Below are positions 1 to 64,000 of a stretch of DNA of 64,000 bases, in pieces (positions within the stretch are counted from its first letter, which is position 1; the number at the start of each line of letters is the position of its first letter). Origin of the DNA: a virus; IMG/VR virus record IMGVR_UViG_3300036466_000503, positions 2,705-66,704 of that record. One strand, given 5' to 3'. A model generated the notes under the pieces. It worked only from the letters and a program-made list of their open reading frames with translations. It had not been told where the DNA came from and did no database searches. A program made the translations under genes and the position numbers.

Positions 1-3
1 TGT

Positions 4-691
4 ATTTATGTTCTGAATACAATTCAAATCATAAATATACGATATAGCAAGTTTAATACATTTTTTACAATATTTTGTAATACAAGCCTTATCCCTTATA
101 CAGCAAGGGTTTACCCCGATTTTCAAAACATAAACTGAATACAATGATGTTTACACATACATTCCTGTTATGACGGGGTTTATAGGGGTTGTGTATTCAA
201 TTTGTATTAACTTTTCAAAACATAAATTTATGATTTGAACGCATTTCAAAACATAAATACAAATTGTTATACAATTAATATCAAAAATGGAGACAATCCC
301 TGTTATATTAACATCTTTGCTGTATTCAATATATAAATACAAAAAATCAGATTATAAATTACTTTTTAATACAATATACACTAAAAATAGGTTTTTGTAT
401 TAAGATTGAGTATAAAATAAATACATTTTAAATAAAATCAGCGTCAAATTTGGACAAAAGTAAACAATATTTATGTTTTGAATTTTCAGAATATAAACTT
501 CTACCTTATACACGAAAGTGTGTAAGGTGGTATAAAACAGGCTCAATATAGTACAAAAACGGCTTGAAATATACTGCTGATTAAAATTAAACCCCCTTTT
601 TCTTTAAATAAACCCCCTTTTTCGTTGAATAAACCCCCGAAAATTTATCTGTGGCTTATTTATGTTTCGATAACAATTTCAAAACATAAAT
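4..691. repeat. Array of about 10 TTCA(A/G)AA(C/T)ATAAA-like motifs in both orientations, often as inverted pairs, interspersed with AATACAA motifs
   Basis: Copies near 4-36, 122, 214-240, 245, 470-497 and 659-691. No credible ORF in the region. Confidence 0.75.
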
Positions 692-779
692 TATACACTC
701 TTTTTAAGAGTTATTACAAAAAAAAAGTGAATACACATTAAAACCACCCAAAAAAATTTAAAAAAATTATTAAAAAAAC

Positions 780-808
780 TTGCATTACAAAGAAAAATAA
801 TATATAAT
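780..808 (+). promoter_or_regulatory. SigA-type promoter TTGCAT-N17-TATAAT
   Basis: Consensus-like hexamers upstream of the RBS AAAAGGAGG and the ATG at 860. Confidence 0.65.
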
Positions 809-859
809 ATAATTAATCTAATAAAACAAGAACACAAAAAACAAAAGGAGGAATATAAA

Positions 860-1021
860 ATGTTAAATGAATTTTGGGTATATCTATCAAGTGGATTAAC
901 CACAGAACAGTTATACAATATGACAGTTTTTGGTTTCTGTGGTACATTAGCCAACTTTATATTTATAATTTATTTAAATGTAAAAGCTGATTTAGAATTA
1001 GATAAAATGAAGAAAAAATAA
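860..1021 (+). CDS. 53-aa hydrophobic membrane peptide (not in ORF track)
   Basis: MLNEFWVYLSSGLTTEQLYNMTVFGFCGTLANFIFIIYLNVKADLELDKMKKK, with a strong RBS and its own promoter. Confidence 0.7.
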   Translation: MLNEFWVYLSSGLTTEQLYNMTVFGFCGTLANFIFIIYLNVKADLELDKMKKK

Positions 1022-1023
1022 AA

Positions 1024-1340
1024 ACCACCTAAAGACCACTTAAAAAAACAAGCCACCTAAGCCAAATAAAAAAAGAGTTATTAATTTAAAAAGAATACAT
1101 TTATAATAATAATAAAACCACCTAAAAGGCACTTTAAATAAAATGGGAATTTAAAGAGCCTATGGGCTTAACAAAAAAACTCTTACATTTAAGTTTACCT
1201 GGCTTTAAGTTTATGTTTTTTTAGGTATCTTTCAGTTAGTTTTAATTTTAAGTTTATGTTTTTTTAGGTATCTTTTAATTAGTTTTAAGTTTATATTTTA
1301 GGTGCATTTTAAATTTACCTTTAGTTTTATATTTTTACTA
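1024..1340. repeat. CCAC(C/T)TAA repeats and an imperfect 43-bp-period tandem repeat TTTAAGTTTATGTTTTTTTAGGTATCTTT
   Basis: CCACYTAA near 1025, 1036, 1053 and 1118. Long copies at 1204 and 1247, degenerate copy at 1284. Confidence 0.7.
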
Positions 1341-1521
1341 TCCTTTAAATTAACTTTAAATAAATAAAAGGATCACTTAAAGTTATAAATCTTCAAAGAG
1401 TAATTCTACCTTTATATACATCATTTTTTCTATTCCTTTTAAATAAAGGAAAACCAACTCAAAAAGCACTCAAAAGAAAATCCCCTTTTTTAAATATAAA
1501 TTAATGGATAATTATTAACAA

Positions 1522-1659
1522 GCAGGGTTTCTTGCTGCCGAAAGGCAAGGAAGCCTGCGTTTTGTTTATTAAAAGAAAAACACTTAAAGACCACCAAAAG
1601 AAAAGTAAAGGGTTTCTACAATTAACAGTTTCCTTTACTAAGTCTTTGGTGGTTTTTTT
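1522..1659 (+). ncRNA. Putative structured RNA or 3' UTR: GAAA-tetraloop hairpin plus a long stem ending in a U-tract
   Basis: GCAGGGTTTCTTGCTGCC-GAAA-GGCAAGGAAGCCTGC, then ACCACCAAA..AGTAAAGG / CCTTTACT..TTTGGTGGT followed by a T-run. Confidence 0.4.
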
Positions 1660-1720
1660 ATGTCTTCATATAAAAAGCAATTATTTATAATAATAATTTA
1701 AATTTAATTTCAAATATTAC

Positions 1721-1750
1721 TTGAATAAAATGGAAAAGTATCAGTATAAT
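1721..1750 (+). promoter_or_regulatory. Phage promoter class TTGAAT-N17/18-TATAAT(AATA), copy 1
   Basis: The same motif recurs 8 times in front of operons. Confidence 0.75.
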
Positions 1751-1793
1751 AATATTAGAGCAACAAAATAATATAAAAGGGAAGTGGTTTAAC

Positions 1794-2063
1794 TTGATAA
1801 ATTTAAATCGTGTTTTAAATGAAGAAGAAAAAGATTATTTAAATACACTTGATAACTATATTAATAAAGAAGCAACTCAAGAGGAAATTGACCTTTTTTT
1901 AGAAAACAATCCACTTGGTTTAAGTGCAGAGGTTAGTTTTGAGTTAGAAACAATGACTGAAGAAGAATTTAAAGAATACGAAAAAAAATTAGATAAAGAA
2001 TTTGATGATTTACTTTTTTATATTAAGCGGGAGGTGAATAAAGTTGAAGAAGAAATTTTATGA
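1794..2063 (+). CDS. Small acidic hypothetical protein
   Basis: ORF with RBS, first gene after the promoter, strongly Glu/Asp-rich. Confidence 0.7.
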   Translation: MINLNRVLNEEEKDYLNTLDNYINKEATQEEIDLFLENNPLGLSAEVSFELETMTEEEFKEYEKKLDKEFDDLLFYIKREVNKVEEEIL

Positions 2064-2400
2064 TAAATTAGTTCGGGACAACATTATTGATATTATAAAA
2101 AAAGACGGTAAAGATTGCAGATACGAAGTTGTAAAAGGAGAAAAATATAAAAAGTACCTAAAAAGAAAGCTCTTAGAAGAGGTCAATGAGCTTTTAGCAG
2201 ACGAAAATTCAACTGAAGAATACATTGATATTTTGGAAGTTTTAGCAGTCTATCAAGATATTTTTGATATAGATCCAAACTTCAGAAGGTTATTCTTTAA
2301 AAAACAGGAAGAAAAGGGTTCATTTAGGTTGGGCTTGATTTTGAAGGAAGTCAGGGAGTTTGATAGCAAAAGGGAGGCTAAATTTTATGAAGCTAAGTAA
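2044..2400 (+). CDS. MazG-like / PRA-PH-like nucleoside triphosphate pyrophosphohydrolase
   Basis: YDKLVRDNI N-terminus and KLLEEVNE...EEYIDILEV acidic motifs. Confidence 0.8.
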   Translation: MKKKFYDKLVRDNIIDIIKKDGKDCRYEVVKGEKYKKYLKRKLLEEVNELLADENSTEEYIDILEVLAVYQDIFDIDPNFRRLFFKKQEEKGSFRLGLILKEVREFDSKREAKFYEAK

Positions 2401-2944
2401 CGAAAGGTTTATTCCAATAAGTGATTTTGGCAACGCTGAAAAGATTTATACATTTAAAAGAGTGGAAAACGAAAAGGTTCTTTTGGAAGATACAACAGGT
2501 TATAATATAGAAATATCACTTGAAGTTTTTTATACAGAGTTTCAGAGATTATCAAAAAATAAGGTTAACTTAAAGGTTGGAGAAAGTTATATCTATAAAA
2601 AGAATAACTGTCATTATGAAGCAGAAGTTTTATTAATTCCAATTAAAGAAGAAAAAATAGGAGTTAGATTTATTAATATAGACGGAGAAATGGAATATAA
2701 ATTTGTAAAAAGAGAAAACTTGAGTAAAAAACGGGGAAAGAATGACTTAATTAGAGACGATAGTTTTATGAGTACAGAGGGGAAATTTTATAAAGTATTA
2801 TCAAATGAATATGATAACGAAAAAGGCTTTATTTATGTCTGCAAAAACTATCAAACACAAAAATTAGAATTAGTACCAATTATAGACTTTCAGTTATACC
2901 TCTATGAATACGATTTACAGAGAATATTAAATCCTGATAATTAA
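2360..2944 (+). CDS. Hypothetical protein (likely start ATG 2387)
   Basis: 194-aa ORF. RBS GGGAGG upstream of the MKLSNE start. Terminator hairpin follows at 2951-2977. Confidence 0.7.
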   Translation: MIAKGRLNFMKLSNERFIPISDFGNAEKIYTFKRVENEKVLLEDTTGYNIEISLEVFYTEFQRLSKNKVNLKVGESYIYKKNNCHYEAEVLLIPIKEEKIGVRFINIDGEMEYKFVKRENLSKKRGKNDLIRDDSFMSTEGKFYKVLSNEYDNEKGFIYVCKNYQTQKLELVPIIDFQLYLYEYDLQRILNPDN

Positions 2945-3139
2945 AGATAAGGGGTTGAGTTTTTACTAATCAACCCCGATATTCATTTAAAACTTGTTTT
3001 GTTTTTAAATTAAATAAACCAATTATAAATATTGATTTAAAACTTGTTTTGTTTTTAGTTTAATTTTAGTTTAGTTAAATAAACCATTAACTTTGATTTA
3101 AAAGAAGTTTTAAATAAAATATAAAGGAGCTGATTAAAG

Positions 3140-3298
3140 GTGGCTACAAGTAGAATGTGTCCAAAGTGTGGATCAATGTTTCCAACAAGACTATGGAAAA
3201 GTATGAAAAGTATTCACGGCGTTTTTTATTACTGTCCTGAATGTAAGACAAAACACCATTGGAATGAGCTTAAATTAGTAAGACCAAAAGATGTTTAG
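3140..3298 (+). CDS. 52-aa zinc-ribbon protein (not in ORF track)
   Basis: GTG start after AAGGAG. CPKC and CPEC motifs. Confidence 0.75.
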   Translation: MATSRMCPKCGSMFPTRLWKSMKSIHGVFYYCPECKTKHHWNELKLVRPKDV

Positions 3299-3315
3299 TT
3301 TTTTTATAATTATAC

Positions 3316-3345
3316 TTGAATTAAATTTAAAAGTATAAGTATAAT
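3316..3345 (+). promoter_or_regulatory. TTGAAT-N18-TATAAT promoter, copy 2
   Basis: Motif match. Confidence 0.75.
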
Positions 3346-3442
3346 AATAATAGAAGTTAATAAAGTATTATTTTTTTTGTTTGATTTATAATAATACTTT
3401 AAATTAACTTTAAAATATTAATAAAAAAGAGGTGAATGGAAG

Positions 3443-3748
3443 ATGGATAGAAGGGAAGAAGAGGAATTTTACAGAGATTATAAAACTTTAAATAATAATT
3501 TTTATCATTTAAAAAAGCAAATGGATAAATACCAAAAAGAAGTAGAGTTAAAACAGCAGAAAGAAAAACTAAAAACACTAAACGAAAAGGTTAACAGATT
3601 TTTTGTTTTCCTAAATTCAAATAAGGGTAACTTCAAAAACACCACAGAGGACATTATAGATTATGTAGATATTAAAAAAGATTTTGAAAAACTATCTAAA
3701 GAAGTAGCTGAACTGCAAAAAGATATAAGTAAGACAACGGGCTTTTAA
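3443..3748 (+). CDS. Coiled-coil hypothetical protein
   Basis: ORF with RBS GAGGTG. Confidence 0.7.
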   Translation: MDRREEEEFYRDYKTLNNNFYHLKKQMDKYQKEVELKQQKEKLKTLNEKVNRFFVFLNSNKGNFKNTTEDIIDYVDIKKDFEKLSKEVAELQKDISKTTGF

Positions 3749-3783
3749 TTTAAAACTTGTTTCATTTTAAAAGGGGTGATTAA

Positions 3784-4407
3784 GTGAAGAGATTAAAATT
3801 AACAGATATTAAGCTGTCAGTTGGTCAGTTTGAACACCAACTATCAAAAATGAGATTTGCAAAAAGCAACCACAAAACAAAATACATTGAAAATAAGAGA
3901 GTTCCTTATTTTAATAAGATATTTTATAAAATGCTCGTTGAAAACCAACAGATACCCACCCAAATGGACTTTTGGATAGAATACCTTGACTATTATCAAG
4001 AAGACGAAGTGGTAAAAGAAATAATCGAAACAGGACATAAAGCAGGGCTTCAAGGAAGGGCTTTTAGAGCGTATCCTTCGTTAATCAGGGATATACACTT
4101 TGCCCTTATGCTGAAGTCGCTTGGGTTTCAGGGAGTATATCACAACAACTATCAAGACAGTGAGCAAGGAGTTGATGTGCTTTTAAAAGTTGGTAAAAAT
4201 AAATATGCAATACACCTTTATACAGATACAAAAAGAGGGGTTGGATACAGAGATATTAAGCATACTAAAAGAGATGATATCACCCTTGAAATAGAGTTCC
4301 CTATTAATTTAGAACATTGTAAAGAAATAGGAAACATAAAATTATACTCAACAGAGTATTTCGTCAAACTCTTGGTTCAAATAATCAACTTTCACGGGCA
4401 GGAATAA
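3784..4407 (+). CDS. Putative PD-(D/E)XK restriction-endonuclease-like protein (TaqI-family-like)
   Basis: RAFRAYPSLIRDIHF...QDSEQGVDVLL...YAIHL pattern recalled from TaqI-like nucleases. Confidence 0.5.
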   Translation: MKRLKLTDIKLSVGQFEHQLSKMRFAKSNHKTKYIENKRVPYFNKIFYKMLVENQQIPTQMDFWIEYLDYYQEDEVVKEIIETGHKAGLQGRAFRAYPSLIRDIHFALMLKSLGFQGVYHNNYQDSEQGVDVLLKVGKNKYAIHLYTDTKRGVGYRDIKHTKRDDITLEIEFPINLEHCKEIGNIKLYSTEYFVKLLVQIINFHGQE

Positions 4408-4420
4408 AGGGGGTGTTAAA

Positions 4421-4573
4421 ATGGAGTTATTAATTCTTTCAATTATTGTTATAGCAGCAGGTGCTTTTTTAAGATATGAATGTTTAAGAAAAGGATCAGT
4501 AAAAGTTTTTAGAAAGACAAAAGAAAAAGTAAAAGATATAGTGGACCCAATTTTATATTGGATTACAAAGTAA
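4421..4573 (+). CDS. 50-aa membrane-anchored peptide (not in ORF track)
   Basis: RBS GGGGGTG. MELLILSIIVIAAGAFL hydrophobic N-terminus and basic tail. Confidence 0.65.
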   Translation: MELLILSIIVIAAGAFLRYECLRKGSVKVFRKTKEKVKDIVDPILYWITK

Positions 4574-4683
4574 AACAATAATCTAACCATTTATTTAAAA
4601 GAAGTTTTGTTTGCATAAGATAGCCCTGATTAATTTCACGGGCAAGACTGATAAAAAATAAGGGGAACACTTTTAAGGTTAAG

Positions 4684-5187
4684 GTGTTCCCACTTATATT
4701 TTTTTATTTAAAAATATTAAAAGGAGTGGTTAGCTTGGATTATCAAAAAGCTAAAAATAGTTATGACTTTGTTTTTGAAAAAATGAACGGAGACACTTAT
4801 TTTCTTGGCAGTTGGAGATATACAGATATAAAAAGTGAAATTATAAATAAATCAAAAAACATTCTCAAATACCTGGCTTCTCAAATAGGAGCTTCTAAGG
4901 TAAAAATTAGTGAAAATAGTGGGAGATTATATTCTCCTGAATTAATAGCTTATATTTATATCAACGGTATAAAAAAATATATGATTGAGATTAATACAGT
5001 GCAGCTTTTTAATAAAAATGGAGAATATTACAGTATGGTTATTATTGCAAGGGAATATGAAGGAAGAAGTTTTAGAAAGGGTTATCTTTTAGATACACAT
5101 TATAAAGATAAGAGTTTCGAAAAGGTTTTGGATAACTTGGACTTTTTTGTTAACGAAGAATATATGTCCGTTTCATTTAATAATTAA
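4684..5187 (+). CDS. Hypothetical protein, paralog of next gene (likely start TTG 4735)
   Basis: Shares YD..F/L..KM.G, Y.P.., G.Y.MVI..RE and LD...KD.S.E blocks with 5147..5611. Confidence 0.7.
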   Translation: MFPLIFFYLKILKGVVSLDYQKAKNSYDFVFEKMNGDTYFLGSWRYTDIKSEIINKSKNILKYLASQIGASKVKISENSGRLYSPELIAYIYINGIKKYMIEINTVQLFNKNGEYYSMVIIAREYEGRSFRKGYLLDTHYKDKSFEKVLDNLDFFVNEEYMSVSFNN

Positions 5188-5611
5188 AGGGGGAATTAAA
5201 GTGGAAAATATCAATCAGGTTTATGATTATTTAAAATCAAAAATGGAAGGCAAGATTTACGAAGGCTCATATTATAAACATATAGAAGAAGAAGAAAAAA
5301 TAGAAAAGCACTTAAAAGAAATGATGTCCTATTTTGCTAAAGCTTTAAATACAGAGGTAGTAAGTAATAGTGTTCAGATACTTCCAATGTACAGACCCGA
5401 TATTGCTTCCGTTACTACCTTTGATACAAATAACTACTGTTGGTACAGAATATTAATAGACAGCAGGAAAGACAAAGAAGGTCAATACAAAATGGTGATT
5501 AAGGTATTAAGGGAAACAGAAAGAGATTTTGAAAAAGTGGAATTTATTTTAGACGCTGATGATAAAGATAGATCATTGGAAGAAATAGAAAAAAGACTAA
5601 GGGAGTTTTAA
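5147..5611 (+). CDS. Hypothetical protein, paralog of previous gene (likely start GTG 5201)
   Basis: Shared blocks as above. RBS AAGGGGG. Confidence 0.7.
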   Translation: MLTKNICPFHLIIKGGIKVENINQVYDYLKSKMEGKIYEGSYYKHIEEEEKIEKHLKEMMSYFAKALNTEVVSNSVQILPMYRPDIASVTTFDTNNYCWYRILIDSRKDKEGQYKMVIKVLRETERDFEKVEFILDADDKDRSLEEIEKRLREF

Positions 5612-5713
5612 ACAAAACTTGTTTTAAATATAAATAAATGCTTTAAAATTGATTTAATAAAATAATATAAATTTAAAGGAGATAATATTAATTGTCTCCT
5701 TTTTTTATAAGGA

Positions 5714-7411
5714 GTGGTTATTTTGAAGAAAGAAAAACTATTAAGTTTAACTAAAGAGCAGTTGGCTGATTTAGTTTTAAAGAAAGATAATAAAAAAGAC
5801 TATGGTTTGGTTTTTGAAGAAAGTTTAGAGGATACAGAGTTGGATTTAATTAAAAATGAACCAATACTGATACCTTATAACAGAAAATCTCAAGTAGTTA
5901 ATATAAAAGATAAAGAAAAGAAAGTTAAAGAAATTAAGGATATCATGAATGACGAAAAAGGGAAAATGAATTATATTATTGAAGGAGATAATCTTCATGG
6001 GTTGAAAGCTATTGAGAAGATATACCAAAATAGTATAGATTTGGTAGTCATAGACCCACCCTATAATACGGGGAAGGAGTTTCAATATAACGACAAAAAA
6101 GTTGATAAGAACGATAATTATAAACACTCTAAATGGTTATCTTTTATGAAGAAAAGATTGAAAATTGCAAAGGAATTAATGACCGAAGACGGTGTTATTT
6201 TTGTTCACATTGATGATAATGAACAGGCTCAATTGAAACTATTAATGGATGAAATTTTTGGGGAGGAAAATAACCTTGGAATATTAAGTGTTGTAAATAA
6301 CCTTAAAGGAAGATCTGATGATAAATATTTTGCTACTGCTAATGAATTTTTGTGTGTATATGCAAAAAACAAATCTAAAGCAAAAATTAATGGGTTTCCA
6401 ATGAATGATGAATATTTGAGCGAATACAAATTTGAAGATAAAATCAGTAAATATAAAAAAGTTTTATTTAGAAAAACTGGCAAAAATTCAAAAAGATCTG
6501 ATAGACCAAATATGTATTATCCTATTTATTATAATGAGAAAAACTCACATTTTTCTCTACAAAAACAAAATGAAAATTATATTAGAATTTTACCATTAGA
6601 TAGCAAAAACAAAGAAGGTTGTTGGAGATGGGGTAAAGAAACTTTTTTAAAGAAAAAAGATACTGAATTAATAGCAATTAAATATCAAGGTTCTTGGAGT
6701 ATTTATACTAAACAAAGAACAATAATTGATGGGGAAAAAAGAACAATTAAACCTAAAACATTGTGGTTAGATAAAAGATATGATTCTGACAGAGGAACTT
6801 TATTAATGAAAAAAATGTTTAACAAAAAAAATTTTAGCAATCCTAAACCTTTGGAATTTATAAAAGATATTATAAAAGTAGGATCTAATAAAAACGCAAA
6901 CATTTTAGATTTTTTTGCAGGTTCAGGAACAACAGGGCACGCTGTTCTTGAATTAAATAAAGAAGATGGTGGAAGCAGAAATTTTATTTTAATAACTAAT
7001 AACGAGAATACCTCTTTAAATGAAAAATATCTTGTTTGGGATTATCTCGTAGAAAACAATGTTATTAAAGATTATGATAAATCAAAATGGACTTCTAAAA
7101 ACAACAGATATCATTATTATAAAAAATATATTAATGAAAACTTCCCTTTAGGTATTGAAGGTAGCAATATTAAAATAAAAGATAATTATAAAGATAATAT
7201 TAAATTAAAAGAGATCATTAAAACCAATAAATTTAAATCTTTTTTAAAGAACTTACAATTATATGTTGCAGACAGAGGTATTTGTCAGAATGTAACTTAT
7301 CCCCGTATGGAAAAAGTTATCAATGGTTATATTGATAATAAAGGAAATAAGGTAGAGGGTTTGGGAGGAAATTTAAAATATTTAAAGACTTCTTTTTTGG
7401 ATATTAATTAA
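5714..7411 (+). CDS. Type III Mod-like N6-adenine DNA methyltransferase (beta class), orphan
   Basis: IEGDNL, IDPPYNTG, HSKWLSFM, NPKPL and LDFFAGSGTTGHAV motifs. Confidence 0.9.
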   Translation: MVILKKEKLLSLTKEQLADLVLKKDNKKDYGLVFEESLEDTELDLIKNEPILIPYNRKSQVVNIKDKEKKVKEIKDIMNDEKGKMNYIIEGDNLHGLKAIEKIYQNSIDLVVIDPPYNTGKEFQYNDKKVDKNDNYKHSKWLSFMKKRLKIAKELMTEDGVIFVHIDDNEQAQLKLLMDEIFGEENNLGILSVVNNLKGRSDDKYFATANEFLCVYAKNKSKAKINGFPMNDEYLSEYKFEDKISKYKKVLFRKTGKNSKRSDRPNMYYPIYYNEKNSHFSLQKQNENYIRILPLDSKNKEGCWRWGKETFLKKKDTELIAIKYQGSWSIYTKQRTIIDGEKRTIKPKTLWLDKRYDSDRGTLLMKKMFNKKNFSNPKPLEFIKDIIKVGSNKNANILDFFAGSGTTGHAVLELNKEDGGSRNFILITNNENTSLNEKYLVWDYLVENNVIKDYDKSKWTSKNNRYHYYKKYINENFPLGIEGSNIKIKDNYKDNIKLKEIIKTNKFKSFLKNLQLYVADRGICQNVTYPRMEKVINGYIDNKGNKVEGLGGNLKYLKTSFLDIN

Positions 7412-7500
7412 ATATAGATAAAAAATATAAATTTCGTTTGCATTCTTTAATAGTAACTAATACAATTAACAGACACTTAAAATAGAAGGGAATAGATACA

Positions 7501-7635
7501 GTGAAAAAGATTGACAATTGGTTTAAAGAAGCAGAGGAAAGATACTCCAAAATGAACTCCGAAGAAAAAAGAGAGATCAGAAAGCTTTATCAGTTTGTGG
7601 TTTTTGTCAGTATGATAGAAAATATGAGCAGTTAA
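7501..7635 (+). CDS. 44-aa peptide in its own transcription unit (not in ORF track)
   Basis: TTGCAT-N17-TACAAT at 7438-7466, RBS AAGGG, terminator GAGGTAGCC/GGCTATCTC+T at 7657-7688. Confidence 0.6.
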   Translation: MKKIDNWFKEAEERYSKMNSEEKREIRKLYQFVVFVSMIENMSS

Positions 7636-7737
7636 AACTAAATAAAAATATTTAAGGAGGTAGCCTTTTGTGGCTATCTCTTTTTTTATTTAAAATCAAA
7701 TATAAATAAATACTTTAAAATAAATTTAATACATTAC

Positions 7738-7766
7738 TTGAATTATTTACCAATTTCAAGTATAAT
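7738..7766 (+). promoter_or_regulatory. TTGAAT-N17-TATAAT promoter, copy 3
   Basis: Motif match upstream of the dnaE operon. Confidence 0.75.
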
Positions 7767-7854
7767 AATAACAGAAAGGCATTAAAGTATTTATTTTTTT
7801 AATTTAATTACTAATAATAATTTAAAACTTGTTTCAAATAAAATTATAAAGGGG

Positions 7855-8376
7855 TTGGTTAGTTTGATTATTCAAATTGGAGGAACAAAGGAAAGTAACC
7901 ATTATTATTTCGTAAATCTTTTAGAGGAAAAGCTAAGGGAAAAGACAGATAAAAAAATTAAAAGTTATTCATATAATACTGCTGCAAGAGATATTGCAGA
8001 GATTATGTTCAATCAGGATAATCCTGATAGGGATAAACTTGTACTTTTTAGAGAATTTGTAATGAGACATTTTGACAAAGATTATTTTGTAAGAGACTTA
8101 GAGGAGCAGATAAATGCTTTTGATAACCACGATATTCACATTGTATCAGATTTATTATTTTTTAGAGAATCCGAATACTTTGCAGACAAATACAAAACAA
8201 TCAATATTAAGGTTGAGCAGAAAACATTAGACGAAATAAATCCTGAAGAATTGGAAAGAGAGGCTAAAAACGCTAATATCAACTTTGATTATGTAGCACC
8301 AATTATTTCAGACGCTTTGGGATTAACAGAGCAGTTGGCAGAAAATATTGCAGACAGAGTTATCGAAAGCCTTTAG
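7855..8376 (+). CDS. Deoxynucleoside monophosphate kinase-like protein with degenerate P-loop
   Basis: IIQIGGTKESN in place of GxxxxGK[ST]. HIVSDLLFFRE resembles the VISDxRFxNE motif. Confidence 0.5.
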   Translation: MVSLIIQIGGTKESNHYYFVNLLEEKLREKTDKKIKSYSYNTAARDIAEIMFNQDNPDRDKLVLFREFVMRHFDKDYFVRDLEEQINAFDNHDIHIVSDLLFFRESEYFADKYKTINIKVEQKTLDEINPEELEREAKNANINFDYVAPIISDALGLTEQLAENIADRVIESL

Positions 8377-8425
8377 TAAATATTAATTTAAAACATCTTT
8401 CATTTTTGCTAAAAATTTAAGGAGG

Positions 8426-11400
8426 TTGATCAGTTTGGAAGAACAAAAATTTGTAGCCCTCCACAACCATACTGCTAAGGGTTCGCTCTTAGATAGTATG
8501 GTTCGTGTTGAGGAGTTAACCAAAAAGGCAAAAGAGCTTGGTATGAAGTCTGTCGCAATTTCTGACCACGGAACACTTCATTCAATGGTTGATTTTTATA
8601 AGTCTGCACTTAATGAAGGTATAAAACCTATTTTTGCAGTTGAAATGTATATGGTTGAGGATATAAAAGTTAAAGATAAAAACGAGAAAAAAAGACACTT
8701 ATTATTAATAGCAAAAAACGAAAAGGGTTTTAAGAATTTATTTAAGTTAATTACTATTGGCAATGAACACTTTTACAAAAAACCTCAAATAGACTTTGAA
8801 ACCCTATTAAAATATAAAGAAGGATTAATTGTAGGAAGTGCCTGTATTGGTGGAAAAATTCCACAGCTTGCTTTAAAGAAAGATTTTCAGAATATGATGA
8901 ATGAAATAATTAAATATAAAAAAGCTTTTGGTGAAGATTTTTACCTTGAAATAATGGCAAATAAGCTAAAAGAGCAGTTATATGTAAATAAGGTATTGGT
9001 TAAAGCTTCAGAAAAAACAGGGGTAAAATTAATAGCAACAAACGATATTCACTATTTAAATAAAGAGGACTTTGAAACACACGATATAATGCTTGCAATA
9101 CAGACAAAAGCAAAACTAACAGACGAAAACAGATTTAGATTTGAAGCAAACGAGTTTTACCTAAAAGATTATGAAGAAATGAAAGCTGATTTATTTAATG
9201 GAGATAAAAGTTATGACAAATACGCTGAAAAAGCACTTAAAAATACTATTGAAGTAGCTGATAAAGTAGAGGAATTTGAATTGAAATTAGGAGAAACAAA
9301 CTTTCCCGATTATTTAGACTTACCTGATAAATATACTCCTGACGAATACTTAACAGGAATAGCAAACCACAGATTAAAGGGTTTGGCTAAAAATAAGAAT
9401 ATAAACTATAAGGAATATAAAGAAAGATTGGATTATGAATTGGATATTATCACAGCTAAAGGTTTTTCAACTTACTTTTTAGTTATTGCAGATATTGTAG
9501 GTTGGGGAAAGAAAAATGATTTACTTTTCGGATACGGTCGTGGGAGTGCGGGAAGTAGTTTGGTTTCATATTTACTTGGAATAATTGAAATAGATCCAAT
9601 TGAATATGATTTGGTATTTAGTAGATTTTTAAATAAAGAAAGAGATTCTTTACCTGACATCGATATCGACATAAGTAATCAAGCACGGGAAGAAGTTATT
9701 GAATATATAAAGAATAAATATGGTAAAGATTATGTAGCTCAAATCTGTACTTTTGGGACAATGAGTACAAAAGCAGTTTTAAAAGATGTGGGAAGAACAC
9801 TTGGCATAGATTTTATGGAGTTAAATAAAGGAATAGTTCCCTGTATTAAAGACGAGGCAGGCAGTTTATCTGAAGCATTAGAAATGAGCAGTAAACTTAG
9901 AGGTTATCAAAAGAAATATCCCAAACTCTTTGAACACGCTTTAAAATTAGAAGGTTTGCCACGACATTTGTCAAAACACGCAGGAGCAGTTGTTGTATCA
10001 CCAAAAAAAATTACAGATATAGTACCAATGTCCAATACTAAAGGAGATATGGTTACTCAAACTGAAATGCATGATAGTGAAGAGTTGGGATTATTAAAGA
10101 TTGACCTTTTAGGACTTAAAACATTGGATTTAGTAAAAAGAACAATTGACTTTATCGGGGAAAGAAAAGACTATGATAAATTGGATAAAAAAATATCAAC
10201 TAAGGGGTTAAAGAATTTAAGATTAGACGATCCAAAGGTATATAAATATATTTATGAAGAGGGAGACACAAGTGGAGTATTTCAGGTGGAGTCGAAACTT
10301 TTTAGAGGACTGCTTGAAAAAATGAAACCTGATGACTTTGAACACATTATAGCAATACTTGCACTTGGAAGACCTTCTATCTTGCAGGCTGATTTAGATA
10401 AAACATTTATTAAAAGAATGCACGGAGAAGAAGAAGTAGAATATCCACACGAAGACTTAAAACCAATTTTAGAAAATACTTTTGGAATTATGCTTTATCA
10501 GGAACAGGTTTTAAAGGTTGCTCAAAAAATTGCAGGGTTTAGTTTAGGTCGTGCTGATATACTTCGGAGAGCAATGGGAAAAAAGAAACCCGAAGTAATG
10601 GAAAAAATGAAAAAAGAGTTTATTGAAGGTTCTTTAGAAAATGGTTATACAAAAGAAAAGGCAGAAGAAATCTTTGAGTTAATAGAATACTTTGCAGGTT
10701 ATGGATTTAATAGGTGTTTAAGTGGAGATACTCTATTAGAAAAATCAAATAATGAAAAGTTATCAGTTAAAAATTTATACGATACCTGGCACGAAAAACA
10801 AAAAATAAATTTATTAAGCTTATCAAGTGATGGAAGAATAAGACCACGAAAAGTTAAAAATGTATTTAAAACAGGCAAGAAGAAATTATATAAAATCACA
10901 TTAGAAAACGGTCAGACAATCAAATCAAGTAAAGATCATAAATTTATGACTTCAAATAAAGAATGGAAAAGGTTATATCAGCTATCAGCAGGAGAAGAGC
11001 TTTTAGTTAAGGGAGATTATGAAGAAGAAAGTTATCCTATCATTCCAACTAAAATAATCAGCATTGAATATATTGGAGAAGAAATGACCTATGATATTGA
11101 AATGTACAGCGATAGTGAAAACGGACATAATTATATTGCAAACGATATTATAACCCACAATTCGCATTCGGCAGCTTATGCCAAACTATCATATACAACA
11201 GCCTATCTAAAATATTACTTTCCAACAGAATTTTACGCTTCCTTATTAACAATGGAATCAGATAAAACTCCTAAAGACAGCAATATCTCAAAGTATATGT
11301 CAGAGTGTTTTCAGAAAGAAATTAATATTAAACCTCCACACATCAATAAAAGTATTGAAGACTTTAATGTAGTTGACGGTGAAATAAGGTTTGGACTTAG

Positions 11401-11977
11401 AAATATAAGTGGAGTTGGTCAAAAGGCTTTAGAGGATATTTTAGAAAAAAGACCATTTGTAGATTTTTTAGACTTCTTTGAAAGAGTTGACCACAGGTTA
11501 GTTAATAAGACAGTAGTTGAAGCTTTAATTAAATCAGGTTCATTTGATTTTATCAACGAAAATAGAAATGAGTTATTATTTAAATATCAGGAATTAAGAA
11601 AAAATAATAAGGTTAGACAGTATTTACTTCCACAGTTTAATTATGCAGATCAAAAAGAAATACAGGTTTATGAAAAAGAAACACTTTCTTATTCAATTAC
11701 CTTTCCTTCAAAATGGGAAAAAGCTCAAATAGGAGAACACATTTATTATGAAGGAACAATTGAAGATGTATATATTCATAAAACTAAAAATAATAATGAG
11801 ATGGCATTTTTCACACTTGATTTTAAATCGGGGAAAGTAAAAGTTATTTCTTTTCCACAAAATTATTATAAAAATATAGAACAAATTAAAAACGGAAACT
11901 TTATTAAGTTAGTTGGAGAAAAATTGGATAACGAATCACTAAGTCTGAAAGGAGTTGATGAAGCCAATGGGGAATGA
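8426..11977 (+). CDS. dnaE: DNA polymerase III alpha subunit (intein-containing)
   Basis: PHP domain LHNHT..SLLD, GRGSAGSSLV, PDIDID, KIDLLGL, C-terminal OB fold. Confidence 0.97.
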   Translation: MISLEEQKFVALHNHTAKGSLLDSMVRVEELTKKAKELGMKSVAISDHGTLHSMVDFYKSALNEGIKPIFAVEMYMVEDIKVKDKNEKKRHLLLIAKNEKGFKNLFKLITIGNEHFYKKPQIDFETLLKYKEGLIVGSACIGGKIPQLALKKDFQNMMNEIIKYKKAFGEDFYLEIMANKLKEQLYVNKVLVKASEKTGVKLIATNDIHYLNKEDFETHDIMLAIQTKAKLTDENRFRFEANEFYLKDYEEMKADLFNGDKSYDKYAEKALKNTIEVADKVEEFELKLGETNFPDYLDLPDKYTPDEYLTGIANHRLKGLAKNKNINYKEYKERLDYELDIITAKGFSTYFLVIADIVGWGKKNDLLFGYGRGSAGSSLVSYLLGIIEIDPIEYDLVFSRFLNKERDSLPDIDIDISNQAREEVIEYIKNKYGKDYVAQICTFGTMSTKAVLKDVGRTLGIDFMELNKGIVPCIKDEAGSLSEALEMSSKLRGYQKKYPKLFEHALKLEGLPRHLSKHAGAVVVSPKKITDIVPMSNTKGDMVTQTEMHDSEELGLLKIDLLGLKTLDLVKRTIDFIGERKDYDKLDKKISTKGLKNLRLDDPKVYKYIYEEGDTSGVFQVESKLFRGLLEKMKPDDFEHIIAILALGRPSILQADLDKTFIKRMHGEEEVEYPHEDLKPILENTFGIMLYQEQVLKVAQKIAGFSLGRADILRRAMGKKKPEVMEKMKKEFIEGSLENGYTKEKAEEIFELIEYFAGYGFNRCLSGDTLLEKSNNEKLSVKNLYDTWHEKQKINLLSLSSDGRIRPRKVKNVFKTGKKKLYKITLENGQTIKSSKDHKFMTSNKEWKRLYQLSAGEELLVKGDYEEESYPIIPTKIISIEYIGEEMTYDIEMYSDSENGHNYIANDIITHNSHSAAYAKLSYTTAYLKYYFPTEFYASLLTMESDKTPKDSNISKYMSECFQKEINIKPPHINKSIEDFNVVDGEIRFGLRNISGVGQKALEDILEKRPFVDFLDFFERVDHRLVNKTVVEALIKSGSFDFINENRNELLFKYQELRKNNKVRQYLLPQFNYADQKEIQVYEKETLSYSITFPSKWEKAQIGEHIYYEGTIEDVYIHKTKNNNEMAFFTLDFKSGKVKVISFPQNYYKNIEQIKNGNFIKLVGEKLDNESLSLKGVDEANGE
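10715..11161 (+). mobile_element. 149-aa mini-intein (no homing endonuclease) in DnaE
   Basis: FAGYGFNR|CLSGDT...SSKDHKF...YDIEM...IITHN|SHSAAY: Cys1, block B His, terminal His-Asn, Ser+1. Confidence 0.95.
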
Positions 11978-12158
11978 TTTTAAAATTAACTTTTATGACG
12001 ATATAAAATTTGTAAGTTCAGAGCTTGAAGATATAAAAGCTGTTGCAGAAAAAATAAGAGTTTTTCACAAAGAATTAACAGCTTCGGGTATAGATCCCGA
12101 TTTAGCATATGATTTAACCTATCAGTTAGCCAAAAAGTTAATGGATAGCATAGCATAG
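11955..12158 (+). CDS. Hypothetical protein (likely start ATG 11967)
   Basis: Overlaps the dnaE stop. RBS AAGGAG. Confidence 0.65.
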   Translation: MMKPMGNDFKINFYDDIKFVSSELEDIKAVAEKIRVFHKELTASGIDPDLAYDLTYQLAKKLMDSIA

Positions 12159-12277
12159 AGAAAACTTTTGCTCTTATGAGCCTTTGGTCAAATGGTAAAA
12201 AAAGTAAGGTGTCGTATAATAATCATTATTAGACATAAATAATTAAGTTTTCACTTTAAAACTTTATAAATCAAAGA

Positions 12278-12314
12278 AAAAGGGAGTATAACCAAGCGAG
12301 GTTGCTCCCTTTTT
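12278..12314 (+). terminator. Intrinsic terminator
   Basis: AAAAGGGAGTA...TGCTCCCTTTTT. Confidence 0.7.
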
Positions 12315-12482
12315 AGTTTATTTTATAATAATACATTATAATACCCAAAAAAGTCTAATCAATTCTAAGGGCATTTAAAGCTGTTTAAAGGGGTATAAAG
12401 ACAGAATAGGACTATTTTACCCTTATTTTTAAAGCATTATTTTAAATTTTAATATAATAATTAATATTATTTAAAGTATTGT

Positions 12483-12512
12483 TTGAATAAAAACGGAATT
12501 TACGGGTATAAT
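12483..12512 (+). promoter_or_regulatory. TTGAAT-N18-TATAAT promoter, copy 4
   Basis: Motif match. Confidence 0.75.
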
Positions 12513-12607
12513 AATAATAGAAAGACCAATTAATGTATTATTATACAATTATTTCTAATTATACATTAAAGTTAATTAAATATATTTTTATAAGGAGTGA
12601 ATTTAAA

Positions 12608-12823
12608 ATGCAATTATTAAAAGGTTTATTTAATATTTCAATTCAGGCGGGTTTATTTACAGGGTTGGTTATGAGTATAGATAGAACAGATTGGAGATAT
12701 ACTTTCTTTTTTTCTCTTTTATTAATTATTTGGACTTTAACACTTAAAGACCTTAGAGAACAGAATGAAAGAAATAGATTTATCAAAGAGCTGCAAGAAG
12801 GTGATCAAAGTGAACAAGATTAA
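12608..12823 (+). CDS. Small two-TM membrane protein
   Basis: ATG 12608 after AAGGAG. Two hydrophobic stretches. Confidence 0.7.
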   Translation: MQLLKGLFNISIQAGLFTGLVMSIDRTDWRYTFFFSLLLIIWTLTLKDLREQNERNRFIKELQEGDQSEQD

Positions 12824-13412
12824 AGAACTTAGAAAAAAAGAGTTGAAAAAAGTTTTAATCGACAATGATTATAAAAACATTAATGGAGTTTGGAATTTAT
12901 ATAAAGACCTTGTATATTCAATAGCTTATACCTATGCAAGCACAAGAAAAGTTGATGTCAATGATGTAAAGCAAAATTCATATCTTTGTTGGCTTGAATT
13001 AACCAAAAGTTTTAAGGGTAAAAAAATGAATGGAGACAGCCTTGAAGGAAATTATGTTTCCTACATTAATAAGTATCTACCTAAAAGATTAAATAACTAT
13101 TGGAAAGACTATTCCCTTTTTAACGACTACAATATTTTTGAGTTAGACAGATTTGACGAATTTGAATTTCTTTCCCCTGATTTAATCCAAGAGGATATTG
13201 AAGATAACACACTTTCAACAGTTATAGGAAATAACATTGATATGTTTACTCCAAAAGAAAAAGAACTTTATTTTCTTTTAAAAGAGGGATATATCGCAAC
13301 AGATATAGCTGATATGTTGGAAGTTTCAGACGCAACTATTAGTGAACACAGAAAAAATATTCAGGGAAAAATAAGAGAGTTAGTTGGAGAAGGTGTTTTA
13401 AATGGAAATTAA
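12810..13412 (+). CDS. Sigma-70-like RNA polymerase sigma factor (candidate late sigma)
   Basis: Region 2-like LYKDLVYSIA...DVKQNSYL and C-terminal HTH DIADMLEVSDATISEHRKNI. Confidence 0.7.
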   Translation: MNKIKELRKKELKKVLIDNDYKNINGVWNLYKDLVYSIAYTYASTRKVDVNDVKQNSYLCWLELTKSFKGKKMNGDSLEGNYVSYINKYLPKRLNNYWKDYSLFNDYNIFELDRFDEFEFLSPDLIQEDIEDNTLSTVIGNNIDMFTPKEKELYFLLKEGYIATDIADMLEVSDATISEHRKNIQGKIRELVGEGVLNGN

Positions 13413-14262
13413 TTTAAACGAGCTATCCAACATTAAAGGTATTGGTAAAAAAACAATTCAGAGAGTTAGAGAATATAAGCTAAAAAAAAAGGGTTATATA
13501 AGCAAATATAACCCTGATTTAAAACTTGATTTAAATTCGATAAATAATGGTGATTGTTTGGAATTAATGAACGGTATTCCTGATAAGAGTATAGATATGA
13601 TACTTGCAGATTTACCTTATGGAACAACAGCTTGTTCTTGGGATAGTGTTATTAATTTAGATAAATTGTGGTTGCAGTACGAAAGAGTTATAAAGGATAA
13701 CGGAGCAATAGTTTTGACAGCAAAACAACCTTTTACAACTGAATTGATTAACAGTAATAAAAATTTATTTAGGTACACTTGGGTTTGGGATAAAGTTATC
13801 TCCCCCAACTTTATGAACGCAAAAAAAATGCACTTAAATGGTTTTGAAGAAATATTAGTTTTTTATAAAGAGCTACCAACATATAATCCTCAAATGGAAG
13901 AAGGAAAACCATTTATAGACAAAAGAAGTGGAAAAGGCAGATTAAAACACAATATGTATGGAGATAAACCCAATTATAAAGAGCAAATAAATACAGGAGA
14001 AAGATATCCACGAGGAATAATTAAGTTTTCAGCAAGAAATAATAACCCTATCCACCCAACTCAAAAACCAATTGCTTTATTTGAATATCTTATAAAAACT
14101 TATACTAATAAAGGAGATACTATTCTTGATAATGTTTCAGGTAGCGGAACAACAGCAATTGCTTCAATCAATACTGATAGAAATTATATCTGTATTGAAA
14201 AAGAAAAAAAATATTATGATTTATCTATTAAGAGAGTTGAAGGGGTGAAGGTAAATGGATAA
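13402..14262 (+). CDS. N4-C/N6-A DNA methyltransferase (beta class) with N-terminal HhH motif
   Basis: GDCLE, ADLPYG, HPTQKP and DNVSGSGTT motifs. N-terminal LSNIKGIGKKT. Confidence 0.9.
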   Translation: MEINLNELSNIKGIGKKTIQRVREYKLKKKGYISKYNPDLKLDLNSINNGDCLELMNGIPDKSIDMILADLPYGTTACSWDSVINLDKLWLQYERVIKDNGAIVLTAKQPFTTELINSNKNLFRYTWVWDKVISPNFMNAKKMHLNGFEEILVFYKELPTYNPQMEEGKPFIDKRSGKGRLKHNMYGDKPNYKEQINTGERYPRGIIKFSARNNNPIHPTQKPIALFEYLIKTYTNKGDTILDNVSGSGTTAIASINTDRNYICIEKEKKYYDLSIKRVEGVKVNG

Positions 14263-14758
14263 AGAAAGAAGTGTTTATATTTTTGAAGATATTACGGAAG
14301 AGTTATCTGAAAAAATTATTAAGAAGTTAATAAAATTAGAAAATGAAAATGAAGAAAATGATATTAACCTTTATATCTCCTCTTTTGGAGGCTCTATAAT
14401 ATCTACTTTTGCAATATATGATTTTATTCAAAATATGAAATGTAAAGTTAATACTATTGCTATTGGAAAAGCAATGTCAGGAGCCTCCGTTCTTTTAATG
14501 GGTGGTACAGGGAAAAGATTAATATATCCAAACACAAGGATTATGATCCACGAGGTAAGTGCGGGTTATGGAAGCGAAAAAATTACAGATATTAATATAA
14601 AACATAAAGAAAGTATGTTTATAAATGACACATTAATTAACTTATATAGTAAACATACAAAAAAAACTAAGGAAGAAGTTAAAAAAGAGCTTAAAAGAAA
14701 TAGATATATGTCTGCCAAAGAAGCTGTGGAATATGGTTTGGCTGACGAAATTTTATAG
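14255..14758 (+). CDS. clpP: ClpP-family protease subunit
   Basis: LYISSFGGS, GKAMS75, IMIH99, SAKEAVEYGLAD. Confidence 0.9.
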   Translation: MDKERSVYIFEDITEELSEKIIKKLIKLENENEENDINLYISSFGGSIISTFAIYDFIQNMKCKVNTIAIGKAMSGASVLLMGGTGKRLIYPNTRIMIHEVSAGYGSEKITDINIKHKESMFINDTLINLYSKHTKKTKEEVKKELKRNRYMSAKEAVEYGLADEIL

Positions 14759-14883
14759 CTCATAAAAATAATTTAGAAAAAAATAAAGTTTTTTCCAAAA
14801 TAACCCTAAAAAAAATGCCTATTTCGTTGTTATATCTTTTAGAGTTGATAATTGATATACCGAATAGGCTTTAATTTAGTCTA

Positions 14884-15080
14884 AAAAAGTATTAAAGGGG
14901 TGTATGGGAATGGGTAAGAAAAAACAAATGACTTCAAGAACAGAGTTTTTTGAACAGCAGGTAAGAGAAAGCGGTTATAAGAAGGAAGAAGTTAATTCGG
15001 TTTATTATGCAGATGATACAATTTATAATAAAGATATTTACGGAGCTTCAAATAGATTTGTAATGATGACAAGAAAATAA
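14884..15080 (+). other. Leader region of the late operon containing a probable ~56-58-aa ORF (MG)MGKKKQMTSRTEFFEQQ...MMTRK
   Basis: RBS AAGGGGTG before ATGs at 14904/14910. Stop TAA at 15078-15080. Confidence 0.5.
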
Positions 15081-15157
15081 AATTTGTGTGGGGTGCAAAT
15101 CTCCACACTTTCTTTTGTAGTAAACTTTCAGAATATTCTGAAAAGAGGTAATGATAA

Positions 15158-15550
15158 ATGTACGAGGACAAGGGTAGGGTTGCAGAGTTAGAATTTGCTA
15201 AAGAATGTATAAAAAGAGATATGGTTGTATCGAGACCTATTGTTGGTGCTGAAAAATATGATTATATTCTTGATAACAGAAAAAAATTACTTCGGATACA
15301 GGTTAAATCAACAAAAAACTTTTCAGAAAAAAATTCACGCTTTAAAGTTAATGTTGCTTACGGAAACAGTATTAAGAAAATATACACTAAAAAAGATATA
15401 GACTTTTTTGCTGTATATATTGAAGAATATGATATTTGGTATTTTATACCCGTTGAAGAAGTCGGGGTTAAAACATTAAATTTATACCCTCACAGAAAGT
15501 CAGAGGGTACTTTTGAAACTTATAAAAATAATTGGTCATTGATAAGTTAG
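15158..15550 (+). CDS. Free-standing group I intron-associated-type PD-(D/E)XK endonuclease
   Basis: KGRVAE...YDYILD...RIQVKS...Y...IDFFAVY pattern. Confidence 0.8.
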   Translation: MYEDKGRVAELEFAKECIKRDMVVSRPIVGAEKYDYILDNRKKLLRIQVKSTKNFSEKNSRFKVNVAYGNSIKKIYTKKDIDFFAVYIEEYDIWYFIPVEEVGVKTLNLYPHRKSEGTFETYKNNWSLIS

Positions 15551-15563
15551 GTGGTGGTTTTAT

Positions 15564-16352
15564 TTGGCTATGTCAGCTTGGAAGTTTAAAGAGTATGAAA
15601 AAGATATTATGAGTGATGAACTTGTAAAGGAAGCTCTTCATATTTTAGAAAAAAAATACGATAAAATGTCGAATTGGATTAAAGAAAATAAGAGTATTGA
15701 TAGCTGTCCTAAATGTGATAGTAAAAATCTTGAATATAAACATAACGGAATAGTTTGTAATGACTGTAATCATAAAGTTGAAATTAAAGTACCATATCCT
15801 GCTAAAGGTGGAGTTTGTGCAAGTAGAAAGTTAGAAAGTATTATTAAAGAATTATTCTCTTCTAAAATGAATAAGCAGATAGAAAACGAAAAACCACCAA
15901 CTGAAATGATTAATAACTTACCATTTGATATTAATAGTTTTGATACGGGCGAATATACAAAAGAGCAGGCTAACTATCTAAAAAATAGATACAGTACGCT
16001 TATTGAACAAAACAATATAACAAATGAAGTTGATAAATTCTATGTTCGTTCATTGGTAGTTAGAGAATTAAAGCTATTTACATTGGAAAGACAAATTGCT
16101 ATTGGAGAAGAAGTAGAGAGTGTTGATTTAAAAAGAGAATATAAAATTTATGATGATCTTGCTTCTAAACTAAAAGCTAATAAAGCTTCAAGAGGAGATA
16201 ATGATGAAGAAAGTTTCTTTGCAGATATGGAAAAGGTTATAGAGGGTGAAGAAATAGAAGAAATGATTAAAAAATATTATAACAATAGTGAACGAGAAGA
16301 ATATCTCAAAAAATCAAAAAAGAGAAGAGAAGAAGCAGGAAATCCTTATTAG
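15564..16352 (+). CDS. Zn-ribbon protein, probable terminase small subunit
   Basis: CPKC/CNDC motifs. Directly upstream of TerL. Confidence 0.55.
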   Translation: MAMSAWKFKEYEKDIMSDELVKEALHILEKKYDKMSNWIKENKSIDSCPKCDSKNLEYKHNGIVCNDCNHKVEIKVPYPAKGGVCASRKLESIIKELFSSKMNKQIENEKPPTEMINNLPFDINSFDTGEYTKEQANYLKNRYSTLIEQNNITNEVDKFYVRSLVVRELKLFTLERQIAIGEEVESVDLKREYKIYDDLASKLKANKASRGDNDEESFFADMEKVIEGEEIEEMIKKYYNNSEREEYLKKSKKRREEAGNPY

Positions 16353-16368
16353 GTTGGTTGGTGATTAA

Positions 16369-17988
16369 ATGGATAATAAGACGAGAAAGAAAATTCTTAA
16401 AGTTATTGAGGTTGCAAGATACATTCCCGTTATCGGGGCAGAAAAGTTATTAAAGATTAAACTTCCATATCACCAACAGGATATGTTGGACAGGATGTGG
16501 AAAAAGAAATTCCCTATTTTCCTTTGTTCAAGACGGACAGGGAAAACTTTTGTAATGTCTATTGGTTCTGTTATGAAAGCTGCACTATATCCACAGATAA
16601 AAATTGGTATAGTTGCTCCCGTATTTAGACAGTCAAAAACAGTATTTATGGAGATAGTTGATTTAATTAAAAGGTCTCCTTTTTTGCAGGCACAAATGAG
16701 TGGAGAACCGACACGGGGTTCAAGTGAATGGAGAATAGAATTTAAAAACGGCAGTTCTATTTCAGCACTTCCACTATCAGATAATATTCGCTCTAAAGGT
16801 TTTAATGTGATAATTGTTGACGAATACGGTTATGGAGATAATATTGACCAAATGATGAAAAGAATTATTGAGCCTATGATTTTTACAAAGCGTTCAGCTA
16901 AATTAGATACAGAGCCACACCCAACAGATATTGGAAACCAAATAATAATAGCTTCAACAGCAACTTTTAAATTTAATGATTATTATAAAAAGATAAAAGA
17001 ATATGAACAAAAAATAAAAGAGGGGAAAACTCAATATGACATTATTTCCTATGACTATAGAGATGGACTTGACGCAGGAATATTTGAAGAAGAACAGGTA
17101 TTAGAAAAATTCGAAAATAGTGATAGTCTTACACAAAAAATGGAGTATTTAAATATATTCCCTGATGATGACGGTTCTTTTATTCCTTATAGATTAATTC
17201 AAAAATATGCTATTGATACTGAAGAAGTAGAAAACGAAAAAGGAGAAATAGTACCGAGTACACAGATAGAGTTTAAACAGCCTTTAGATAAAAAAGGAAA
17301 CCCCAAATATGAATATGTACTAACTTTTGACGATGCAGATGTTGGAGATAACTTTGCTATTTCATTAATCAGGTTAGAAGGCAATATTAAAAAGATAGTT
17401 AGAATTGTTGCTATGAACAATAAACCAATACAGGAAAAGACAAAAGTTATTAGAGAACTTCTTAAAAACTTTAATATTGTTCGTATTTTTTGTGATCAGA
17501 GGCATAAAAATATTAAAGATAATCTTGCTAAACCATATAGATATGAAGACGGAATAAGAGGGAAAATTATTCTTGATAGAAATGATAAAGAGCAAGAAAA
17601 GTATGTTAAACAAAAGTTCCCGACTGAAGAAATAGAAAAACTTATTGTAGTTCATAACTTTTCAGGACCCACTAATGAAACAAGAGCCAGGCACTTACTT
17701 GGAGAATTAGAAAACGGAAGAGTTAAATTCCCTGCACCAATTGGAGCTGAAACAAAAAAGGAAGAAGACGCTATTACAGAGCTGAAGAAAACTTGGAATG
17801 AAATAACAAGTATTCAACCTACAATTAATGGAAAGTATATAAAGTTTGATACACCAAGCAGGTCGCAGAAAAAAGATAGGTGGACAGTTACGGAGTTGGG
17901 AGTATATATGAGTGATCAGTATTTAAAAGAAAAAACAACAAGTAATAGTGATACTGAAGTATATATGGGTGGTTGGAATAAGAAATAA
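16369..17988 (+). CDS. terL: Terminase large subunit
   Basis: Walker A SRRTGKT, Walker B IIVDE, IASTA, nuclease acidic residues, KKDRW. Confidence 0.92.
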   Translation: MDNKTRKKILKVIEVARYIPVIGAEKLLKIKLPYHQQDMLDRMWKKKFPIFLCSRRTGKTFVMSIGSVMKAALYPQIKIGIVAPVFRQSKTVFMEIVDLIKRSPFLQAQMSGEPTRGSSEWRIEFKNGSSISALPLSDNIRSKGFNVIIVDEYGYGDNIDQMMKRIIEPMIFTKRSAKLDTEPHPTDIGNQIIIASTATFKFNDYYKKIKEYEQKIKEGKTQYDIISYDYRDGLDAGIFEEEQVLEKFENSDSLTQKMEYLNIFPDDDGSFIPYRLIQKYAIDTEEVENEKGEIVPSTQIEFKQPLDKKGNPKYEYVLTFDDADVGDNFAISLIRLEGNIKKIVRIVAMNNKPIQEKTKVIRELLKNFNIVRIFCDQRHKNIKDNLAKPYRYEDGIRGKIILDRNDKEQEKYVKQKFPTEEIEKLIVVHNFSGPTNETRARHLLGELENGRVKFPAPIGAETKKEEDAITELKKTWNEITSIQPTINGKYIKFDTPSRSQKKDRWTVTELGVYMSDQYLKEKTTSNSDTEVYMGGWNKK

Positions 17989-18003
17989 GGGAGGTGTTAG
18001 TTA

Positions 18004-19389
18004 TTGGTAGAAAAAAATAAAGAAAACAAAGAACAAAAGGTAAGTATGGGTTCTTTTAATCATTTTGGTTTTGATATGAGTGATTATGAGCAACCTTCTT
18101 TACAGTCATTTTTAAAACCAAAGTCAAGAGAACGAATAATTGACAAGGCAAAGGAGTATGTTTGGAGCAACGGTTTATTATTTAGAATTATAAAATTAAA
18201 GGTTGATTTTGCTTCAGCAGGAGTTGAACCAATACACGAAGATCCTAAAATAGAAAAATTCTATAAGGACATATACGAAGAGATTAATATTAATGAATTT
18301 GTTAAAAATGCTGTATATGAACACGAGATAGTTGGAGAATGGTATCCCTATTATAATTTTGAAGACGGAAAACCAACTAACCTATCCCTTGTTGATCCTA
18401 AACTTATTGAAGTTGAAACTGTTTTTAATAACGACTTAATTTTTATGAGACCACCAAAGGGAATACAGAGAATGCTTAGTAATTACTCAAAATTAGACGC
18501 AAAACAGCAGGAACAAGTCAAAAAAAGAATACCAAAGAAATTCTTAAAAGATTGGAAAAATAACAATGCAGTTTTATTAGAGGGTGCAAAAAGATATACC
18601 AACTTAAAATCAAGTTATGAAAAATATGCACATTCACCAATAGAACCAATATTTAACGACTTGGAGATATACAGAACAATGCAGCAGGCTGATTTTGCAA
18701 CAGCGAAAAAACTAAAGCAGTTATTACTTCACATTAAAATAGGAAGTAAAGATTATAATAATGGAAATGCAGTTGATAAAAAGTTAATTGACGCTGTAAT
18801 GGAAATGTTTAATAATCCCTCAAAAAATATGGAAGTTTTTACTCAATATTTTGTTGACGCTGAATATATTATACCTGATATGGATATATTTGATAGTAAA
18901 AAATACGAAGCTGTTATTCAAAGCATAGTTAATTGGTCAGGCGTTAATGTAATGGTAGAACAGGGTGGAAGTTATTCGCAAGGGTATATAAAGATTAAAG
19001 GACTTAAACAGTCAGTTGAAAATGCAAGAGATACAGTTAGAAGTGCTTTAAATGATTTAAATAGAAAAATTGCAGAGGAAAATGACCTTAAATATTATGG
19101 AAAACTAAAACTTCCAACTATTAAATTTAATAATAATGCACTTAAAGACGATAAAGAAATCAGAAATATCACTACATTATTATACAAGCACGGTTTATTA
19201 AGTGGAGAAGACACAATGAAAACATTTGATTATAACTTTGAAAGACAGATGAAGAAAAAAGAGAGTGAACAAAAATATGATGATCTAATTAAAATACCAT
19301 TTGAACCAAGTCAGGGTTTACTTGCTGACAATGATAATAGTACAGATAATAAAAATCCTAAAAATGCAGAACAGCCACGAGCAAACTAA
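18004..19389 (+). CDS. Portal protein
   Basis: Position after TerL, size 461 aa, SPbeta-like organisation. Confidence 0.75.
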   Translation: MVEKNKENKEQKVSMGSFNHFGFDMSDYEQPSLQSFLKPKSRERIIDKAKEYVWSNGLLFRIIKLKVDFASAGVEPIHEDPKIEKFYKDIYEEININEFVKNAVYEHEIVGEWYPYYNFEDGKPTNLSLVDPKLIEVETVFNNDLIFMRPPKGIQRMLSNYSKLDAKQQEQVKKRIPKKFLKDWKNNNAVLLEGAKRYTNLKSSYEKYAHSPIEPIFNDLEIYRTMQQADFATAKKLKQLLLHIKIGSKDYNNGNAVDKKLIDAVMEMFNNPSKNMEVFTQYFVDAEYIIPDMDIFDSKKYEAVIQSIVNWSGVNVMVEQGGSYSQGYIKIKGLKQSVENARDTVRSALNDLNRKIAEENDLKYYGKLKLPTIKFNNNALKDDKEIRNITTLLYKHGLLSGEDTMKTFDYNFERQMKKKESEQKYDDLIKIPFEPSQGLLADNDNSTDNKNPKNAEQPRAN

Positions 19390-19404
19390 AGGGGGTGATA
19401 TATT

Positions 19405-20460
19405 TTGAAGAACACAAATATTAAAGTAACTGATATTAAAATCAGTAAGGCTTCTAAAAAAGCAACTCACGATAAAATGTATATTACATTTATTTTACTT
19501 CATACACTCCCCCGCATTAACGGTAACGGAGAAGCTTTTCATATAGAGGAAACCAAGAAAGCTGCCAAAACTGTTGAAGAAGGTTTTTTGAATATAAAAC
19601 ACATACAGGGGTTTAATGTTGGTTCTGTATTAGAAGCAGAATATAAAGAAGACGAACAGGGAACAGGCTATATAGAATGTGTTGGTGTGTTGTGGAAGTC
19701 AAGTTTAAAAGAATTTGATATCAATGTACAGGATATTCTTGACGGTAAGTTTGGTGTTTCTATGGAGGTAAGTTATACAGATTATTACTATCTATTAGAT
19801 GAAGAAAGAGTAGAAAGACCACAGGGTGAAGATTATCTGAAAGACTATATTGGCGGAATGTATGAAGGAAAAAGAGTTGTTAGAGTTATTAAACCGATAG
19901 AATTTCGGGGTGGAGCAATAACAGATACTCCTGCTGATACGGGAGCTGTAATAAAGAAAGCTATTGCTCAACTTAATAATAAAGGAGGAAAACAAATGTT
20001 TAAAGAGTTACAATTTGAAACTGAAAAAGAGTACAATCAGTTTTTAGAAGAACAAAGAAAAGGATTTGTTAGTGTTGCAGAGGTGCTAAGTTCACTTCCT
20101 GAAGATATGGAAATTGAGAGTTTAGCTGAATTAAACGAAAAAGTTAATGAAATTAGAGAAGACTTAAAAGTATCTAAAGCAGAATTTGTTGAATACAAAA
20201 AAGAAGTTCTTTTTAAAGAAAGAAAAGAAGCACTTGCTGAATTAGATATCGAAGTTGAAGACGAAGCAAAAGAAGAAATTGTTAGTATGTCAGAACTTGC
20301 TTTTGACTTAATCGTAAAAAGCAACAAATCAAAAGTAGAAAAACTTAAAGAATCTAAAGCTTCTTTGGAAACTAAAAAAGAAGAAAAATTAGATCTTTCC
20401 GTTCAGATTGAAGATGAAGGTACAGAATTAAGTGTTGAAGAAATTATTGACGCACTTTAA
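19405..20460 (+). CDS. Prohead protease-scaffold fusion
   Basis: N-domain NGNGEAF..H..VSMEV..FRGGAI..PAD. Acidic coiled-coil C-domain with internal RBS and ATG at 19996. Confidence 0.7.
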   Translation: MKNTNIKVTDIKISKASKKATHDKMYITFILLHTLPRINGNGEAFHIEETKKAAKTVEEGFLNIKHIQGFNVGSVLEAEYKEDEQGTGYIECVGVLWKSSLKEFDINVQDILDGKFGVSMEVSYTDYYYLLDEERVERPQGEDYLKDYIGGMYEGKRVVRVIKPIEFRGGAITDTPADTGAVIKKAIAQLNNKGGKQMFKELQFETEKEYNQFLEEQRKGFVSVAEVLSSLPEDMEIESLAELNEKVNEIREDLKVSKAEFVEYKKEVLFKERKEALAELDIEVEDEAKEEIVSMSELAFDLIVKSNKSKVEKLKESKASLETKKEEKLDLSVQIEDEGTELSVEEIIDAL

Positions 20461-20506
20461 TTCATTGGTTTAAATTTTAAAAAAATAATAAGGAGTTGAA
20501 ATTTTA

Positions 20507-20998
20507 ATGAAAAGTAAAACTACAGTTTTTGAGTTTGGTTTTAATTTAATTGGAGCGAGAGTTAGTCTTGAAGGTGAAGACTTAGTTGGTGTTTTTAAAG
20601 CCCCTGCTGATATGCCTACACCTACTCTTTCAGGAACACCTGTTAACATTAGTGAAGTTAATGAAGGAGAAGTTGAAATTAGTGCAGACGGTGCAAAGCC
20701 TGAATTTTTACTGTTTTCAAAGGTTGCCGAGAGAGCAGATAATACCTTCTTTTATGAAGGAATTAAAGTTGAAGATACAGTAGAGCCTGGCAACCCTGTA
20801 ACTATTGTTCCTTTCAAATCAGGTGCTATTGTTAATACAGCATTACTTGCTGAAGGTTATACACCTGCTGTTGGGGATAACTTATACTTTGCAGGCGGAA
20901 AATTTACTGCAACTGATCCAACAGGAGATGCAAGTGGAGTTGTTGTTGGTGTAGTCAAGCAAGTTGTTAATGGTAGAGCAAGAGTTCTGCTTAAGTAA
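20507..20998 (+). CDS. Capsid decoration/cement protein
   Basis: Lies between scaffold and capsid genes. Gly/Val-rich beta protein. Confidence 0.6.
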   Translation: MKSKTTVFEFGFNLIGARVSLEGEDLVGVFKAPADMPTPTLSGTPVNISEVNEGEVEISADGAKPEFLLFSKVAERADNTFFYEGIKVEDTVEPGNPVTIVPFKSGAIVNTALLAEGYTPAVGDNLYFAGGKFTATDPTGDASGVVVGVVKQVVNGRARVLLK

Positions 20999-21046
20999 AA
21001 TATTCAGAATATTAATAATTTTCAAATATTATAAGGAGGAATTAAT

Positions 21047-22114
21047 GTGAAAAGATTAGATACTTTACTGCCACAAAACAAAGAAAGAATTGTTTCAAGG
21101 GCAGAAAAAAGAAAAGAAGAACAAGGAAAAGTGAGTAAGGCTGAAAAGAAAAAAATTATCACAAGTTTAGCTTCAAACAAAAAAATTCAAACAGCTTATG
21201 CTGCAAAAGTTGCAAATAAAACTTCCGTAGGTATTGAAGGACAGTTGGTTTTTACTGACTTTTTCAATATGGGAACAATCGGATTAGACGAGCCACTTAT
21301 TTATACTTTAGACGAGCCTGTTGAAGAAGCAGTTATTAATGAAATCTCAACTCACGGTGGAAACCCAAGAGAGACTGTAATTAATAACACAGACTATGTT
21401 CAGGTATCACCTTATGAAATCTCTTCCCCAACACGCTCAATGTCCAAGTTTTCATTGAGACAGGGAGATATTTCTACTGAAGAAAAAATGCTTCGTGGAA
21501 TTGAGAAAGGTTTGGCAAAAAGATTAGATAAAGACGCTAAAGCAATTCTTGAAGCAGGAATTACAAATAACCTTGCAGGTATTAAAGGTATTAATGTAGA
21601 TCCTGATGTATATGACTTCCCTGCAAGTAATGTCTTAGACTTTACTGCTGAAGGAAAAGTTACTCTGAATGTATTAAAAGGTATTGCTGCATATATGAGT
21701 GTTTTAGGTAAGAAAATCAGAAATGTATATATTCCTGCAACACGCAGAACTGATGTTTGGGACTTCTTATCTCTTCCTGCGGGATACAGTGATGGTAGTG
21801 GTGTTACTGCTGATAGTGTAGTTCCACAATCATTACACGAACAAGTAATCAGAACAGGTACTCTTTCCAATGTATTTGGTTATAATATGAACCTTATTCC
21901 TGTAAACACTCTTAATGGAGACCCTGCTAACGGAGAAGTAGCTCTTTGGGTATCAACTACTGAAGCAGCAGGAGAATACAGAGAAATTCCAAAAGTAACT
22001 GATACATTCGTAGAAGAAGACAAGAAAAGATTATACTACACATTAAACAAAGGGGTAGCAATGTTCCAAACTCCTAATCAGAGACTTAACTATGCAAAAG
22101 TAATTATCGGTTAA
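21047..22114 (+). CDS. Major capsid protein
   Basis: 355 aa, strong RBS, position in module, followed by a terminator at 22121-22155. Confidence 0.8.
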   Translation: MKRLDTLLPQNKERIVSRAEKRKEEQGKVSKAEKKKIITSLASNKKIQTAYAAKVANKTSVGIEGQLVFTDFFNMGTIGLDEPLIYTLDEPVEEAVINEISTHGGNPRETVINNTDYVQVSPYEISSPTRSMSKFSLRQGDISTEEKMLRGIEKGLAKRLDKDAKAILEAGITNNLAGIKGINVDPDVYDFPASNVLDFTAEGKVTLNVLKGIAAYMSVLGKKIRNVYIPATRRTDVWDFLSLPAGYSDGSGVTADSVVPQSLHEQVIRTGTLSNVFGYNMNLIPVNTLNGDPANGEVALWVSTTEAAGEYREIPKVTDTFVEEDKKRLYYTLNKGVAMFQTPNQRLNYAKVIIG

Positions 22115-22187
22115 TAATTAAAGGGGTATTTATTATTTATACCCCTTTCTTTTTTAAAAAACATTAACAAGGGGGAAGGAAAGGAAT

Positions 22188-22619
22188 ATGAAGGTAAAAT
22201 TATTTGAAAGAACAGCAACTCCACATATAGGTGGTCAGGCACTTGGTTATAAGAAAGAAGTTTTAATTTCAAATGAAGAGGCTTTGAAATTTTATTTAAA
22301 AAAGGGTTTGGATATCAGAATTAAAAAAGGAGATAAATACATTACAGCAGACGAATATTACAGTCAAGAAGAAAAAGTAGAAGCTGTTGTTAATGAAGGG
22401 CCAAAAGAAGAAAAAACAAAAAAAGTTTCAAGTGAAATTAATACTACAGTTGATTTTGAAGAATTGTTTAATAAACATTGGAAAACCCAAATAAAAGAAG
22501 TTGAAAAAATAGAAAGTAAAACAATCCTTAAAAAAGCGTTAGAGTATGCAGAAAATATTGAAGCTTCCGATTCTGTTTTAGAGGCAATTAAAAAACAATT
22601 ACAGGTTATTGATAGTTAG
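22188..22619 (+). CDS. Hypothetical head-associated protein
   Basis: ORF in the structural operon. Confidence 0.6.
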   Translation: MKVKLFERTATPHIGGQALGYKKEVLISNEEALKFYLKKGLDIRIKKGDKYITADEYYSQEEKVEAVVNEGPKEEKTKKVSSEINTTVDFEELFNKHWKTQIKEVEKIESKTILKKALEYAENIEASDSVLEAIKKQLQVIDS

Positions 22620-22631
22620 GGGGTGGAATAA

Positions 22632-23084
22632 ATGACTAATATTAAGGAAGAAATGTTGCCAAAATTGAGACGATTAATAGGAGATACTGAAGAACCTTAT
22701 GCTTATACAGATACATTATTAATTGAGTATATAGAAGACAGTTTTGACGGTCTATATCTTGATTGGCAGCACGATTATGTTGTAGATAGAAGCCTTCACG
22801 GTGTTAATCCTGAAGTTATTCCACCACACCAAATACTATTTGTTATGAAGGCAAAATTAGACATAATAGAAAGGCAGTCTGATAATTCATTCAGAGCAGG
22901 CTCCGTTTATATCACCAAAAAACACGATAATGAAGATAGACTTCGTGATGATTTGGAAAAAATAATAAACAATATACTTGCAAGAGAATGTATTGGAAGA
23001 AGCCAAACAGAATTTGATGACTTCAAAAATTATGCTTATAAGGATTGGGGGATCAAAAAATGGATAATGAACGATATATATTAG
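22632..23084 (+). CDS. Head-tail adaptor
   Basis: LRRLIGD...YTD..L..YI pattern typical of adaptors. Confidence 0.6.
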   Translation: MTNIKEEMLPKLRRLIGDTEEPYAYTDTLLIEYIEDSFDGLYLDWQHDYVVDRSLHGVNPEVIPPHQILFVMKAKLDIIERQSDNSFRAGSVYITKKHDNEDRLRDDLEKIINNILARECIGRSQTEFDDFKNYAYKDWGIKKWIMNDIY

Positions 23085-23317
23085 AGAAGGTTTCTAACTT
23101 AGAGGGCAGTATTTCAGCAATTTTATTTGAACATTTTTCAAATATGAAAGTTATTAAAAAAGATATGACCAATGCTTTAGATATTTTAGATACTATTCAA
23201 AAAGAAAAAACCCAAGAAAAAAAGTTGTTAAGAAAGAAGATTTTAGACAACTACAATGATTTAATCCGAGAAAATCTTATTCTCTTAGAAGAGATAGTAG
23301 ATTTTTTGGAAAAATAA
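23045..23317 (+). CDS. Hypothetical protein (likely start ATG 23060)
   Basis: ORF with RBS GGGGG. Confidence 0.6.
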   Translation: MGDQKMDNERYILEKVSNLEGSISAILFEHFSNMKVIKKDMTNALDILDTIQKEKTQEKKLLRKKILDNYNDLIRENLILLEEIVDFLEK

Positions 23318-23333
23318 AAAGGAGTGAGAAATA

Positions 23334-23783
23334 ATGGCAAGAACATTTTCAGATGTTTATGATGGTTCGGAAATAAGCGTCTCTATTGGTAGATACGAAG
23401 AGGGAGTTTGGAATTACTACCCTATCGAATATCGTAGAGACTTTAATAATGACAACCCTGATAATACAAGAAATGTCTATGACAAGTTAAAATTAAAGGG
23501 TAAAAAGTTAATCAGAACAGAAAAAACTTTATCAATTGCACAGGAGTTCCGTGGATATGGTAGAGGCTTGGACTTATTTACAGAAGAAGACGGATTAATT
23601 GTTAAAGAAGAAATTCTTCCTAATGATGGTTCTATTCCTGATGTTCCTGTAAGATACTACACCAATTGGTGTACTATTCCATTACAGGTTGACGGAATAC
23701 CTGATGTTGGGGAATTTAATGCAACATTAGAGGGTTCTTATGATGATGTAGTTACTGAAGAGCCTTTAGACAATAACTTTTAA
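23334..23783 (+). CDS. Probable tail tube protein
   Basis: Acidic beta-rich 149 aa, strong RBS, terminator at 23789-23820, upstream of the tail chaperone. Confidence 0.5.
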   Translation: MARTFSDVYDGSEISVSIGRYEEGVWNYYPIEYRRDFNNDNPDNTRNVYDKLKLKGKKLIRTEKTLSIAQEFRGYGRGLDLFTEEDGLIVKEEILPNDGSIPDVPVRYYTNWCTIPLQVDGIPDVGEFNATLEGSYDDVVTEEPLDNNF

Positions 23784-23863
23784 TTTAAAAGTGGGATAGT
23801 TGATATTATCCCACTTTTTTACAATTTTACTATTTTTAATTTAAGTAAAAGGGGTGAATAATT

Positions 23864-24187
23864 TTGGCAAAATTAAATATACAGTTAGAGGGCGTTTTAA
23901 ACTTTGTTCCCGCTGATATAAACGGTGATTATTTTAACAATAAAGCAAAAAGAAAGATAGTTATTTGGAATCAGGGTATGGAACCCGTTGATGTTACTGT
24001 TGTTGCTCAAAAAGAGTGTCAATTAGGACATTTACACGATAGAACATTTACTGTTGGGGCAGACGAGAGTTTTCTTATTCCTGAATTAAATGATCAGTTT
24101 TATGTTGACGAAGAAGGAAACACATATTTAGAGTACACAACTGCGGGAGATATTTCTCTTATTGGTGTGGCAGTTGTTGACGCATAG
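23864..24187 (+). CDS. Small beta-sandwich virion protein
   Basis: ORF in the tail module. Confidence 0.55.
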   Translation: MAKLNIQLEGVLNFVPADINGDYFNNKAKRKIVIWNQGMEPVDVTVVAQKECQLGHLHDRTFTVGADESFLIPELNDQFYVDEEGNTYLEYTTAGDISLIGVAVVDA

Positions 24188-24193
24188 AGGTAG

Positions 24194-24961
24194 GTGATAG
24201 CTTTGGCAAGGTCAGAAGTTTTATCGGGATATAATGGTGAAGCTTATTTGTCTTTTTTAACAGAAAAGGTTGATAATTATACCTTCACAAATAGTGAAAC
24301 ATTTACAATTGACAACTTAAATAATCCGTTATTTTTTCCAAAAATAAAAATAACTGCTTTAGCTGATAATGTAAATATTCAAAGTATTACAAATGAAGAC
24401 TTATTAATTACTATTCAGGAAACACTTAATAGTGGTGATATTTTAGTTTTAGATTTTAACCCAAATAAGCAGAGATATACTCTCAATGATAATAACATTG
24501 TGGATATTATTATTATGAATAGTTTATTGCTAATTAAAAAAGATAAAGTTAATACATTTAGTATTGAGGCAGTTGGAGATTATGAAGTTGAAATCACATA
24601 TCCCATATATGAAACTCAAAAGAGATTAGCTTATGTAGAGGGTTTAGACCTTAGTTATTCGTTGAGTTTTGATAAAAGAAGAGAATATATATCAAATCAA
24701 ATAATTGGTTCTGATATAACAAATAGAGAATACAGTTTTGGTATTACAAAGTTTTCTATTAATCAGAGTATTTTGGATAATATTTTACTTGGAAAAGAGT
24801 TTAAATTTCACTATCAAATTAATAATGAAGTCGTTGGAGAAGAAATAAATCATTATCTTACAGGGTGCAAGTTTAATAAATATAATTACAGTTATTCTTC
24901 CCCTGACGATATTATTGCAAGTCAGATAGACGGTTTTGCAGAAAATTTAATTAAAAAATAA
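24194..24961 (+). CDS. Tail-tube-like protein with inserted Dit-like domain
   Basis: N-terminus resembles 23334. Central I.N..N..FPKIKI...LNSGDILVLDF segment. Confidence 0.4.
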   Translation: MIALARSEVLSGYNGEAYLSFLTEKVDNYTFTNSETFTIDNLNNPLFFPKIKITALADNVNIQSITNEDLLITIQETLNSGDILVLDFNPNKQRYTLNDNNIVDIIIMNSLLLIKKDKVNTFSIEAVGDYEVEITYPIYETQKRLAYVEGLDLSYSLSFDKRREYISNQIIGSDITNREYSFGITKFSINQSILDNILLGKEFKFHYQINNEVVGEEINHYLTGCKFNKYNYSYSSPDDIIASQIDGFAENLIKK

Positions 24962-24964
24962 GGA

Positions 24965-25453
24965 GTGGTTAGTGTGGCAAAGGTAAATATTTGGGAAGAA
25001 TTAGAAGGCGTAAAGGAAAACTTAAAGGGCGAAGTAAAGGTACAACTTGGTGAAAAAACTTTTGTGTTTGAAGTAAAAATGATTGAACACGATAGAATAC
25101 AAGAAATCAACGAAGAGTATGAAAGCGATAAATATCCAAAACCTAAAATTGAAGTACCAACAAGTGATGGAGGAACAAGAGACTTAAAAGTTCCTACTGA
25201 TATTCAAAAATACAAGCGTTTCAATACCCACCCAAAAGCTAAAGAGTGGAAGAAAAACATTGAGAAAGAAAAAGATTATCGTGTAGCTTATGAAGTTTTA
25301 ACTGACGAATATAAGCCTGCTGATAACCCAAAAGACGGAATTAAACTTTTAAAAGAAAGATTAAGATACCTTGATATTCAAAGAATTGTTTCTAAAGGAT
25401 TAGAGCTTGGTGGATTTGGGGAGCAATTGGGAAAGCAAGAAGACGCCTCCTAA
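24965..25453 (+). CDS. Tail assembly chaperone (gpG-like)
   Basis: Ends with the lambda-type slippery site G GGA AAG at 25429-25435. Confidence 0.75.
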   Translation: MVSVAKVNIWEELEGVKENLKGEVKVQLGEKTFVFEVKMIEHDRIQEINEEYESDKYPKPKIEVPTSDGGTRDLKVPTDIQKYKRFNTHPKAKEWKKNIEKEKDYRVAYEVLTDEYKPADNPKDGIKLLKERLRYLDIQRIVSKGLELGGFGEQLGKQEDAS

Positions 25454-25653
25454 GTAATGACAACCCAACAGAAAAGATAGAAAAAGGGGTATCTTTAAGA
25501 TATCAGGTTTTATGTGTTTGGGAGAAGTACGGATATACGGAAAGTGATTGGGAAAATACTTCAAAGTCAACAAAGATGGATCTTATTGCAAAATTAATGT
25601 TGGATAATGAAAGAGAAAAAAGAATAAGCGATAGTATGAAAGACGGAGATTAA
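25429..25653 (+). CDS. -1 frameshift extension of the tail chaperone (gpGT-like)
   Basis: The -1 frame is open from the slip site: ARRRLLSNDNPTEK...SMKDGD to TAA 25651-25653. No RBS/start of its own. Confidence 0.8.
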   Translation, partial: GKARRRLLSNDNPTEKIEKGVSLRYQVLCVWEKYGYTESDWENTSKSTKMDLIAKLMLDNEREKRISDSMKDGD

Positions 25654-25694
25654 TGTTTTTCATACTATCTTTTTAAAAAAAAAGGGGTGATAAA

Positions 25695-26087
25695 ATGAAT
25701 TTTCTTACAGAGTTAGAAAAAAAGCATATTATTCAAAACTCAAATAGAGTATTAAAACAAATAAAACTCCCTATAAGATATGAACAAAGTAATTTTCAAT
25801 CCTCCTTTGATAGCAGTAAAGACGCTAATTATTCTGATTGGAAAGAATATTGGTGTACTATTGAAAAAATAACAAGATTAAAAACCAAAAAATATAAATT
25901 CGCTGAAGTTCAGGAAGGGGATATAATAATTTATTTTCCCTCTGATACAGATTTAAACTTAGAAGCACAAAAATATGAAATACAGTTTATGAATGATATT
26001 TACAAATCAGAATTTAAACCACAGCCGTATGACATTTTAGTAGATAGAGTTATTTCATATATGTTAGTTGGTGAATTAAATGATTAA
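25695..26087 (+). CDS. Probable head-closure protein
   Basis: Size, position, EGDIIIYFP pattern. Confidence 0.5.
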   Translation: MNFLTELEKKHIIQNSNRVLKQIKLPIRYEQSNFQSSFDSSKDANYSDWKEYWCTIEKITRLKTKKYKFAEVQEGDIIIYFPSDTDLNLEAQKYEIQFMNDIYKSEFKPQPYDILVDRVISYMLVGELND

Positions 26088-26691
26088 ATTTGATACCTCT
26101 GATATAGATAAACTAATACAAAAACTTGATAATGTAGATTCTAAAAGGGAAAGTTTAGAAAGTATTATTTCAAATACTATTTATATTGAAGCAGGGCTTT
26201 TAACTTTACTGAAAACAAATATTGGAAAAGAAGTTTACGGAACCAATACTTCAAATCCTGATAGTGTAGCAAGTGATCCTAAAGGAAGTCCTTCTCCGAA
26301 TAAAATGTATCACAGGACAGGAGACCTTATGCGAGCTGCTAAGATTAAAAAGGTTAAAGGTAAAGTTGTATTATATATAGATAGTGATTTTCTAAAAAAT
26401 AAACCACAGGCTAAATTATCAGTAGGAGAACAGTATAAGGATAACCTTACTTGGCTAAATGATAGGGGAAGAGAAACAGTTAGTTTTGGTGAAGCGGTAA
26501 ATGCACACAATGGAGAAAGTTATGAGTTAAGAGTTGAAGAAGGGTTTACTTATCTTAACCCAACGAGTACACACAGCGAAAAACCAAGACCATTTATGAA
26601 AGCAACTTTTGACGATTTGCCAAAACAGTTAGAAAAAGTTAATAAAGATAAGTTATTGGATAGAATAGTTCGTGTTATTTTTGGAGTATAA
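26080..26691 (+). CDS. HK97 gp10-like neck/tail completion protein
   Basis: RTGDL, VEEG and PRPFM motifs. Confidence 0.65.
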   Translation: MIKFDTSDIDKLIQKLDNVDSKRESLESIISNTIYIEAGLLTLLKTNIGKEVYGTNTSNPDSVASDPKGSPSPNKMYHRTGDLMRAAKIKKVKGKVVLYIDSDFLKNKPQAKLSVGEQYKDNLTWLNDRGRETVSFGEAVNAHNGESYELRVEEGFTYLNPTSTHSEKPRPFMKATFDDLPKQLEKVNKDKLLDRIVRVIFGV

Positions 26692-26724
26692 CCCCCCAAA
26701 TAATCACAGAAAGGGGTATTAATT

Positions 26725-27192
26725 ATGTATAAAAAAATAGATCCTGATAATTATTTAAATGATATTGAATTTAACTTAAAAGAGTTTATAGAACAAAATT
26801 TTGACGCTCATTATGTATTTGATATAGATAACAGCTATAAGGCAGTAGCCTCTGAACCATATAAACCCGTATTCTTCTTTCAGTTTGGAGATACTAATAT
26901 TATCAGAGAAAATGTTATTACTGCTGACGATTATAAGAGAGCAGACTTTATATCTTTTGAGTATGTAGTATTTTTATTATTAAACGATAATTTTACAGAT
27001 AATAATACAAAAAGAGAGTTAAATAAAATATCAAACCAATTTTTAAATACTTTTATTCAAAAACAACCTAAATTGTTAGAATATTTTGAAAGTATTAATT
27101 TAAGCTCACAGGGTAACGGAAACATAAAAAGTCCTAACGGTTTTCTTGTTAGTCAGCATAATTTAAACGGGATTATAAAAAAGGAAAGATAA
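26725..27192 (+). CDS. Probable tail terminator
   Basis: Position after the gp10-like gene. Confidence 0.45.
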   Translation: MYKKIDPDNYLNDIEFNLKEFIEQNFDAHYVFDIDNSYKAVASEPYKPVFFFQFGDTNIIRENVITADDYKRADFISFEYVVFLLLNDNFTDNNTKRELNKISNQFLNTFIQKQPKLLEYFESINLSSQGNGNIKSPNGFLVSQHNLNGIIKKER

Positions 27193-27256
27193 ATTATCAA
27201 ATCGGGTACAAAGGGAGGGATGATTAATCTTAAACGAATAGAGGTGAAGGTTAAAA

Positions 27257-30200
27257 ATGTCCAAAGAATATAAATTAAATATTGATATGCAAATGCAGGA
27301 TAAATACAGCACAAGTATTGATAAATTAAAGAAAGATTTATTATCAGTTAGTCAGGCATTCGACAAAATAGAACAATCCTCTCAAAGTATGTCAGATAAA
27401 GTAAATACAGCTTTAGATAGTAAGGGCACCACTCAAAAATATACAGAGGGTATGGATAAAGCTAATAAATCAATAGAAGAAAACACTAAAAAGACAAAAA
27501 AAGCTAAAGAAGAAAATGAGAGTTTTGGAAAAACATTTAAGAAGACAATGGGTAATGCACTTTCTTCGGTTGCAACTTGGGGTGTTGCCACAACAGCTAT
27601 TTACGGAACACAAAGGGCTATGCGTGAGCTTCACAGCGTAATGTTAGAAGTTGACCAAGAAATGATAGCTTTACGAAGAGTTATGGATAAAACAACAACT
27701 GATTTTCAAGAAATGCAAAAAACAGCTTCTACACTTGGTATTGATTATGCAACAAATATACAGGAGGTTGTACAATCAATGGTACAGTGGGGAAGACAAG
27801 GTAAAGAACAGATAGAGGTATTGCAGTTAACGGAAGCTGCACTACTTGCAACGAATGTAGCAGAAATGGAAGCAAAACAGAGCGTTGACCTTTTGACTGC
27901 TGCTGTATTACAGTTTAATCTTGAAGCTTCAGAGGCAACAGGAATTGTCGATAAACTTAATGAAGTTGCAAATAATTATGCAACAACTGCTGAAGACCTT
28001 GCTATGTCTATTAGAGAGTCAGGGGCAGCTGCAAATAATGCAGGTATTAGTATTGACGAATTAATTGGTATGACAACAGCACTTACTGCTTCAACAGCAA
28101 AAAGTGGAAATAGAATTGGTCGAGCTTTGCGGACCGTCTTTTCAAGAATGATGGGAGACGCTCAAGGAACAGGCGAAGCATTAGGAAAAGTTGAGGTTGC
28201 TTTAAATAGTGTTGGAATAGCAGTTAGAAAAGACGAAACCACTTATAGAAATTTAACTGATGTTATGACTGATTTAGCTTCAAGTTGGCACGATATGGAT
28301 CAGGTTATGCAGGCTAATATTGCAAGAGCTATGGGTGGTAGAAGGAGATATTCTGATGTTATTTCATTAATTGAAAATTGGGATATGGCACTTGGAGCAA
28401 CAACTTCTTCAATGAACTCTTTTAACTCAGCAGTAGAAGAGAACGAAACCTATATGGAAAGTATGCAGGCAAAGTGGCAACAGGTTAAGAATGAATTTCA
28501 AAATATCGCTGTAACCTTAGAAAGTGTTGGAGTTGGAGAATTTTCAAAAGATGTTGCAGAGTTTGCAGCAGGAGCTTTAAATAGTGTTAGTGATTTGATT
28601 GTTGGTATAGACAAATTAAAATGGGTATTAGCAGGACTTGGAACTGTCGGTGGGCTTTCTAAAATAACAAAAATGTTTTCTTCACTAAATTCAACAACTC
28701 AATTATCACAAGGAGCTATGGGACTTAATTCTCTTAGTATGGGTGTAGAAAACATAAGTAAACTTGCAAAAATTCAGGGAAAATTAAGTACAGCAAGTAA
28801 TAAAATTTCTTCTATTGCATCAAAAATTAACTTTAATATAGTTGGAATAGGTATTGCAGTTGCGGGTATTACAGCACTTGTTTCAGCTTATGGAGATTAT
28901 TCAAAACAGTTAGAAGAAGCTTCAGATAAAAAAGAAAAGTTTAATAAATTGATAGAAAAAGGAAATTCCCTTTCGTCTGAAGAGTTAAAAAATACTCAGG
29001 AAGTAATAGATGGTAGTATGAATCAACTAAAAGAATATGAAAAGTATGCAAAAATGGTCAATAGCAACGAGATAAGTATGAATGATTTGTCTATTATAGG
29101 ACAAGATGATTTTTTAGGGGTTGCTACAACAAAATATGAAAAAATAAAGTCTATGTTTGCATTGGTTGATAGAAATAAATCAAAACAACTTGTCAATGCT
29201 TCAGAGGCAGTTATTCAGTTAAGAATGGCTTTTAGTGATTTGTCAGATAAACATAAAGATGTGGAAAGCTTTATAAAAGCAGTTAATAGAGAGTTATTGG
29301 AACTTCAAAATACATTAGATAATACGGCACTTTCCCAAATTGAATTTACTAAATCATTATTAAATAATACAATTTCAGGAAGAAGAGAATTAAAGGTACT
29401 CAATTCACAAATAAAAAGATATGAAGAACTTTATAAAATTAAAGATAAAACAGAAAGACAGCAACTTGAAATGAGTGATATAGAAAATAATTTACAGAGA
29501 GATCACTATGAACTTGGGGGATTAAACAATGAAGAGTTAATTAAAGAAGGAAATAAAATTGCTCAAGAAATATCAAAAAAGATAAGAATAGATACAACTA
29601 AAGCTTTAAAAGAAGCAGAATCGTCAATAATAAATAAAAATGGAGCTATTAAAGAAAATACAGAAAGAATAAAGACATTAAGAAAAACTATTGAACAATA
29701 TGACAAACAGTTAATTAAACTTAAAAATTCAGAAGAAGAAAATGCAGACGCTATATTAAAAACAAAAGAAAAAAGAAGAAAAGCTCAAGCTGAATATATT
29801 AGTTTAATAGAACAGAAAGAAAAAATAAATCAAAAAAATAAAGAGATGATTGAATTACAAGAAACATTAAATGAAGGAGAAAATAATTCAAGATTACTTT
29901 TTCAATTTGAAGAAGCTGATAAATTATTTGAGGATTTAGGAGATCAGATAGCAAAAGTTAGTACAAAACTAAAGGACTTTAAATCTAATTTAAATATAGA
30001 ATTACAGGTTTCTCAACTAAAATCAAGTCTTTTAAATCTTGGATTTGAAGAAACCCTTTCTAATGAAGTTAGTATTTTAGAAAAAAACAGAGACGAACTT
30101 TTTAACTACATTGAAGAAATAGAAAACATTTCAAATAAAGCCAAAAGCAGTGAAATGAAAGATAGTATAAAAGAGCTTCTTGAAAGTGAAGACGGAATTA

Positions 30201-31696
30201 ATGCAGATAATATGATTGGTCTTGATAAGGTTATTGCAAATTGGGATCATCAAAGTTTAGAAGAGCAGAAAAATGCTCTAAAATCAGCGTTAATTAAAAC
30301 TATCGAAGAATTAAACACAACAGTAGAGAAAAAATCTAAAGACTTAAATATTACAGAGGGTATTTTAGAAGGAATTACTAAGATAGATACCTCAAACTAT
30401 AAAGGAATTATAGGTTCTTCTAAAGCATTAGACCAATTCCATAAGAATTTAGAGTTTGCAAAAAGCTCAATTAATGACTTAAAGAAAGAATATAGTCAAT
30501 TAACAGAAAAAGATGTAGATAACTTAATGGGTAAACTTGGATACTCAGAGAAAGAAATAACAAAACTTGTTAAAACAATGAATGACCAAATACGAAGCAC
30601 TCAAACAGCTTGGGCTGACGCTATAACAGGTGCTATTGATAGTTCACTAAATGATAGTAATTTAAATTCAGTATTTGACAAAATACAGGGTGGTTTACGC
30701 TCCGTATTATCAACAGCGTTTTCCAATCAGGGTATGAAGTCGGATATGGAAAGCCTTATTAGTAGTTTTTCTCAAAGTATAAGTCAAAATTCACAGGGAT
30801 TAAGTCAGGGAATAATGAGTGGACTTGAAAACTTTTCAGGTGGAGGATCTATTGCAGGTAGTGTTATGTCGGGTATAGGAACAGCCTTAATGAGTAGTGG
30901 AAACCCCTTCGGAATGGCACTTGGTGCTGTTTCAAAGATAGGAGAAACTATTTGGGGTGGAACTTCAGGAGAAGAATATATCGGACAGGTTGAAACTGCC
31001 AACAGTACACAAAAACAATTAAATTCTCAATTAGAAAAGTTCGGTCTTGATATGCAGACTATTAATGCAAAGGTTAAAAATTCAGCTAACTTTTGGGAAA
31101 AAATGTGGGGTGGAGCTGATTATAAAGCAGTCAATTTAGATAAAGCTAATGAGCAGATAGAAAAAATGCAGGATAGGTTAAAAGGTGTACAAAATACATT
31201 CTCCTCTCTTGGAAGTAGTTTTGCAGATACTCTTAAAAATGCAACTTCCTATACAGAATTTGCTACACACTTTAAACAGTCTATTGGTGGTGCTTTAAAG
31301 AATGCAGTTGTTGATAGTCTATTAAAATCAAGTGCTATTGAAGGTGCTGTAAAGAAATTATCAGCTCAAGTTTATAAGGCAGCAGAAGACGGAATAGTAA
31401 CTAATAGTGAGTTAGATAGTTTAAAAGGTATTTATAACGGTATGCAAAGTAGTATGCAAAATGCTTACAGTATAATTGAACAATTAAATCAGAGTGGATT
31501 TATGTCAGAAGGTGTATCAGTAGATAATACAAGTAATGAACAGAGAACATTCCAAGCAGGAAGTACAAGTAATATAACTTATAATCAGCAGTTTGTCGTA
31601 AAATCACAAGCCTTTAATGGTTCAAGAGAAGAAGCTGAAGAATTTGCACACCTAATAGCTCCCTATATAAAAGAAGAGTTAGAAAGAGTAGGTTAG
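27257..31696 (+). CDS. Tail tape measure protein (TP901-like core)
   Basis: 1479 aa, Ala/Ser/Gly-rich helical, VDKLNEVANNYA...SGNRIGRALRTVFSR core. Confidence 0.93.
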   Translation: MSKEYKLNIDMQMQDKYSTSIDKLKKDLLSVSQAFDKIEQSSQSMSDKVNTALDSKGTTQKYTEGMDKANKSIEENTKKTKKAKEENESFGKTFKKTMGNALSSVATWGVATTAIYGTQRAMRELHSVMLEVDQEMIALRRVMDKTTTDFQEMQKTASTLGIDYATNIQEVVQSMVQWGRQGKEQIEVLQLTEAALLATNVAEMEAKQSVDLLTAAVLQFNLEASEATGIVDKLNEVANNYATTAEDLAMSIRESGAAANNAGISIDELIGMTTALTASTAKSGNRIGRALRTVFSRMMGDAQGTGEALGKVEVALNSVGIAVRKDETTYRNLTDVMTDLASSWHDMDQVMQANIARAMGGRRRYSDVISLIENWDMALGATTSSMNSFNSAVEENETYMESMQAKWQQVKNEFQNIAVTLESVGVGEFSKDVAEFAAGALNSVSDLIVGIDKLKWVLAGLGTVGGLSKITKMFSSLNSTTQLSQGAMGLNSLSMGVENISKLAKIQGKLSTASNKISSIASKINFNIVGIGIAVAGITALVSAYGDYSKQLEEASDKKEKFNKLIEKGNSLSSEELKNTQEVIDGSMNQLKEYEKYAKMVNSNEISMNDLSIIGQDDFLGVATTKYEKIKSMFALVDRNKSKQLVNASEAVIQLRMAFSDLSDKHKDVESFIKAVNRELLELQNTLDNTALSQIEFTKSLLNNTISGRRELKVLNSQIKRYEELYKIKDKTERQQLEMSDIENNLQRDHYELGGLNNEELIKEGNKIAQEISKKIRIDTTKALKEAESSIINKNGAIKENTERIKTLRKTIEQYDKQLIKLKNSEEENADAILKTKEKRRKAQAEYISLIEQKEKINQKNKEMIELQETLNEGENNSRLLFQFEEADKLFEDLGDQIAKVSTKLKDFKSNLNIELQVSQLKSSLLNLGFEETLSNEVSILEKNRDELFNYIEEIENISNKAKSSEMKDSIKELLESEDGINADNMIGLDKVIANWDHQSLEEQKNALKSALIKTIEELNTTVEKKSKDLNITEGILEGITKIDTSNYKGIIGSSKALDQFHKNLEFAKSSINDLKKEYSQLTEKDVDNLMGKLGYSEKEITKLVKTMNDQIRSTQTAWADAITGAIDSSLNDSNLNSVFDKIQGGLRSVLSTAFSNQGMKSDMESLISSFSQSISQNSQGLSQGIMSGLENFSGGGSIAGSVMSGIGTALMSSGNPFGMALGAVSKIGETIWGGTSGEEYIGQVETANSTQKQLNSQLEKFGLDMQTINAKVKNSANFWEKMWGGADYKAVNLDKANEQIEKMQDRLKGVQNTFSSLGSSFADTLKNATSYTEFATHFKQSIGGALKNAVVDSLLKSSAIEGAVKKLSAQVYKAAEDGIVTNSELDSLKGIYNGMQSSMQNAYSIIEQLNQSGFMSEGVSVDNTSNEQRTFQAGSTSNITYNQQFVVKSQAFNGSREEAEEFAHLIAPYIKEELERVG

Positions 31697-31754
31697 ACTT
31701 AAAAAATAAAGGGGTATTGAAATATATACCCCTTTTAAATAAAGAGGTGTTTTT

Positions 31755-32105
31755 ATGATACAATTAGAAAATTATTTTTTTGAAGTGAGTGATTATGATG
31801 AAAAAATAATAGAAATAGGAAACTCAAATAGAAGTTTTTCGGGCAAAAATCATATAGATTATATTAATAGATACAGACAGTTTCAGATTGGTTTAAAAGG
31901 TATATCTGAAGAAATGCACAGCAATTTATTGTGGCTTGTGTCTTTAAATAGAGGACTAAATGGAGAAGCAAAAAATTTAAGATATATAAGTCTTGATAAT
32001 AAAGAATACAGCGTAGATATTGGTTTAAACGGTTATAAATTTAATATTGAAAAGGGCAAAGATAAACTTAGTTATGAATGGAATTTAACATTATTGGAGG
32101 TGTAA
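31755..32105 (+). CDS. Distal tail (Dit/gpM-like) protein
   Basis: Immediately after the TMP. W..TLLEV C-terminus. Confidence 0.6.
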   Translation: MIQLENYFFEVSDYDEKIIEIGNSNRSFSGKNHIDYINRYRQFQIGLKGISEEMHSNLLWLVSLNRGLNGEAKNLRYISLDNKEYSVDIGLNGYKFNIEKGKDKLSYEWNLTLLEV

Positions 32106-32108
32106 GTA

Positions 32109-35100
32109 TTGCGAGAAATATCAAGTAGTTTATTGGAAAGTTTAACTAAATATAATAGAAAAATTCATTTAAAACAGTTGATAGATTGGGATAATGACGG
32201 AGTTTTTGAAACAGATATTAAAGACGATATTCTTTCAGCAACAATAGATATTCAATCAAGTGGAAACCTTAATACCGCAATACTTGATAAGGCAACAATC
32301 ACCACCAATAATACTAACAGAAATTATTCTCCAAAAAATTATAATAGTGCCTGGCAGGGAAATGTTATTCCTTTCCGTATGTCAAAAATTTTTGCAGGAG
32401 ACCAAAATGAAGAAGTAGAAATTTTTTCAGGGAACATAAAAGGAATTAATCCTAATTATAACAATAATCAGGTATCTATTAATCTTGGTGATACATTAGA
32501 GATTTTAAAAAGAGAAGACGCTCCTGAAAAGTTTTATATTGAAGAATATAAAGAAGACATTATAAAAGAATGGTTAGATACTCTTAATCTTAACTATACC
32601 GAAGAAAGTATTGATCAGACGGGAGAGAAAATAAACTATTCTTTTGAAGGAATGACTTATTTTGACGCTATTCAATTAATTGCAGAGAGCTGTTGGGCTA
32701 AGTTTTATTTTTCAAACGGAAACTTTTATTTCAGAGTTGATAAAAATAGAGAAGGTATTAATGAAGTTGCTTATACATTAAGCACCTATGAAGATAAAGA
32801 GAATGGAATAATTGAAAATATTGATAAAATTTCTGAAGAATATAACAATGATGAAATATATAACGAGGTTGAAATAGTAAGTGAGCCACTAACAATACAG
32901 CCAAGACAGGTTGTTTGGTCAGGGATAGAAAGAGAATCAAAGGTTAATACAATAAAACAATATTCGGATATTAATTCTAAAATATTAAAAGTAGCTGATA
33001 AAAACAGGGTTCCTTTAAATGAAAATTCTCTTGTTATTACTGATAAAAACGGAGAAGTGTACAGCCTTGTTAATAAAAAAATTAGCAAGTTATATTATAA
33101 CAGCAACGGTTGTTATATAAATTTTAAAGAGGATTATTTTGTGGGAGAAGGAGACTTAAATGTTAGTTATACTTATTATACATTAAAACTAAGACCTTTT
33201 TCCAAAAAAGAATATATTGTAGAGTTTGAAGTTCCAATGGTTGAGCCAAAGGTACCACTTCTAAAGGCAAAAAATCTTGATTATGACCTCGATATAAGAA
33301 GAGACCAAAAAGATTTTTCTGCAAGTATTACTAAAGAAGAAAAAGAAAATTTTGACGAATATACAGTTGATTTATCACTTGGAGCAAGGGCAGAAATTAG
33401 CTTAAATCTAAATTTAACTCCTAATGTTTATAGTTATGTTGAAAATAGTAGTTTTTATGTTGATGATTATAATTATATCCAACAAAATTATATAACTTAT
33501 GACATAGAGATTGACGGAAAAAGAAGTAGTTTAGATTCTCAATTAAAGCAAAGAATATTAGCAGAAAATGAATATACAACTTATGGTTGGGAAAGTAATG
33601 CAGATAGCAGTATTTCTATTTCAAAAAACATTACATTAAGTAGTGGAGAAGTAAAATTAATAATTAAAAACCATAAATTTTTACAATCAAAAATGATTTC
33701 AGATAATGTATATTTTAGTACGATTTTAAGGGGTTTATCTGATATAAGTTTTCAGAAAGCAGAATATATTACTGAAGAATATGCTCATAATGATTATCCT
33801 CTTGGACACTCTGAATTTAATAATTTACCAAATACTAATTGGTGGTTTATAAAAACAGACGATATGTTTCAGACGGAGCTTGAATTATTTGAAAATAGAA
33901 AAAAAGCAAGATTAACTTTAATTAATAATTCAGAATATAATTTGAGTGTTTATAGTGATAACAACCCTAATAATATATATCTAACAGGACAGCCGATTAA
34001 AAATACTCAAAAATTTAAATCAGTTAAAAAAGACCAAGATAGTATTGATAGTTTCGGAGCCAAAAAGAAATTAACTGTAAAAAACAATTTACTTTTACGA
34101 GAAGACGAACTTGTAAAACTAAGAGATTATCTTATAAATCAATATTCAACTCCTTATTCAAATCTAAAAGTTGAAACAAAAGGAATACCACACCTTGAAA
34201 TAGGAGATACGGTTTATATTAATCAAAAAGATAGACAGGCTGACAATACATTTTTAATTAAAGGTATGAGATATAAATTTCAAGATGGAAGTTGGAAAGT
34301 TGAGTTTAATTTAAGGCAGGAAACAGCTTCCAATTGGCAGTACAGCGGTGATAAAGCAGAAATAAGTTTTAAGCCACAAAAAGGAACAACAGAATATGTG
34401 TATGAACAAACACCTGAAGTAGAGAACTTAAAAGCTTATGAAAATAGTTATGTTGATAACAGAGGGCAATTGAGAATAAATATTGATTTAAGTTATATAA
34501 TTCCACGAGATAACAATATAACAAGTATATTTATTTATATGAAGGAAAATAATGGAGAATACAAAAAAATAACAGAAACCATTAACTCAGAATATACAGT
34601 AAAAGACCTTGATATAAACAATAAATATCAATTTAAAGTTTACACTCATTCAAATATAGAATATGTTCCTGACTTTAGTAACGGGATAGAAAGTGAAGAA
34701 ATAATAACAAAAGGAAGAGATCTTCCACCTTCTCCACCAAGTGATTTTCAGGTTGCTCAAAGAGGAAGAGAAGTTGTTTTCTCTTGGACAAAACCCGATA
34801 ATCAAGATATTAAAGCCTATGAAATTAGACAGGGTGATACTTGGGAATATGGAGAATTATTTGGAGAAAATATAACCATAACAGAATTTTCAAAAGAAAT
34901 ATCACTTAATGGTAAAAAGACATATATGATTAAATCAATTGATAACGGAAATAATTATTCTGAAATACCAATTTATACAAATATTAATATTACAAATGTA
35001 GAAAGAGAATATAATATTTTAGTTGACGAAGACGAAACAGAAATTGGAGATGGAATAAAACAAAACATCTTTCATTTGGTTAATACAGAAAGAAGTGCCC

Positions 35101-35726
35101 TTATAATGCCTCATTGTTTAACATTTAATGATTTAAAAGATAAGAGTTTTCAGACTATTACTTCCTTTGATAGCTTCCCTAATTTTACAGACTATGCAGT
35201 TTATGAAACACAGCCCATTGATACATTAAAATCAGAAGCTTTTCGGTTGCAGGTTGACTATGTAACAAGTGTGAAAAACAATTTAGAAGAAATAGATATT
35301 TCAGATAGTGATTATACCTTTGGTATTTTTGTTTCAATAAGCAATGATAATGAAAATTGGAGCGATTGGAAAAAATATATTGAAGGTGATTATTCGGGTA
35401 GATATTACAAATTAAAACTTGAAGTTTATATCACTAACAAAAATATCAATTGGAGCATAGATAAATTTCGTGAAGTTGTTCAGGTTCAGTCAAAAATTAT
35501 AGAGGATAATATAACGGTTGCAGAAAGTGGAATAACCATTAATTATAAAACTGATTATAATGTAGAGTATATAAACCCTCCAACTAAGTATTCTTTTATT
35601 GCAACAGACGGAGTTAAATTTGCAGTATTTGATAATGTAACTGCTCAAGAGATAACTTTTCATTTAGAGGATATTGGAGGGGTTAATATTGCAGGAGAAG
35701 GAAATTTGGAAATTAAAGGATTTTAA
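32109..35726 (+). CDS. Tail tip / baseplate hub protein with FN3 domains
   Basis: Hub motifs (GIPHLEIGDTV) and FN3 repeats (PPSPPSDF..FSWTKP..AYEIRQG). Confidence 0.8.
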   Translation: MREISSSLLESLTKYNRKIHLKQLIDWDNDGVFETDIKDDILSATIDIQSSGNLNTAILDKATITTNNTNRNYSPKNYNSAWQGNVIPFRMSKIFAGDQNEEVEIFSGNIKGINPNYNNNQVSINLGDTLEILKREDAPEKFYIEEYKEDIIKEWLDTLNLNYTEESIDQTGEKINYSFEGMTYFDAIQLIAESCWAKFYFSNGNFYFRVDKNREGINEVAYTLSTYEDKENGIIENIDKISEEYNNDEIYNEVEIVSEPLTIQPRQVVWSGIERESKVNTIKQYSDINSKILKVADKNRVPLNENSLVITDKNGEVYSLVNKKISKLYYNSNGCYINFKEDYFVGEGDLNVSYTYYTLKLRPFSKKEYIVEFEVPMVEPKVPLLKAKNLDYDLDIRRDQKDFSASITKEEKENFDEYTVDLSLGARAEISLNLNLTPNVYSYVENSSFYVDDYNYIQQNYITYDIEIDGKRSSLDSQLKQRILAENEYTTYGWESNADSSISISKNITLSSGEVKLIIKNHKFLQSKMISDNVYFSTILRGLSDISFQKAEYITEEYAHNDYPLGHSEFNNLPNTNWWFIKTDDMFQTELELFENRKKARLTLINNSEYNLSVYSDNNPNNIYLTGQPIKNTQKFKSVKKDQDSIDSFGAKKKLTVKNNLLLREDELVKLRDYLINQYSTPYSNLKVETKGIPHLEIGDTVYINQKDRQADNTFLIKGMRYKFQDGSWKVEFNLRQETASNWQYSGDKAEISFKPQKGTTEYVYEQTPEVENLKAYENSYVDNRGQLRINIDLSYIIPRDNNITSIFIYMKENNGEYKKITETINSEYTVKDLDINNKYQFKVYTHSNIEYVPDFSNGIESEEIITKGRDLPPSPPSDFQVAQRGREVVFSWTKPDNQDIKAYEIRQGDTWEYGELFGENITITEFSKEISLNGKKTYMIKSIDNGNNYSEIPIYTNINITNVEREYNILVDEDETEIGDGIKQNIFHLVNTERSALIMPHCLTFNDLKDKSFQTITSFDSFPNFTDYAVYETQPIDTLKSEAFRLQVDYVTSVKNNLEEIDISDSDYTFGIFVSISNDNENWSDWKKYIEGDYSGRYYKLKLEVYITNKNINWSIDKFREVVQVQSKIIEDNITVAESGITINYKTDYNVEYINPPTKYSFIATDGVKFAVFDNVTAQEITFHLEDIGGVNIAGEGNLEIKGF

Positions 35727-35792
35727 ATAAATAAATATTTAATAAAGAGGGGTTAATAAAGCCCTTCTTTATTTTTTAAAGGAGGAACACTT

Positions 35793-35924
35793 GTGGAATT
35801 AATATTTTTATTGTTAGCATTTTTTGGTTGGTTATTTTACGAGAAAAAAAGAACTCCTTTAGAAATTTTAAAGTGCAATATATTAAGAGTTTGGTATAAA
35901 TTTAAAAGAAAGTTTTTAAGATAA
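35793..35924 (+). CDS. 43-aa membrane peptide inside the tail module (not in ORF track)
   Basis: RBS AAGGAGG. MELIFLLLAFFGWLFYEKKR... Follows a hairpin at 35742-35773. Confidence 0.6.
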   Translation: MELIFLLLAFFGWLFYEKKRTPLEILKCNILRVWYKFKRKFLR

Positions 35925-35942
35925 AAGGAAGGAGTGATTTAA

Positions 35943-36827
35943 TTGTCTCAAAACTTTATTAAAGATAGAAATTATCAGGATATATTATTTGCAAATATTG
36001 GAGAAGCACTTAGAAATGATTTTGACGCTTTATTATCCTCTTTTTCATGTGATACAGCACCCTCTTCTCCTATTGTTGGTCAGGTTTGGTTTGATACTAT
36101 CAACAATAGATTAATGCAGTTTAACGGCTCTATTTGGACTGATATAACCAACAATACAGCAATTTATAAAGATATTCAGAATGCAAAAGGTACAAAGGGT
36201 TCTCTTTGGGAAAGGTTGGAAGTATCCCTCAATGAAGACGGAACATTAAAATCGGGAGCTGCTGAAAACTTAACAGAGTGGATAGATTCGGGAATAACTC
36301 CAAACTATGTTGCCTCTAATGAGTTTTTTGTTAGTGGAGACCAAAGGGATATATTTGTTGTTAATAGAAGTGTAAAATTTACACTTGACGCTTCTTTAGT
36401 TTATTCACACATATTGTCGGTAAGTTATGACACCAATAACAATGAAACAAGTGTAATATTAAGAGAAGGTATTTTAGATAGCACCGTTCAAAAGGTTGAA
36501 CACGGAGTTGTTGATCCAAGTGAAAAAGGAAGCCTGGCTTTTATCACAGCTTTAATGGTACATTATGACAATTCAAATACACCAATAACCTCAAATACCC
36601 TTCAGGGAACTATTGAAGAAATGATTAATGGGTTTGTTGCACAAGGTGATATTGATTTAAACGGAAATAGTCTTAATAATGTAACTAATATTAATGGAAC
36701 ACCTGTATCAGAGTTAGGTGGAGGTGGAAGTTTATCAGTTAGTGATCAAATAGTTTTTAACGAAGGGAATATTGAAATATATGATACTAACGGAAATTTA
36801 AGGGTAAGGATGGGTGATTTAGCGTGA
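35943..36827 (+). CDS. Tail fibre / tip protein
   Basis: APSSPIVGQVWFDT motif. C-terminal IEIYDTNGNLRVRMG as in gpJ-type fibre ends. Confidence 0.75.
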   Translation: MSQNFIKDRNYQDILFANIGEALRNDFDALLSSFSCDTAPSSPIVGQVWFDTINNRLMQFNGSIWTDITNNTAIYKDIQNAKGTKGSLWERLEVSLNEDGTLKSGAAENLTEWIDSGITPNYVASNEFFVSGDQRDIFVVNRSVKFTLDASLVYSHILSVSYDTNNNETSVILREGILDSTVQKVEHGVVDPSEKGSLAFITALMVHYDNSNTPITSNTLQGTIEEMINGFVAQGDIDLNGNSLNNVTNINGTPVSELGGGGSLSVSDQIVFNEGNIEIYDTNGNLRVRMGDLA

Positions 36828-39115
36828 GTTTTGGAATAGAGATATATGATGAAAACGGAAATTTAAAACTTGATAACAATACTTTAAAGTTCAAACTTTT
36901 TCAAGAGATTGATTTTGTTATTGGAAACGGAGAATATTCTCAAATACAAAAATTCTTTTTTGATAAACCATTAGAAAATCAACCATTAATAATACCAATT
37001 TTAAAAGAAGCTTATCAGGATACGGTTATAGAGTGGGATTTTATTAATTTTAATGGTTTATTTTATGGAATTATTATAGAACAAAATAATTATTCTTTAC
37101 TTGCAGAAGGTACATTTTATGTTTTAACTTCAGAAATATTAGAAAATATATCTTTATCATATAAATACTATAACAATAAATCAATATCAGATACCCTCAA
37201 CACCCTTGATACTTCAAATGTTATTAATACAGCAGGGACTTTTAAATATGCAGAAAATTTCAATCAGGATATAACTCTTTGGGATACTTCAAAAATAACA
37301 AATATGTCCGATATGTTTTATAATGCAAAAACATTTAATCAACCAATAGGACTATGGAATACGGAAAATGTAGAGCTTTTGGATTCAACTTTTTATGGAG
37401 CAGAAAGTTTTAATCGCAATATATCTAATTGGAATACAAAAAAAGTCAAAACGATGGCTGATTTATTTAATGGAGCTATTAGTTTTAATCAGGATTTAAG
37501 TTCTTGGAACTGTCAAAATGTACAAAACATGCAGAGAATGTTTAATAATTCAGGGCTTACAACAGAAAACTATGATAGATTTTTAGTTGGACTAAAGTCT
37601 CAAGAAGACGAGGGAATACCAATTCAATATAATGTAACACTTGGAGCAGAGGGTATTAAATATGGTCTTGATGATAATGCAGTTATAGCACACGATTGGT
37701 TAATAAATGCAAAGGGTTGGATTATTAACGATGACGGTTCATTCCAATTAATACTTTCTTCTGACAGTAGTGAGTTATTTAGAAATGGAACTCATAGAGA
37801 TAACGGAGATAGTGTTGATAATTATGACTTAGTTAATGCTGATACGAGTGCTGTTATTAATGCAGATATGATGTTTTATTATGCGACCTCTTTTAATCAG
37901 GATATAGGATCTTGGAATACAGTTAATTTACAAACTGCAAGAAACATGTTTAATGGTGCCGATAGTTTTAATCAGAATATAAATAATTGGAATACCTCAA
38001 GTCTTACTAACACATATAGAATGTTTTGGAGTGCTAACAATTTCAACCAACCTCTAAATAATTGGGATGTGTCAAAAGTTACTACATTTGAAGAAATGTT
38101 TGCATGGACAAATATTTTTAATCAAGATCTAAATAATTGGAATACAGTCAGTTTAATTAATTTAAAGGGAGTATTTTATCAGGCAAAAGTTTTTAATGGA
38201 GATATTTCAACTTGGGACACATCTAAGGTAGTAGATATGAGTAATTTATTTAGTTACGCCGAAGCATTCAATCAACCTCTTAATAGTTGGGACACTTCAA
38301 GTGTTCAAACTATGGAAAGAACATTTAATTATGCAAAAAACTTTAATCAAGATATCTCAACTTGGAATATGTCGAGCGTTACAAATATAAATAATATGTT
38401 TGACCATGCGTATTCTTTTAATCAAAATATTAACAGTTGGAATATAACAAATATTACAAGTCTTAGTAGTATGTTTAGCTATGCCAAAACCTTCAATCAG
38501 CCACTTGGCAATTGGAATACCTCTAATGTTACAGATATGAGTTCTATGTTTTTTGCTTGTGATAACTTCAATCAACCACTTAATACTTGGAACACATCAA
38601 TGGTTACAAATTTTGAAAAAATGTTTTATGGAAATAAAGCTTTTAATCAGGATTTAAATAATTGGAATATGTCAAGTGCAATAAATATTAGTGGAATGTT
38701 TCAGGCTACAGACACTTTTAATGGTAATATTTCAACTTGGGATACTTCTAACATTACAGATATGAGTTCTGTATTTGCTTTTGCGAAAGCTTTTAATAGT
38801 GATATAAGTCAATGGAATACGAATAAAGTTACGACAATGAAAAATATGTTTTATTACAATTCAGCTTTTAATCAAGATTTAAGCTCATGGGATTTTTCAA
38901 GCGTAACAGATATGAGCGGAATGTTTAGCACTTCAGGATTAAGTACAGCTAACTATGATAAATTACTTAATAGACTATATGAACAAGGAGACGCTATTAA
39001 TAATAATGTATCATTAGGTGCAAAAGGAATTAATTACACCTCTGCTGCACAGGTGGCACACGATTGGTTGGTTAATACAAAAGGTTGGACTATTGATGAC
39101 GAAGGTATGATATAA
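36824..39115 (+). CDS. Receptor-binding candidate with two blocks of DUF285/BspA-like 25-aa repeats
   Basis: Many FNQD(I/L)xxW(N/D)TSxVTxMxxMF repeats. Each block ends in a GL...NYD..L...LGA...GW cap. Confidence 0.85.
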   Translation: MSFGIEIYDENGNLKLDNNTLKFKLFQEIDFVIGNGEYSQIQKFFFDKPLENQPLIIPILKEAYQDTVIEWDFINFNGLFYGIIIEQNNYSLLAEGTFYVLTSEILENISLSYKYYNNKSISDTLNTLDTSNVINTAGTFKYAENFNQDITLWDTSKITNMSDMFYNAKTFNQPIGLWNTENVELLDSTFYGAESFNRNISNWNTKKVKTMADLFNGAISFNQDLSSWNCQNVQNMQRMFNNSGLTTENYDRFLVGLKSQEDEGIPIQYNVTLGAEGIKYGLDDNAVIAHDWLINAKGWIINDDGSFQLILSSDSSELFRNGTHRDNGDSVDNYDLVNADTSAVINADMMFYYATSFNQDIGSWNTVNLQTARNMFNGADSFNQNINNWNTSSLTNTYRMFWSANNFNQPLNNWDVSKVTTFEEMFAWTNIFNQDLNNWNTVSLINLKGVFYQAKVFNGDISTWDTSKVVDMSNLFSYAEAFNQPLNSWDTSSVQTMERTFNYAKNFNQDISTWNMSSVTNINNMFDHAYSFNQNINSWNITNITSLSSMFSYAKTFNQPLGNWNTSNVTDMSSMFFACDNFNQPLNTWNTSMVTNFEKMFYGNKAFNQDLNNWNMSSAINISGMFQATDTFNGNISTWDTSNITDMSSVFAFAKAFNSDISQWNTNKVTTMKNMFYYNSAFNQDLSSWDFSSVTDMSGMFSTSGLSTANYDKLLNRLYEQGDAINNNVSLGAKGINYTSAAQVAHDWLVNTKGWTIDDEGMI

Positions 39116-39127
39116 AGGGGGATTAAA

Positions 39128-39397
39128 ATGTTTGGTTTTGATATAAATAATCAAGAAAATATGTCTATTTTTGATTTTAATAATTTATACAGTTTTTCTG
39201 AAAAAATAATAGTGGAAACAACAGGAGACCAAAAAGGGAATTATATACCATTTAATAATTCCCCTACTGCTCCAATAGTTAGTTTTAATATTGACAATTA
39301 TTACTGTTCAGTTACAGCTATTTCGGAAAATGGTTTTTATTACAACACAAATGCCCCACAGGGTGAAACAATTAACTTTTATGTTTATAGCTTATAA
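39128..39397 (+). CDS. Small tail-tip protein (MxFG family)
   Basis: N-terminus paralogous to 36824 and 39410. Confidence 0.6.
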   Translation: MFGFDINNQENMSIFDFNNLYSFSEKIIVETTGDQKGNYIPFNNSPTAPIVSFNIDNYYCSVTAISENGFYYNTNAPQGETINFYVYSL

Positions 39398-39409
39398 GGA
39401 GGGGTTTAA

Positions 39410-39814
39410 GTGGCTTTTGGAATACAAATAAATAATGAAGGACAAAGTTTTGAAATAAATTCTGATACTGATTATATTAAACCAATTACTTTTGGTGGAA
39501 TTGATATAGATAATATATACGATTTAGGAGGAAGTTTATATCAGATTAATTTTCCTGCAACCCAAAAGAAGCCTTCTATTATGGTAGAAGGGAATACGAA
39601 ACAGTATATTGAGATGACTACTATTAGCGATACTGAAATTGAAATTAAAATATACAAAACTCTTGCAGGGGATTATATAACAGATATTGATAATAATTAT
39701 GTTGGTATTAATGTAGGGGTGTTTTTGATTGAAACAAAAGTTGTTTTAAATGATGATTATATTCCTCAATCCACACCTCTACCGTGGAATATAGGATATG
39801 CTGTATTAGCATAG
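39410..39814 (+). CDS. Small tail-tip protein (MxFG family)
   Basis: MAFGIQINNEG N-terminus. Confidence 0.6.
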   Translation: MAFGIQINNEGQSFEINSDTDYIKPITFGGIDIDNIYDLGGSLYQINFPATQKKPSIMVEGNTKQYIEMTTISDTEIEIKIYKTLAGDYITDIDNNYVGINVGVFLIETKVVLNDDYIPQSTPLPWNIGYAVLA

Positions 39815-39838
39815 GGAGGGAAAATAAAAGTATGGAGA

Positions 39839-40225
39839 GTGTTAATATTGGAAAAACAAAACAGCAAAGAGGAAATCTACAACGGTTGTCCTCACGAAAA
39901 GAGGATAACCAAATTGGAAATTATTGTTGATGGATACGGAAAACAGCTTGACAAGATAGAAAATAAAATTGACGAGTTGGGAAATGGAAAATTAAGTAGA
40001 GCTATTCAGGAGCAAAATTCCAAACTATTAGAAAATCTTATTGAACAAATGAATAACGAAAGAAATATTTACTTCCAAAGTAATAAGCTAAAGGTAGAAG
40101 ATCAAAAAGATGATAGGGCAAAAAGCGTAAAAAAATATCAAATATTGTTTGGTTTTCTTGGTAGTGGAGCAGTTATTGGTATTATTAATTTATTAGGTGA
40201 ATTTCTAAAGAATAACATTTGGTAG
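39839..40225 (+). CDS. Holin-like / XhlA-like membrane protein
   Basis: Coiled coil plus C-terminal TM, directly before the endolysin. Confidence 0.55.
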   Translation: MLILEKQNSKEEIYNGCPHEKRITKLEIIVDGYGKQLDKIENKIDELGNGKLSRAIQEQNSKLLENLIEQMNNERNIYFQSNKLKVEDQKDDRAKSVKKYQILFGFLGSGAVIGIINLLGEFLKNNIW

Positions 40226-40231
40226 TGGGAG

Positions 40232-40825
40232 GTGTTTAAAGTGAAAGATTTTATTGTTTGCTTGGATTTTGGACACGGAGGAAAAGATGTCGGAGCAGTT
40301 GATAAAATAGGAGACGATGCAATTTATAAAGATAAATATTATACAGAAGAAAGTAGATTAGTTTTAAAAGTAGGATTAAAACTAAAAAAGAAACTTGAAG
40401 AAAAAACTAATTATAAAGTTATATTAACAAGAAAAGACGATAACTATTTAAAATTAAGTACAAGAACTCAAATAGCAAATAGAGCAAATGCAGATATTTT
40501 TGTATCTCTGCATGCAAATGCGTTCTTTAAAGCAAGCGTTAGTGGAATAGAGACACTTTTCTATCCCACTTCTAAGTTAGGAAGAAAGTTAGCAACAGAG
40601 CTTCAAATAGAAATGATTGAAAATACTGATGCAGTAGATAGGGGTATAAGAGAAAGAGACGATTTATATGTATTAAAACACACAGATATGCCTGCTGCCT
40701 TAGTAGAATTAGGGTTTATTACAAATACTCGAGAAGAAGAGTTTTTACAGAGTGAAAATTATCAGAATATTTTGATAAATTCTATAATTGATGGTATCAA
40801 CTCTTATTATGAGAGTACAAAATAA
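40232..40825 (+). CDS. Endolysin, N-acetylmuramoyl-L-alanine amidase (Amidase_3), catalytic domain only
   Basis: LDFGHGG, E, FVSLHANA and LVELGFITN motifs. Confidence 0.93.
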   Translation: MFKVKDFIVCLDFGHGGKDVGAVDKIGDDAIYKDKYYTEESRLVLKVGLKLKKKLEEKTNYKVILTRKDDNYLKLSTRTQIANRANADIFVSLHANAFFKASVSGIETLFYPTSKLGRKLATELQIEMIENTDAVDRGIRERDDLYVLKHTDMPAALVELGFITNTREEEFLQSENYQNILINSIIDGINSYYESTK

Positions 40826-40834
40826 AATAAAGGG

Positions 40835-41203
40835 GTGTTTAATTTGGCTTATCAAAGAGACAAGGACCTTATTAGAAAAAATGGAGATCCAATACCACAG
40901 TATTGGAATGATAAAGAACAAAAATTTGTTGAATACGAAGGTAAAGTTGGAATTATTGGAGAAACCGTTGCAGAACAAAAAAATAATACTAACGCTGATG
41001 TAAATAATGTATTAACATTTTCAGAACCAATAGAATTTGTCGAAATATATCATAATGAAAGTGGACTACAAACATTCGTGGTTAATGGTATCAGTCTTCA
41101 AATAGCAAGTGGTGGTTGGAGAAGTCCTGTTAGTAATACAAATGCAAGTGTTGAAGTAACAATACCTGAAGGAATAGTCTGTACGGTTGCAAGGTTAATA
41201 TAA
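40835..41203 (+). CDS. Hypothetical virion appendage protein
   Basis: NGDPIPQYW motif, beta-rich. Confidence 0.5.
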   Translation: MFNLAYQRDKDLIRKNGDPIPQYWNDKEQKFVEYEGKVGIIGETVAEQKNNTNADVNNVLTFSEPIEFVEIYHNESGLQTFVVNGISLQIASGGWRSPVSNTNASVEVTIPEGIVCTVARLI

Positions 41204-41216
41204 GGGAGGCGATTAA

Positions 41217-42647
41217 ATGGCTTTTGGATATAAGGGTGGAAGAGTTAGCATGAATAGAACAAAACTTCCAAGCGACTCCTCTTATTTTTCTAATGAAATA
41301 CTGAATCTGTTGGATTTAAACACACTTGATACCTCAGAGGTTACCAATTTAAATAGTGCTTTTTCATATAGTTGGGAGTTTAATCAACCACTAAATAATT
41401 GGGATACTTCAAATGTAATTAATATGAGCCGTATGTTTTATAACTCTGATATGTTCAATGGAGACATTACAACTTGGGATACTGCGAAAGTACAAGATAT
41501 GTCAGAAATGTTTAATGGTGCAATGATGTTTAATCAAGATTTAAGCAAGTGGGATTTTTCAAGTGTAAATACTATGTCAGGAATGTTTGATTATTCGGGA
41601 TTGTCTGATATTAATTACAATAAATTAGTTGAGAAATTGTATAGCCAAAAAAATGAATTAAATGAAAATGTAGAGCTTGGAGCAAAAAATACAGCAGTTG
41701 ATAATACTAATCGTTCTAAAAGATTAGAATTAATTAACGATAAAGGTTGGGTTTTAAAGGATAATTCTGTTGTAGTTACAGTTGTAGATAGAAACGGAAG
41801 ATTAATAAAAATTTCAAAAGACGGAGAAATAATAGAAGAAAAACAGTTAATTGATAGCGAAACTTACGGCAGTCATTTGGGAAGTTGTATTATGACAAGG
41901 GGAGAATATATATACCTCAATACAAACCAACGGTACCTTTTAAAGTTTGATTTTGACGGCAATTTATTGTATGAAAGACAGTTTTTAAGCCCTGTCAATA
42001 TTTTCGTAAACGAAGATAATGATGATATTTTTATATCTTATAACCTTTATATTGAAAAGATAAATGAAGATCTTTCTCAAATATGGAGGGTTAATATAGG
42101 CGAACCACTTACAGAAGTTGCCGTTGATTATAATAACCAATATATATATATAGCAACAGATGTAGGACAGGATAATTCTTTAATTATGCAATTTGATATG
42201 GAAGGAAATGAATTAAAGAGAAGTAATATTTATACCATTTTTCCGAAGGGGACAATAGTTGATAATGGGGGGAATATATATATTAGAGATTATTATGAAA
42301 GGATTCGAAAATACAATTCAAATTTTGTGTTGCAGTGGACTTTTACAGGTCATTCTGATTATATAGATAAAATAAAATATAATAATGGAAATTATATTTA
42401 TTCAGTAAGTAGAGATGCGACAGTTAAAAAAATCAGCACAAGCGGAAGTGAACGGTGGTCTTTCGGCGGTTTCTCTTCGGCAGTATCAAATTTAGATATT
42501 GACTTAAATGAATTTGTTTACGCTATTTCAAATCAACTAATATTAAAAAAGATTAGGCTTAATGGAGCAGAAGAATGGAGTCTTGATTTGGGTAGTGGTG
42601 GAGTAGATCATAATATGGTCGGTTTATCAGTCAATAATAAAATATAA
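41217..42647 (+). CDS. DUF285-repeat plus beta-propeller (WD40/PQQ-like) adhesin
   Basis: FNQPLNNWDTSNV repeats and cap, then WTFTGHSD...YSVSRDATVKKI blades. Confidence 0.8.
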   Translation: MAFGYKGGRVSMNRTKLPSDSSYFSNEILNLLDLNTLDTSEVTNLNSAFSYSWEFNQPLNNWDTSNVINMSRMFYNSDMFNGDITTWDTAKVQDMSEMFNGAMMFNQDLSKWDFSSVNTMSGMFDYSGLSDINYNKLVEKLYSQKNELNENVELGAKNTAVDNTNRSKRLELINDKGWVLKDNSVVVTVVDRNGRLIKISKDGEIIEEKQLIDSETYGSHLGSCIMTRGEYIYLNTNQRYLLKFDFDGNLLYERQFLSPVNIFVNEDNDDIFISYNLYIEKINEDLSQIWRVNIGEPLTEVAVDYNNQYIYIATDVGQDNSLIMQFDMEGNELKRSNIYTIFPKGTIVDNGGNIYIRDYYERIRKYNSNFVLQWTFTGHSDYIDKIKYNNGNYIYSVSRDATVKKISTSGSERWSFGGFSSAVSNLDIDLNEFVYAISNQLILKKIRLNGAEEWSLDLGSGGVDHNMVGLSVNNKI

Positions 42648-42660
42648 GGAGATGGTTTAA

Positions 42661-42852
42661 GTGATAGGATTAATGTTTAATGAAAGCAACAAGATAAAAC
42701 TTGTTCATTATTTTCCTGATAGTGTAGATTTTCAGTTTGATATGTTGGTAGAAAGCCTTCCTACTAAAGATCCTGCGAAAGAGGGTATGAAAGCAAACCT
42801 CTATCGTGATGAAAATGATAGTCTTTTTTGGAAGTACACAGAGGTTGTATAA
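42661..42852 (+). CDS. Small fibre-chaperone-like protein
   Basis: 63 aa after the adhesin. LP......A.LY......WKY pattern. Confidence 0.5.
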   Translation: MIGLMFNESNKIKLVHYFPDSVDFQFDMLVESLPTKDPAKEGMKANLYRDENDSLFWKYTEVV

Positions 42853-42865
42853 GGGGTGAATCAAA

Positions 42866-43069
42866 GTGGATAAAAATAATAACGGTTTTGACGATAAAAA
42901 AGAAGCTCAAATATCATATGGGCTTGCTGCAATTGGTATTATAATGTCTTTATGTGCAATGTTTATTTTTGAAGAGTTTCAGGTTGCACAAAATATGTTT
43001 TTTGCTTCAATGATACTTTCAGGTGGAAGAGATATTGTCAGCGGTCTAAAAATGATTATAAAGGGGTAG
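42866..43069 (+). CDS. Two-TM holin candidate
   Basis: Two hydrophobic segments, 67 aa, in the lysis region. Confidence 0.55.
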   Translation: MDKNNNGFDDKKEAQISYGLAAIGIIMSLCAMFIFEEFQVAQNMFFASMILSGGRDIVSGLKMIIKG

Positions 43070-43071
43070 TT

Positions 43072-43200
43072 ATGAATAAGAATATTAATAGGTGTACAGT
43101 TTACAGCCGTGTTGTTGGTTACCTTTCACCTGTTAACAATTGGAATGTAGGAAAAAAGGAAGAGTATAAAGACAGAAAAGAGTTTAATTTAAAGAAATAA
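43072..43200 (+). CDS. 42-aa stand-alone NrdD C-terminal glycyl-radical peptide (not in ORF track)
   Basis: MNKNINRCTVYSRVVGYLSPVNNWNVGKKEEYKDRKEFNLKK. RBS AAGGGG. Hairpin terminator at 43209-43232. Confidence 0.85.
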   Translation: MNKNINRCTVYSRVVGYLSPVNNWNVGKKEEYKDRKEFNLKK

Positions 43201-43240
43201 AATATATAAGGGGTAGTTTATTCTACCCCTTTAAAAAAGG

Positions 43241-43609
43241 GTGATAAAAATGTTTGAAAAAATAAAAAGTTATGCCCTGATAATACTGTCTGCTATTGTT
43301 GGTCTGTTGACGCTTGGAAAGTTTACAAAAAGCAATCAAAAAATTAAAAAGTCGCAAAAGAGAATAGAAGAAATAAATAAAAAAAATAAAGATAGTAAAG
43401 AAAAAGTAAAAGATATTGAAGAAGAAATAGAAAAGATAGATAAAAAAGATAATAATAAAAGGTTAGATAAATTAGAAAGACAAACTATCATATTGCAAAA
43501 AAGAAAAAAGAAGTTAAACGAAAAGCTAAAAGAATTAGAAGAAGAGGGTGTTAAAAGTGAAGAAGACATTAGTGTTGATACTGATTATTTTGATGATATT
43601 CTCAACTAA
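43241..43609 (+). CDS. N-terminal TM plus coiled-coil protein, i-spanin-like
   Basis: Hydrophobic N-terminus and long charged coiled coil. Confidence 0.55.
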   Translation: MIKMFEKIKSYALIILSAIVGLLTLGKFTKSNQKIKKSQKRIEEINKKNKDSKEKVKDIEEEIEKIDKKDNNKRLDKLERQTIILQKRKKKLNEKLKELEEEGVKSEEDISVDTDYFDDILN

Positions 43610-43994
43610 TATTAGTGTTTTTGCTTATCAGAAAACAGAAGAAGGGTTTACCTTTTCTCATGAAGAATTAAACCAAATGATTAATAGAATGAAAAAACAG
43701 GATAAAAAAATTGAGCTTCAGGATCAGAAAATAGATAACTTAGAAAAACAGCTATCTATCAGTAGAGAAACTAATGACCTTTTATTTCAGGACAAAGAGA
43801 ATTTAAAACAAAAAATTAATCTTTTAGAAAAAAGAGACAAAGAAAAAGATATTCAAATAGATTTATTAGAGCAAAAAGTAGAAGAAAAAGATCTCCAAAT
43901 AAGCGAATACAAAAGCCAGGCTTCTTTGGGTTATTCAGTAAAAATAGGAATTGTGGCTTTAGTTGGTGTTGTTGGTCTTAGTTTGATTAATTAA
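43548..43994 (+). CDS. Signal peptide, coiled coil and C-terminal TM protein, spanin-partner-like
   Basis: Overlaps the previous gene. VFA cleavage site. No Cys, so no lipobox. Confidence 0.5.
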   Translation: MLKVKKTLVLILIILMIFSTNISVFAYQKTEEGFTFSHEELNQMINRMKKQDKKIELQDQKIDNLEKQLSISRETNDLLFQDKENLKQKINLLEKRDKEKDIQIDLLEQKVEEKDLQISEYKSQASLGYSVKIGIVALVGVVGLSLIN

Positions 43995-44005
43995 AAAAGA
44001 AATTC

Positions 44006-44035
44006 AAGAGGGGGTTTTCCCCTCTCTTTTTTTTT
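44006..44035. terminator. Terminator between the convergent late and partition operons
   Basis: AGAGGGG-GTTTT-CCCCTCT followed by a T-run. Confidence 0.8.
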
Positions 44036-44486
44036 ACAAAAAAATCATATCGTCTGTAAAAAATTTTACAATAAGCATTCCTTCTTCATTTACATAGGAT
44101 TTATAATCAGCTAATTTAAAGTTTTCAGCCTTAGCTCTTAAATACAAAAAATCATATATTTCTTTGTCGGTTATAACCTTTTGTTTTCCTACATACTGTC
44201 CTTCTTCGGTGGTGTTTATCTTAAAGCTACTTGCATAGTCTGCTTTTTCTTTAAATAAACCTATTACAAAAGCATCTCTTTCTTCTTCATTTTCAACTCC
44301 AACCATAATATAAGGGTTATTATCAGCTTCCTCTATAAAATTATCGTGTTTTTCGTTTAAATCTTCAAGAAGGGAAGAGGTAAAATAAATAAACACTTTA
44401 TTATTTTCGTTTAATTCTACCCTTGCAAAAGTTGAAGTTGAGCCACCAATCCAATTGAATTTATATTTTTCTTTACTCATTTTCAA
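44034..44486 (-). CDS. Hypothetical protein, 4th gene of the ParM operon
   Basis: Overlaps the upstream gene. Weak similarity to 44473..44883. Confidence 0.65.
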   Translation of the reverse strand: MKMSKEKYKFNWIGGSTSTFARVELNENNKVFIYFTSSLLEDLNEKHDNFIEEADNNPYIMVGVENEEERDAFVIGLFKEKADYASSFKINTTEEGQYVGKQKVITDKEIYDFLYLRAKAENFKLADYKSYVNEEGMLIVKFFTDDMIFL

Positions 44487-44883
44487 CTTCCCCCTCTTTT
44501 AATGGTTCATTAAAATTAGTGTAAAATATATTATCAGAATGTTTTTTTATTTCATAGTGATATTTTTCTCCCTTTGGAACACCTGCAACCTCTGTTATTT
44601 TCTCAATTAACTTTATTCCATTAATCATTGCTCCAATACCATCAGAGGGTTGAGATATTTTTACAGCGTGTATTTCTTCAGGATCAGCTTCAGTAATATA
44701 CATTTCTTTTTTCTCTTCGTCTAAGGCTATTTTTACAAAATCAGCATTATTTATTTTATCTCTTAAAAAGGTTGAATTTAAATATATCTTATTGAAATTT
44801 TTATTACTTATTGAAACAAATGGTTTGTTAGGAGTGCTGCCTTGAGCAGAACTTTTAACTTTTTTTCTCCATTTAATAGCCAA
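44473..44883 (-). CDS. Hypothetical protein (possibly AbrB/MraZ-like fold), 3rd gene of the ParM operon
   Basis: PFVSIS...KIYLN...FVKIALDEEKKEMYI pattern. Confidence 0.6.
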   Translation of the reverse strand: MAIKWRKKVKSSAQGSTPNKPFVSISNKNFNKIYLNSTFLRDKINNADFVKIALDEEKKEMYITEADPEEIHAVKISQPSDGIGAMINGIKLIEKITEVAGVPKGEKYHYEIKKHSDNIFYTNFNEPLKEGEVENE

Positions 44884-44885
44884 TT

Positions 44886-45185
44886 TTATTTATCCCCCTT
44901 CTTTTTTAGAAAACCTTTTTCCATTAATTGAATTAATTTTTTATGGTTTTCTTCATTATTATTGATTATTTCCCCTTTTTTATCAGTATTTTGGAGTTTT
45001 TTTATCAACTCTTCATAAAAATATCCTTCTTCGTGCTTGTGGTATATTTTAAGGGCGTTCCTTATCAATTCGCTCTGTGGCATATTTTTTAATTTTTCTT
45101 TAATAAAATCCAATTCTTCCCTTGTCATATTATTTTCAGATATTCTTGCAGAAATAAGGAAGTGTTCAACTCTTTTTCTACTCAT
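44886..45185 (-). CDS. ParR/Alp7R-like adaptor (RHH)
   Basis: Coupled to ParM. Beta strand plus SELIRNAL helix. Confidence 0.65.
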   Translation of the reverse strand: MSRKRVEHFLISARISENNMTREELDFIKEKLKNMPQSELIRNALKIYHKHEEGYFYEELIKKLQNTDKKGEIINNNEENHKKLIQLMEKGFLKKKGDK

Positions 45186-46206
45186 TATTACTCAACCTTT
45201 GAGAATGGTACACTCCCAACTTATAATAACCTTTCACATTAGCCTGCTGTGGTTGGTCTAAAACTATTACATTCTTGTTGTTTTTATTTATAAATAGCTT
45301 TTTAATATAATCACCAACAACAATAGCTCCTCCACCTGCCAGGACTATGGTATCAACTCTATCTATCTGCCTATTCCATTGATCTATTAATTGAGTATAT
45401 ATGTCTTCTGCAATTATTTCAAAGTTTTTTTGACATTTTGTTAAAATGTTTTCATATTTTTTTGTTCCGTGTCTGATTGTATCATTTCCCTGAAGGAAGT
45501 TATATTGGATAATGTTGTGGGGAATATCAGCTTCAATTGACTTAAAAGCGTCAGAAAGACCAATTTCAAGACCAATTTCTGTATTATTTACAGGCTCTAT
45601 TCCTTCACCAATAAAAGCGTCAACAGTATTTCCTCCAATATCACACATAGCATATCTTGCATTAAGAAGAGAGTCTTCTTTAATTTCTCCCGAATAAGTA
45701 AGTATTTGGTTATAATAAGCTCCAATTCCCTGTGGAATACATATTACATTATCAACTATAACCTTTTTTTCCTGACCATTAATTGTAAACCTAAAGGTTC
45801 TATCTGAATAAAACTCCTTTAATTTTTCTTCGTATTCGCTGAATGTATGAATAGAGAGACCAAGAATAAGGTTACCTATTTCTACTGTGTCTTCATTTTC
45901 TAAAAGGTTAATACCTGCAAGAAATTTTGCAACCTCACTATCGTCTCTAAATTTATCTTTACCAAAGTTTCCAATTCCACCATTACTGCCCTGCCTAATA
46001 GCATATTCTCCAACAAAATAATCTGTATCATTATAATTTAAGATCATTTTATCTTTTGAAAAACTATAATCATTATCATAAAGAATATTTGTTATACTTT
46101 TTGGTCTGTGGATAATAGAAGGGAAGGTCTCTATTTTATCAACCTCTGTCATTATTTTCTCGCTATCATAACCATTATCCCAACCTACATTTTGAATATA
46201 TTTCAT
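45178..46206 (-). CDS. parM: Actin-like partition ATPase (ParM/StbA/Alp family)
   Basis: GWDNGYDSEK, PQGIGA, CDIGGNTVD, LAGGGA and QQANVKGY actin motifs. Confidence 0.9.
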   Translation of the reverse strand: MKYIQNVGWDNGYDSEKIMTEVDKIETFPSIIHRPKSITNILYDNDYSFSKDKMILNYNDTDYFVGEYAIRQGSNGGIGNFGKDKFRDDSEVAKFLAGINLLENEDTVEIGNLILGLSIHTFSEYEEKLKEFYSDRTFRFTINGQEKKVIVDNVICIPQGIGAYYNQILTYSGEIKEDSLLNARYAMCDIGGNTVDAFIGEGIEPVNNTEIGLEIGLSDAFKSIEADIPHNIIQYNFLQGNDTIRHGTKKYENILTKCQKNFEIIAEDIYTQLIDQWNRQIDRVDTIVLAGGGAIVVGDYIKKLFINKNNKNVIVLDQPQQANVKGYYKLGVYHSQRLSNNE

Positions 46207-46256
46207 TATTTACCCTCAACTCCTTATTTTATAGTGTTTACGCCTTCATTACTGTC

Positions 46257-46285
46257 ATTATAACAGCTTTCAGCTTTTGTGTCAA
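46257..46285 (-). promoter_or_regulatory. Consensus SigA promoter of the parM operon (TTGACA-N17-TATAAT) with flanking GTGTTTAC-like repeats
   Basis: Perfect hexamers. Repeats at 46234, 46281, 46311, 46321 and 46354. Confidence 0.8.
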
Positions 46286-46357
46286 CACTTTCTTTTATTT
46301 TTTTAAAAGTGTAAACATAAATGTTTATAATTACTGATAGAATAGACCTTAAAGCGT

Positions 46358-46684
46358 TTACATTTTAAGAATATAGTGCTGATAAGCATACTGTCCATCT
46401 TCTGTTATTTCTATGATAGTTTTTCTACCCTCTGACCTTGATTTTAGAAACAATATATTCTCCAACTTCCACAATGTTTTGGTTAGTTGGTGATAGGTTG
46501 TATTCTCCCTAAATTGCCTGTCTAATTGATTTGCTACTTCCTGTCTATTAAGAGTACCTAATTCCCCAAATATCCTCAAAACAGCCCTTTCTCGCTTATT
46601 TAAAGTGGCAATAAAAACTTCTATACATTGTCTTTCTAATTGCATAAAAAAACCCCCTTCAATACGATATAAATATAATATCAT
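46358..46684 (-). CDS. Winged-helix DNA-binding protein (likely start ATG 46645)
   Basis: LNRQEVANQL...LWKLE...GRKTIIEITEDG pattern. Confidence 0.7.
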   Translation of the reverse strand: MILYLYRIEGGFFMQLERQCIEVFIATLNKRERAVLRIFGELGTLNRQEVANQLDRQFRENTTYHQLTKTLWKLENILFLKSRSEGRKTIIEITEDGQYAYQHYILKM

Positions 46685-46720
46685 ACTAAAGAGGGAATTT
46701 CAAATATTGTATTAAATTTA

Positions 46721-46945
46721 TTATACTGCATCTATATATTTTCGTTTACTTTTAGGTAAAAACAAAGGGGAAAGAAAACTGCCGTGCATATATATAGTTG
46801 CTTCAAATAGAAAATGTATGTGATCAGCGAAACTTGGGGAAGAAACAAGAAAAACGGTAAAGTAAGAGTTGATTGCTTTTAAAGTGTGTCCCATAAATCC
46901 CAACAAGTATATCGCTGTTATTATTTTATAAGTTAGTTCTAACAT
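46721..46945 (-). CDS. 74-aa membrane protein, paralog A
   Basis: YLLG..GH.LKA...SSP...SF.S.LF.PK.KRKYI shared with the next gene. Confidence 0.75.
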   Translation of the reverse strand: MLELTYKIITAIYLLGFMGHTLKAINSYFTVFLVSSPSFADHIHFLFEATIYMHGSFLSPLFLPKSKRKYIDAV

Positions 46946-46976
46946 TTTTTCTACTCTCCTTTGTTAGTAGTTTAAA

Positions 46977-47201
46977 TTAAATTTTAATATACTTTCTTTT
47001 CTCTTTTGGAAAGAATAATAAAGAGAAGAAACTCAATAATGAATATATAATACTTTCTATATAAAAGGAGAAGATATCAACAATAGTTGGAGAAGAAGGT
47101 AAAAACTCTGTCCAAAATACATGTAAAGCTTTCAGTAAGTGTCCTAATACGCCCAAGAGATATATATTCTTTACAATTAAGATAATAATTTCTTCATTCA
47201 T
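46977..47201 (-). CDS. 74-aa membrane protein, paralog B
   Basis: Shared motif as above. Own TTGACA-N17-TATTAT promoter around 47234-47262. Confidence 0.75.
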   Translation of the reverse strand: MNEEIIILIVKNIYLLGVLGHLLKALHVFWTEFLPSSPTIVDIFSFYIESIIYSLLSFFSLLFFPKEKRKYIKI

Positions 47202-47271
47202 TTTTTAATCACTCCTCTTTATTAGTATATGAATATAATACCATAATTTAAATTAGCTGTCAAGCATTATT

Positions 47272-47772
47272 TTAAATTTCTTTAAAATCACTAAATAATA
47301 CCCTCAAATCCCAACCCTTACCCAACCTTTTCAACTCTGTTGTTTCTTCAATAAAATATTCTAAAGGAATACTTTTAGCATTTCTTGGATACTTATCTAA
47401 AAAATATTCGTTATTAACCATTGCATACCTTAAATATAAAAACTCTTCTATTGTTAAAGCAAAAGTCCTGCCTTTATGACTATTAATCCACCTGAAATTT
47501 ATCAATATATACGATTTATGATTCCAATGTTTATTAAATTCAATTAATCCCCTTATTTGTTCTTCAGATAATCTTTCAAAGGGGAAAGATTTACTTTCTG
47601 CTTTATCATTTATTATCTTTGCTTCAATAGCAATACTTTTTCCGTTTGCTGCAATAATTTCATCAAAAGGGCTTGAGCTTCCCCTGTACATTTGAACATC
47701 TCTTAACCTTCTATGCCAAAGTCCTATTATTTCTGCCGAATCTTTAATATCATTTTGAAGTAAGTTTGCCAA
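47272..47772 (-). CDS. recU: RecU-like Holliday junction resolvase
   Basis: SPFD...IAIEAK...SFPFERLSEEQI..L...SYILINF. Confidence 0.8.
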   Translation of the reverse strand: MANLLQNDIKDSAEIIGLWHRRLRDVQMYRGSSSPFDEIIAANGKSIAIEAKIINDKAESKSFPFERLSEEQIRGLIEFNKHWNHKSYILINFRWINSHKGRTFALTIEEFLYLRYAMVNNEYFLDKYPRNAKSIPLEYFIEETTELKRLGKGWDLRVLFSDFKEI

Positions 47773-47784
47773 ATGAACACCACC

Positions 47785-47985
47785 TTATATCCCAAATAAG
47801 CTATTAAAAGGAATTTTAATATCACTTTCTCCTTTTTGTTCAACCAATACATAAACCCCATTGTATCCTTCATTATCAATTCTTCTCATAATTATATCAG
47901 TATTACTAATATCAACCTTTGTGTTATCTGAAAACATAACAGAAACAGTTTGTTTTTTTAAATTTAATTCTTTCAAGTTAAACAC
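47785..47985 (-). CDS. Hypothetical protein
   Basis: ORF in operon. Confidence 0.55.
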   Translation of the reverse strand: MFNLKELNLKKQTVSVMFSDNTKVDISNTDIIMRRIDNEGYNGVYVLVEQKGESDIKIPFNSLFGI

Positions 47986-47989
47986 CCCT

Positions 47990-48451
47990 TTATAAAGTAC
48001 TTAAAATTAATAAACTAAAACTTAAAGCAAGAAATAATAATTTTACATATCTTAAATCAGAGTACATTTTATTTACAATTTTCATATTTATTTCTTCTAT
48101 TTCAGCATAATGATTAATCATTTTTTCATTTGCATTTAATTTGCTATCAAATTCATTAATAATTTTTTCAATAGTTTTTATCTTTTCCTGATAAGCCCAA
48201 TTAAAACCCTTAAATAATTTAAATAAATAATAAAAAATAAAGACTATAACTGTTAATGCAGTCATGCTAAAGAAAATAACTATACTATTTGAATTATTTA
48301 AATCTATTAGATATTCAATTTTAGTAATTAATATGATTAAAATAAAGAAATAAAATGTTGAAATTGCTTTAATAAAATAATAATCTTTATTAAGTCTTTC
48401 AATAAACTTTAAATACATATCTAATCTATCTTTTTCTTTCAAAGTAAACAC
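47990..48451 (-). CDS. Three-TM membrane protein
   Basis: Hydrophobic segments. Confidence 0.6.
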   Translation of the reverse strand: MFTLKEKDRLDMYLKFIERLNKDYYFIKAISTFYFFILIILITKIEYLIDLNNSNSIVIFFSMTALTVIVFIFYYLFKLFKGFNWAYQEKIKTIEKIINEFDSKLNANEKMINHYAEIEEINMKIVNKMYSDLRYVKLLFLALSFSLLILSTL

Positions 48452-48455
48452 CCCT

Positions 48456-48644
48456 TTATAAAATTATTGTACAAATTATTTCAGCTTTTCCATTTTCCCA
48501 AGTAAAAAGTTGGAGGAATTGATTATATGGAGTTACCTGAATAATTCTTTCTTCTAACCAACCCTCCTGATATCCACCCAAATGTTCAGGGTGGTGTTTT
48601 TGGAGATACTTCTCAATAAAATTAAGCTCTTTGTAATAAACCAT
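48456..48644 (-). CDS. Hypothetical protein
   Basis: Translationally coupled ORF. Confidence 0.6.
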   Translation of the reverse strand: MVYYKELNFIEKYLQKHHPEHLGGYQEGWLEERIIQVTPYNQFLQLFTWENGKAEIICTIIL

Positions 48645-48949
48645 TATTCATTCTCCTTTCTCAACTTCAAATAATCATTAATAGACTTTCTTAAAGTTCT
48701 TACTATATGAAGGACAATGTTTTCATTGTAAAAAATACCAACTGACATAAGGTAAGCTCTTATATCTTTAATAGCTTGATAATCACGAAAAATAAAAACT
48801 TCTCCGTCTATAATGACTAAACAATCACCAATATTTGTGTCTTTAATTTCTCTTTTTTCTAAAATACTCAAACGACCATTTAGTTTATCTGTATAAATAA
48901 TATTTTCTTCCTTATCAACAACAATTTCATAGTCAATCTCTTTAATCAT
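48644..48949 (-). CDS. Hypothetical protein
   Basis: ORF with RBS. Confidence 0.6.
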   Translation of the reverse strand: MIKEIDYEIVVDKEENIIYTDKLNGRLSILEKREIKDTNIGDCLVIIDGEVFIFRDYQAIKDIRAYLMSVGIFYNENIVLHIVRTLRKSINDYLKLRKENE

Positions 48950-48964
48950 TTTTTTTCACCACCT

Positions 48965-49684
48965 TTAAATTCTCCTAATACTATTCCAAACTTCTTTTGA
49001 AGGGAAAAAATCAATAAATTCTTCCAACAGCTTATTGGTTCTAATTACATCATTAAAATTATGTCTATATACTTCTTCTACTTTCCCTGCCTTAACCAAC
49101 TTATTGGTATCTGCACCGTCTATATATTCTTCCTTCTTCATTGGATCAAAAAAGAATTGATATACACTCTGTAAATCATTTTTTTCTGTACTTTTTGTCT
49201 CCTGATAATCCAACCAATCAATATTTTTCTTTTCAAGTATTGCAGCAAGTGTTTTTTTCTTTGTATCATATTTGAGGTTGTTTGCTTTTGCTAATTTTTC
49301 TATATCCTCTTTTAATAATCTTGATTTAGGTGTTGGTTTAGTTATATCAACTGTTGTATTGAGATATTTTTTAATTAAAGGGTAGATATCAAGGTGATCC
49401 ATTTCTTTTAATAACCAAGGTTTTTTCTGCTTTAAAAAGGCTGTTCTTAAAAATGGAATATCAAAGCCTGAATAATAGTTTTCCCCGTTAAAGGTAACCA
49501 AAATTGCTTTATTATACATTTTATCTTTAATTTCTTTTACAATATCCTCAAAATCATTTAGATTTTTTGCTAACTTATAACTATCTCCCACCTTAAAAAC
49601 TGCTGAAACAAAATCTCCATTAACCGCTGATAGAGAAGTAGTTTCAATATCAAACGGGATAAAAAGTTTACCATTCCAATACAT
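48965..49684 (-). CDS. RNase H-like DEDD 3'-5' exonuclease (candidate proofreader for the phage DnaE)
   Basis: FDIETT, TFNG...FDIPFL, HLDIY and HNFNDV motifs. Confidence 0.8.
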   Translation of the reverse strand: MYWNGKLFIPFDIETTSLSAVNGDFVSAVFKVGDSYKLAKNLNDFEDIVKEIKDKMYNKAILVTFNGENYYSGFDIPFLRTAFLKQKKPWLLKEMDHLDIYPLIKKYLNTTVDITKPTPKSRLLKEDIEKLAKANNLKYDTKKKTLAAILEKKNIDWLDYQETKSTEKNDLQSVYQFFFDPMKKEEYIDGADTNKLVKAGKVEEVYRHNFNDVIRTNKLLEEFIDFFPSKEVWNSIRRI

Positions 49685-49780
49685 AAAATAATCACTCCTT
49701 ATAATTTTAAATGAAACAAGTTTTAAATCATTATTTTAAATAAACAAAAAAAAGAAACACTTTAATATCTTTCTATTATT

Positions 49781-49810
49781 ATTATACCTGTATCTTTGGT
49801 TTTAATTCAA
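49781..49810 (-). promoter_or_regulatory. TTGAAT-N18-TATAAT promoter, copy 5
   Basis: Motif match. Confidence 0.75.
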
Positions 49811-49849
49811 AAGATATATGAAAATAATATTAAAGTATTTCTTTAAAAA

Positions 49850-50845
49850 CTAATTAAGTTTATCTCTTTTTTCAAAAAACTTATCAAATATTTCTTTTTC
49901 TTTAATTTCTGCTATGTCTTTATACTTTTCTTTATCTTTATCGTCTTTTAAATAGAGTTTAATAACTTCAACATTAACTATTGGTAGAAGCTCTTTGATA
50001 GCCTTATTTCGCCCATTTACACCCTCTGTGTCATTATCAAAGGCAAGTATAACCGTACCTGATAACTGCCTTAACAACCACTTTCTCTGTCCTATATCGT
50101 TGTTTCCAAGTGCAACTGCCTTATATCCCCACTCTGCAAGTCTTAATACGGACTTTTCGTCTTCAACAACTATTACATAATCATTTTTTTTATTTATCAG
50201 CTTTTGAATACCAAAAAGAGTATCTGTTTTCTGACCACCTGATTTTGTTTTATATTTATTCTCCATTTTTTCTGTAATATCTCTGCCTGCAATAGCAATA
50301 ACCGTATTATCTTTATCATACCAAGGAAAAGTAACCCTGTTATATAATTCATCTTGCGGATCATAGCAGAAACCAATCTTAAATTCTTTCAATATTTCAA
50401 GACTAAAACCCTTATCAAGCATATATTGGTGCTGATTTTCTGCATATTTATTAACCATTGTTTGACTGACTACATTTTTTTCTTTATCTCTTTCAACCAA
50501 TGATAGCAGGCTGTTTTGTTTTTTCTTTTGAGTGCTTTTAAAATCAATCGTCTGACCTCTTAAATCTTTTCCTGCTATTAGCTTTAATGCTTCGTAAAAG
50601 TCAACTTTTTCAACTGCTTTTACAAAATCAATCAAATCACCACTTGCTCCACAACCAAAGCATTTATAAAGCTGTTTTTCTTCATTTACAAATAGGGAAG
50701 GTGTGCTGTCCTCGTGAAAAGGACATACACCTTTATATTCATTTGAACTCTGCTGTTCAAGGTTTGTATAGACACCAACAACCCCAATCATTGAAGTGTT
50801 ATCTTTAATCTCCTGTATATTTACCATATTACTCAACCCTGTCAT
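49850..50845 (-). CDS. dnaG: DNA primase (CHC2 Zn finger plus TOPRIM)
   Basis: CPFHEDSTPS, CFGCG, RVTFP, AGR and AFDND motifs. Confidence 0.93.
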   Translation of the reverse strand: MTGLSNMVNIQEIKDNTSMIGVVGVYTNLEQQSSNEYKGVCPFHEDSTPSLFVNEEKQLYKCFGCGASGDLIDFVKAVEKVDFYEALKLIAGKDLRGQTIDFKSTQKKKQNSLLSLVERDKEKNVVSQTMVNKYAENQHQYMLDKGFSLEILKEFKIGFCYDPQDELYNRVTFPWYDKDNTVIAIAGRDITEKMENKYKTKSGGQKTDTLFGIQKLINKKNDYVIVVEDEKSVLRLAEWGYKAVALGNNDIGQRKWLLRQLSGTVILAFDNDTEGVNGRNKAIKELLPIVNVEVIKLYLKDDKDKEKYKDIAEIKEKEIFDKFFEKRDKLN

Positions 50846-51209
50846 TAACTTCTACATTAGTGCCAACATAAACCCTTCCATATGCTTTAATTATTGTTTT
50901 ATTTCCTGTTCTTAATACTACTGTTTCGTCTTTCATTTGATATACTTCTTTAATTAACATATCAATAAGTTCATCTGCTATTTCAACCCCTCTGACTTTT
51001 TTAAAGTTTTCGGGATAATCACTAACCTTAACTACATTTTTTGCTAAAAACTCAAACTCTCCATCTAAAGTTTGTACTTCTATACTTTCCCCAATATCAA
51101 CAACCCTCAATGGTCTCCCAAGAAGACTATTATCTTTTGGAAAATCAATATCCTCTAACTTTTCCACAACCACAATATCGTTCACATTAATATTTTTCAC
51201 ATTAACCAC
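50829..51209 (-). CDS. Hypothetical protein
   Basis: ORF between helicase and primase. Confidence 0.65.
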   Translation of the reverse strand: MVNVKNINVNDIVVVEKLEDIDFPKDNSLLGRPLRVVDIGESIEVQTLDGEFEFLAKNVVKVSDYPENFKKVRGVEIADELIDMLIKEVYQMKDETVVLRTGNKTIIKAYGRVYVGTNVEVNDRVE

Positions 51210-51215
51210 TCCTTT

Positions 51216-52610
51216 TTATTTGTTAACTTCCTGAAAAAGTAATCTATTTTCGTCAAGTCTAAGCTCCACACATTCTCCATTAGCCTCAAAGTTATGCTTT
51301 TTTCCACTTCGTGTTTTCTTTGCAATGAGTGCAAAGTCTCCACTAAAAAGAAACTTTTCTCTTTCTTCTTTTGTTATTGTTTTTAATATTAAAAAGTTGG
51401 AAGCATATCTTTCTATATCCTGACTTTCAGCAGCAAGCATACTATCATAGGTTTTTGCCTGACTTGCAGTTATTACAAATATATCTAATGGAATTGCTAT
51501 TTTTTCCTTCATTACATTAACTACATTCCCCAACCAATGTCTTGTTACCATTTCGTCTTTACCCCGATAAGCACTACTAACTTTCACATAATCCCACACA
51601 AAACCAACTATACCGTATTTTTTCTTAAAATATCTTGCTCTTCTCAATAGTTTTTCAGGTGTATAATCATCCATTTGGTCAAGATAGATAGGGCTTTTTT
51701 GAAGTTCTGCTATTGCTCTGCTTATTTTTTGCTTTAATTTTTCGTTACCTGGCTTATTATATAGTCCGTTTTCAATATATATCATTGGAATGCCTGTCAT
51801 TTCAGAAAGAAGTCTTTCTCTTTGTTCTTTTAGCGTCATTTCATTAGCACCCCAATAGATAGGTTGTTTTAGGTCAACTCCAATTTTTTTAACAATACTT
51901 TTTAGTATTAGTGATTTTCCAACATTAGTTTGAGCGTTAATTACTGTTACAGCACCCTTTCTTAAAATACCTCTTGTATATTTGTCGATTGAAGGGAATG
52001 GACTTTCAAAGCCTTTAAATGACTTCTCTACAACTTCCCTGTTCATAAACTCTTCCATCATACCCTCTGCTATATGTTCTGCTTTATCGGTGGTATCTGT
52101 GAAGGTATCAGTTATTTCTAATACTTCTTCTTCAACTTTTTGGAGTACATCTTCAAGTTCAAGTGTTTTATAATTATTTTCAAGATCTATATTAATTTTT
52201 TCATTTCTTAATACTATTTCATTAACCGCTGAAATTTTCTTTAATTCTGTGATATACATATCTATACTTTTTGAATCCACATCAAATTTATGAAGTGCTC
52301 TTACATATTTTGAAACTGACTGCTCTGCATTATCTTTAGCGGACCCAAGTTCTTTTGCAAAAACTTCTCTTACATTATGAAATTTATCAATATAATTAAT
52401 AATTGTTACTTCGTCAAACTTTGAATTTTCCATATCTTTTTTTCTCGATATATAGTCAAGAATTTCAAAAAGAGATCTGTTGTACTCAACCCCTGTATAT
52501 TTATCAAAATCTTCAGCAGTTAGCCCTGTTTCATATATCAGGGAAGGGTTTTGAATTATAGAAGCCAAAATACTCTGTTCAATTATCTTGCTATTTATCA
52601 TTTTTTCCAT
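51216..52610 (-). CDS. dnaB: Replicative DnaB-like helicase
   Basis: EQSILA N-terminus, AQTNVGKS, NEM, WDYV, TASQ and KKTRSG motifs. Confidence 0.9.
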   Translation of the reverse strand: MEKMINSKIIEQSILASIIQNPSLIYETGLTAEDFDKYTGVEYNRSLFEILDYISRKKDMENSKFDEVTIINYIDKFHNVREVFAKELGSAKDNAEQSVSKYVRALHKFDVDSKSIDMYITELKKISAVNEIVLRNEKINIDLENNYKTLELEDVLQKVEEEVLEITDTFTDTTDKAEHIAEGMMEEFMNREVVEKSFKGFESPFPSIDKYTRGILRKGAVTVINAQTNVGKSLILKSIVKKIGVDLKQPIYWGANEMTLKEQRERLLSEMTGIPMIYIENGLYNKPGNEKLKQKISRAIAELQKSPIYLDQMDDYTPEKLLRRARYFKKKYGIVGFVWDYVKVSSAYRGKDEMVTRHWLGNVVNVMKEKIAIPLDIFVITASQAKTYDSMLAAESQDIERYASNFLILKTITKEEREKFLFSGDFALIAKKTRSGKKHNFEANGECVELRLDENRLLFQEVNK

Positions 52611-52701
52611 AGATATACCTCCTATTTATTGAAAAAAAACCAATTTAAAAAAGAAAAAGGGGATAGGTTTTGTATTTATCCCCTTATTTTACTGCCTAAA
52701 A

Positions 52702-53700
52702 CTAATCAGATTGAGCTGTATCGTCTTCTTTAGTATTAATCATACTTTGATACTGTTTAGAGCTTAAAACCTCTAAATACTTCTTTTGCTCGCCTATATT
52801 AAGTTCTGCAATGCTTTCTTTTTTAAATAACTGCTGTAAAATAGCTTTATTATCTTCAGGACTTACTTTTTCAGTCTTTAGTATTTTAATCAGAGATTTT
52901 TTTACTTCTTTTTCTTCCTGCTTTTGATAATAATTTTTAATCATTTCTTCAGTTACACCCTGCTTTTTATTATTCTTTTCAATAGCAGAATTAAAAGCTT
53001 CTTTTAATTCGTCAAAATCAAGGTTGATTGTGTCAACTCCAAAATCTAACCTGCCACCTGCCTCTTGATTAGTGGTTGGTCTTACAAATAACTTTCTGTT
53101 GCCTTCATTATCAAAATCAGCCAATAAGAAAATATCAGCAATATTTTTGATAAAATCTCCACTACTTCCTCCAATATCAAGATCTATAATATCCTTTTCT
53201 CCACCTATACCGTTTTTCTCATTCTTAACTTTGATATGAGCAATTATCACAACACCAAAATTATTTGAGAGGAGTTTTCTTGTTACATTAGCAAATTCAG
53301 TCTTTACATAACCCCAACCTTCCCCATAATCAAGCTGTGAAGGGTGTGTTATTCCGTGCTTTTTACATACATAATCCTGACATTGGTCATAAGCTACACC
53401 GTATGGATCAACTATTACAGTCTGAAAACCATAACCTTTATTCTGAATAAATTCGTCAATTAGCTTCTTAAAAATCAACCAAGGGTGTGCATTTAATTCG
53501 TTGGCTTTTTCTATAATATCTGTTTCATGAGTTAATAACCCTGAAGTTGACGGTTCAAATTTAAAGTGATAAGGTTTTGGATACTTATTAGCAAGTGTTG
53601 TTTTACCAATCTTATTTCGCCCTGTAAGAACCCAAATAAACTCATTCATTTTTTGCTTTGGAATTGAGACTTCCAAATTTACTAAACTCAAATAAACCAC
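52702..53700 (-). CDS. Sak4-like AAA_24 ATPase / single-strand annealing protein
   Basis: GRNKIGKTT, TVIVD, YGEGW and IIAH motifs. Adjacent to SSB. Confidence 0.8.
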   Translation of the reverse strand: MVYLSLVNLEVSIPKQKMNEFIWVLTGRNKIGKTTLANKYPKPYHFKFEPSTSGLLTHETDIIEKANELNAHPWLIFKKLIDEFIQNKGYGFQTVIVDPYGVAYDQCQDYVCKKHGITHPSQLDYGEGWGYVKTEFANVTRKLLSNNFGVVIIAHIKVKNEKNGIGGEKDIIDLDIGGSSGDFIKNIADIFLLADFDNEGNRKLFVRPTTNQEAGGRLDFGVDTINLDFDELKEAFNSAIEKNNKKQGVTEEMIKNYYQKQEEKEVKKSLIKILKTEKVSPEDNKAILQQLFKKESIAELNIGEQKKYLEVLSSKQYQSMINTKEDDTAQSD

Positions 53701-53811
53701 TCCTTATTTTTTATATTAAATCCCCTAAATCAACCAAGACTTAGGGGATATTTAAAACTTTACAATAATATTATTAAAGTCATTTAATGTATTATTTTAA
53801 ATATGAATAAA

Positions 53812-54774
53812 TTAATAAATATCAGCAAAATCACTTGCGTCAAATTCGTCTTCTTCTGTATCGTCTAAAGTAATACCTTCATTTAAGTCAATGCCTTCAA
53901 GGTCTTCGTCTTCAATTGGTTTATATTTAGCATTTACTTTACCTACATATTTAATTTCAACTTCATTTAGGTTGCCCTGTACAATATCATATTCGTTTAC
54001 AATCTTTCTTGTGTTAATACTGCAACCAAGAACTATATTGTCATACAGGTTAACTTTTTCGTCAATTTCTTCTGCCTTATCTCCATAAGCCACAATGTGA
54101 AGGAAGGTGATCTTATACAGCTTATTTTTAATACCTTGAATTTTTTCAGCAAGTGAATAGAGCTGCTTTAGATTTTCTGCGTCTGTATTTTCTACTTCTT
54201 TTTTAAGTAGTAAAACCTTTTGGCTTACATCATTACTTTTATATTTAATGTATCCTTCAATTTCCTGAATAAGAGCCTGTTTAATATCAAGATCCTTTTT
54301 TCTTGTTTCAGAATTAAATCTGTTTAAAATCGCAACTACAACTTCTGCTTTAGTCTGCTTTTGATTAACTTTTTCTCCTCTGACTGTATCTGTCAGGCTA
54401 ATGTTTTTTTCTACAATATCGCAATTAAAATTAGTAATTGCTTTTTCTTCAGAAAGCTCTGATACTTTTTCAAGGTTATACACTTTATCTTTACCGATAA
54501 TTTTATTGTTTACCTGGCGGCTGTATTCTCCATTATATAAATTTTCTTCAAGTTCTCCTTTAATCTCGTACTTATCACCCTCTACAATACCATTAAGTGT
54601 TTTCTTTACAATTCCACTTGGCTTTTCCCACATCATAGCTGTTACAAGGTTTCCATTAGCGTCTAATTTAATTTTTCCAAATGGAGTTCTTAATCCTTCA
54701 GTTCTGTACTCCACAGAAACCACAGTACCAATAACCCTTGCGTTGTTCTCAAATTTACCTCTCACAAAAATCAC
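53812..54774 (-). CDS. Single-stranded DNA-binding protein (two OB folds, acidic tail)
   Basis: N..RVIG.V, IKGELEENLY, very acidic C-terminus ending FADIY. Confidence 0.7.
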   Translation of the reverse strand: MIFVRGKFENNARVIGTVVSVEYRTEGLRTPFGKIKLDANGNLVTAMMWEKPSGIVKKTLNGIVEGDKYEIKGELEENLYNGEYSRQVNNKIIGKDKVYNLEKVSELSEEKAITNFNCDIVEKNISLTDTVRGEKVNQKQTKAEVVVAILNRFNSETRKKDLDIKQALIQEIEGYIKYKSNDVSQKVLLLKKEVENTDAENLKQLYSLAEKIQGIKNKLYKITFLHIVAYGDKAEEIDEKVNLYDNIVLGCSINTRKIVNEYDIVQGNLNEVEIKYVGKVNAKYKPIEDEDLEGIDLNEGITLDDTEEDEFDASDFADIY

Positions 54775-54827
54775 TCCTTAAAAGTTTTTTTGAGGGGGTT
54801 CAAATTGCGATACCCCCTTATTTAATT

Positions 54828-54962
54828 TTATCTTAAAATCTCAATCGCCTTTACCAACTTATCAGATTGTTCATCTGTTAGGTCAGCTCCAAATGTATTT
54901 AAAATACCAAGAAGATTTTCTCTTCCAAGCTCTAATGGAATATTATCTCTGTTAGTTCTCAC
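54828..54962 (-). CDS. 44-aa hypothetical protein (not in ORF track)
   Basis: RBS AAAGGAGG, GTG start, MRTNRDNIPLELGRENLL...ILR. Confidence 0.65.
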   Translation of the reverse strand: MRTNRDNIPLELGRENLLGILNTFGADLTDEQSDKLVKAIEILR

Positions 54963-55018
54963 TCTTCAACCTCCTTTGTAAAATTTCCATAATTGGTAAT
55001 TTTTTCTTATCTGATGTT

Positions 55019-55166
55019 ATTATACCCTATCTCTTATTTTTATTCAAGCAATTTTAAAAAAATATTTAAAACTTTTTTTTAAAACTTCTATTTTGTTAGC
55101 TTTTCCAAAAATGCAATTTTTTTCCTTTTCTAATTCTATTATACCCTATGTATTTTTTTAATTCAA
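55019..55166 (-). promoter_or_regulatory. Tandem TTGAAT-N17-TATAAT promoters, copies 6 and 7
   Basis: 55019-55047 and 55138-55166, both with ATAGGGTATAATA. Confidence 0.75.
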
Positions 55167-55198
55167 AAAGAAATTACAAATTATTTATTAAATTTTTT

Positions 55199-56278
55199 CT
55201 AATAGGAAGAATTTCTCCTATTAAACCTCTTATGGTCGTTGATATGTCGGACTATTTCGCCCTTTTTAGTTAGTCCGTTTGAAAATACATCTTCCAATAC
55301 TGTAAAGAAATAACCGATATTAGCATTTCTCATAGCTGTAATTTCTAAGAGGTAAAACATTACTCTATTATCCAATGTACGCTCAAAAATAAGCTCTAAC
55401 TGCTTCAATGAAGGATATTTGGAGAAGGTTTTGTAAAAATCGACCACAAATTGGTAATTGACTTCTGTCTGATACTCTTCAGGCAAGTTATCCACAAGCC
55501 TTTTTGATTTTTCGAAAAATGAGAGCCTTTCTTCTCCTTCTTCTTTAAGTTCTTGTTTAAGATCTTTAGGGCTATTCTTTGTGGGGTACAACTGTCGTGG
55601 GGACAGAGGTTCCCCACGGTCATTTTTTTTAGTTGCAAAATGTTCCCTACGGTCAGCTTCCTGATTTGACGGGGACTTCTCCTCCTCTGCAAAATGTTCC
55701 CCACGGTGTGCAAAATGTTCCCCACGGTCGCCGTTATCTGCAAAATGTTCCCCACGGTCATTTTTATTTGAGTTTTTTTTGCTTGCCTGTGGATAACTTT
55801 CTTCTTTACCCTGATTTTCTTTATCTTGACCAACAAAAGGAAAGAGGGAATATGTATTAGTTGCAAATCTACCTAATTTTTCATTTAATATTTTATCTCT
55901 CTTTTCCTTATTTTTATCTTTTCCATTATCATCTTTTTTAATTGGATATCTTTCATAGGCTAATTGTTCAGTCCAAACTTCCTGTCTTACATGAAGATAA
56001 CCTTCTTCTATCAATTCTCTTTTTGCCCTTTTAACTGTCTTCAGCGAAACCCCCGCTTCTTGTTTAATTCTTTCATTTGAAATAAAACATTTACCATCTC
56101 CGTCAATGTGTGAAGCAAGAGAAAGAAAAACAACTACTGTACTTGTCTTTAGTTCATTCATTTGAAGTCGTGGGAACATAGTATATAATTTTACAAAGGA
56201 AAGTTTAGAAAAATCTTTGTACATATTAAGCCTTCCTTCGTTCCCGAAGGTTATTGTAGCATCTCTAAATTTACTCAT
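55199..56278 (-). CDS. Replication initiator (N-terminal wHTH, C-terminal DnaD-like region)
   Basis: CFISNERIKQEAGVSLKTVKRAKRELIEEGY...TNTY. Contains internal iterons. Confidence 0.8.
   Translation of the reverse strand: MSKFRDATITFGNEGRLNMYKDFSKLSFVKLYTMFPRLQMNELKTSTVVVFLSLASHIDGDGKCFISNERIKQEAGVSLKTVKRAKRELIEEGYLHVRQEVWTEQLAYERYPIKKDDNGKDKNKEKRDKILNEKLGRFATNTYSLFPFVGQDKENQGKEESYPQASKKNSNKNDRGEHFADNGDRGEHFAHRGEHFAEEEKSPSNQEADRREHFATKKNDRGEPLSPRQLYPTKNSPKDLKQELKEEGEERLSFFEKSKRLVDNLPEEYQTEVNYQFVVDFYKTFSKYPSLKQLELIFERTLDNRVMFYLLEITAMRNANIGYFFTVLEDVFSNGLTKKGEIVRHINDHKRFNRRNSSY
55488..55796. other. Replication origin: five TGCAAAATGTTCCCCACGGT-type iterons bracketed by two perfect DnaA boxes
   Basis: Iterons at 55609 (partial), 55634, 55688, 55709 and 55739. 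TTATCCACA at 55488 and TGTGGATAA at 55788. Confidence 0.85.
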
Positions 56279-56341
56279 TTTTTCACTCCTTTTTTTTTAA
56301 TTTTGTCTTGAAACTTAAAAGAAAAAGTTATATAATAATAA

Positions 56342-56549
56342 ATGCCTAATCAAACTTCTATCAAAAGCTCATTTTTTCATTCCTTTTTCCGAAGGTTATT
56401 GTAGCAGTTTTTAGATAGTGGTTTTAAGGTAATATAATAATAAGAGAAAGTTTTTAGAGGGCTTTCTTAGTTTTACGATTACAATAATGTTTAGCTGGCA
56501 GAATTGTAATCTCTCTTTTGAGAGCAGTTTTTATACTGCTCTTTTTTTT
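56342..56549 (+). ncRNA. Putative antisense/counter-transcribed RNA regulating the initiator
   Basis: TTGAAA-N17-TATAAT at 56308-56336, three hairpins, terminator AGAGCAGT/ACTGCTCT+T, two 20-21-nt copies of the anti-rep initiation region. Confidence 0.65.
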
Positions 56550-56553
56550 ATTT

Positions 56554-56877
56554 TTATTCATCTTTTATTACAATCCAATCATCGTCTTTTAGCCCCTTTA
56601 TAACCCTCTTTGCTGTTCTTTCACTAATTCCTGCCTTCTCTGCAACAAAATCCAATGGTAACTCTTCCATACCACCTTCTCCTAAAGTTTGAGCGTAAAG
56701 CAGAAAAACTTTTATTCTTGATCCGTGTAAATGCCTAAGTGCTTTTTCTGAAAAATTCCTGTTAAATCTTATATATTCCTTTTCTACAACTGTTCCGTCT
56801 TCTTTTACTATTCTATCTACACCTGTTCCAAGTCCAAGCTCTTCAAAACTATGTTTTCTTCTATGATCTTCGCTCAT
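56554..56877 (-). CDS. HTH protein related to the initiator N-terminal domain
   Basis: KVFL...VAEKAGISERTAKRVIKGLKDDDWI. Confidence 0.75.
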   Translation of the reverse strand: MSEDHRRKHSFEELGLGTGVDRIVKEDGTVVEKEYIRFNRNFSEKALRHLHGSRIKVFLLYAQTLGEGGMEELPLDFVAEKAGISERTAKRVIKGLKDDDWIVIKDE

Positions 56878-56997
56878 TATTAAATCCCCCTTTTTTTGAT
56901 TATTTATTAAATATCATCATACCATAGTGTTTACATTTTTTCAAAAAATTATGTACATAAAAAAAAGGTACGGAATGAACCCGCACCTTCTAATTAA

Positions 56998-57603
56998 TTA
57001 AGCTACATTTTTTTCAATAATACCTTTAAGCTTTTTTCTTATTTTCTTTAATCTATAATCAATAGCCTGAAAGGATACACCCTCTATTTCTGCTATTTCT
57101 GTAATAGTTAACTCTTCCATATAGTACATATCTATCATACGGGCTTCCTGCTCATTTAAATGATAATATAGATAATCAATAGTGTTTTGGTCTATATAAC
57201 TTGCTTCAAGGTCATAATCGTCTTCAAAATCTAATGTCTGACCGTCTTCATACTCATAGTCAAGGCTGATAGAGTTATCCATTATTTCATCACTTTCAGA
57301 GTTATAAAAGTCCTTTACAGCACTATCTAATACATAATAAAGGAAAGTATTAAATGCTGCTTTTTCAGGTTTATATAACCTAATAGCCTTTTCTATTGTT
57401 TCAAGAAGAAGATACTGCATAAGATCTTCGTTGATATAACCATTATTTTTTGCAGAACTTTTAATTGTCCTGATATTATTATCAATTACTTTTTTAACCT
57501 CTTTTTTATCACCATTTTTTGCTTTTTCCCAATTAACCTCTTGACCATACTGTTCAGCAGAAACCTCATATTTACTTAGTTCAAATTTATTCAAATTAAC
57601 CAC
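56998..57603 (-). CDS. Sigma-70 family sigma factor
   Basis: AKNGD, EDLMQ, AIRLYKPEKAAFNTF, ISLD and EIAEIEGVSFQAI motifs. Confidence 0.88.
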   Translation of the reverse strand: MVNLNKFELSKYEVSAEQYGQEVNWEKAKNGDKKEVKKVIDNNIRTIKSSAKNNGYINEDLMQYLLLETIEKAIRLYKPEKAAFNTFLYYVLDSAVKDFYNSESDEIMDNSISLDYEYEDGQTLDFEDDYDLEASYIDQNTIDYLYYHLNEQEARMIDMYYMEELTITEIAEIEGVSFQAIDYRLKKIRKKLKGIIEKNVA

Positions 57604-57633
57604 TCCTTAGTTTTTTTTAGTTTTCACTTATAA

Positions 57634-57746
57634 CTATACTATTAATCGCTTTTCATATTATTTATATTTTAATTAATAGTATAGCAGAATGGTTTAATTA
57701 ACATTTAAAATAATGCTTGACAAGGTTTGTCATATAATATATAATT
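57634..57746. promoter_or_regulatory. Divergent switch region: 13-bp inverted repeat, TGACAAggtTTGTCA palindrome and TTGACA-N17-TATAAT promoter
   Basis: CTATACTATTAAT at 57634 / ATTAATAGTATAG at 57672. Palindrome at 57719-57733 overlaps the -35. Confidence 0.7.
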
Positions 57747-57797
57747 ATAAGTGAAATAACAGTCTTACTACAACCAAATCAGAAAGGATTTGATTAT

Positions 57798-58193
57798 ATG
57801 AAATCAGAAAATAAATTACAACTTTCAAAAGAAGAATTTGCAGAGAAAATAGGTCAAAATATGAGAAAGTATAGAGATGATAGAGGACTTACTCTTCGTG
57901 AAATGGGAGAAAGAACTGACTATACAGGTGGCTATATTGGCTTATTAGAAAAGGGAAATGCCGTTCCTAATACTTATGTCCTAATGCAGATATCAAAAGC
58001 CTTAAATGTGCCTGTAAGCAAGTTATTATCAGAAGATACTTCTCCAATACCTGAAAGTTTAAATGATCCTATCTTTCAGAAAGAAGAGAGTAAACCTTAT
58101 ATCCAACTAATCAAAGAAATAATGAGCAAAGGTATTGAGCCTGATAAAGTAAGAGAAATAATATCTTTTTATGAAAAAATGAAAAGTGAATAA
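57798..58193 (+). CDS. XRE-family repressor
   Basis: RGLTLREMGERTDYTGGYIGLLEKG..P...L..IS.AL.V HTH_3. Confidence 0.88.
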   Translation: MKSENKLQLSKEEFAEKIGQNMRKYRDDRGLTLREMGERTDYTGGYIGLLEKGNAVPNTYVLMQISKALNVPVSKLLSEDTSPIPESLNDPIFQKEESKPYIQLIKEIMSKGIEPDKVREIISFYEKMKSE

Positions 58194-58319
58194 TATTAAT
58201 AGTGAACCCGCTTATTCTTAATAAAAGTATAGATAAGCGGGTTATTGCTCGTCTATTTAAACCCTGCTGTTATATTATATCATAGATAGAAATTTTTTCC
58301 AACTGATTTAAAAAAATAT

Positions 58320-58649
58320 TTATAATACTATTGCATTATTAACTTCCATATCATAATCAAGAATTGTTACTATATTAATTTTATTATTTTCAAATGTAAA
58401 AAGAATGGTTCCAATTCCACTTTTGAGTGCATAAAACTTTTGTGATAAATATTTTGCGTATTGCAGGTCGTGAAATCTATTATGAAATACATAGTTAATT
58501 TCCTGAATTGCTACATTTCTATCATTCATTCTCTTTACAGCGTGTTTTGTGAAATATACATTATAGTGATTGATTTTTGTTTTATTCACGCTTTTTTGCA
58601 TTTTTTCAATATCAAAATCATTTGCGTTAATTGAGTTAATATTAATCAT
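58320..58649 (-). CDS. DUF4258/RelE-BrnT-like small nuclease-fold protein
   Basis: FTKHAVKRMNDRNV...INIVTI. Confidence 0.6.
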   Translation of the reverse strand: MININSINANDFDIEKMQKSVNKTKINHYNVYFTKHAVKRMNDRNVAIQEINYVFHNRFHDLQYAKYLSQKFYALKSGIGTILFTFENNKINIVTILDYDMEVNNAIVL

Positions 58650-58764
58650 TGTTTGACACTCCTTTCTTATTTTAAGTTTAATAAGGGGGGAGTGTTTTAT
58701 GTTTTGTTATGACTAAAATTTAACCATTTTTTTCTGTAAAACCCCCTGCTGCCTTCCTAATTAA

Positions 58765-59667
58765 TTAAAATGTTAATGAGTTAACCTGTTTCTTTTTACC
58801 TTCATTATCAAGGTGGATATATATTTGAGTTGTTGAAATATTTGAGTGCCCTAAAATTTCCTGAAGTGCTTTTATATCTTTTGTCTGTGAATAGAAGAGA
58901 TATCCGAATGTGTGTCTTAGGCTGTGTGCTCTTATCTTTTTTTCAATATCTGTCTTTTTTAAATATTTGTCAATGGTTCTGTTTATTGTCTTTTTACAAA
59001 TTCCTCTCCCGCTGCCACTAATAAATAGTTTTGGACTACCTTCTACTGTAAAATCGTTTTTAGCTCTTTCAGTTTCCATATATTCTAATATCTTTTCTTT
59101 TGCCTTCTTATTGAGTGGAACTGTTCTCTGCTTTTTACCTTTTCCGACAAATGTCAGAGAATCGTTTTCAAAGTCAAATTCTTTAATTTTAATATTAGTT
59201 ACTTCAGAAGCTCTTAATCCTGAAAAAATCATAAAATAAATAAGTGCTTGGTTTCTTTTGTGGTTTCTGCCTTGATCACTATCAACTACTTTCATATACC
59301 TGCGTAATTCCTTTTTATTTAAATAGATAGGTTTTGTGTTTTTTTCTTCCTTTGTTCCTTCAAGTTCAAGAGTTGGATTTTCTGAAATGTAATTTTTACG
59401 AGAAAGAAAGAAGAAGAACTTTTTTAGGGCATACATTTTTTTGTTTCTTGTCTTTGGCAGGTTTCCCTGATTGACGCTGTTAAGGTATTCTTCAATTGCT
59501 ATTCTGTCAATATCTCCATTGATAATGTCTTCATATATATAACCGTTGTAATCTATAAAGTTTTCAACTTCTCTTATATAATCTTCAGCAGTTGTTTCAG
59601 CGTTTCCTTTTTCTTCAAGCATATACCCTTCAAAACCACCAAGTAAACCTCTAATCTTTTTATCCAC
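58765..59667 (-). CDS. XerC/D-like tyrosine recombinase
   Basis: SAM-like N-domain, GLRASE, GKGKKQR, HSLRHTF, LGHSNISTTQIY. All catalytic residues present. Confidence 0.93.
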   Translation of the reverse strand: MDKKIRGLLGGFEGYMLEEKGNAETTAEDYIREVENFIDYNGYIYEDIINGDIDRIAIEEYLNSVNQGNLPKTRNKKMYALKKFFFFLSRKNYISENPTLELEGTKEEKNTKPIYLNKKELRRYMKVVDSDQGRNHKRNQALIYFMIFSGLRASEVTNIKIKEFDFENDSLTFVGKGKKQRTVPLNKKAKEKILEYMETERAKNDFTVEGSPKLFISGSGRGICKKTINRTIDKYLKKTDIEKKIRAHSLRHTFGYLFYSQTKDIKALQEILGHSNISTTQIYIHLDNEGKKKQVNSLTF

Positions 59668-59960
59668 TTTAAAAACCTCCTTATTTTTTTAAAACCTTTT
59701 CCTCAACCCCACAACTTAATTTTACTATATATTATATATTATGTCAAGAACTTTTTTTAAATTATTTTTAATATATTCTTATTATATTATACTTTGTTTA
59801 TTTTGTAAAGGGATTTTTAAAAGTTTTTTAAAAGTTTTTACATATTATATATTCTTTTAAAAACCCCTTCTTTATGGTATGTCTTAATTATACTATTTAT
59901 AATATTATTTGTCAAGAGAAATAAAGCATTATTTTAAATTTATTTAAAAGTTTTTTTAAA

Positions 59961-60488
59961 TTAGTATAAATCCAATACATTCTCAAACTTCTTAATCGTT
60001 TTTACTATTTCTTCGTGTTCACGGGTAAATAAATCATATGGTTTTATAATTCCAATCAATTCGTCTTCTTTAATAATACTTATATTTTCCTGTATTTCGT
60101 CATAGTAAAAATCGCAACTATCAGCTAAAAACTCCAAGTAATCTGCATTAATACTTCCAATATTATTGTCTGCTACAAATATAGGAGAATTTTTATACTG
60201 CAAGTTAGTTATTTCTGCTTTTTTACCCCTATTATCAGGAAGTGGTATAGATTGTTCTATTTTAGAAAATCCTTCACCTTTATTAATGTATATATCGCCT
60301 TTTTCTATATTTGGAAGTTCACCGTTTCTTTTATAACCCTCCCATTTTTCTTTGAAATTTTTATAGTCATTTTCTCCTACAAAAAGTGCAACTATCAAAT
60401 CGCTTATAATATACTTTGTATCTGAAATCTTTTCTATGAGTATCTGATCGGAACCATTAAGAATTTGTGCTAATTTTTTACCATCCAC
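59961..60488 (-). CDS. Hypothetical protein
   Basis: RBS AAGGAG, GTG start. Confidence 0.7.
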   Translation of the reverse strand: MDGKKLAQILNGSDQILIEKISDTKYIISDLIVALFVGENDYKNFKEKWEGYKRNGELPNIEKGDIYINKGEGFSKIEQSIPLPDNRGKKAEITNLQYKNSPIFVADNNIGSINADYLEFLADSCDFYYDEIQENISIIKEDELIGIIKPYDLFTREHEEIVKTIKKFENVLDLY

Positions 60489-60529
60489 TTTTAACCAACT
60501 CCTTATTATTTTTTTAAAAAAGAATGAAT

Positions 60530-60553
60530 AGAGAAGAGAAGAGAAGAGAAGAG
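60530..60553. repeat. (AGAAG)n microsatellite
   Basis: About 4-5 tandem units. Confidence 0.8.
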
Positions 60554-60561
60554 TTTATAAA

Positions 60562-60912
60562 TTAAACCAACTGAAAATAGTTTTCTTTATACTCAACTCT
60601 CTCTAAAATATACTCTTCCTGAATAACCCCAAATACCTCGTTTTTTAGACCATTGCTGTTTTGTCTTAAAAAGTCATTTGCCTGCTCTTGAAAATTATCT
60701 ATTTCAGCCTGTGTATAATCCTTTTCTCCTTCAAACTCTATAATATCTTCCTGAAGATTGACCCTCCAAAAGAATAATATCTCTATTACAGCGTCTTTAA
60801 GTGTCATTTCTGCTATACTATCCCAAGTATCACTTATAGCTTCTTTGAAACCCTCTTCAGAATCAACCAATTTTTTAAAATCAAATCTCCAATGTTTAGT
60901 CAAAATAACCAC
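60562..60912 (-). CDS. Acidic hypothetical protein
   Basis: ORF, Glu/Asp-rich. Confidence 0.65.
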   Translation of the reverse strand: MVILTKHWRFDFKKLVDSEEGFKEAISDTWDSIAEMTLKDAVIEILFFWRVNLQEDIIEFEGEKDYTQAEIDNFQEQANDFLRQNSNGLKNEVFGVIQEEYILERVEYKENYFQLV

Positions 60913-60952
60913 CCTTTGTATTCGTATTTTTTGAAAAATGAAGCAACATAGC

Positions 60953-61170
60953 GACTCGTTTTTCCGCCCCTGGCTGTTCAGAAAAAATTTGTCTATTTTC
61001 CTGCAAAATATTTTTTCTAAAATTTCTAAACTAAAATTTAAAAATTTAAAAATTAATTTAGAGAAAATGACTCGTTTTTCAGCCCGTCGCCGTTCAGGAA
61101 AAATGCCTATATTTCCCCAAAACGACTCGTTTTTCAGGGTGCGGCTGTTCTGAAAAGAAGTGTCTATTTC
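60953..61170. repeat. Three GC-rich ~50-bp repeats GACTCGTTTTTC-N8-GCYGTTCWG
   Basis: Copies start at 60953, 61069 and 61124. Confidence 0.85.
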
Positions 61171-61332
61171 TGTACATAAATGACCTCAATTGTCATTTTG
61201 TTCATAAATGTCAAGAAATGACCAAAAAAGCCTAAAAAGTGGATATAAATTAATAAATTACAGTAAATGTCCGCAATTGTCAAAATCTATATCCACAACA
61301 TAAAAAAATAATTTTTAATACTTTATATTATT

Positions 61333-61362
61333 ATTATACCTGCTCATGGGGATTTAATTCAA
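61333..61362 (-). promoter_or_regulatory. TTGAAT-N18-TATAAT promoter, copy 8
   Basis: Motif match. Confidence 0.7.
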
Positions 61363-61486
61363 ATATAAAATTAAAAAAAATTAATTATTTTTAAATTTAT
61401 TTATTTAATTGTTAAATAATACAATTTAATAAAATAAAGGGGGATTACCCCCCTCATCTTATTTGTCTTATATTGTCCGTTTTTGT

Positions 61487-61732
61487 CTAATTTTCCAAAT
61501 TAAGGAAATTATTATCATTTTTTAAATCTTTAATCATTTTTATAAAATGGTCATCCGATTTTTTAAATAATAATTCAAATGGTAATTTAACGGCTTTAAT
61601 TGATAATGCTATTCCCGATGATATTGTTAATAATGATATTATTAATATTATTATTAATTCTAATGCACCGCCCATTAATGTTAATTTTTCAATAAATCCC
61701 ATTTCGATAATTGATTTAATTAAATTGATCAT
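61487..61732 (-). CDS. Membrane protein
   Basis: RBS AAGGAGG and a long hydrophobic segment. Confidence 0.7.
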   Translation of the reverse strand: MINLIKSIIEMGFIEKLTLMGGALELIIILIISLLTISSGIALSIKAVKLPFELLFKKSDDHFIKMIKDLKNDNNFLNLEN

Positions 61733-62069
61733 TTTTTTACCTCCTTATTTTTTTTACCTTTATGTCTAATATTTATATTATATACTAATTATACCATTAA
61801 ATAAAAATAATGTCAAATAATTTAATAAAAATAAATAAAATAATTTATAAAAAAACATACACAAATGTTGTCAAATGTGGTCAAAAATACACTTGTTAAA
61901 AAAAGAATTTAATTTAATTTATAAAATCATTAATAATTAATTTTAATTATTGAATTATCATTTATACTTTAAATTATCAGAAAATTTTTACTTTAATTAT
62001 TTATTTGACTTAATATGTAAAAAATGGTATAATTAACATATAATATAATAAAGGAAGGGGGATCAATAT

Positions 62070-62360
62070 TTGAAAAAATATAAAGTAATTATAACGAAGC
62101 ATGCCCGTAAACAAATGAAAAAACGGCATGTAAATAAATGGGATTTAATTGAATTAATTAAAAAAATTAAAAAAAATGATTTTAATAATTACCATAAAGA
62201 TAAAAGGGTAAAGTTGGCAGCCGTTGACCATAAAGCGGGATTAACGGTGCTAATTGACGCAAAAAGTGCACAAAATTATATTAAAGTCATTACGGCGGGT
62301 AAAAAGGCATGGCGATTTGATGGGCCGAAGCATGATGATGTATTTGTAATAGCGGTTTAA
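62070..62360 (+). CDS. Second DUF4258/RelE-like basic protein
   Basis: ITKHARKQMKKRHV...IKVITA. Promoter TTGACT-N17-TATAAT at 62006-62034. Confidence 0.65.
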   Translation: MKKYKVIITKHARKQMKKRHVNKWDLIELIKKIKKNDFNNYHKDKRVKLAAVDHKAGLTVLIDAKSAQNYIKVITAGKKAWRFDGPKHDDVFVIAV

Positions 62361-62523
62361 TATAATTAAGAAATAAATAAAATAATTTATTAAAATACTA
62401 TACATTAAATAATTAATATGATATAATATAATTAAGAAATAAATAAAATAATTTATTAAAATACTATACATTAAATAATTAATATGATATAATATAATTA
62501 AGAAATAAATAAAATAATTTATT
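62358..62523. repeat. 66-bp tandem repeat (2.5 copies) containing an extended -10 promoter
   Basis: Units start at 62358, 62424 and 62490. TATACA-N17-TATAAT with TGn. Confidence 0.9.
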
Positions 62524-62672
62524 TTTTAAAGCTATCATTTATAATAATACATTAAATAAGATTTAAATTATCATTTTAAAAAATGAAATTAAGGTTAATA
62601 TTAAAATTAAATATTAAGGGCGATCGGATTAATTGACGCCCGAATTAAAAAAAAATAACGGAGGTTATCAAA

Positions 62673-63032
62673 TTGAGAAAATCTGAGAAAATGGATTTAT
62701 TAAATGAATTTAAGGCGGATTTTAAAGCGTATCAAATGGGATTAATTGACGATGGGGTAATTTGGAGGATTGAACGGTATTTAAGTTTAATAATTGAACC
62801 CAATGAAATCAAAATGGTTAAAATTAAAGCGGCTTTAAATGATGATGAATTAATGATTAGCCGATGGATTGAGTTTAATGAATGGATTGAGGGTAATAAA
62901 CTTTATGAATTAAATGAGATTAATGAATTAATTGACGAAATTAAATGGGATACAATGGATGAAGGTTTATTAGACTCCCGATTAAGATTAATTCGGGGAT
63001 TTAATACCGAATATAAAAATAATAATTTTTAA
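62673..63032 (+). CDS. Acidic hypothetical protein
   Basis: RBS GGAGG, TTG start. Confidence 0.7.
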   Translation: MRKSEKMDLLNEFKADFKAYQMGLIDDGVIWRIERYLSLIIEPNEIKMVKIKAALNDDELMISRWIEFNEWIEGNKLYELNEINELIDEIKWDTMDEGLLDSRLRLIRGFNTEYKNNNF

Positions 63033-63154
63033 GGTCAATGGTAAAAATGGTAAAAATGGTAATTTAATACGGGCGGTTAATTAACGCCGCCCCGTATTAA
63101 AAATAAAAGGCATGCGGATTATTGCAGCCCCGTAAAAAAATGGAGGTTATTAAA

Positions 63155-63619
63155 TTGAAAAAATTAACAATGATTGAGATGGATTTAAAAAATGATTTTA
63201 TGGTAAACGCTGAGATGGTAAACGCTGAGATGGTAAAGCCCGTAATAAATGGAGATATTAATAACGCTGAAAACATTGAGGTAACTAAAAAATATGGTTA
63301 TTATTTGATTAATAACATTATTTATAATTATGGTATTTTTAAAGCGGATTTAAATAAATTGAAAAATGGATCGGTTAAATTTATTAATGATATGGATTTA
63401 AAAATTAAATTGGTATCATATAATAAATATGAGATGCAGAATTATATAGATGAAATATATGATATTATTAATTATATTAAACGAGAATATGGTAAAAATG
63501 GTCAATTGGTGATTTTAGATTTGGAGACTCTGATGAATGATTTAAAATTAACAATTAATAAGCTTAATGATATTAATTTAATTGAAGATTATTTAAAGGT
63601 CATGAAGAACAAAGATTAA
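63155..63619 (+). CDS. Hypothetical protein with internal 15-bp repeat (MVNAE x2)
   Basis: RBS GGAGG before TTG 63155. Terminator at 63632-63659. Confidence 0.7.
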   Translation: MKKLTMIEMDLKNDFMVNAEMVNAEMVKPVINGDINNAENIEVTKKYGYYLINNIIYNYGIFKADLNKLKNGSVKFINDMDLKIKLVSYNKYEMQNYIDEIYDIINYIKREYGKNGQLVILDLETLMNDLKLTINKLNDINLIEDYLKVMKNKD

Positions 63620-63696
63620 ATAATTAAAATTAATACCCCTTAAACGGGGTATTTTTTTTATGTTTAAAATTTATATTTAATAAATGCAATACAATA

Positions 63697-64000
63697 AAAT
63701 TAAACGGGATATAATTAATAACGCCTTCATGGCGTTTATTAGAGATGCCAGGGTAAACATTTTAAAGGCGTTTAAAAATTTAAATAATGAATAATAAAAA
63801 AAAATAAAGCGGACTCCATTAATTAAACTTTATTTTAAGTTAATAAACATTAATTTAAACGGTTAAATTTTAAATATTAGAGGCGTAAAAAATTAAACGG
63901 GATAATAATGATAATATTAAACGGGATTTATGAGGCGTAAAATTTAAAATTTAAAGTAATGGATAATAATATAATATAATATAATATAATATAATATAAT
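63697..64000. repeat. Terminal repeat-rich tract: TTAAACGGGAT and AGGCGT motifs, ending in (ATAAT)n
   Basis: TAAACGG(G) several times in 63640-63930. Pentamer run to the window end. Confidence 0.75.

What the first reader, a model, noticed from the sequence alone, without database searches (positions are those of the whole stretch)
43072..43200. Stand-alone 42-aa NrdD glycyl-radical peptide: candidate phage 'spare part' for anaerobic ribonucleotide reductase
Seen: an ORF below the track cut-off, with RBS and a downstream terminator, encodes YSRVVGYLSPVNNWNVGKKEEYKDR. Known: this is the R-V-x-G-Y glycyl-radical loop and W/F-N-x-GK-x-x-E-x-x-x-R tail of class III RNR (NrdD). O2 cleaves glycyl-radical enzymes at that Gly, and GrcA/YfiD (with a T4 homolog) repairs PFL in trans. 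No NrdD body or NrdG activase is present in the window. Inference: the phage supplies only the radical-bearing module, either to rescue or boost O2-damaged host NrdD, to complement a naturally split host NrdD, or to titrate NrdG. Its place in the late lysis cluster is odd for a nucleotide-metabolism gene.
Basis: partly seen in the sequence, partly recalled or inferred. Interest (0 to 1): 0.85.

Follow-up and report, generated by a model that had tools for sequence, protein, structure and literature searches.

The report
Phage gene for RNR radical peptide
A phage-plasmid from an oxygen-free habitat carries only the 42-residue, radical-bearing tip of the enzyme that makes DNA building blocks without oxygen; its likely hosts already encode that tip as a separate small protein, so the phage probably tops up this one fragile part.

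Summary
The 42-aa ORF at 43072-43200 is real. It matches the last 32 positions of the NrdD profile above Pfam's cut-off. The whole 66.7-kb virus record has no NrdD body, NrdG or radical-SAM gene.

It is not a remnant.
- In Halanaerobiales, Patescibacteria and others, class III RNR is naturally two-piece: a glycine-less body, NrdG and a ~45-aa peptide.
- Two phage contigs have the same split.
- 73 of 80 related viral records carry the peptide alone, including all 12 that are at least 90% complete.

The closest relative with the same lysis module has its holin-like and Rz-like genes abutting, so the peptide gene here is an insertion.

Core codons are under purifying selection. A complex model docks the phage peptide on a Halanaerobium body: score 0.78, best control 0.00. 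This may reflect memory of fused structures.

Best reading: the phage supplies an extra copy of the host's regular small radical subunit. Oxygen repair ("spare part") is not shown, and the host is only inferred.

I found no paper describing this. This scan has noted the split enzyme and lone phage copies before on other DNA.

The parts
43072..43200 (+). 42-aa gene for a lone NrdD-type glycyl-radical peptide (radical glycine = G16; conserved Cys = C8)
   Evidence: ORF. PF13597 E 1.1e-9, above cut-off, profile 531-562/562. 21 short homolog clusters with C8, Y11-Y17, P20, W24, N25, G27, K28, E31 and R35 invariant.
43061..43066 (+). Shine-Dalgarno-like AAGGGG, 5 nt before the ATG. It overlaps the end of the upstream gene, so translational coupling is possible.
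   Evidence: Read directly from the sequence.
43208..43231 (.). 9-bp-stem hairpin just after the stop codon. There is no T-run on the + strand, so at most a weak terminator or RNA-end stabiliser.
   Evidence: The terminator scan lists it on the minus strand only. Inverted repeat I5.
43061..43071 (+). First copy of an exact 11-nt direct repeat (AAGGGGTAGTT) that brackets the gene
   Evidence: the repeat finder family D7, spacing 147 nt. A two-copy short repeat may be chance.
43208..43218 (+). Second copy of the 11-nt direct repeat; also the 5' arm of the hairpin
   Evidence: the repeat finder family D7.
42866..43069 (+). Left border of the insertion: 67-aa ORF, called holin-like from its hydrophobic stretches only
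   Evidence: 53% identical over 66 aa (tblastx) to L188:3890-4087 in the related phage G154, where it directly abuts the Rz-like gene. No Pfam or PHROG family over threshold.
43250..43609 (+). Right border of the insertion: Rz-like spanin candidate. The likely start is the ATG at 43250, not the GTG at 43241.
   Evidence: phrog_1026 E 5.4e-7. 38% identity from residue 1 to L188:4106-4480.
40232..40825 (+). Endolysin of the same late lysis module (context)
   Evidence: Pfam Amidase_3 E 4.2e-50. 51% identical homolog in G154.

Best explanation
The gene encodes a working copy of the small, radical-bearing subunit of a two-piece class III (anaerobic) ribonucleotide reductase. It was captured from a host lineage in which the enzyme is naturally split, and inserted as a self-contained cassette between the holin-like and Rz-like genes of a phage-plasmid.

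Proposed mechanism:
1. The peptide is translated from the late/lysis transcript (inferred).
2. The host's NrdG activase converts its Gly16 to a glycyl radical (inferred; the phage has no activase).
3. It docks on the host's glycine-less NrdD body. Its N-terminal strand with Cys8 lies against the body's zinc ribbon and its Gly loop reaches into the barrel (modelled, not measured).
4. This raises or maintains the pool of active reductase, and so the dNTP supply for a phage that brings its own replisome but no reductase (inferred).

The peptide is the part that oxygen would cut and that a cell may need in excess, so a phage gains most per base by carrying only this part.

Shown here: homology; lone status; the natural split in likely hosts and in two phages; purifying selection; the insertion polymorphism.

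Not shown here: expression, activation, binding, any benefit, and the identity of the host.
For: 1. Identity. PF13597 over cut-off on the last 32 profile positions. The window peptide keeps every column that is invariant in 21 short homologs. It also keeps W24, N25, K28, E31 and R35, which are invariant in 141 peptide cores.

2. The peptide is a regular subunit elsewhere.
- Of 80 bacterial/archaeal loci, 68 have a body and/or NrdG beside the peptide ORF within the fetched flank.
- 54 bodies of at least 550 aa lack the Gly loop, against 2 fused.
- Example L084: body 680 aa, NrdG 236 aa, peptide 45 aa.
- 5 of 5 Halanaerobium genomes have one body (profile 1-531/533) plus one peptide (530-562) and no fused copy.
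- Phage contigs L008 and L019 are split at the same point.

3. Lone copies are the rule in viruses. 73 of 80 viral records hold only the tip, 2 are split and 5 are fused. All 12 records that are at least 90% complete are lone.

4. Family size. A profile of the short forms finds 4,901 representatives at E<=0.001. 149 of the best 150 are 42-192 aa long.

5. Selection. NG86 dN/dS on 28 core codons has a median of 0.151 for viral genes (54 distinct, 192 usable pairs) and 0.108 for bacterial genes (74 distinct, 925 pairs). Window versus L002: dN 0.071 with synonymous sites saturated.

6. Accessory insertion. None of 3 closest relatives by terminase (73, 73 and 61% identity) has any PF13597 piece, including an 87.7-kb record with terminal repeats. 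In that record the holin-like stop and the Rz-like start are 15 nt apart, against 180 nt here.

7. Docking. A Halanaerobium body alignment plus the phage peptide alignment plus Zn scored 0.78 in each of 3 runs, with the best of 3 controls at 0.00. That mark was reached by 58 of 80 solved complexes and 2 of 110 mismatched pairs. Contacts agree at 91% or more, and the partner's pLDDT is at least 78. Peptide C8 touches body C649 and C662, and peptide residues 8-12 pair with body residues 645-649.

8. Need. The phage encodes a DnaE-type polymerase and a DnaB-like helicase but no RNR.

9. Host lineage.
- The best bacterial matches of the peptide are mostly Halanaerobium/Halanaerobiales.
- 1 of 72 genomes of that order holds a syntenic terminase-portal block, 46% identity, E 4.7e-151.

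10. Demand for the peptide. 8 assemblies have a second peptide gene away from the operon, one of them on the same contig as the operon. Some of these sit in mraZ-mraW-[peptide]-ftsL-like or beside a deoxynucleoside kinase.
Against: - The host is inferred, not shown. No CRISPR-array context was found for 6 short DNA matches. The related phage block lies in a metagenome-assembled genome and could be mis-binned.
- The peptide is too short to say whether it came from a split or a fused gene. One fused NrdD (L128) is 79% identical over 29 residues.
- The gene sits at the very end of the late lysis module, a late time for a dNTP-supply gene.
- Promoter-like sites in the region are no more frequent than in shuffles: 28 against 29.4.
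- Close relatives do without it (0 of 3), so it is dispensable.
- Halanaerobium genomes also have a weak Ribonuc_red_lgC match in an ~805-aa frame, possibly another RNR class. Class III may therefore not be limiting.
- The complex pass may come from the model's memory of solved fused NrdD structures. Its listed confident contacts do not include the body's conserved Cys pair C382/C383.
- The loci used for conservation and dN/dS were retrieved with patterns taken from the motif itself, and my script picked cores by a motif. Invariance of S12, R13, G16 and Y17 is therefore partly by construction.
Confidence: 0.55

Rival explanations
1. True spare part. The selective reason for the phage copy is repair: after oxygen exposure cuts the radical-bearing chain, the phage peptide replaces the damaged tip and restores activity, as GrcA does for pyruvate formate-lyase. 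It could act on the host's split enzyme, or even on an O2-truncated fused NrdD.
For: - It is a stand-alone radical-glycine module encoded away from any enzyme.
- In a split enzyme, oxygen damage would fall on the 42-45-aa chain and leave the 680-aa body whole. This is an inference from the known scission of glycyl radical enzymes at the radical Gly (passages of PMC13450708).
- Cells with the split enzyme keep second copies elsewhere.
- The only run holding this DNA is labelled as a shale gas metagenome (laid; it may be the source). Whether that habitat sees oxygen pulses is my own recollection, not a result.
Against: - No oxidative-stress gene lies beside it in the window.
- No conserved neighbour was found across 65 lone viral loci; the largest shared neighbour cluster spans 6 loci.
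- Where the body has no tip of its own, the small chain is the regular part, so 'spare' adds an untested claim of exchange.
- No homology to the PFL-type domain of GrcA: the Pfam scan at E<=1 gave only PF13597.
- A later check of a sister finding of this scan priced this reading low.
Confidence: 0.15
2. Decoy or regulator. The phage peptide competes with the host peptide for NrdG or for the body. It thereby lowers or reprograms host class III RNR activity, for example to halt host replication or to exclude other phages.
For: A small mimic of a subunit is a common phage strategy (general knowledge). Its position in a lysis/accessory module rather than with replication genes fits a non-metabolic role.
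Against: - The radical Gly and all other conserved residues are kept. Viral dN/dS (0.151) is close to bacterial dN/dS (0.108), with no sign of a changed constraint.
- A phage that brings a replisome but no RNR would starve itself.
- The window peptide differs from cellular peptides only at variable columns: 9, 22-23 and 26.
Confidence: 0.1
3. Neutral passenger or decaying remnant. The ORF is a recently captured scrap of host DNA, or what is left of a phage nrdD. It has no function in this phage.
For: It is absent from the 3 closest relatives. It is very short. No expression evidence could be obtained.
Against: - Intact start, RBS and stop.
- dN 0.071 with saturated synonymous sites against the nearest phage copies.
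- Lone copies sit in 12 of 12 near-complete viral genomes among the records examined.
- The in-frame stretch upstream has a stop 33 codons before the ATG. That stretch overlaps the conserved holin-like gene, which is read in another frame.
- No nrdD lies at the syntenic place in the relative.
Confidence: 0.07
4. Partner other than RNR. The peptide is activated by a radical-SAM enzyme but serves another protein, or is itself a radical or redox effector.
For: Some viral homologs carry long extra N- or C-terminal regions of unknown role, with frames of 100-263 aa.
Against: The sequence is nearly the same as peptides that sit in nrdD-nrdG operons. The model places it confidently on an NrdD body, and not on an unrelated 759-aa control.
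Confidence: 0.05

Closest known systems
Canonical single-chain class III RNR, NrdD with its activase NrdG (e.g. Thermotoga maritima NrdD, PDB 4COI/4U3E; E. coli and phage T4 enzymes recalled from memory)
   Same: The 42 residues align to the extreme C-terminus that carries the radical glycine. Fused relatives in the fetched loci end with the same motif (L042, L128).
   Different: Here the tip is a separate gene, and the catalytic body, zinc ribbon and activase are absent from the whole virus record. The NCBIfam equivalog cut-off is missed by far: 37 bits against 326.
Two-piece class III RNR of Halanaerobiales, Patescibacteria, Synergistota-type genomes and phage contigs L008/L019
   Same: Same length, same start a few residues before the conserved Cys, same conserved residues. 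The model places it on a Halanaerobium body.
   Different: Those peptides sit beside a glycine-less nrdD and nrdG. This one stands alone in a phage lysis module.
GrcA/YfiD, the autonomous glycyl-radical 'spare part' of pyruvate formate-lyase (passages of PMC13450708; PMC8683613 seen as listing and abstract start). A phage T4 homologue is recalled and named in earlier scan notes.
   Same: A small stand-alone protein carrying only a radical-glycine module, with a phage-borne version.
   Different: - GrcA is related to the PFL domain, not to NrdD; Pfam gives only PF13597 here.
- Its target enzyme is fused and has its own tip.
- Rescue after O2 damage is shown by experiment for GrcA and not at all here.
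- The 2026 review states that spare parts are known only for formate lyases.
Split RNR genes already described: class II NrdJa/NrdJb of Pseudomonas aeruginosa (PMC4520616, listing and abstract start); phage nrdA-a/nrdA-b of Aeh1, nrdJ of phiYS40, and intron- or intein-interrupted nrdD (passages of PMC3653736)
   Same: RNR catalytic chains can work as two polypeptides, and phages carry such splits.
   Different: Those splits cut the body or are spliced out. None detaches the radical glycine, and none describes a phage carrying only the small piece.
Phage auxiliary metabolic genes that supply one damage-prone subunit, such as cyanophage psbA (recalled, not searched)
   Same: By analogy: the virus carries only the high-turnover part of a host machine.
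   Different: Unrelated protein and process. Turnover of the RNR peptide is not measured.

Membership tests
NrdD, class III RNR catalytic subunit (Pfam PF13597; NCBIfam TIGR02487) | Profile match above Pfam's gathering score | tested here: met
   37.9 bits against 26.2, E 1.1e-9, but only profile positions 531-562 of 562.
NrdD, class III RNR catalytic subunit (Pfam PF13597; NCBIfam TIGR02487) | Full-length equivalog score | tested here: not met
   TIGR02487 gives 37 bits against a cut-off of 326.35. All 7 NCBIfam NrdD models are matched only at their last ~30 positions.
NrdD, class III RNR catalytic subunit (Pfam PF13597; NCBIfam TIGR02487) | Catalytic barrel with active-site cysteines and C-terminal zinc ribbon | tested here: not met
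   There is a single PF13597 match in the whole 66.7-kb record. tblastn with a phage NrdD body finds nothing in the window.
NrdD, class III RNR catalytic subunit (Pfam PF13597; NCBIfam TIGR02487) | Radical glycine in the conserved loop near the C-terminus | tested here: met
   G16 lies in SRVVGY. It aligns with the T. maritima NrdD loop and is invariant in 21 of 21 short homologs.
Detached small subunit of a two-piece class III RNR (unnamed) | ORF of about 40-60 aa that starts a few residues before the conserved Cys and keeps the conserved core | tested here: met
   42 aa with C8. Cellular peptides are 41-83 aa with the same core.
Detached small subunit of a two-piece class III RNR (unnamed) | Encoded beside a glycine-less nrdD body and nrdG | tested here: not met
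   No body, NrdG or radical-SAM gene in the window or in the record. The gene is lone.
Detached small subunit of a two-piece class III RNR (unnamed) | A model places it on a glycine-less body, above controls | tested here: met
   Score 0.78 in 3 runs against 0.00 for the best of 3 controls. That mark was reached by 58 of 80 solved and 2 of 110 mismatched pairs. Contacts agree at 91% or more, partner pLDDT at least 78. The pass may be memory of fused structures, so it supports binding and does not show it.
Detached small subunit of a two-piece class III RNR (unnamed) | Activated by NrdG and supports nucleotide reduction | not testable with these tools
   Needs anaerobic biochemistry and EPR.
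GrcA/YfiD-type spare-part protein | Homology to the PFL-type glycyl-radical domain | tested here: not met
   The Pfam scan at E<=1 returned only PF13597 for this ORF.
GrcA/YfiD-type spare-part protein | Restores activity to an oxygen-cleaved enzyme | not testable with these tools
The 2026 review says no such protein is known outside formate lyases.
Phage auxiliary metabolic gene / moron | Host-type metabolic gene in a phage that lacks the rest of the pathway | tested here: met
   Searches show the absences. 73 of 80 related viral records are likewise lone.
Phage auxiliary metabolic gene / moron | Presence/absence polymorphism at a fixed junction among related phages | tested here: met
   In G154 the holin-like and Rz-like genes are 15 nt apart; here they are 180 nt apart with the ORF between them. 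None of 3 relatives has any NrdD piece.
Phage auxiliary metabolic gene / moron | Own expression signals | tested here: inconclusive
   An RBS is present. Promoter-like sites are not enriched, 28 against 29.4 in shuffles. The hairpin has no T-run on the coding strand.

The most novel reading that the evidence does not exclude
The detached ~45-residue chain is an exchangeable, consumable radical cartridge of anaerobic ribonucleotide reductase. Oxygen destroys only the cartridge, and cells reload the intact body from several gene copies. Phages have learnt to carry just the cartridge, to keep or seize control of host dNTP synthesis. That would be the first spare-part system outside pyruvate formate-lyase, and the first radical cofactor-protein traded between viruses and hosts.
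Probability: 0.15. Interest if true: 0.85.

Novelty: new variant of a known kind. Interest (0 to 1): 0.7.

Why it matters
Class III RNR is treated in the papers I read as one chain that carries its own radical glycine. The 2026 review of glycyl radical enzymes says it is still open whether spare-part proteins exist outside pyruvate formate-lyase.

A 42-45-residue protein that carries the radical, is encoded apart from the body, and recurs alone in complete phage genomes makes that question directly testable. The test system is very small: body, NrdG and peptide.

It would also change annotation.
- The glycine-less bodies look truncated, and the peptides fall below gene-calling cut-offs. Anaerobic dNTP synthesis is therefore likely mis-scored in Halanaerobiales, Patescibacteria and many viromes.
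- A profile of the short forms finds 4,901 representatives at 50% identity.

For phage biology it would be the smallest auxiliary metabolic gene I can name. It would also show a virus investing in the single most fragile part of a host enzyme.

Tried and rejected
- Deletion remnant: rejected.

- Hidden body or activase elsewhere in the phage: rejected for the record as held. CheckV rates the record 39% complete, although it has direct terminal repeats.

- Conserved partner gene next to lone viral copies: none. The largest neighbour cluster covers 6 of 65 loci.

- Relatives through the DUF285/propeller protein: only 7 distant domain hits, of no use for synteny.

- Deposited phages (INPHARED, tblastn): only 3 records. 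PhiF1 has a full-length NrdD of 596 aa by its CDS coordinates, ANMV-1 has a 144-aa CDS annotated as anaerobic RNR, and one record is unannotated.

- Longer relatives of the window peptide: 2 proteins of 96 and 107 aa, and no full-length one sharing words. This is weak evidence, by the tool's own warning.

- Host by terminase in 5 Halanaerobium genomes: 0 of 5.

- Host by CRISPR. The DNA search of 72 genomes of the order gave mostly dnaE-like matches at 64-71% identity, plus short 25-35-nt matches. I fetched 6 of the short-match places out of the many listed and found no repeat arrays. I take them as chance.

- tRNA genes for a host hint: none in the window.

- Expression: no RNA holder listed for window 41000-45000. 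One DNA run holds it, and it may be the source. Its contigs show presence only.

- Literature. Seven searches (and the passages) found no description of a detached NrdD radical peptide or of a phage copy. The library lacks most subscription journals, and supplements were closed.

Full report
WHAT IS THERE

The ORF at 43072-43200 (+) encodes MNKNINRCTVYSRVVGYLSPVNNWNVGKKEEYKDRKEFNLKK. AAGGGG ends 5 nt before its ATG. The stop of the upstream ORF lies 2 nt before the ATG.

The peptide matches the very end of NrdD:
- Pfam PF13597: E 1.1e-9, 37.9 bits against a cut-off of 26.2, profile 531-562 of 562.
- TIGR02487: positions 550-580 of 581, at 37 bits. This is far under the full-length cut-off of 326.
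- phrog_487: E 8.2e-5.

The window is bases 2705-66704 of a 66,704-bp virus record with direct terminal repeats. PF13597 matches it once only. A Halanaerobium NrdG and Pfam Radical_SAM match nothing in it.

The hairpin after the stop (43208-43231) has its T-run on the other strand.

An exact 11-nt repeat, AAGGGGTAGTT, brackets the ORF.

The surroundings are a late lysis module:
- Amidase_3 endolysin at 40232-40825.
- A 67-aa hydrophobic ORF at 42866-43069 with no family match.
- An Rz-like protein downstream (phrog_1026).

The element also has a ParM-type partition protein, a DnaE-type polymerase, a DnaB-like helicase, a terminase and a tape measure. It is a phage-plasmid with its own replisome and no ribonucleotide reductase.

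THE PEPTIDE IS A REGULAR SUBUNIT ELSEWHERE

A word-indexed search found 21 clusters of 40-66-aa homologs. C8, Y11-Y17, P20, W24, N25, G27, K28, E31 and R35 are invariant in them.

A scan of one genome per species found 201 relatives. The best 80 loci are mostly Halanaerobium/Halanaerobiales, several Patescibacteria groups, MAGs labelled Gammaproteobacteria, Synergistaceae/Thermovirgaceae and one Parvarchaeota.

My script found the motif in 77 of these 80 loci. 74 of the frames are 41-83 aa from stop to stop, and 3 are long: L128, L136 and L161.

Local tblastn with a phage NrdD body and NrdG gave the following:
- 68 of the 80 loci have a body and/or NrdG in the fetched flank.
- In Halanaerobiales the order is body - nrdG - peptide.
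- In the Patescibacteria-type loci the order is body - peptide - nrdG.

Of the bodies of at least 550 aa, 54 end shortly after the zinc-ribbon CPxC without any Gly loop, and 2 are fused.

In L084 the three genes encode 680, 236 and 45 aa.

In 5 of 5 Halanaerobium genomes PF13597 finds one body (profile 1 to 531-533), one peptide (530-562) about 0.9 kb downstream, and no fused copy. These genomes also have a weak Ribonuc_red_lgC match in an ~805-aa frame. Class III is therefore not shown to be their only RNR.

PHAGES

The same scan of IMG/VR found 394 relatives. I examined the best 80 records over their whole length with PF13597:
- 73 hold only the tip.
- 2 are split.
- 5 are fused.
- All 12 records rated at least 90% complete hold only the tip.

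The two split records:
- L008 (a 203-kb record): an intein-bearing body of 1013 aa without Gly loop, then three genes, the last an NrdG-like radical-SAM protein, then a 45-aa peptide.
- L019: a 49-aa peptide gene directly upstream of a 1015-aa glycine-less body.

A profile of the short forms against 1.84 billion representatives gave 4,901 hits at E<=0.001 and 1,730 at E<=1e-10. 149 of the best 150 are 42-192 aa and one is 711 aa.

No neighbour gene recurs around the lone viral copies. The largest cluster covers 6 of 65 loci.

THIS COPY IS AN INSERTION, NOT A REMNANT

The three closest relatives by terminase (73, 73 and 61% identity) have no PF13597 piece at all. One of them is an 87.7-kb record with terminal repeats, G154.

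G154 has the same module:
- An endolysin, 51% identical.
- A 66-aa homolog of the 67-aa ORF, 53% identical.
- Directly after it, the Rz-like gene, 38% identical from residue 1.

In G154 the stop of the first and the start of the second are 15 nt apart. In the window they are 180 nt apart, with the peptide ORF, its RBS and the hairpin in between.

The frame upstream of the ATG has a stop 33 codons back. That stretch belongs to the conserved 67-aa gene, which is read in another frame.

SELECTION

On 28 core codons the NG86 dN/dS medians are:
- 0.151 among 54 distinct viral genes (192 usable pairs).
- 0.108 among 74 distinct bacterial genes (925 usable pairs).

Against its nearest phage copies the window gene has dN 0.071 with synonymous sites saturated.

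Caveat: the loci were retrieved with motif patterns, and the script picked cores by a motif. The invariance of S12, R13, G16 and Y17 is therefore partly built in. W24, N25, K28, E31 and R35 were not in my script's pattern, though the retrieval patterns touch some of them.

DOCKING

I aligned 24 intein-free glycine-less bodies, with L084 first. I submitted that alignment with the peptide alignment (window peptide first) and a zinc ion. The result:
- Score 0.78 in each of three runs; the best of three controls was 0.00.
- The mark was reached by 58 of 80 solved complexes and 2 of 110 mismatched pairs.
- The runs agree in at least 91% of their contacts, and the partner's pLDDT is at least 78.
- The most certain contacts put peptide residues 8-12 against body residues 645-649, and C8 against C649 and C662 of the zinc ribbon.

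This suggests that the invariant Cys helps to clamp the peptide at the zinc site. That is an inference from a model.

Solved fused NrdD structures exist, so the pass may be memory. It shows likeness, not binding. The list of confident contacts does not name the body's conserved Cys pair C382/C383.

HOST

This is circumstantial.
- The peptide's best cellular matches are mostly Halanaerobiales.
- One of 72 genomes of that order, G050, holds a terminase 46% identical over its full length, with syntenic neighbours.
- That block has 28.1% G+C, against 29.0% for the window and 35-36% for Halanaerobium loci.
- The one public run that holds the DNA is labelled as a shale gas metagenome and may be its source.
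- Short DNA matches in the order's genomes were not in repeat arrays, in 6 places checked.

READING

The best-supported explanation is that the phage carries an extra copy of the regular small subunit of its host's two-piece class III RNR. The host's NrdG would activate it, and it would be used on the host's body.

Why only this part? It is tiny. It is the chain that carries the radical, so it would be the one cut by oxygen. Cells themselves keep more than one copy:
- 8 assemblies have a second peptide gene away from the operon.
- Three such genes lie in mraZ-mraW-[peptide]-ftsL-like (L099, L102, L156).
- Others lie next to a deoxynucleoside kinase (L137).

The repair ('spare part') reading, the decoy reading and the neutral-passenger reading remain as rivals.

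Points against my reading:
- The late position in the genome.
- No sign of an own promoter.
- Dispensability in relatives.
- The unproven host.

KNOWN OR NEW

The phage RNR survey describes nrdD split only by introns, inteins or homing endonucleases (passages).

A split class II RNR is in print (listing).

Seven searches found no detached NrdD radical peptide. Supplements were closed, and subscription journals are mostly missing from the library.

Earlier agents of this scan reported the split enzyme and lone phage copies on other DNA. A later check of one of those reports priced the spare-part claim low. I re-derived the split and the lone copies here from my own calls.

- The insertion polymorphism against a syntenic relative.
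- The count of 12 of 12 near-complete lone genomes.
- The docking of a phage peptide on a cellular body.

Noticed in passing
L161:3820-4878: The NrdG-like gene and the radical peptide lie in one 352-aa open frame without a stop. This could be an activase-peptide fusion or a sequencing error.
   Followed up: no
L008:1195-4236; L019:3378-6425; many bodies in L086-L146: NrdD bodies of 860-1544 aa carry large insertions. In L008 the insertion sits inside the conserved SMCC-RLRLD stretch, like an intein. Bodies in the Halanaerobium loci L095, L106 and L129 are 1143-1544 aa long.
   Followed up: partly
L099:6012, L102:6015, L156:6015; L137:6015, L130, L155: Second peptide genes occur in genomes that also have the nrdD operon. 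Some lie between mraZ-mraW and an FtsL/DivIC-like gene (cell-division cluster). Others lie between a deoxynucleoside kinase and a SpoIID-domain protein.
   Followed up: partly
L081:5794-6585; L005, L024, L025, L027, L032, L060, L070, L074, L077, L078: Some viral homologs are longer. One has a ~200-aa C-terminal extension after the peptide. A group of ~90-157-aa frames has an N-terminal extension ending in a shared N-[YF]-[QR]-x-C before the radical motif.
   Followed up: no
L167:2195-2629 (ANMV-1 virus): A deposited archaeal virus has a 144-aa CDS annotated 'anaerobic ribonucleoside triphosphate reductase' whose end matches the window peptide at 59.5% identity. It is a short form already in GenBank under a full-enzyme name.
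   Followed up: partly
window 43241-43609: The Rz-like gene more likely starts at the ATG at 43250 than at the GTG at 43241. The G154 homolog aligns from that Met.
   Followed up: yes
window 14255-14758 and L003:2835-3314: The ClpP-like gene of the window has a 58% identical homolog in L003. L003 also carries a 78% identical lone peptide about 2.7 kb downstream, in a context different from the window's.
   Followed up: no
window 9547-10715: The phage DnaE-type polymerase gene is 64-71% identical at the DNA level to genes in many genomes of the Halanaerobiales order. No control order was searched, so this is not host evidence yet.
   Followed up: no
L143:607 and 716-1285: In a Bacteroidales MAG contig a lone peptide gene sits directly upstream of a phage head-tail connector gene, so this is probably another phage-borne copy.
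   Followed up: partly

Follow-up and report, generated by a model that had tools for sequence, protein, structure and literature searches.

A predicted counter-transcript adjoining the replication-initiator gene of an uncultivated plasmid-like phage carries rearranged copies of the initiator's translation start

RESULTS AND DISCUSSION

An RNA of ~205 bases appears to be encoded next to the replication-initiator gene (rep) of a plasmid-like phage that is known from uncultivated material. This predicted counter-transcript carries rearranged copies of the rep ribosome-binding region and probably blocks rep translation. That antisense RNAs control initiator translation is textbook matter for plasmids of small size, and P1 and P4 are known to have immunity systems based on RNA. 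To our knowledge, plasmid counter-transcripts reach their target by overlapping it. Judged by sequence analysis, the present case appears to be a known kind of control with an unusual build. All positions below refer to the window, that is the whole stretch of 64,000 nt that was analysed.

Displaced copies of the rep translation start

Two blocks of the rep start region recur beside the gene. Block A (CTCATTTTTTCACTCCTTTTT, 56274-56294) has a copy, A' (CTCATTTTTTCATTCCTTTTT, 56368-56388), and block B (TTCCCGAAGGTTATTGTAGCA, 56241-56261) has a copy, B' (TTTCCGAAGGTTATTGTAGCA, 56386-56406). By sequence reading and repeat search, each pair is identical at 20/21 positions and differs by a single C-to-T change (+ strand). 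The order of the original is B-12 nt-A; that of the copy is A'B', swapped and abutting with a 2-3 nt overlap (56368-56406). The first-pass annotation had reported both repeats, their swapped order and the single change in each, and the repeat search confirms all of this. When both strands of the window were scanned allowing up to three mismatches, blocks A and B each matched only themselves and their partner (2/2 matches), the number of matches expected from dinucleotide shuffles being 0.13 for block A and 0.01 for block B. Block A is low-complexity sequence, consisting of a Shine-Dalgarno and an A run.

The cores are as first described, but the B copy proved longer than reported. Gapped alignment extends it to 56233-56271 versus 56380-56417 with two small indels and 4 substitutions, so that for the most part it runs collinear with rep codons 3-16. 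The A' patch is joined to the B' copy at a TCCTT motif common to both. Preservation of G-U pairing, which had been claimed for the two single changes, holds throughout this extended alignment: of the five substitutions that separate the aligned copies from the originals (C-to-T in 4, A-to-G in 1, + strand), every one keeps a G-U pair with rep mRNA, and none creates a mismatch. Rough arithmetic on the aligned columns gives a probability of ~1e-4 to 1e-2 for such a 5/5 outcome, depending on the mutation model, and the argument is weakened by the fact that C-to-T is the favoured mutation in AT-rich genomes.

Read as RNA, block A' (56367-56388, + strand) is the complement of the stretch of rep that runs from the Shine-Dalgarno over the spacer and AUG to codon 2, while B' with its extensions (56380-56417, + strand; core 56386-56406) is complementary to rep codons 3-16. 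The corresponding sites on rep mRNA (- strand) are target site A at 56273-56294 (AAAAAGGAGUGAAAAAAUGAGU, comprising the Shine-Dalgarno, a 7-nt spacer and the AUG) and target site B at 56233-56271 (codons 3-16). The latter contains a conserved D-x-T-x-x-F-G-x-E-G motif and a CCUUCG-GGAA-CGAAGG hairpin.

On the - strand, the C-to-T change in A' also weakens the copy of the Shine-Dalgarno, from GGAG to GGAA. Behind this weakened copy (AAGGAA) lies a mini-ORF, ATG AGC TTT TGA (56361-56372, - strand), present at 56372-56361 just as the first reading had it. It would sit in the leader of any read-through transcript.

A predicted transcription unit on the opposite strand

The copies fall in a stretch for which a + strand unit, placed right after a TTGAAA-17-TATAAT promoter and holding hairpins and a terminator, had already been proposed; we predicted it anew. 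The predicted non-coding counter-transcript of ~207 nt (56343-56549, + strand), delimited by promoter, fold and terminator, fills the gap between the gene of a 107-aa helix-turn-helix (HTH) protein and rep. Both of these genes are on the - strand, as are all genes flanking the unit.

The predicted promoter (56308-56336, + strand) is of sigma-70 type and matches the consensus at 11/12 positions, and transcription would start near 56343. Between 44000 and 62000 there are 9 matches of at least 11/12, versus 1.05 +/- 1.0 in 100 shuffles. When the 275-nt intergenic region itself was shuffled, 15/2000 sequences gave any match of at least 11/12.

At the other end, an intrinsic terminator (56520-56549, + strand) consists of a 9-bp stem with a loop of 6 nt (56520-56543) followed by T8, and ends 5 nt short of the point where the upstream HTH gene has its stop codon. 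Four terminator-like sites occur in 55900-57100 versus 0.4 +/- 0.6 expected. The hairpin qualifies on the + strand only; its - strand reading has no T tail, for which reason it was rejected as terminator of the HTH gene.

The RNA between these elements (56343-56549) folds at -54.3 kcal/mol versus -36.7 +/- 3.5 kcal/mol for shuffles (z -5.06), and 0/200 shuffles did as well; the z of the - strand is only -2.13. Four stem-loops are predicted: a long irregular 5' targeting stem-loop (56343-56431), two hairpins (56445-56467 and 56477-56511) and the terminator hairpin. The ORF list holds no credible ORF inside the unit. As parts of a type I toxin-antitoxin pair, a 38-aa + strand ORF (56487-56603), which lacks a Shine-Dalgarno and runs through the terminator, and a K-rich 35-aa - strand ORF (56454-56561), likewise without a Shine-Dalgarno, were considered and rejected.

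Complementarity to rep mRNA is specific

The 5' domain of the RNA was duplexed (duplexfold) against 75 ORF starts. The rep start ranks 1/75 at -49.1 kcal/mol; the runner-up reaches -39.3 kcal/mol, and the remaining starts average -23.9 kcal/mol (sd 5.2). With 500 shuffled RNAs the same test gave an average of -23.4 and a minimum of -37.8 kcal/mol. With G-U pairs allowed, no helix that the RNA can form with either strand of the window is longer than those at the two rep sites (22 and 21 bp); the next are helices of 20 bp with 5-7 G-U pairs each. The A' helix is uninterrupted over 22 bp with 2 G-U pairs (-27.5 kcal/mol), and the B' duplex is worth -32.7 kcal/mol for its core and -46.0 kcal/mol in its extended form.

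Cofolding, a check put forward with the original proposal, also favours the pairing: the gain for the RNA and rep, net of unfolding costs, is -21.4 kcal/mol, against -12.0 +/- 2.3 kcal/mol (minimum -19.8) in 100 controls with a shuffled 5' domain. Non-specific A/U-rich pairing is thus already worth ~-12 kcal/mol in these controls. The centres of the two patches, including that of A' (CAUUUUUUCAUU), are predicted to be unpaired in the RNA, with mean unpaired probabilities of 0.60 and 0.63 versus 0.41 for the RNA as a whole.

The first-pass annotation had gone further and proposed a bipartite antisense RNA that blocks initiator translation. Its specific complementarity to the rep start is upheld by these comparisons, but full and simultaneous pairing of both blocks is not favoured: the blocks abut in the RNA and the mRNA linker is 12 nt, so that one RNA pairing fully with both would be sterically strained. 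A near-continuous duplex of ~36 bp over codons 3-16 is an alternative to two-block pairing. In cis, the RNA would in addition be a perfect antisense to whatever transcript reads through from the HTH gene upstream.

The initiator, the HTH gene and their candidate promoters

The initiator (359 aa; 55199-56278, - strand) has an HTH_36/DnaD_N-like N-terminus, matches Pfam HTH_36 at 1.1e-12 and matches PHROG replication-initiation families. Its start codon is backed by the alignment of two homologues, and a repeat search found five iterons within the gene (55601-55768).

The 107-aa HTH protein (56554-56877, - strand), encoded 275 nt upstream of rep and co-oriented with it, is a candidate Cop-like repressor. 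It aligns without gaps to Rep residues 28-100 (BLASTP E 2e-4, 22% identity) and is a distant look-alike of Rep's own winged-helix domain. Its Pfam HTH matches are weak, and Pfam reveals no detectable kinship to CopG or CopB. In two protein libraries it is an orphan, the word search returning only itself. HMMER against 1.84 billion representatives returned the protein itself and two partial matches on ~1900-aa proteins, which are not homologues, and the only sequences matched in the PDB were those of artificial repeat proteins (E ~0.004). The single-sequence structure model is poor (mean pLDDT 50.5).

Two promoter candidates face rep. The distal one, for an HTH-rep operon, was found by promoter scan (TTGAAA-17-TG-TATGAT; 56916-56944, - strand) and comes directly after a - strand terminator (56991-56963) at the end of a sigma-like gene. 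The proximal one (TTGATA-18-TATTAT; 56335-56364, - strand), a 10/12 match and not significant alone, stands back to back with the counter-transcript promoter, the -10 hexamers of the two overlapping. Matches of 9/12 or better number 113 versus 98 expected, which is chance level in this AT-rich DNA; matches of 9-10/12 being at chance level, the proximal rep promoter is uncertain, and so is the second + strand promoter described at the end. An extended -10 rep promoter in B' (9/12 plus TG) was rejected as being at the same chance level. An attenuator upstream of rep was rejected as well, with no - strand terminator-like site in 56343-56294.

Further genes of the phage code for a ParM-like partition ATPase (ALP_N at 6e-18) and a Xer-like recombinase. 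In silico, these two genes make a copy-number-control reading more concrete and suggest a plasmid lifestyle, and it is on account of them that we read the locus as a plasmid-style circuit of small repressor, counter-transcript and rep.

Relatives of the locus

As single queries, the Rep and HTH proteins gave no matches in viral contigs. A word search with Rep gave 2 relatives, all that are detectable for the Rep family, and an alignment search with Rep gave 3 loci in metagenome contigs, 1 in viral contigs (on the same contig as L009) and none in genome contigs. Usable upstream DNA came from L009 only; L008 ends 100 nt upstream of rep, and L010 matches the Rep C-terminus only. With tblastn, Rep had no match in plasmids and one 68-residue match at 34% in phages. 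Searched by blastn against phages, 56200-56600 gave only AT-rich matches of 46-84 nt. Exact-pattern scans of viral contigs returned 0 matches for the B core and 0 for the hairpin-3 stems, and a terminase query found no match in genome contigs. Two DNA sequencing runs yielded the probable source contig and, from a second sample, tiny identical fragments, none covering the RNA unit.

The one informative relative (G001/L009) has a ParM at 54% identity and a Xer-like gene at 45%. Its cI-like/sigma/rep order is the same, but the module is missing: neither an HTH gene nor a counter-transcript unit was found there, and its rep start has no second copy. The module is therefore dispensable for this type of replicon and could be young.

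A proposed plasmid-type dual control of the initiator

We lean, with moderate confidence, towards a plasmid-type dual control of the initiator of a plasmid-like temperate phage, exerted by the HTH protein and by a counter-transcript with displaced copies of its target. The 5' stem-loop would show two single-stranded patches, one directed against the rep Shine-Dalgarno/AUG and the other against codons 3-16. If either patch pairs in vivo, it would occlude the ribosome-binding site or the first codons within the ribosome footprint, and less Rep would be made. Since the gene of the RNA adjoins the rep start and does not cover it, complementarity would come from the displaced direct repeats, read in opposite directions. 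By the same token, rep mRNAs issued from the proximal promoter would stay sensitive to the RNA despite having no overlap with its gene. The upstream HTH protein together with the antisense RNA would place the supply of initiator under dual control, such as could be used for a low-copy or silent prophage.

If this is true, a replicon-control RNA would owe its specificity to a duplicated and rearranged copy of the ribosome-binding region of the target, a route whose other described cases are type I toxin-antitoxin pairs. The locus would also be a concrete, testable example of a phage-plasmid (ParM-like partition and iteron Rep) throttling its own initiator. One locus in an uncultivated virus has limited general importance as long as neither relatives nor transcripts have come to light. 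Among the titles returned by literature searching, none concerned a phage or phage-plasmid initiator under a counter-transcript with displaced target copies, which is weak evidence that the arrangement is unpublished.

Comparison with known systems

The closest analogues, ahead of P1 c4 and P4 CI, would be the plasmid Cop-protein/counter-transcript circuits of pMV158 and R1 and the way par(pAD1) pairs through its direct repeats. As outlined in PMC5717011 and PMC4485353, the pMV158 CopG-RNAII-repB and R1 CopB-CopA-repA loci have the gene order small DNA-binding protein, counter-transcript, rep, and the RNA of pMV158 uses a single-stranded 5' region to inhibit the translation of rep. On that outline, two of their traits recur here: a small DNA-binding protein gene upstream of rep and co-oriented with it (the 107-aa ORF, a candidate repressor), and, as a prediction, an opposite-strand RNA between cop and rep with its own promoter and U-tailed terminator. 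In the plasmids, however, the RNA overlaps its target, whereas the RNA predicted here (56343-56549) misses the rep start (56233-56294) and would reach it by duplicates; what it overlaps is only a possible read-through leader. It is also ~4 times longer than RNAII, which belongs to a 50-nt class, and its replicon is a 66.7-kb phage genome.

In the account of par(pAD1) given in PMC4147584, the direct repeats DRa and DRb of RNA I and RNA II (Fst) are read oppositely and provide two patches that block ribosome binding. Oppositely transcribed direct repeats are found here too, at 20/21 identity each and with predicted helices of 22 and 21 bp. The par(pAD1) RNAs are convergent and have a common terminator, whereas here they would be divergent, or overlap only in the leader, and the terminator is on the + strand only. 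Their target is a small hydrophobic toxin; here it is a 359-aa initiator, with no toxin-like ORF.

The same source describes IstR-1/tisB, OhsC/shoB, OrzO/zorO and AgrB/dinQ as pairs in which a divergent, non-overlapping sRNA lies beside its target and has limited complementarity to it from a local repeat (PMC4147584). An sRNA gene adjoining its divergent target, with complementarity drawn from a local repeat, is what we predict as well. As described there (PMC4147584), those sRNAs pair in long 5' UTRs and not at the translation start, whereas both patches cover the start region here; the targets are also of another class.

A likeness to P1 C4 and P4 CI had been noted in the first-pass annotation, with the reservation that the RNA was not recognisably either. 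The reservation stands: at gathering thresholds Rfam gave 0 matches in the whole window, hence none to any family for P1 c4 or P4 CI, and cmscan of 55000-58000 with E up to 10 gave 6 weak, chance-level matches, none to a phage immunity RNA. The likeness itself is better replaced by pMV158, R1 and par(pAD1). In the descriptions used here, P1/P7 c4 and P4 CI are, like the RNA proposed for this phage, phage RNAs (immunity RNAs) with short patches against two target sites. They are processed from their targets' own strand and transcript, whereas the predicted RNA would come from the opposite strand and its own promoter, and P4 CI, unlike it, acts by premature transcription termination.

Alternative readings of the repeats

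A'B' might instead be a rearrangement scar. The rep 5' end would recently have been duplicated or recombined by way of microhomology, when a ~700-nt module (terminator, promoter, HTH gene, hairpins) was inserted at the junction of the sigma-like gene with rep, and A'B' would be the neutral remnant of that event. The + strand RNA may or may not exist under this reading, and the likeness to the rep start would have no regulatory role. The G001 gene order indeed points to an insertion or deletion at exactly this junction. The mostly collinear copy of codons 3-16 and the A' join at the common TCCTT resemble a recombination joint, the likeness of the HTH protein to the Rep winged helix hints at local duplication, and selection is not evidenced by conservation, no homologous locus having been found. 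A single recent event would, however, not be expected to leave identity as uneven as it is along the copy (20/21 in each of the two blocks relevant to ribosome binding versus 6/9 with indels in the flank). Further points against a scar are the G-U compatibility of 5/5 substitutions, in just the orientation that pairing requires, and the place of the copy, 25 nt behind a strong promoter and with its cores in predicted loops. We regard this reading as unlikely.

The counter-transcript could also act in cis only, on the leader of a long HTH-rep read-through transcript, whether through processing of the RNase III type, by destabilising it or by interfering with transcription from the convergent promoter. 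The likeness to the rep start would then be incidental or secondary. Such read-through is plausible in that the - strand has no terminator between the HTH gene and rep, and RNA and leader would be perfectly complementary over 207 nt. Classical plasmid counter-transcripts, as presented in PMC5717011, likewise work on leaders. This leaves unexplained why the leader contains near-exact copies of the ribosome-binding region and why they show the G-U pattern, and transcripts from the proximal rep promoter candidate would escape control in cis. We consider it distinctly unlikely.

That A/A' and B/B' are instead DNA operators, bound by the 107-aa HTH protein or by Rep and controlling the back-to-back promoters, seems very improbable to us: the repeats do bracket the promoter pair (56308-56364), the HTH gene adjoins and autoregulation, frequent among Rep proteins, would fit, but the blocks do not resemble the iterons of Rep, are situated downstream of the two transcription starts and not over -35/-10 elements, are direct and permuted instead of symmetric, and as DNA sites would give no reason for G-U-compatible changes.

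A possible decoy, and a second promoter-like site

Translational control by the counter-transcript may have a further layer, which we put forward as a speculation with small chance of being right: a decoy-gated phage-plasmid switch in which the upstream-operon transcript sponges the counter-transcript and so licenses a burst of Rep. In the resting prophage, a constitutive counter-transcript would silence rep mRNAs from the proximal promoter via the imperfect, G-U-containing A/B sites. Firing of the upstream operon would give a long transcript bearing perfect-match patches, a crippled Shine-Dalgarno and the 3-codon mini-ORF. The perfect-match copy would outcompete the imperfect sites and soak up the RNA, and this transcription would collide with the RNA's promoter; the Rep burst would be translated from the same transcript that bears the decoy. 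With one G-U pair per block, the real sites would be one step weaker than the decoy, which would set a threshold. Such a circuit, if true, would amount to a built-in sponge for a replication counter-transcript, born of target duplication.

The second, weaker promoter-like site on the + strand (56410-56438) is a 10/12 match and would yield an RNA of ~105 nt without the targeting domain. Its -10 region duplicates that of the first + strand promoter (repeat family). Taken alone, the 3' 105 nt of the counter-transcript have a fold z of -5.06.

Duplication of the rep translation start

Two 21-nt blocks from the translation-start region of the replication-initiator gene rep (55199-56278, - strand) recur just upstream of the gene. 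Block A (56274-56294) and its copy A' (56368-56388) are identical at 20 of 21 positions, as are block B (56241-56261) and B' (56386-56406); sequence reading and a repeat search place them where the first-pass annotation had. On the - strand A reads AAAAAGGAGTGAAAAAATGAG and comprises the Shine-Dalgarno sequence, a 7-nt spacer, the rep ATG and codon 2. B reads TGCTACAATAACCTTCGGGAA; it begins with the third base of codon 6 and ends with the second of codon 13. Two Rep homologues, which align from residue 6 on and share a conserved D-x-T-x-x-F-G-x-E-G motif, make the assigned start codon credible. With up to three mismatches allowed, the window contains two occurrences of each block and no more (chance expectation 0.13 for A and 0.01 for B). 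Although A' looks like any ribosome-binding site, it therefore matches that of rep and of no other gene. The duplication is confirmed, far beyond chance.

A gapped alignment lengthens the B homology to 56233-56271 versus 56380-56417, with four substitutions and two indels (2 nt deleted, 1 nt inserted); a shared TCCTT motif forms the joint between A' and the B copy. The earlier description of the blocks as permuted is correct for their order, but incomplete, since by this alignment the copy is mostly collinear with rep codons 3-16.

A predicted + strand transcription unit carries the copies

A promoter-to-terminator unit on the + strand, as first proposed, is also predicted here. It consists of a TTGAAA-17-TATAAT promoter (56308-56336, 11/12) and a canonical intrinsic terminator (56520-56549, 9-bp stem, 6-nt loop, T8), enclosing an RNA (56343-56549) made of a 5' stem-loop (56343-56431), hairpins at 56445-56467 and 56477-56511 and the terminator hairpin. 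Its predicted folding energy is -54.3 kcal/mol versus -36.7 +/- 3.5 for shuffles (z -5.06, 0/200 as good); the opposite strand of the wider region is far less exceptional (z -2.13). In such AT-rich DNA, promoter matches of at least 9/12 are about as frequent as chance would give (113 versus 98 +/- 10.5 expected). Those of at least 11/12 are enriched ninefold in 44000-62000 (9 versus 1.05 +/- 1.0, maximum 4 in 100 shuffles), and when the 275-nt intergenic region was shuffled 2000 times, just 15 shuffles contained one. Evidently, promoters of the canonical -35/-10 type are in use in the host; a sigma-like protein (56998-57603, -) is also encoded by the phage itself.

The terminator ends 5 nt short of the stop codon of the adjacent HTH gene. 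Read on the - strand, its hairpin is followed by TCAAAAGAGAG, so the HTH-rep transcript should not stop there. None of the small ORFs in the unit has a Shine-Dalgarno sequence, and one of them reads through the terminator. Two 10/12 sites are uncertain as promoters: a weaker one at 56410-56438 (+), which would yield a 105-nt RNA without the targeting part, and one at 56364-56335 (-), back to back with the main promoter, the -10 hexamers overlapping. The -10 region of the main promoter (56324-56341) is duplicated 102 nt downstream (56426-56443, 16/18 identical, repeat family D10), which produces the weaker + strand site.

Complementarity to the rep mRNA

The 89-nt 5' domain was compared by duplexfold with positions -35 to +50 of 75 ORFs of at least 90 aa. 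The rep start ranked first (-49.1 kcal/mol; next -39.3; others mean -23.9, sd 5.2), and 500 shuffled RNAs gave a mean of -23.4 and a minimum of -37.8 kcal/mol. The second-best partner is the start of a 476-aa protein (41217-42647, +) with a DUF285 domain (7.5e-31); this pairing, much weaker than that with rep, is probably due to chance. The two rep sites also give the longest uninterrupted helices on both window strands, G-U allowed and the RNA's own complement excepted (22 bp with 2 G-U and 21 bp with 1 G-U; runners-up 20 bp with 5-7 G-U). Duplex energies are -27.5 kcal/mol for A':A, -32.7 for B':B and -46.0 for the extended B duplex (36 pairs, two bulges).

In cofolding, with intramolecular structure counted, the net gain was -21.4 kcal/mol, compared to -12.0 +/- 2.3 (minimum -19.8) for 100 controls with a shuffled 5' domain. 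In this model the specific gain is real, yet just ~9 kcal/mol over an A/U-rich background. In the free RNA the patch centres CAUUUUUUCAUU and GUUAUUGUAG are predicted unpaired, in a large internal loop of the 5' stem-loop, which would suit nucleation in the manner of the single-stranded 5' tail of pMV158 RNAII (PMC4485353, in excerpt).

The G-U-preserving changes previously noticed were upheld, and number five of five with the extended alignment: on the + strand, four are C-to-T and one A-to-G, and in every case the + strand RNA can still pair with the rep mRNA by G-U, with 0 mismatches. From hand-counted columns, the odds that a random substitution is G-U compatible are ~0.14 with uniform rates and up to ~0.4 with strong AT-biased transitions; by hand arithmetic, five of five has a probability of ~1e-4 to ~1e-2 depending on the mutation model. 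Such a pattern speaks for pairing between RNAs. In addition, the change in A' converts the - strand Shine-Dalgarno copy from GGAG to GGAA, and thus weakens the proposed 'decoy' site before the mini-ORF ATG AGC TTT TGA (56372-56361, -), which lies 3' of it.

In the RNA the two patches abut, sharing 2-3 nt; in the mRNA they lie 12 nt apart in the opposite relative order. Judging by helix lengths, a single RNA would therefore be strained if it paired in full with both sites of one mRNA. Two modes are plausible: pairing of A' with the Shine-Dalgarno/AUG region, or a near-continuous duplex over rep codons 3-16, in which the partner of the UUCCUU in A' becomes GAAGGAA (codons 14-15). Both fall inside the ribosome footprint, and one mRNA could be occupied by two RNA molecules.

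A candidate Cop/antisense circuit

On the - strand the order is sigma-like gene, its terminator (56991-56963), the candidate promoter of the HTH-rep stretch (56944-56916, 10/12 plus an extended -10 element), the gene for a 107-aa HTH protein (56554-56877), the counter-transcript unit and, last, rep. The pMV158 copG-RNAII-repB and R1 copB-copA-repA circuits are laid out in the same way: rep shares a transcript with the gene of a small repressor, and Rep synthesis is held down by an antisense RNA (excerpts of PMC5717011 and PMC4485353). Initiator control by antisense RNA is already known; the apparent difference from the plasmid paradigm lies in displaced target copies, in an RNA gene that does not overlap the rep start. 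The match of the RNA to the leader of a read-through HTH-rep transcript would be perfect, and that to the start region, through the duplicates, imperfect. Pairing through oppositely transcribed direct repeats resembles par(pAD1), whose RNA II blocks fst translation in this way, and E. coli has antitoxin sRNAs that are divergent from their targets and do not overlap them (both in excerpts of PMC4147584). P4 CI RNA silences the element's own replication genes in lysogeny but, unlike here, does so on the same strand, by terminating transcription (PMC4825925, in excerpt). No Rfam family was found at gathering thresholds in the whole window, and the predicted RNA does not belong to the c4/CI RNAs.

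The HTH protein aligns ungapped with Rep winged-helix residues 28-100 (pairwise E 2e-4). Just as well, it could be an inhibitor or regulator of the truncated-initiator type, and it may have been born of local duplication. It is otherwise an orphan: searches of viral contigs and of protein libraries (5.8 and 1.84 billion entries) yielded no homologue; its structure model (pLDDT 50.5) is too poor for use.

Taking one sequence and the predictions made from it together, we lean towards repression of initiator translation, as the first-pass annotation had proposed: the displaced start-region copies in the counter-transcript would pair with the rep mRNA. We would place this in a Cop/antisense circuit like those of plasmids, carried by a phage-plasmid. 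The complementarity, the G-U pattern and the predicted unit all stood in silico.

Alternatively, the copies might be a rearrangement scar, which we consider unlikely. The lineage is nearly alone in databases, with two Rep relatives (41% and 38% identity). One sequence carrying a relative (L008) has just ~100 nt upstream of rep. The other relative's sequence, an 87.7-kb record (G001), has a ParM-like gene (54% identity), an Xer-like recombinase (45%) and the same cI-like/sigma/rep order; there rep follows the sigma gene after 64 nt, a gap holding a sense promoter (10/12 plus TG). Neither the HTH gene nor the antisense unit was found in G001, whose full length holds its own rep start just once, and exact-pattern scans of viral contigs gave no match to the RNA. 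The module therefore appears confined to this lineage and may be young, and a scar would be compatible with that. Somewhat less likely still is an RNA whose action is limited to the leader, in cis. That A/A' and B/B' are DNA operators is very improbable beside five G-U-compatible changes.

Genome setting

The virus record has 66,704 bases with direct terminal repeats, of which the window covers 64,000 (G+C ~24-34%; no tRNA genes found in it). Genes up to ~44 kb, on the + strand, look structural; from 44 to 61 kb the gene direction is the - strand. This block encodes a primase, a DnaB-like helicase, a Sak4-like ATPase, a 320-aa protein without family and a ParM/Alp7A-like actin-family ATPase (45178-46206, -; Pfam ALP_N 6.3e-18, MreB-like_C 7.2e-16; NCBIfam ParM 2.5e-16, under that model's cut-off). 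A small ORF 3' of the latter (44886-45185, -) could encode its adaptor. Rep itself (359 aa) matches HTH_36 (1.1e-12) and PHROG replication-initiation families, and its gene contains five direct iterons (55601-55768, repeat family D1). Further on are a cI-like HTH protein (57798-58193, +) and an Xer-like tyrosine recombinase (58765-59667; XerD model 1.3e-56, below the equivalog cut-off). The joint occurrence of a partition ATPase, an iteron-bearing Rep and an Xer-like recombinase suggests a prophage kept as a plasmid; integration is conceivable.

Apart from the five iterons, an inverted iteron-like sequence, GTCGTGGGAACATAG (56167-56181, +; repeat families D1 and D12), lies ~100 nt into the rep coding region and may serve Rep in autoregulation. 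Between the DnaB-like and Sak4-like genes, both on the - strand, lies a 12-bp G+C-rich hairpin (52657-52685), which the scan scored as similar to a + strand terminator whose T tail is weak. Of the nine promoter matches of at least 11/12 in 44000-62000, four are perfect (12/12): 46285-46257 (-, by the ParM-like gene), 57717-57745, 59915-59887 and 61816-61788.
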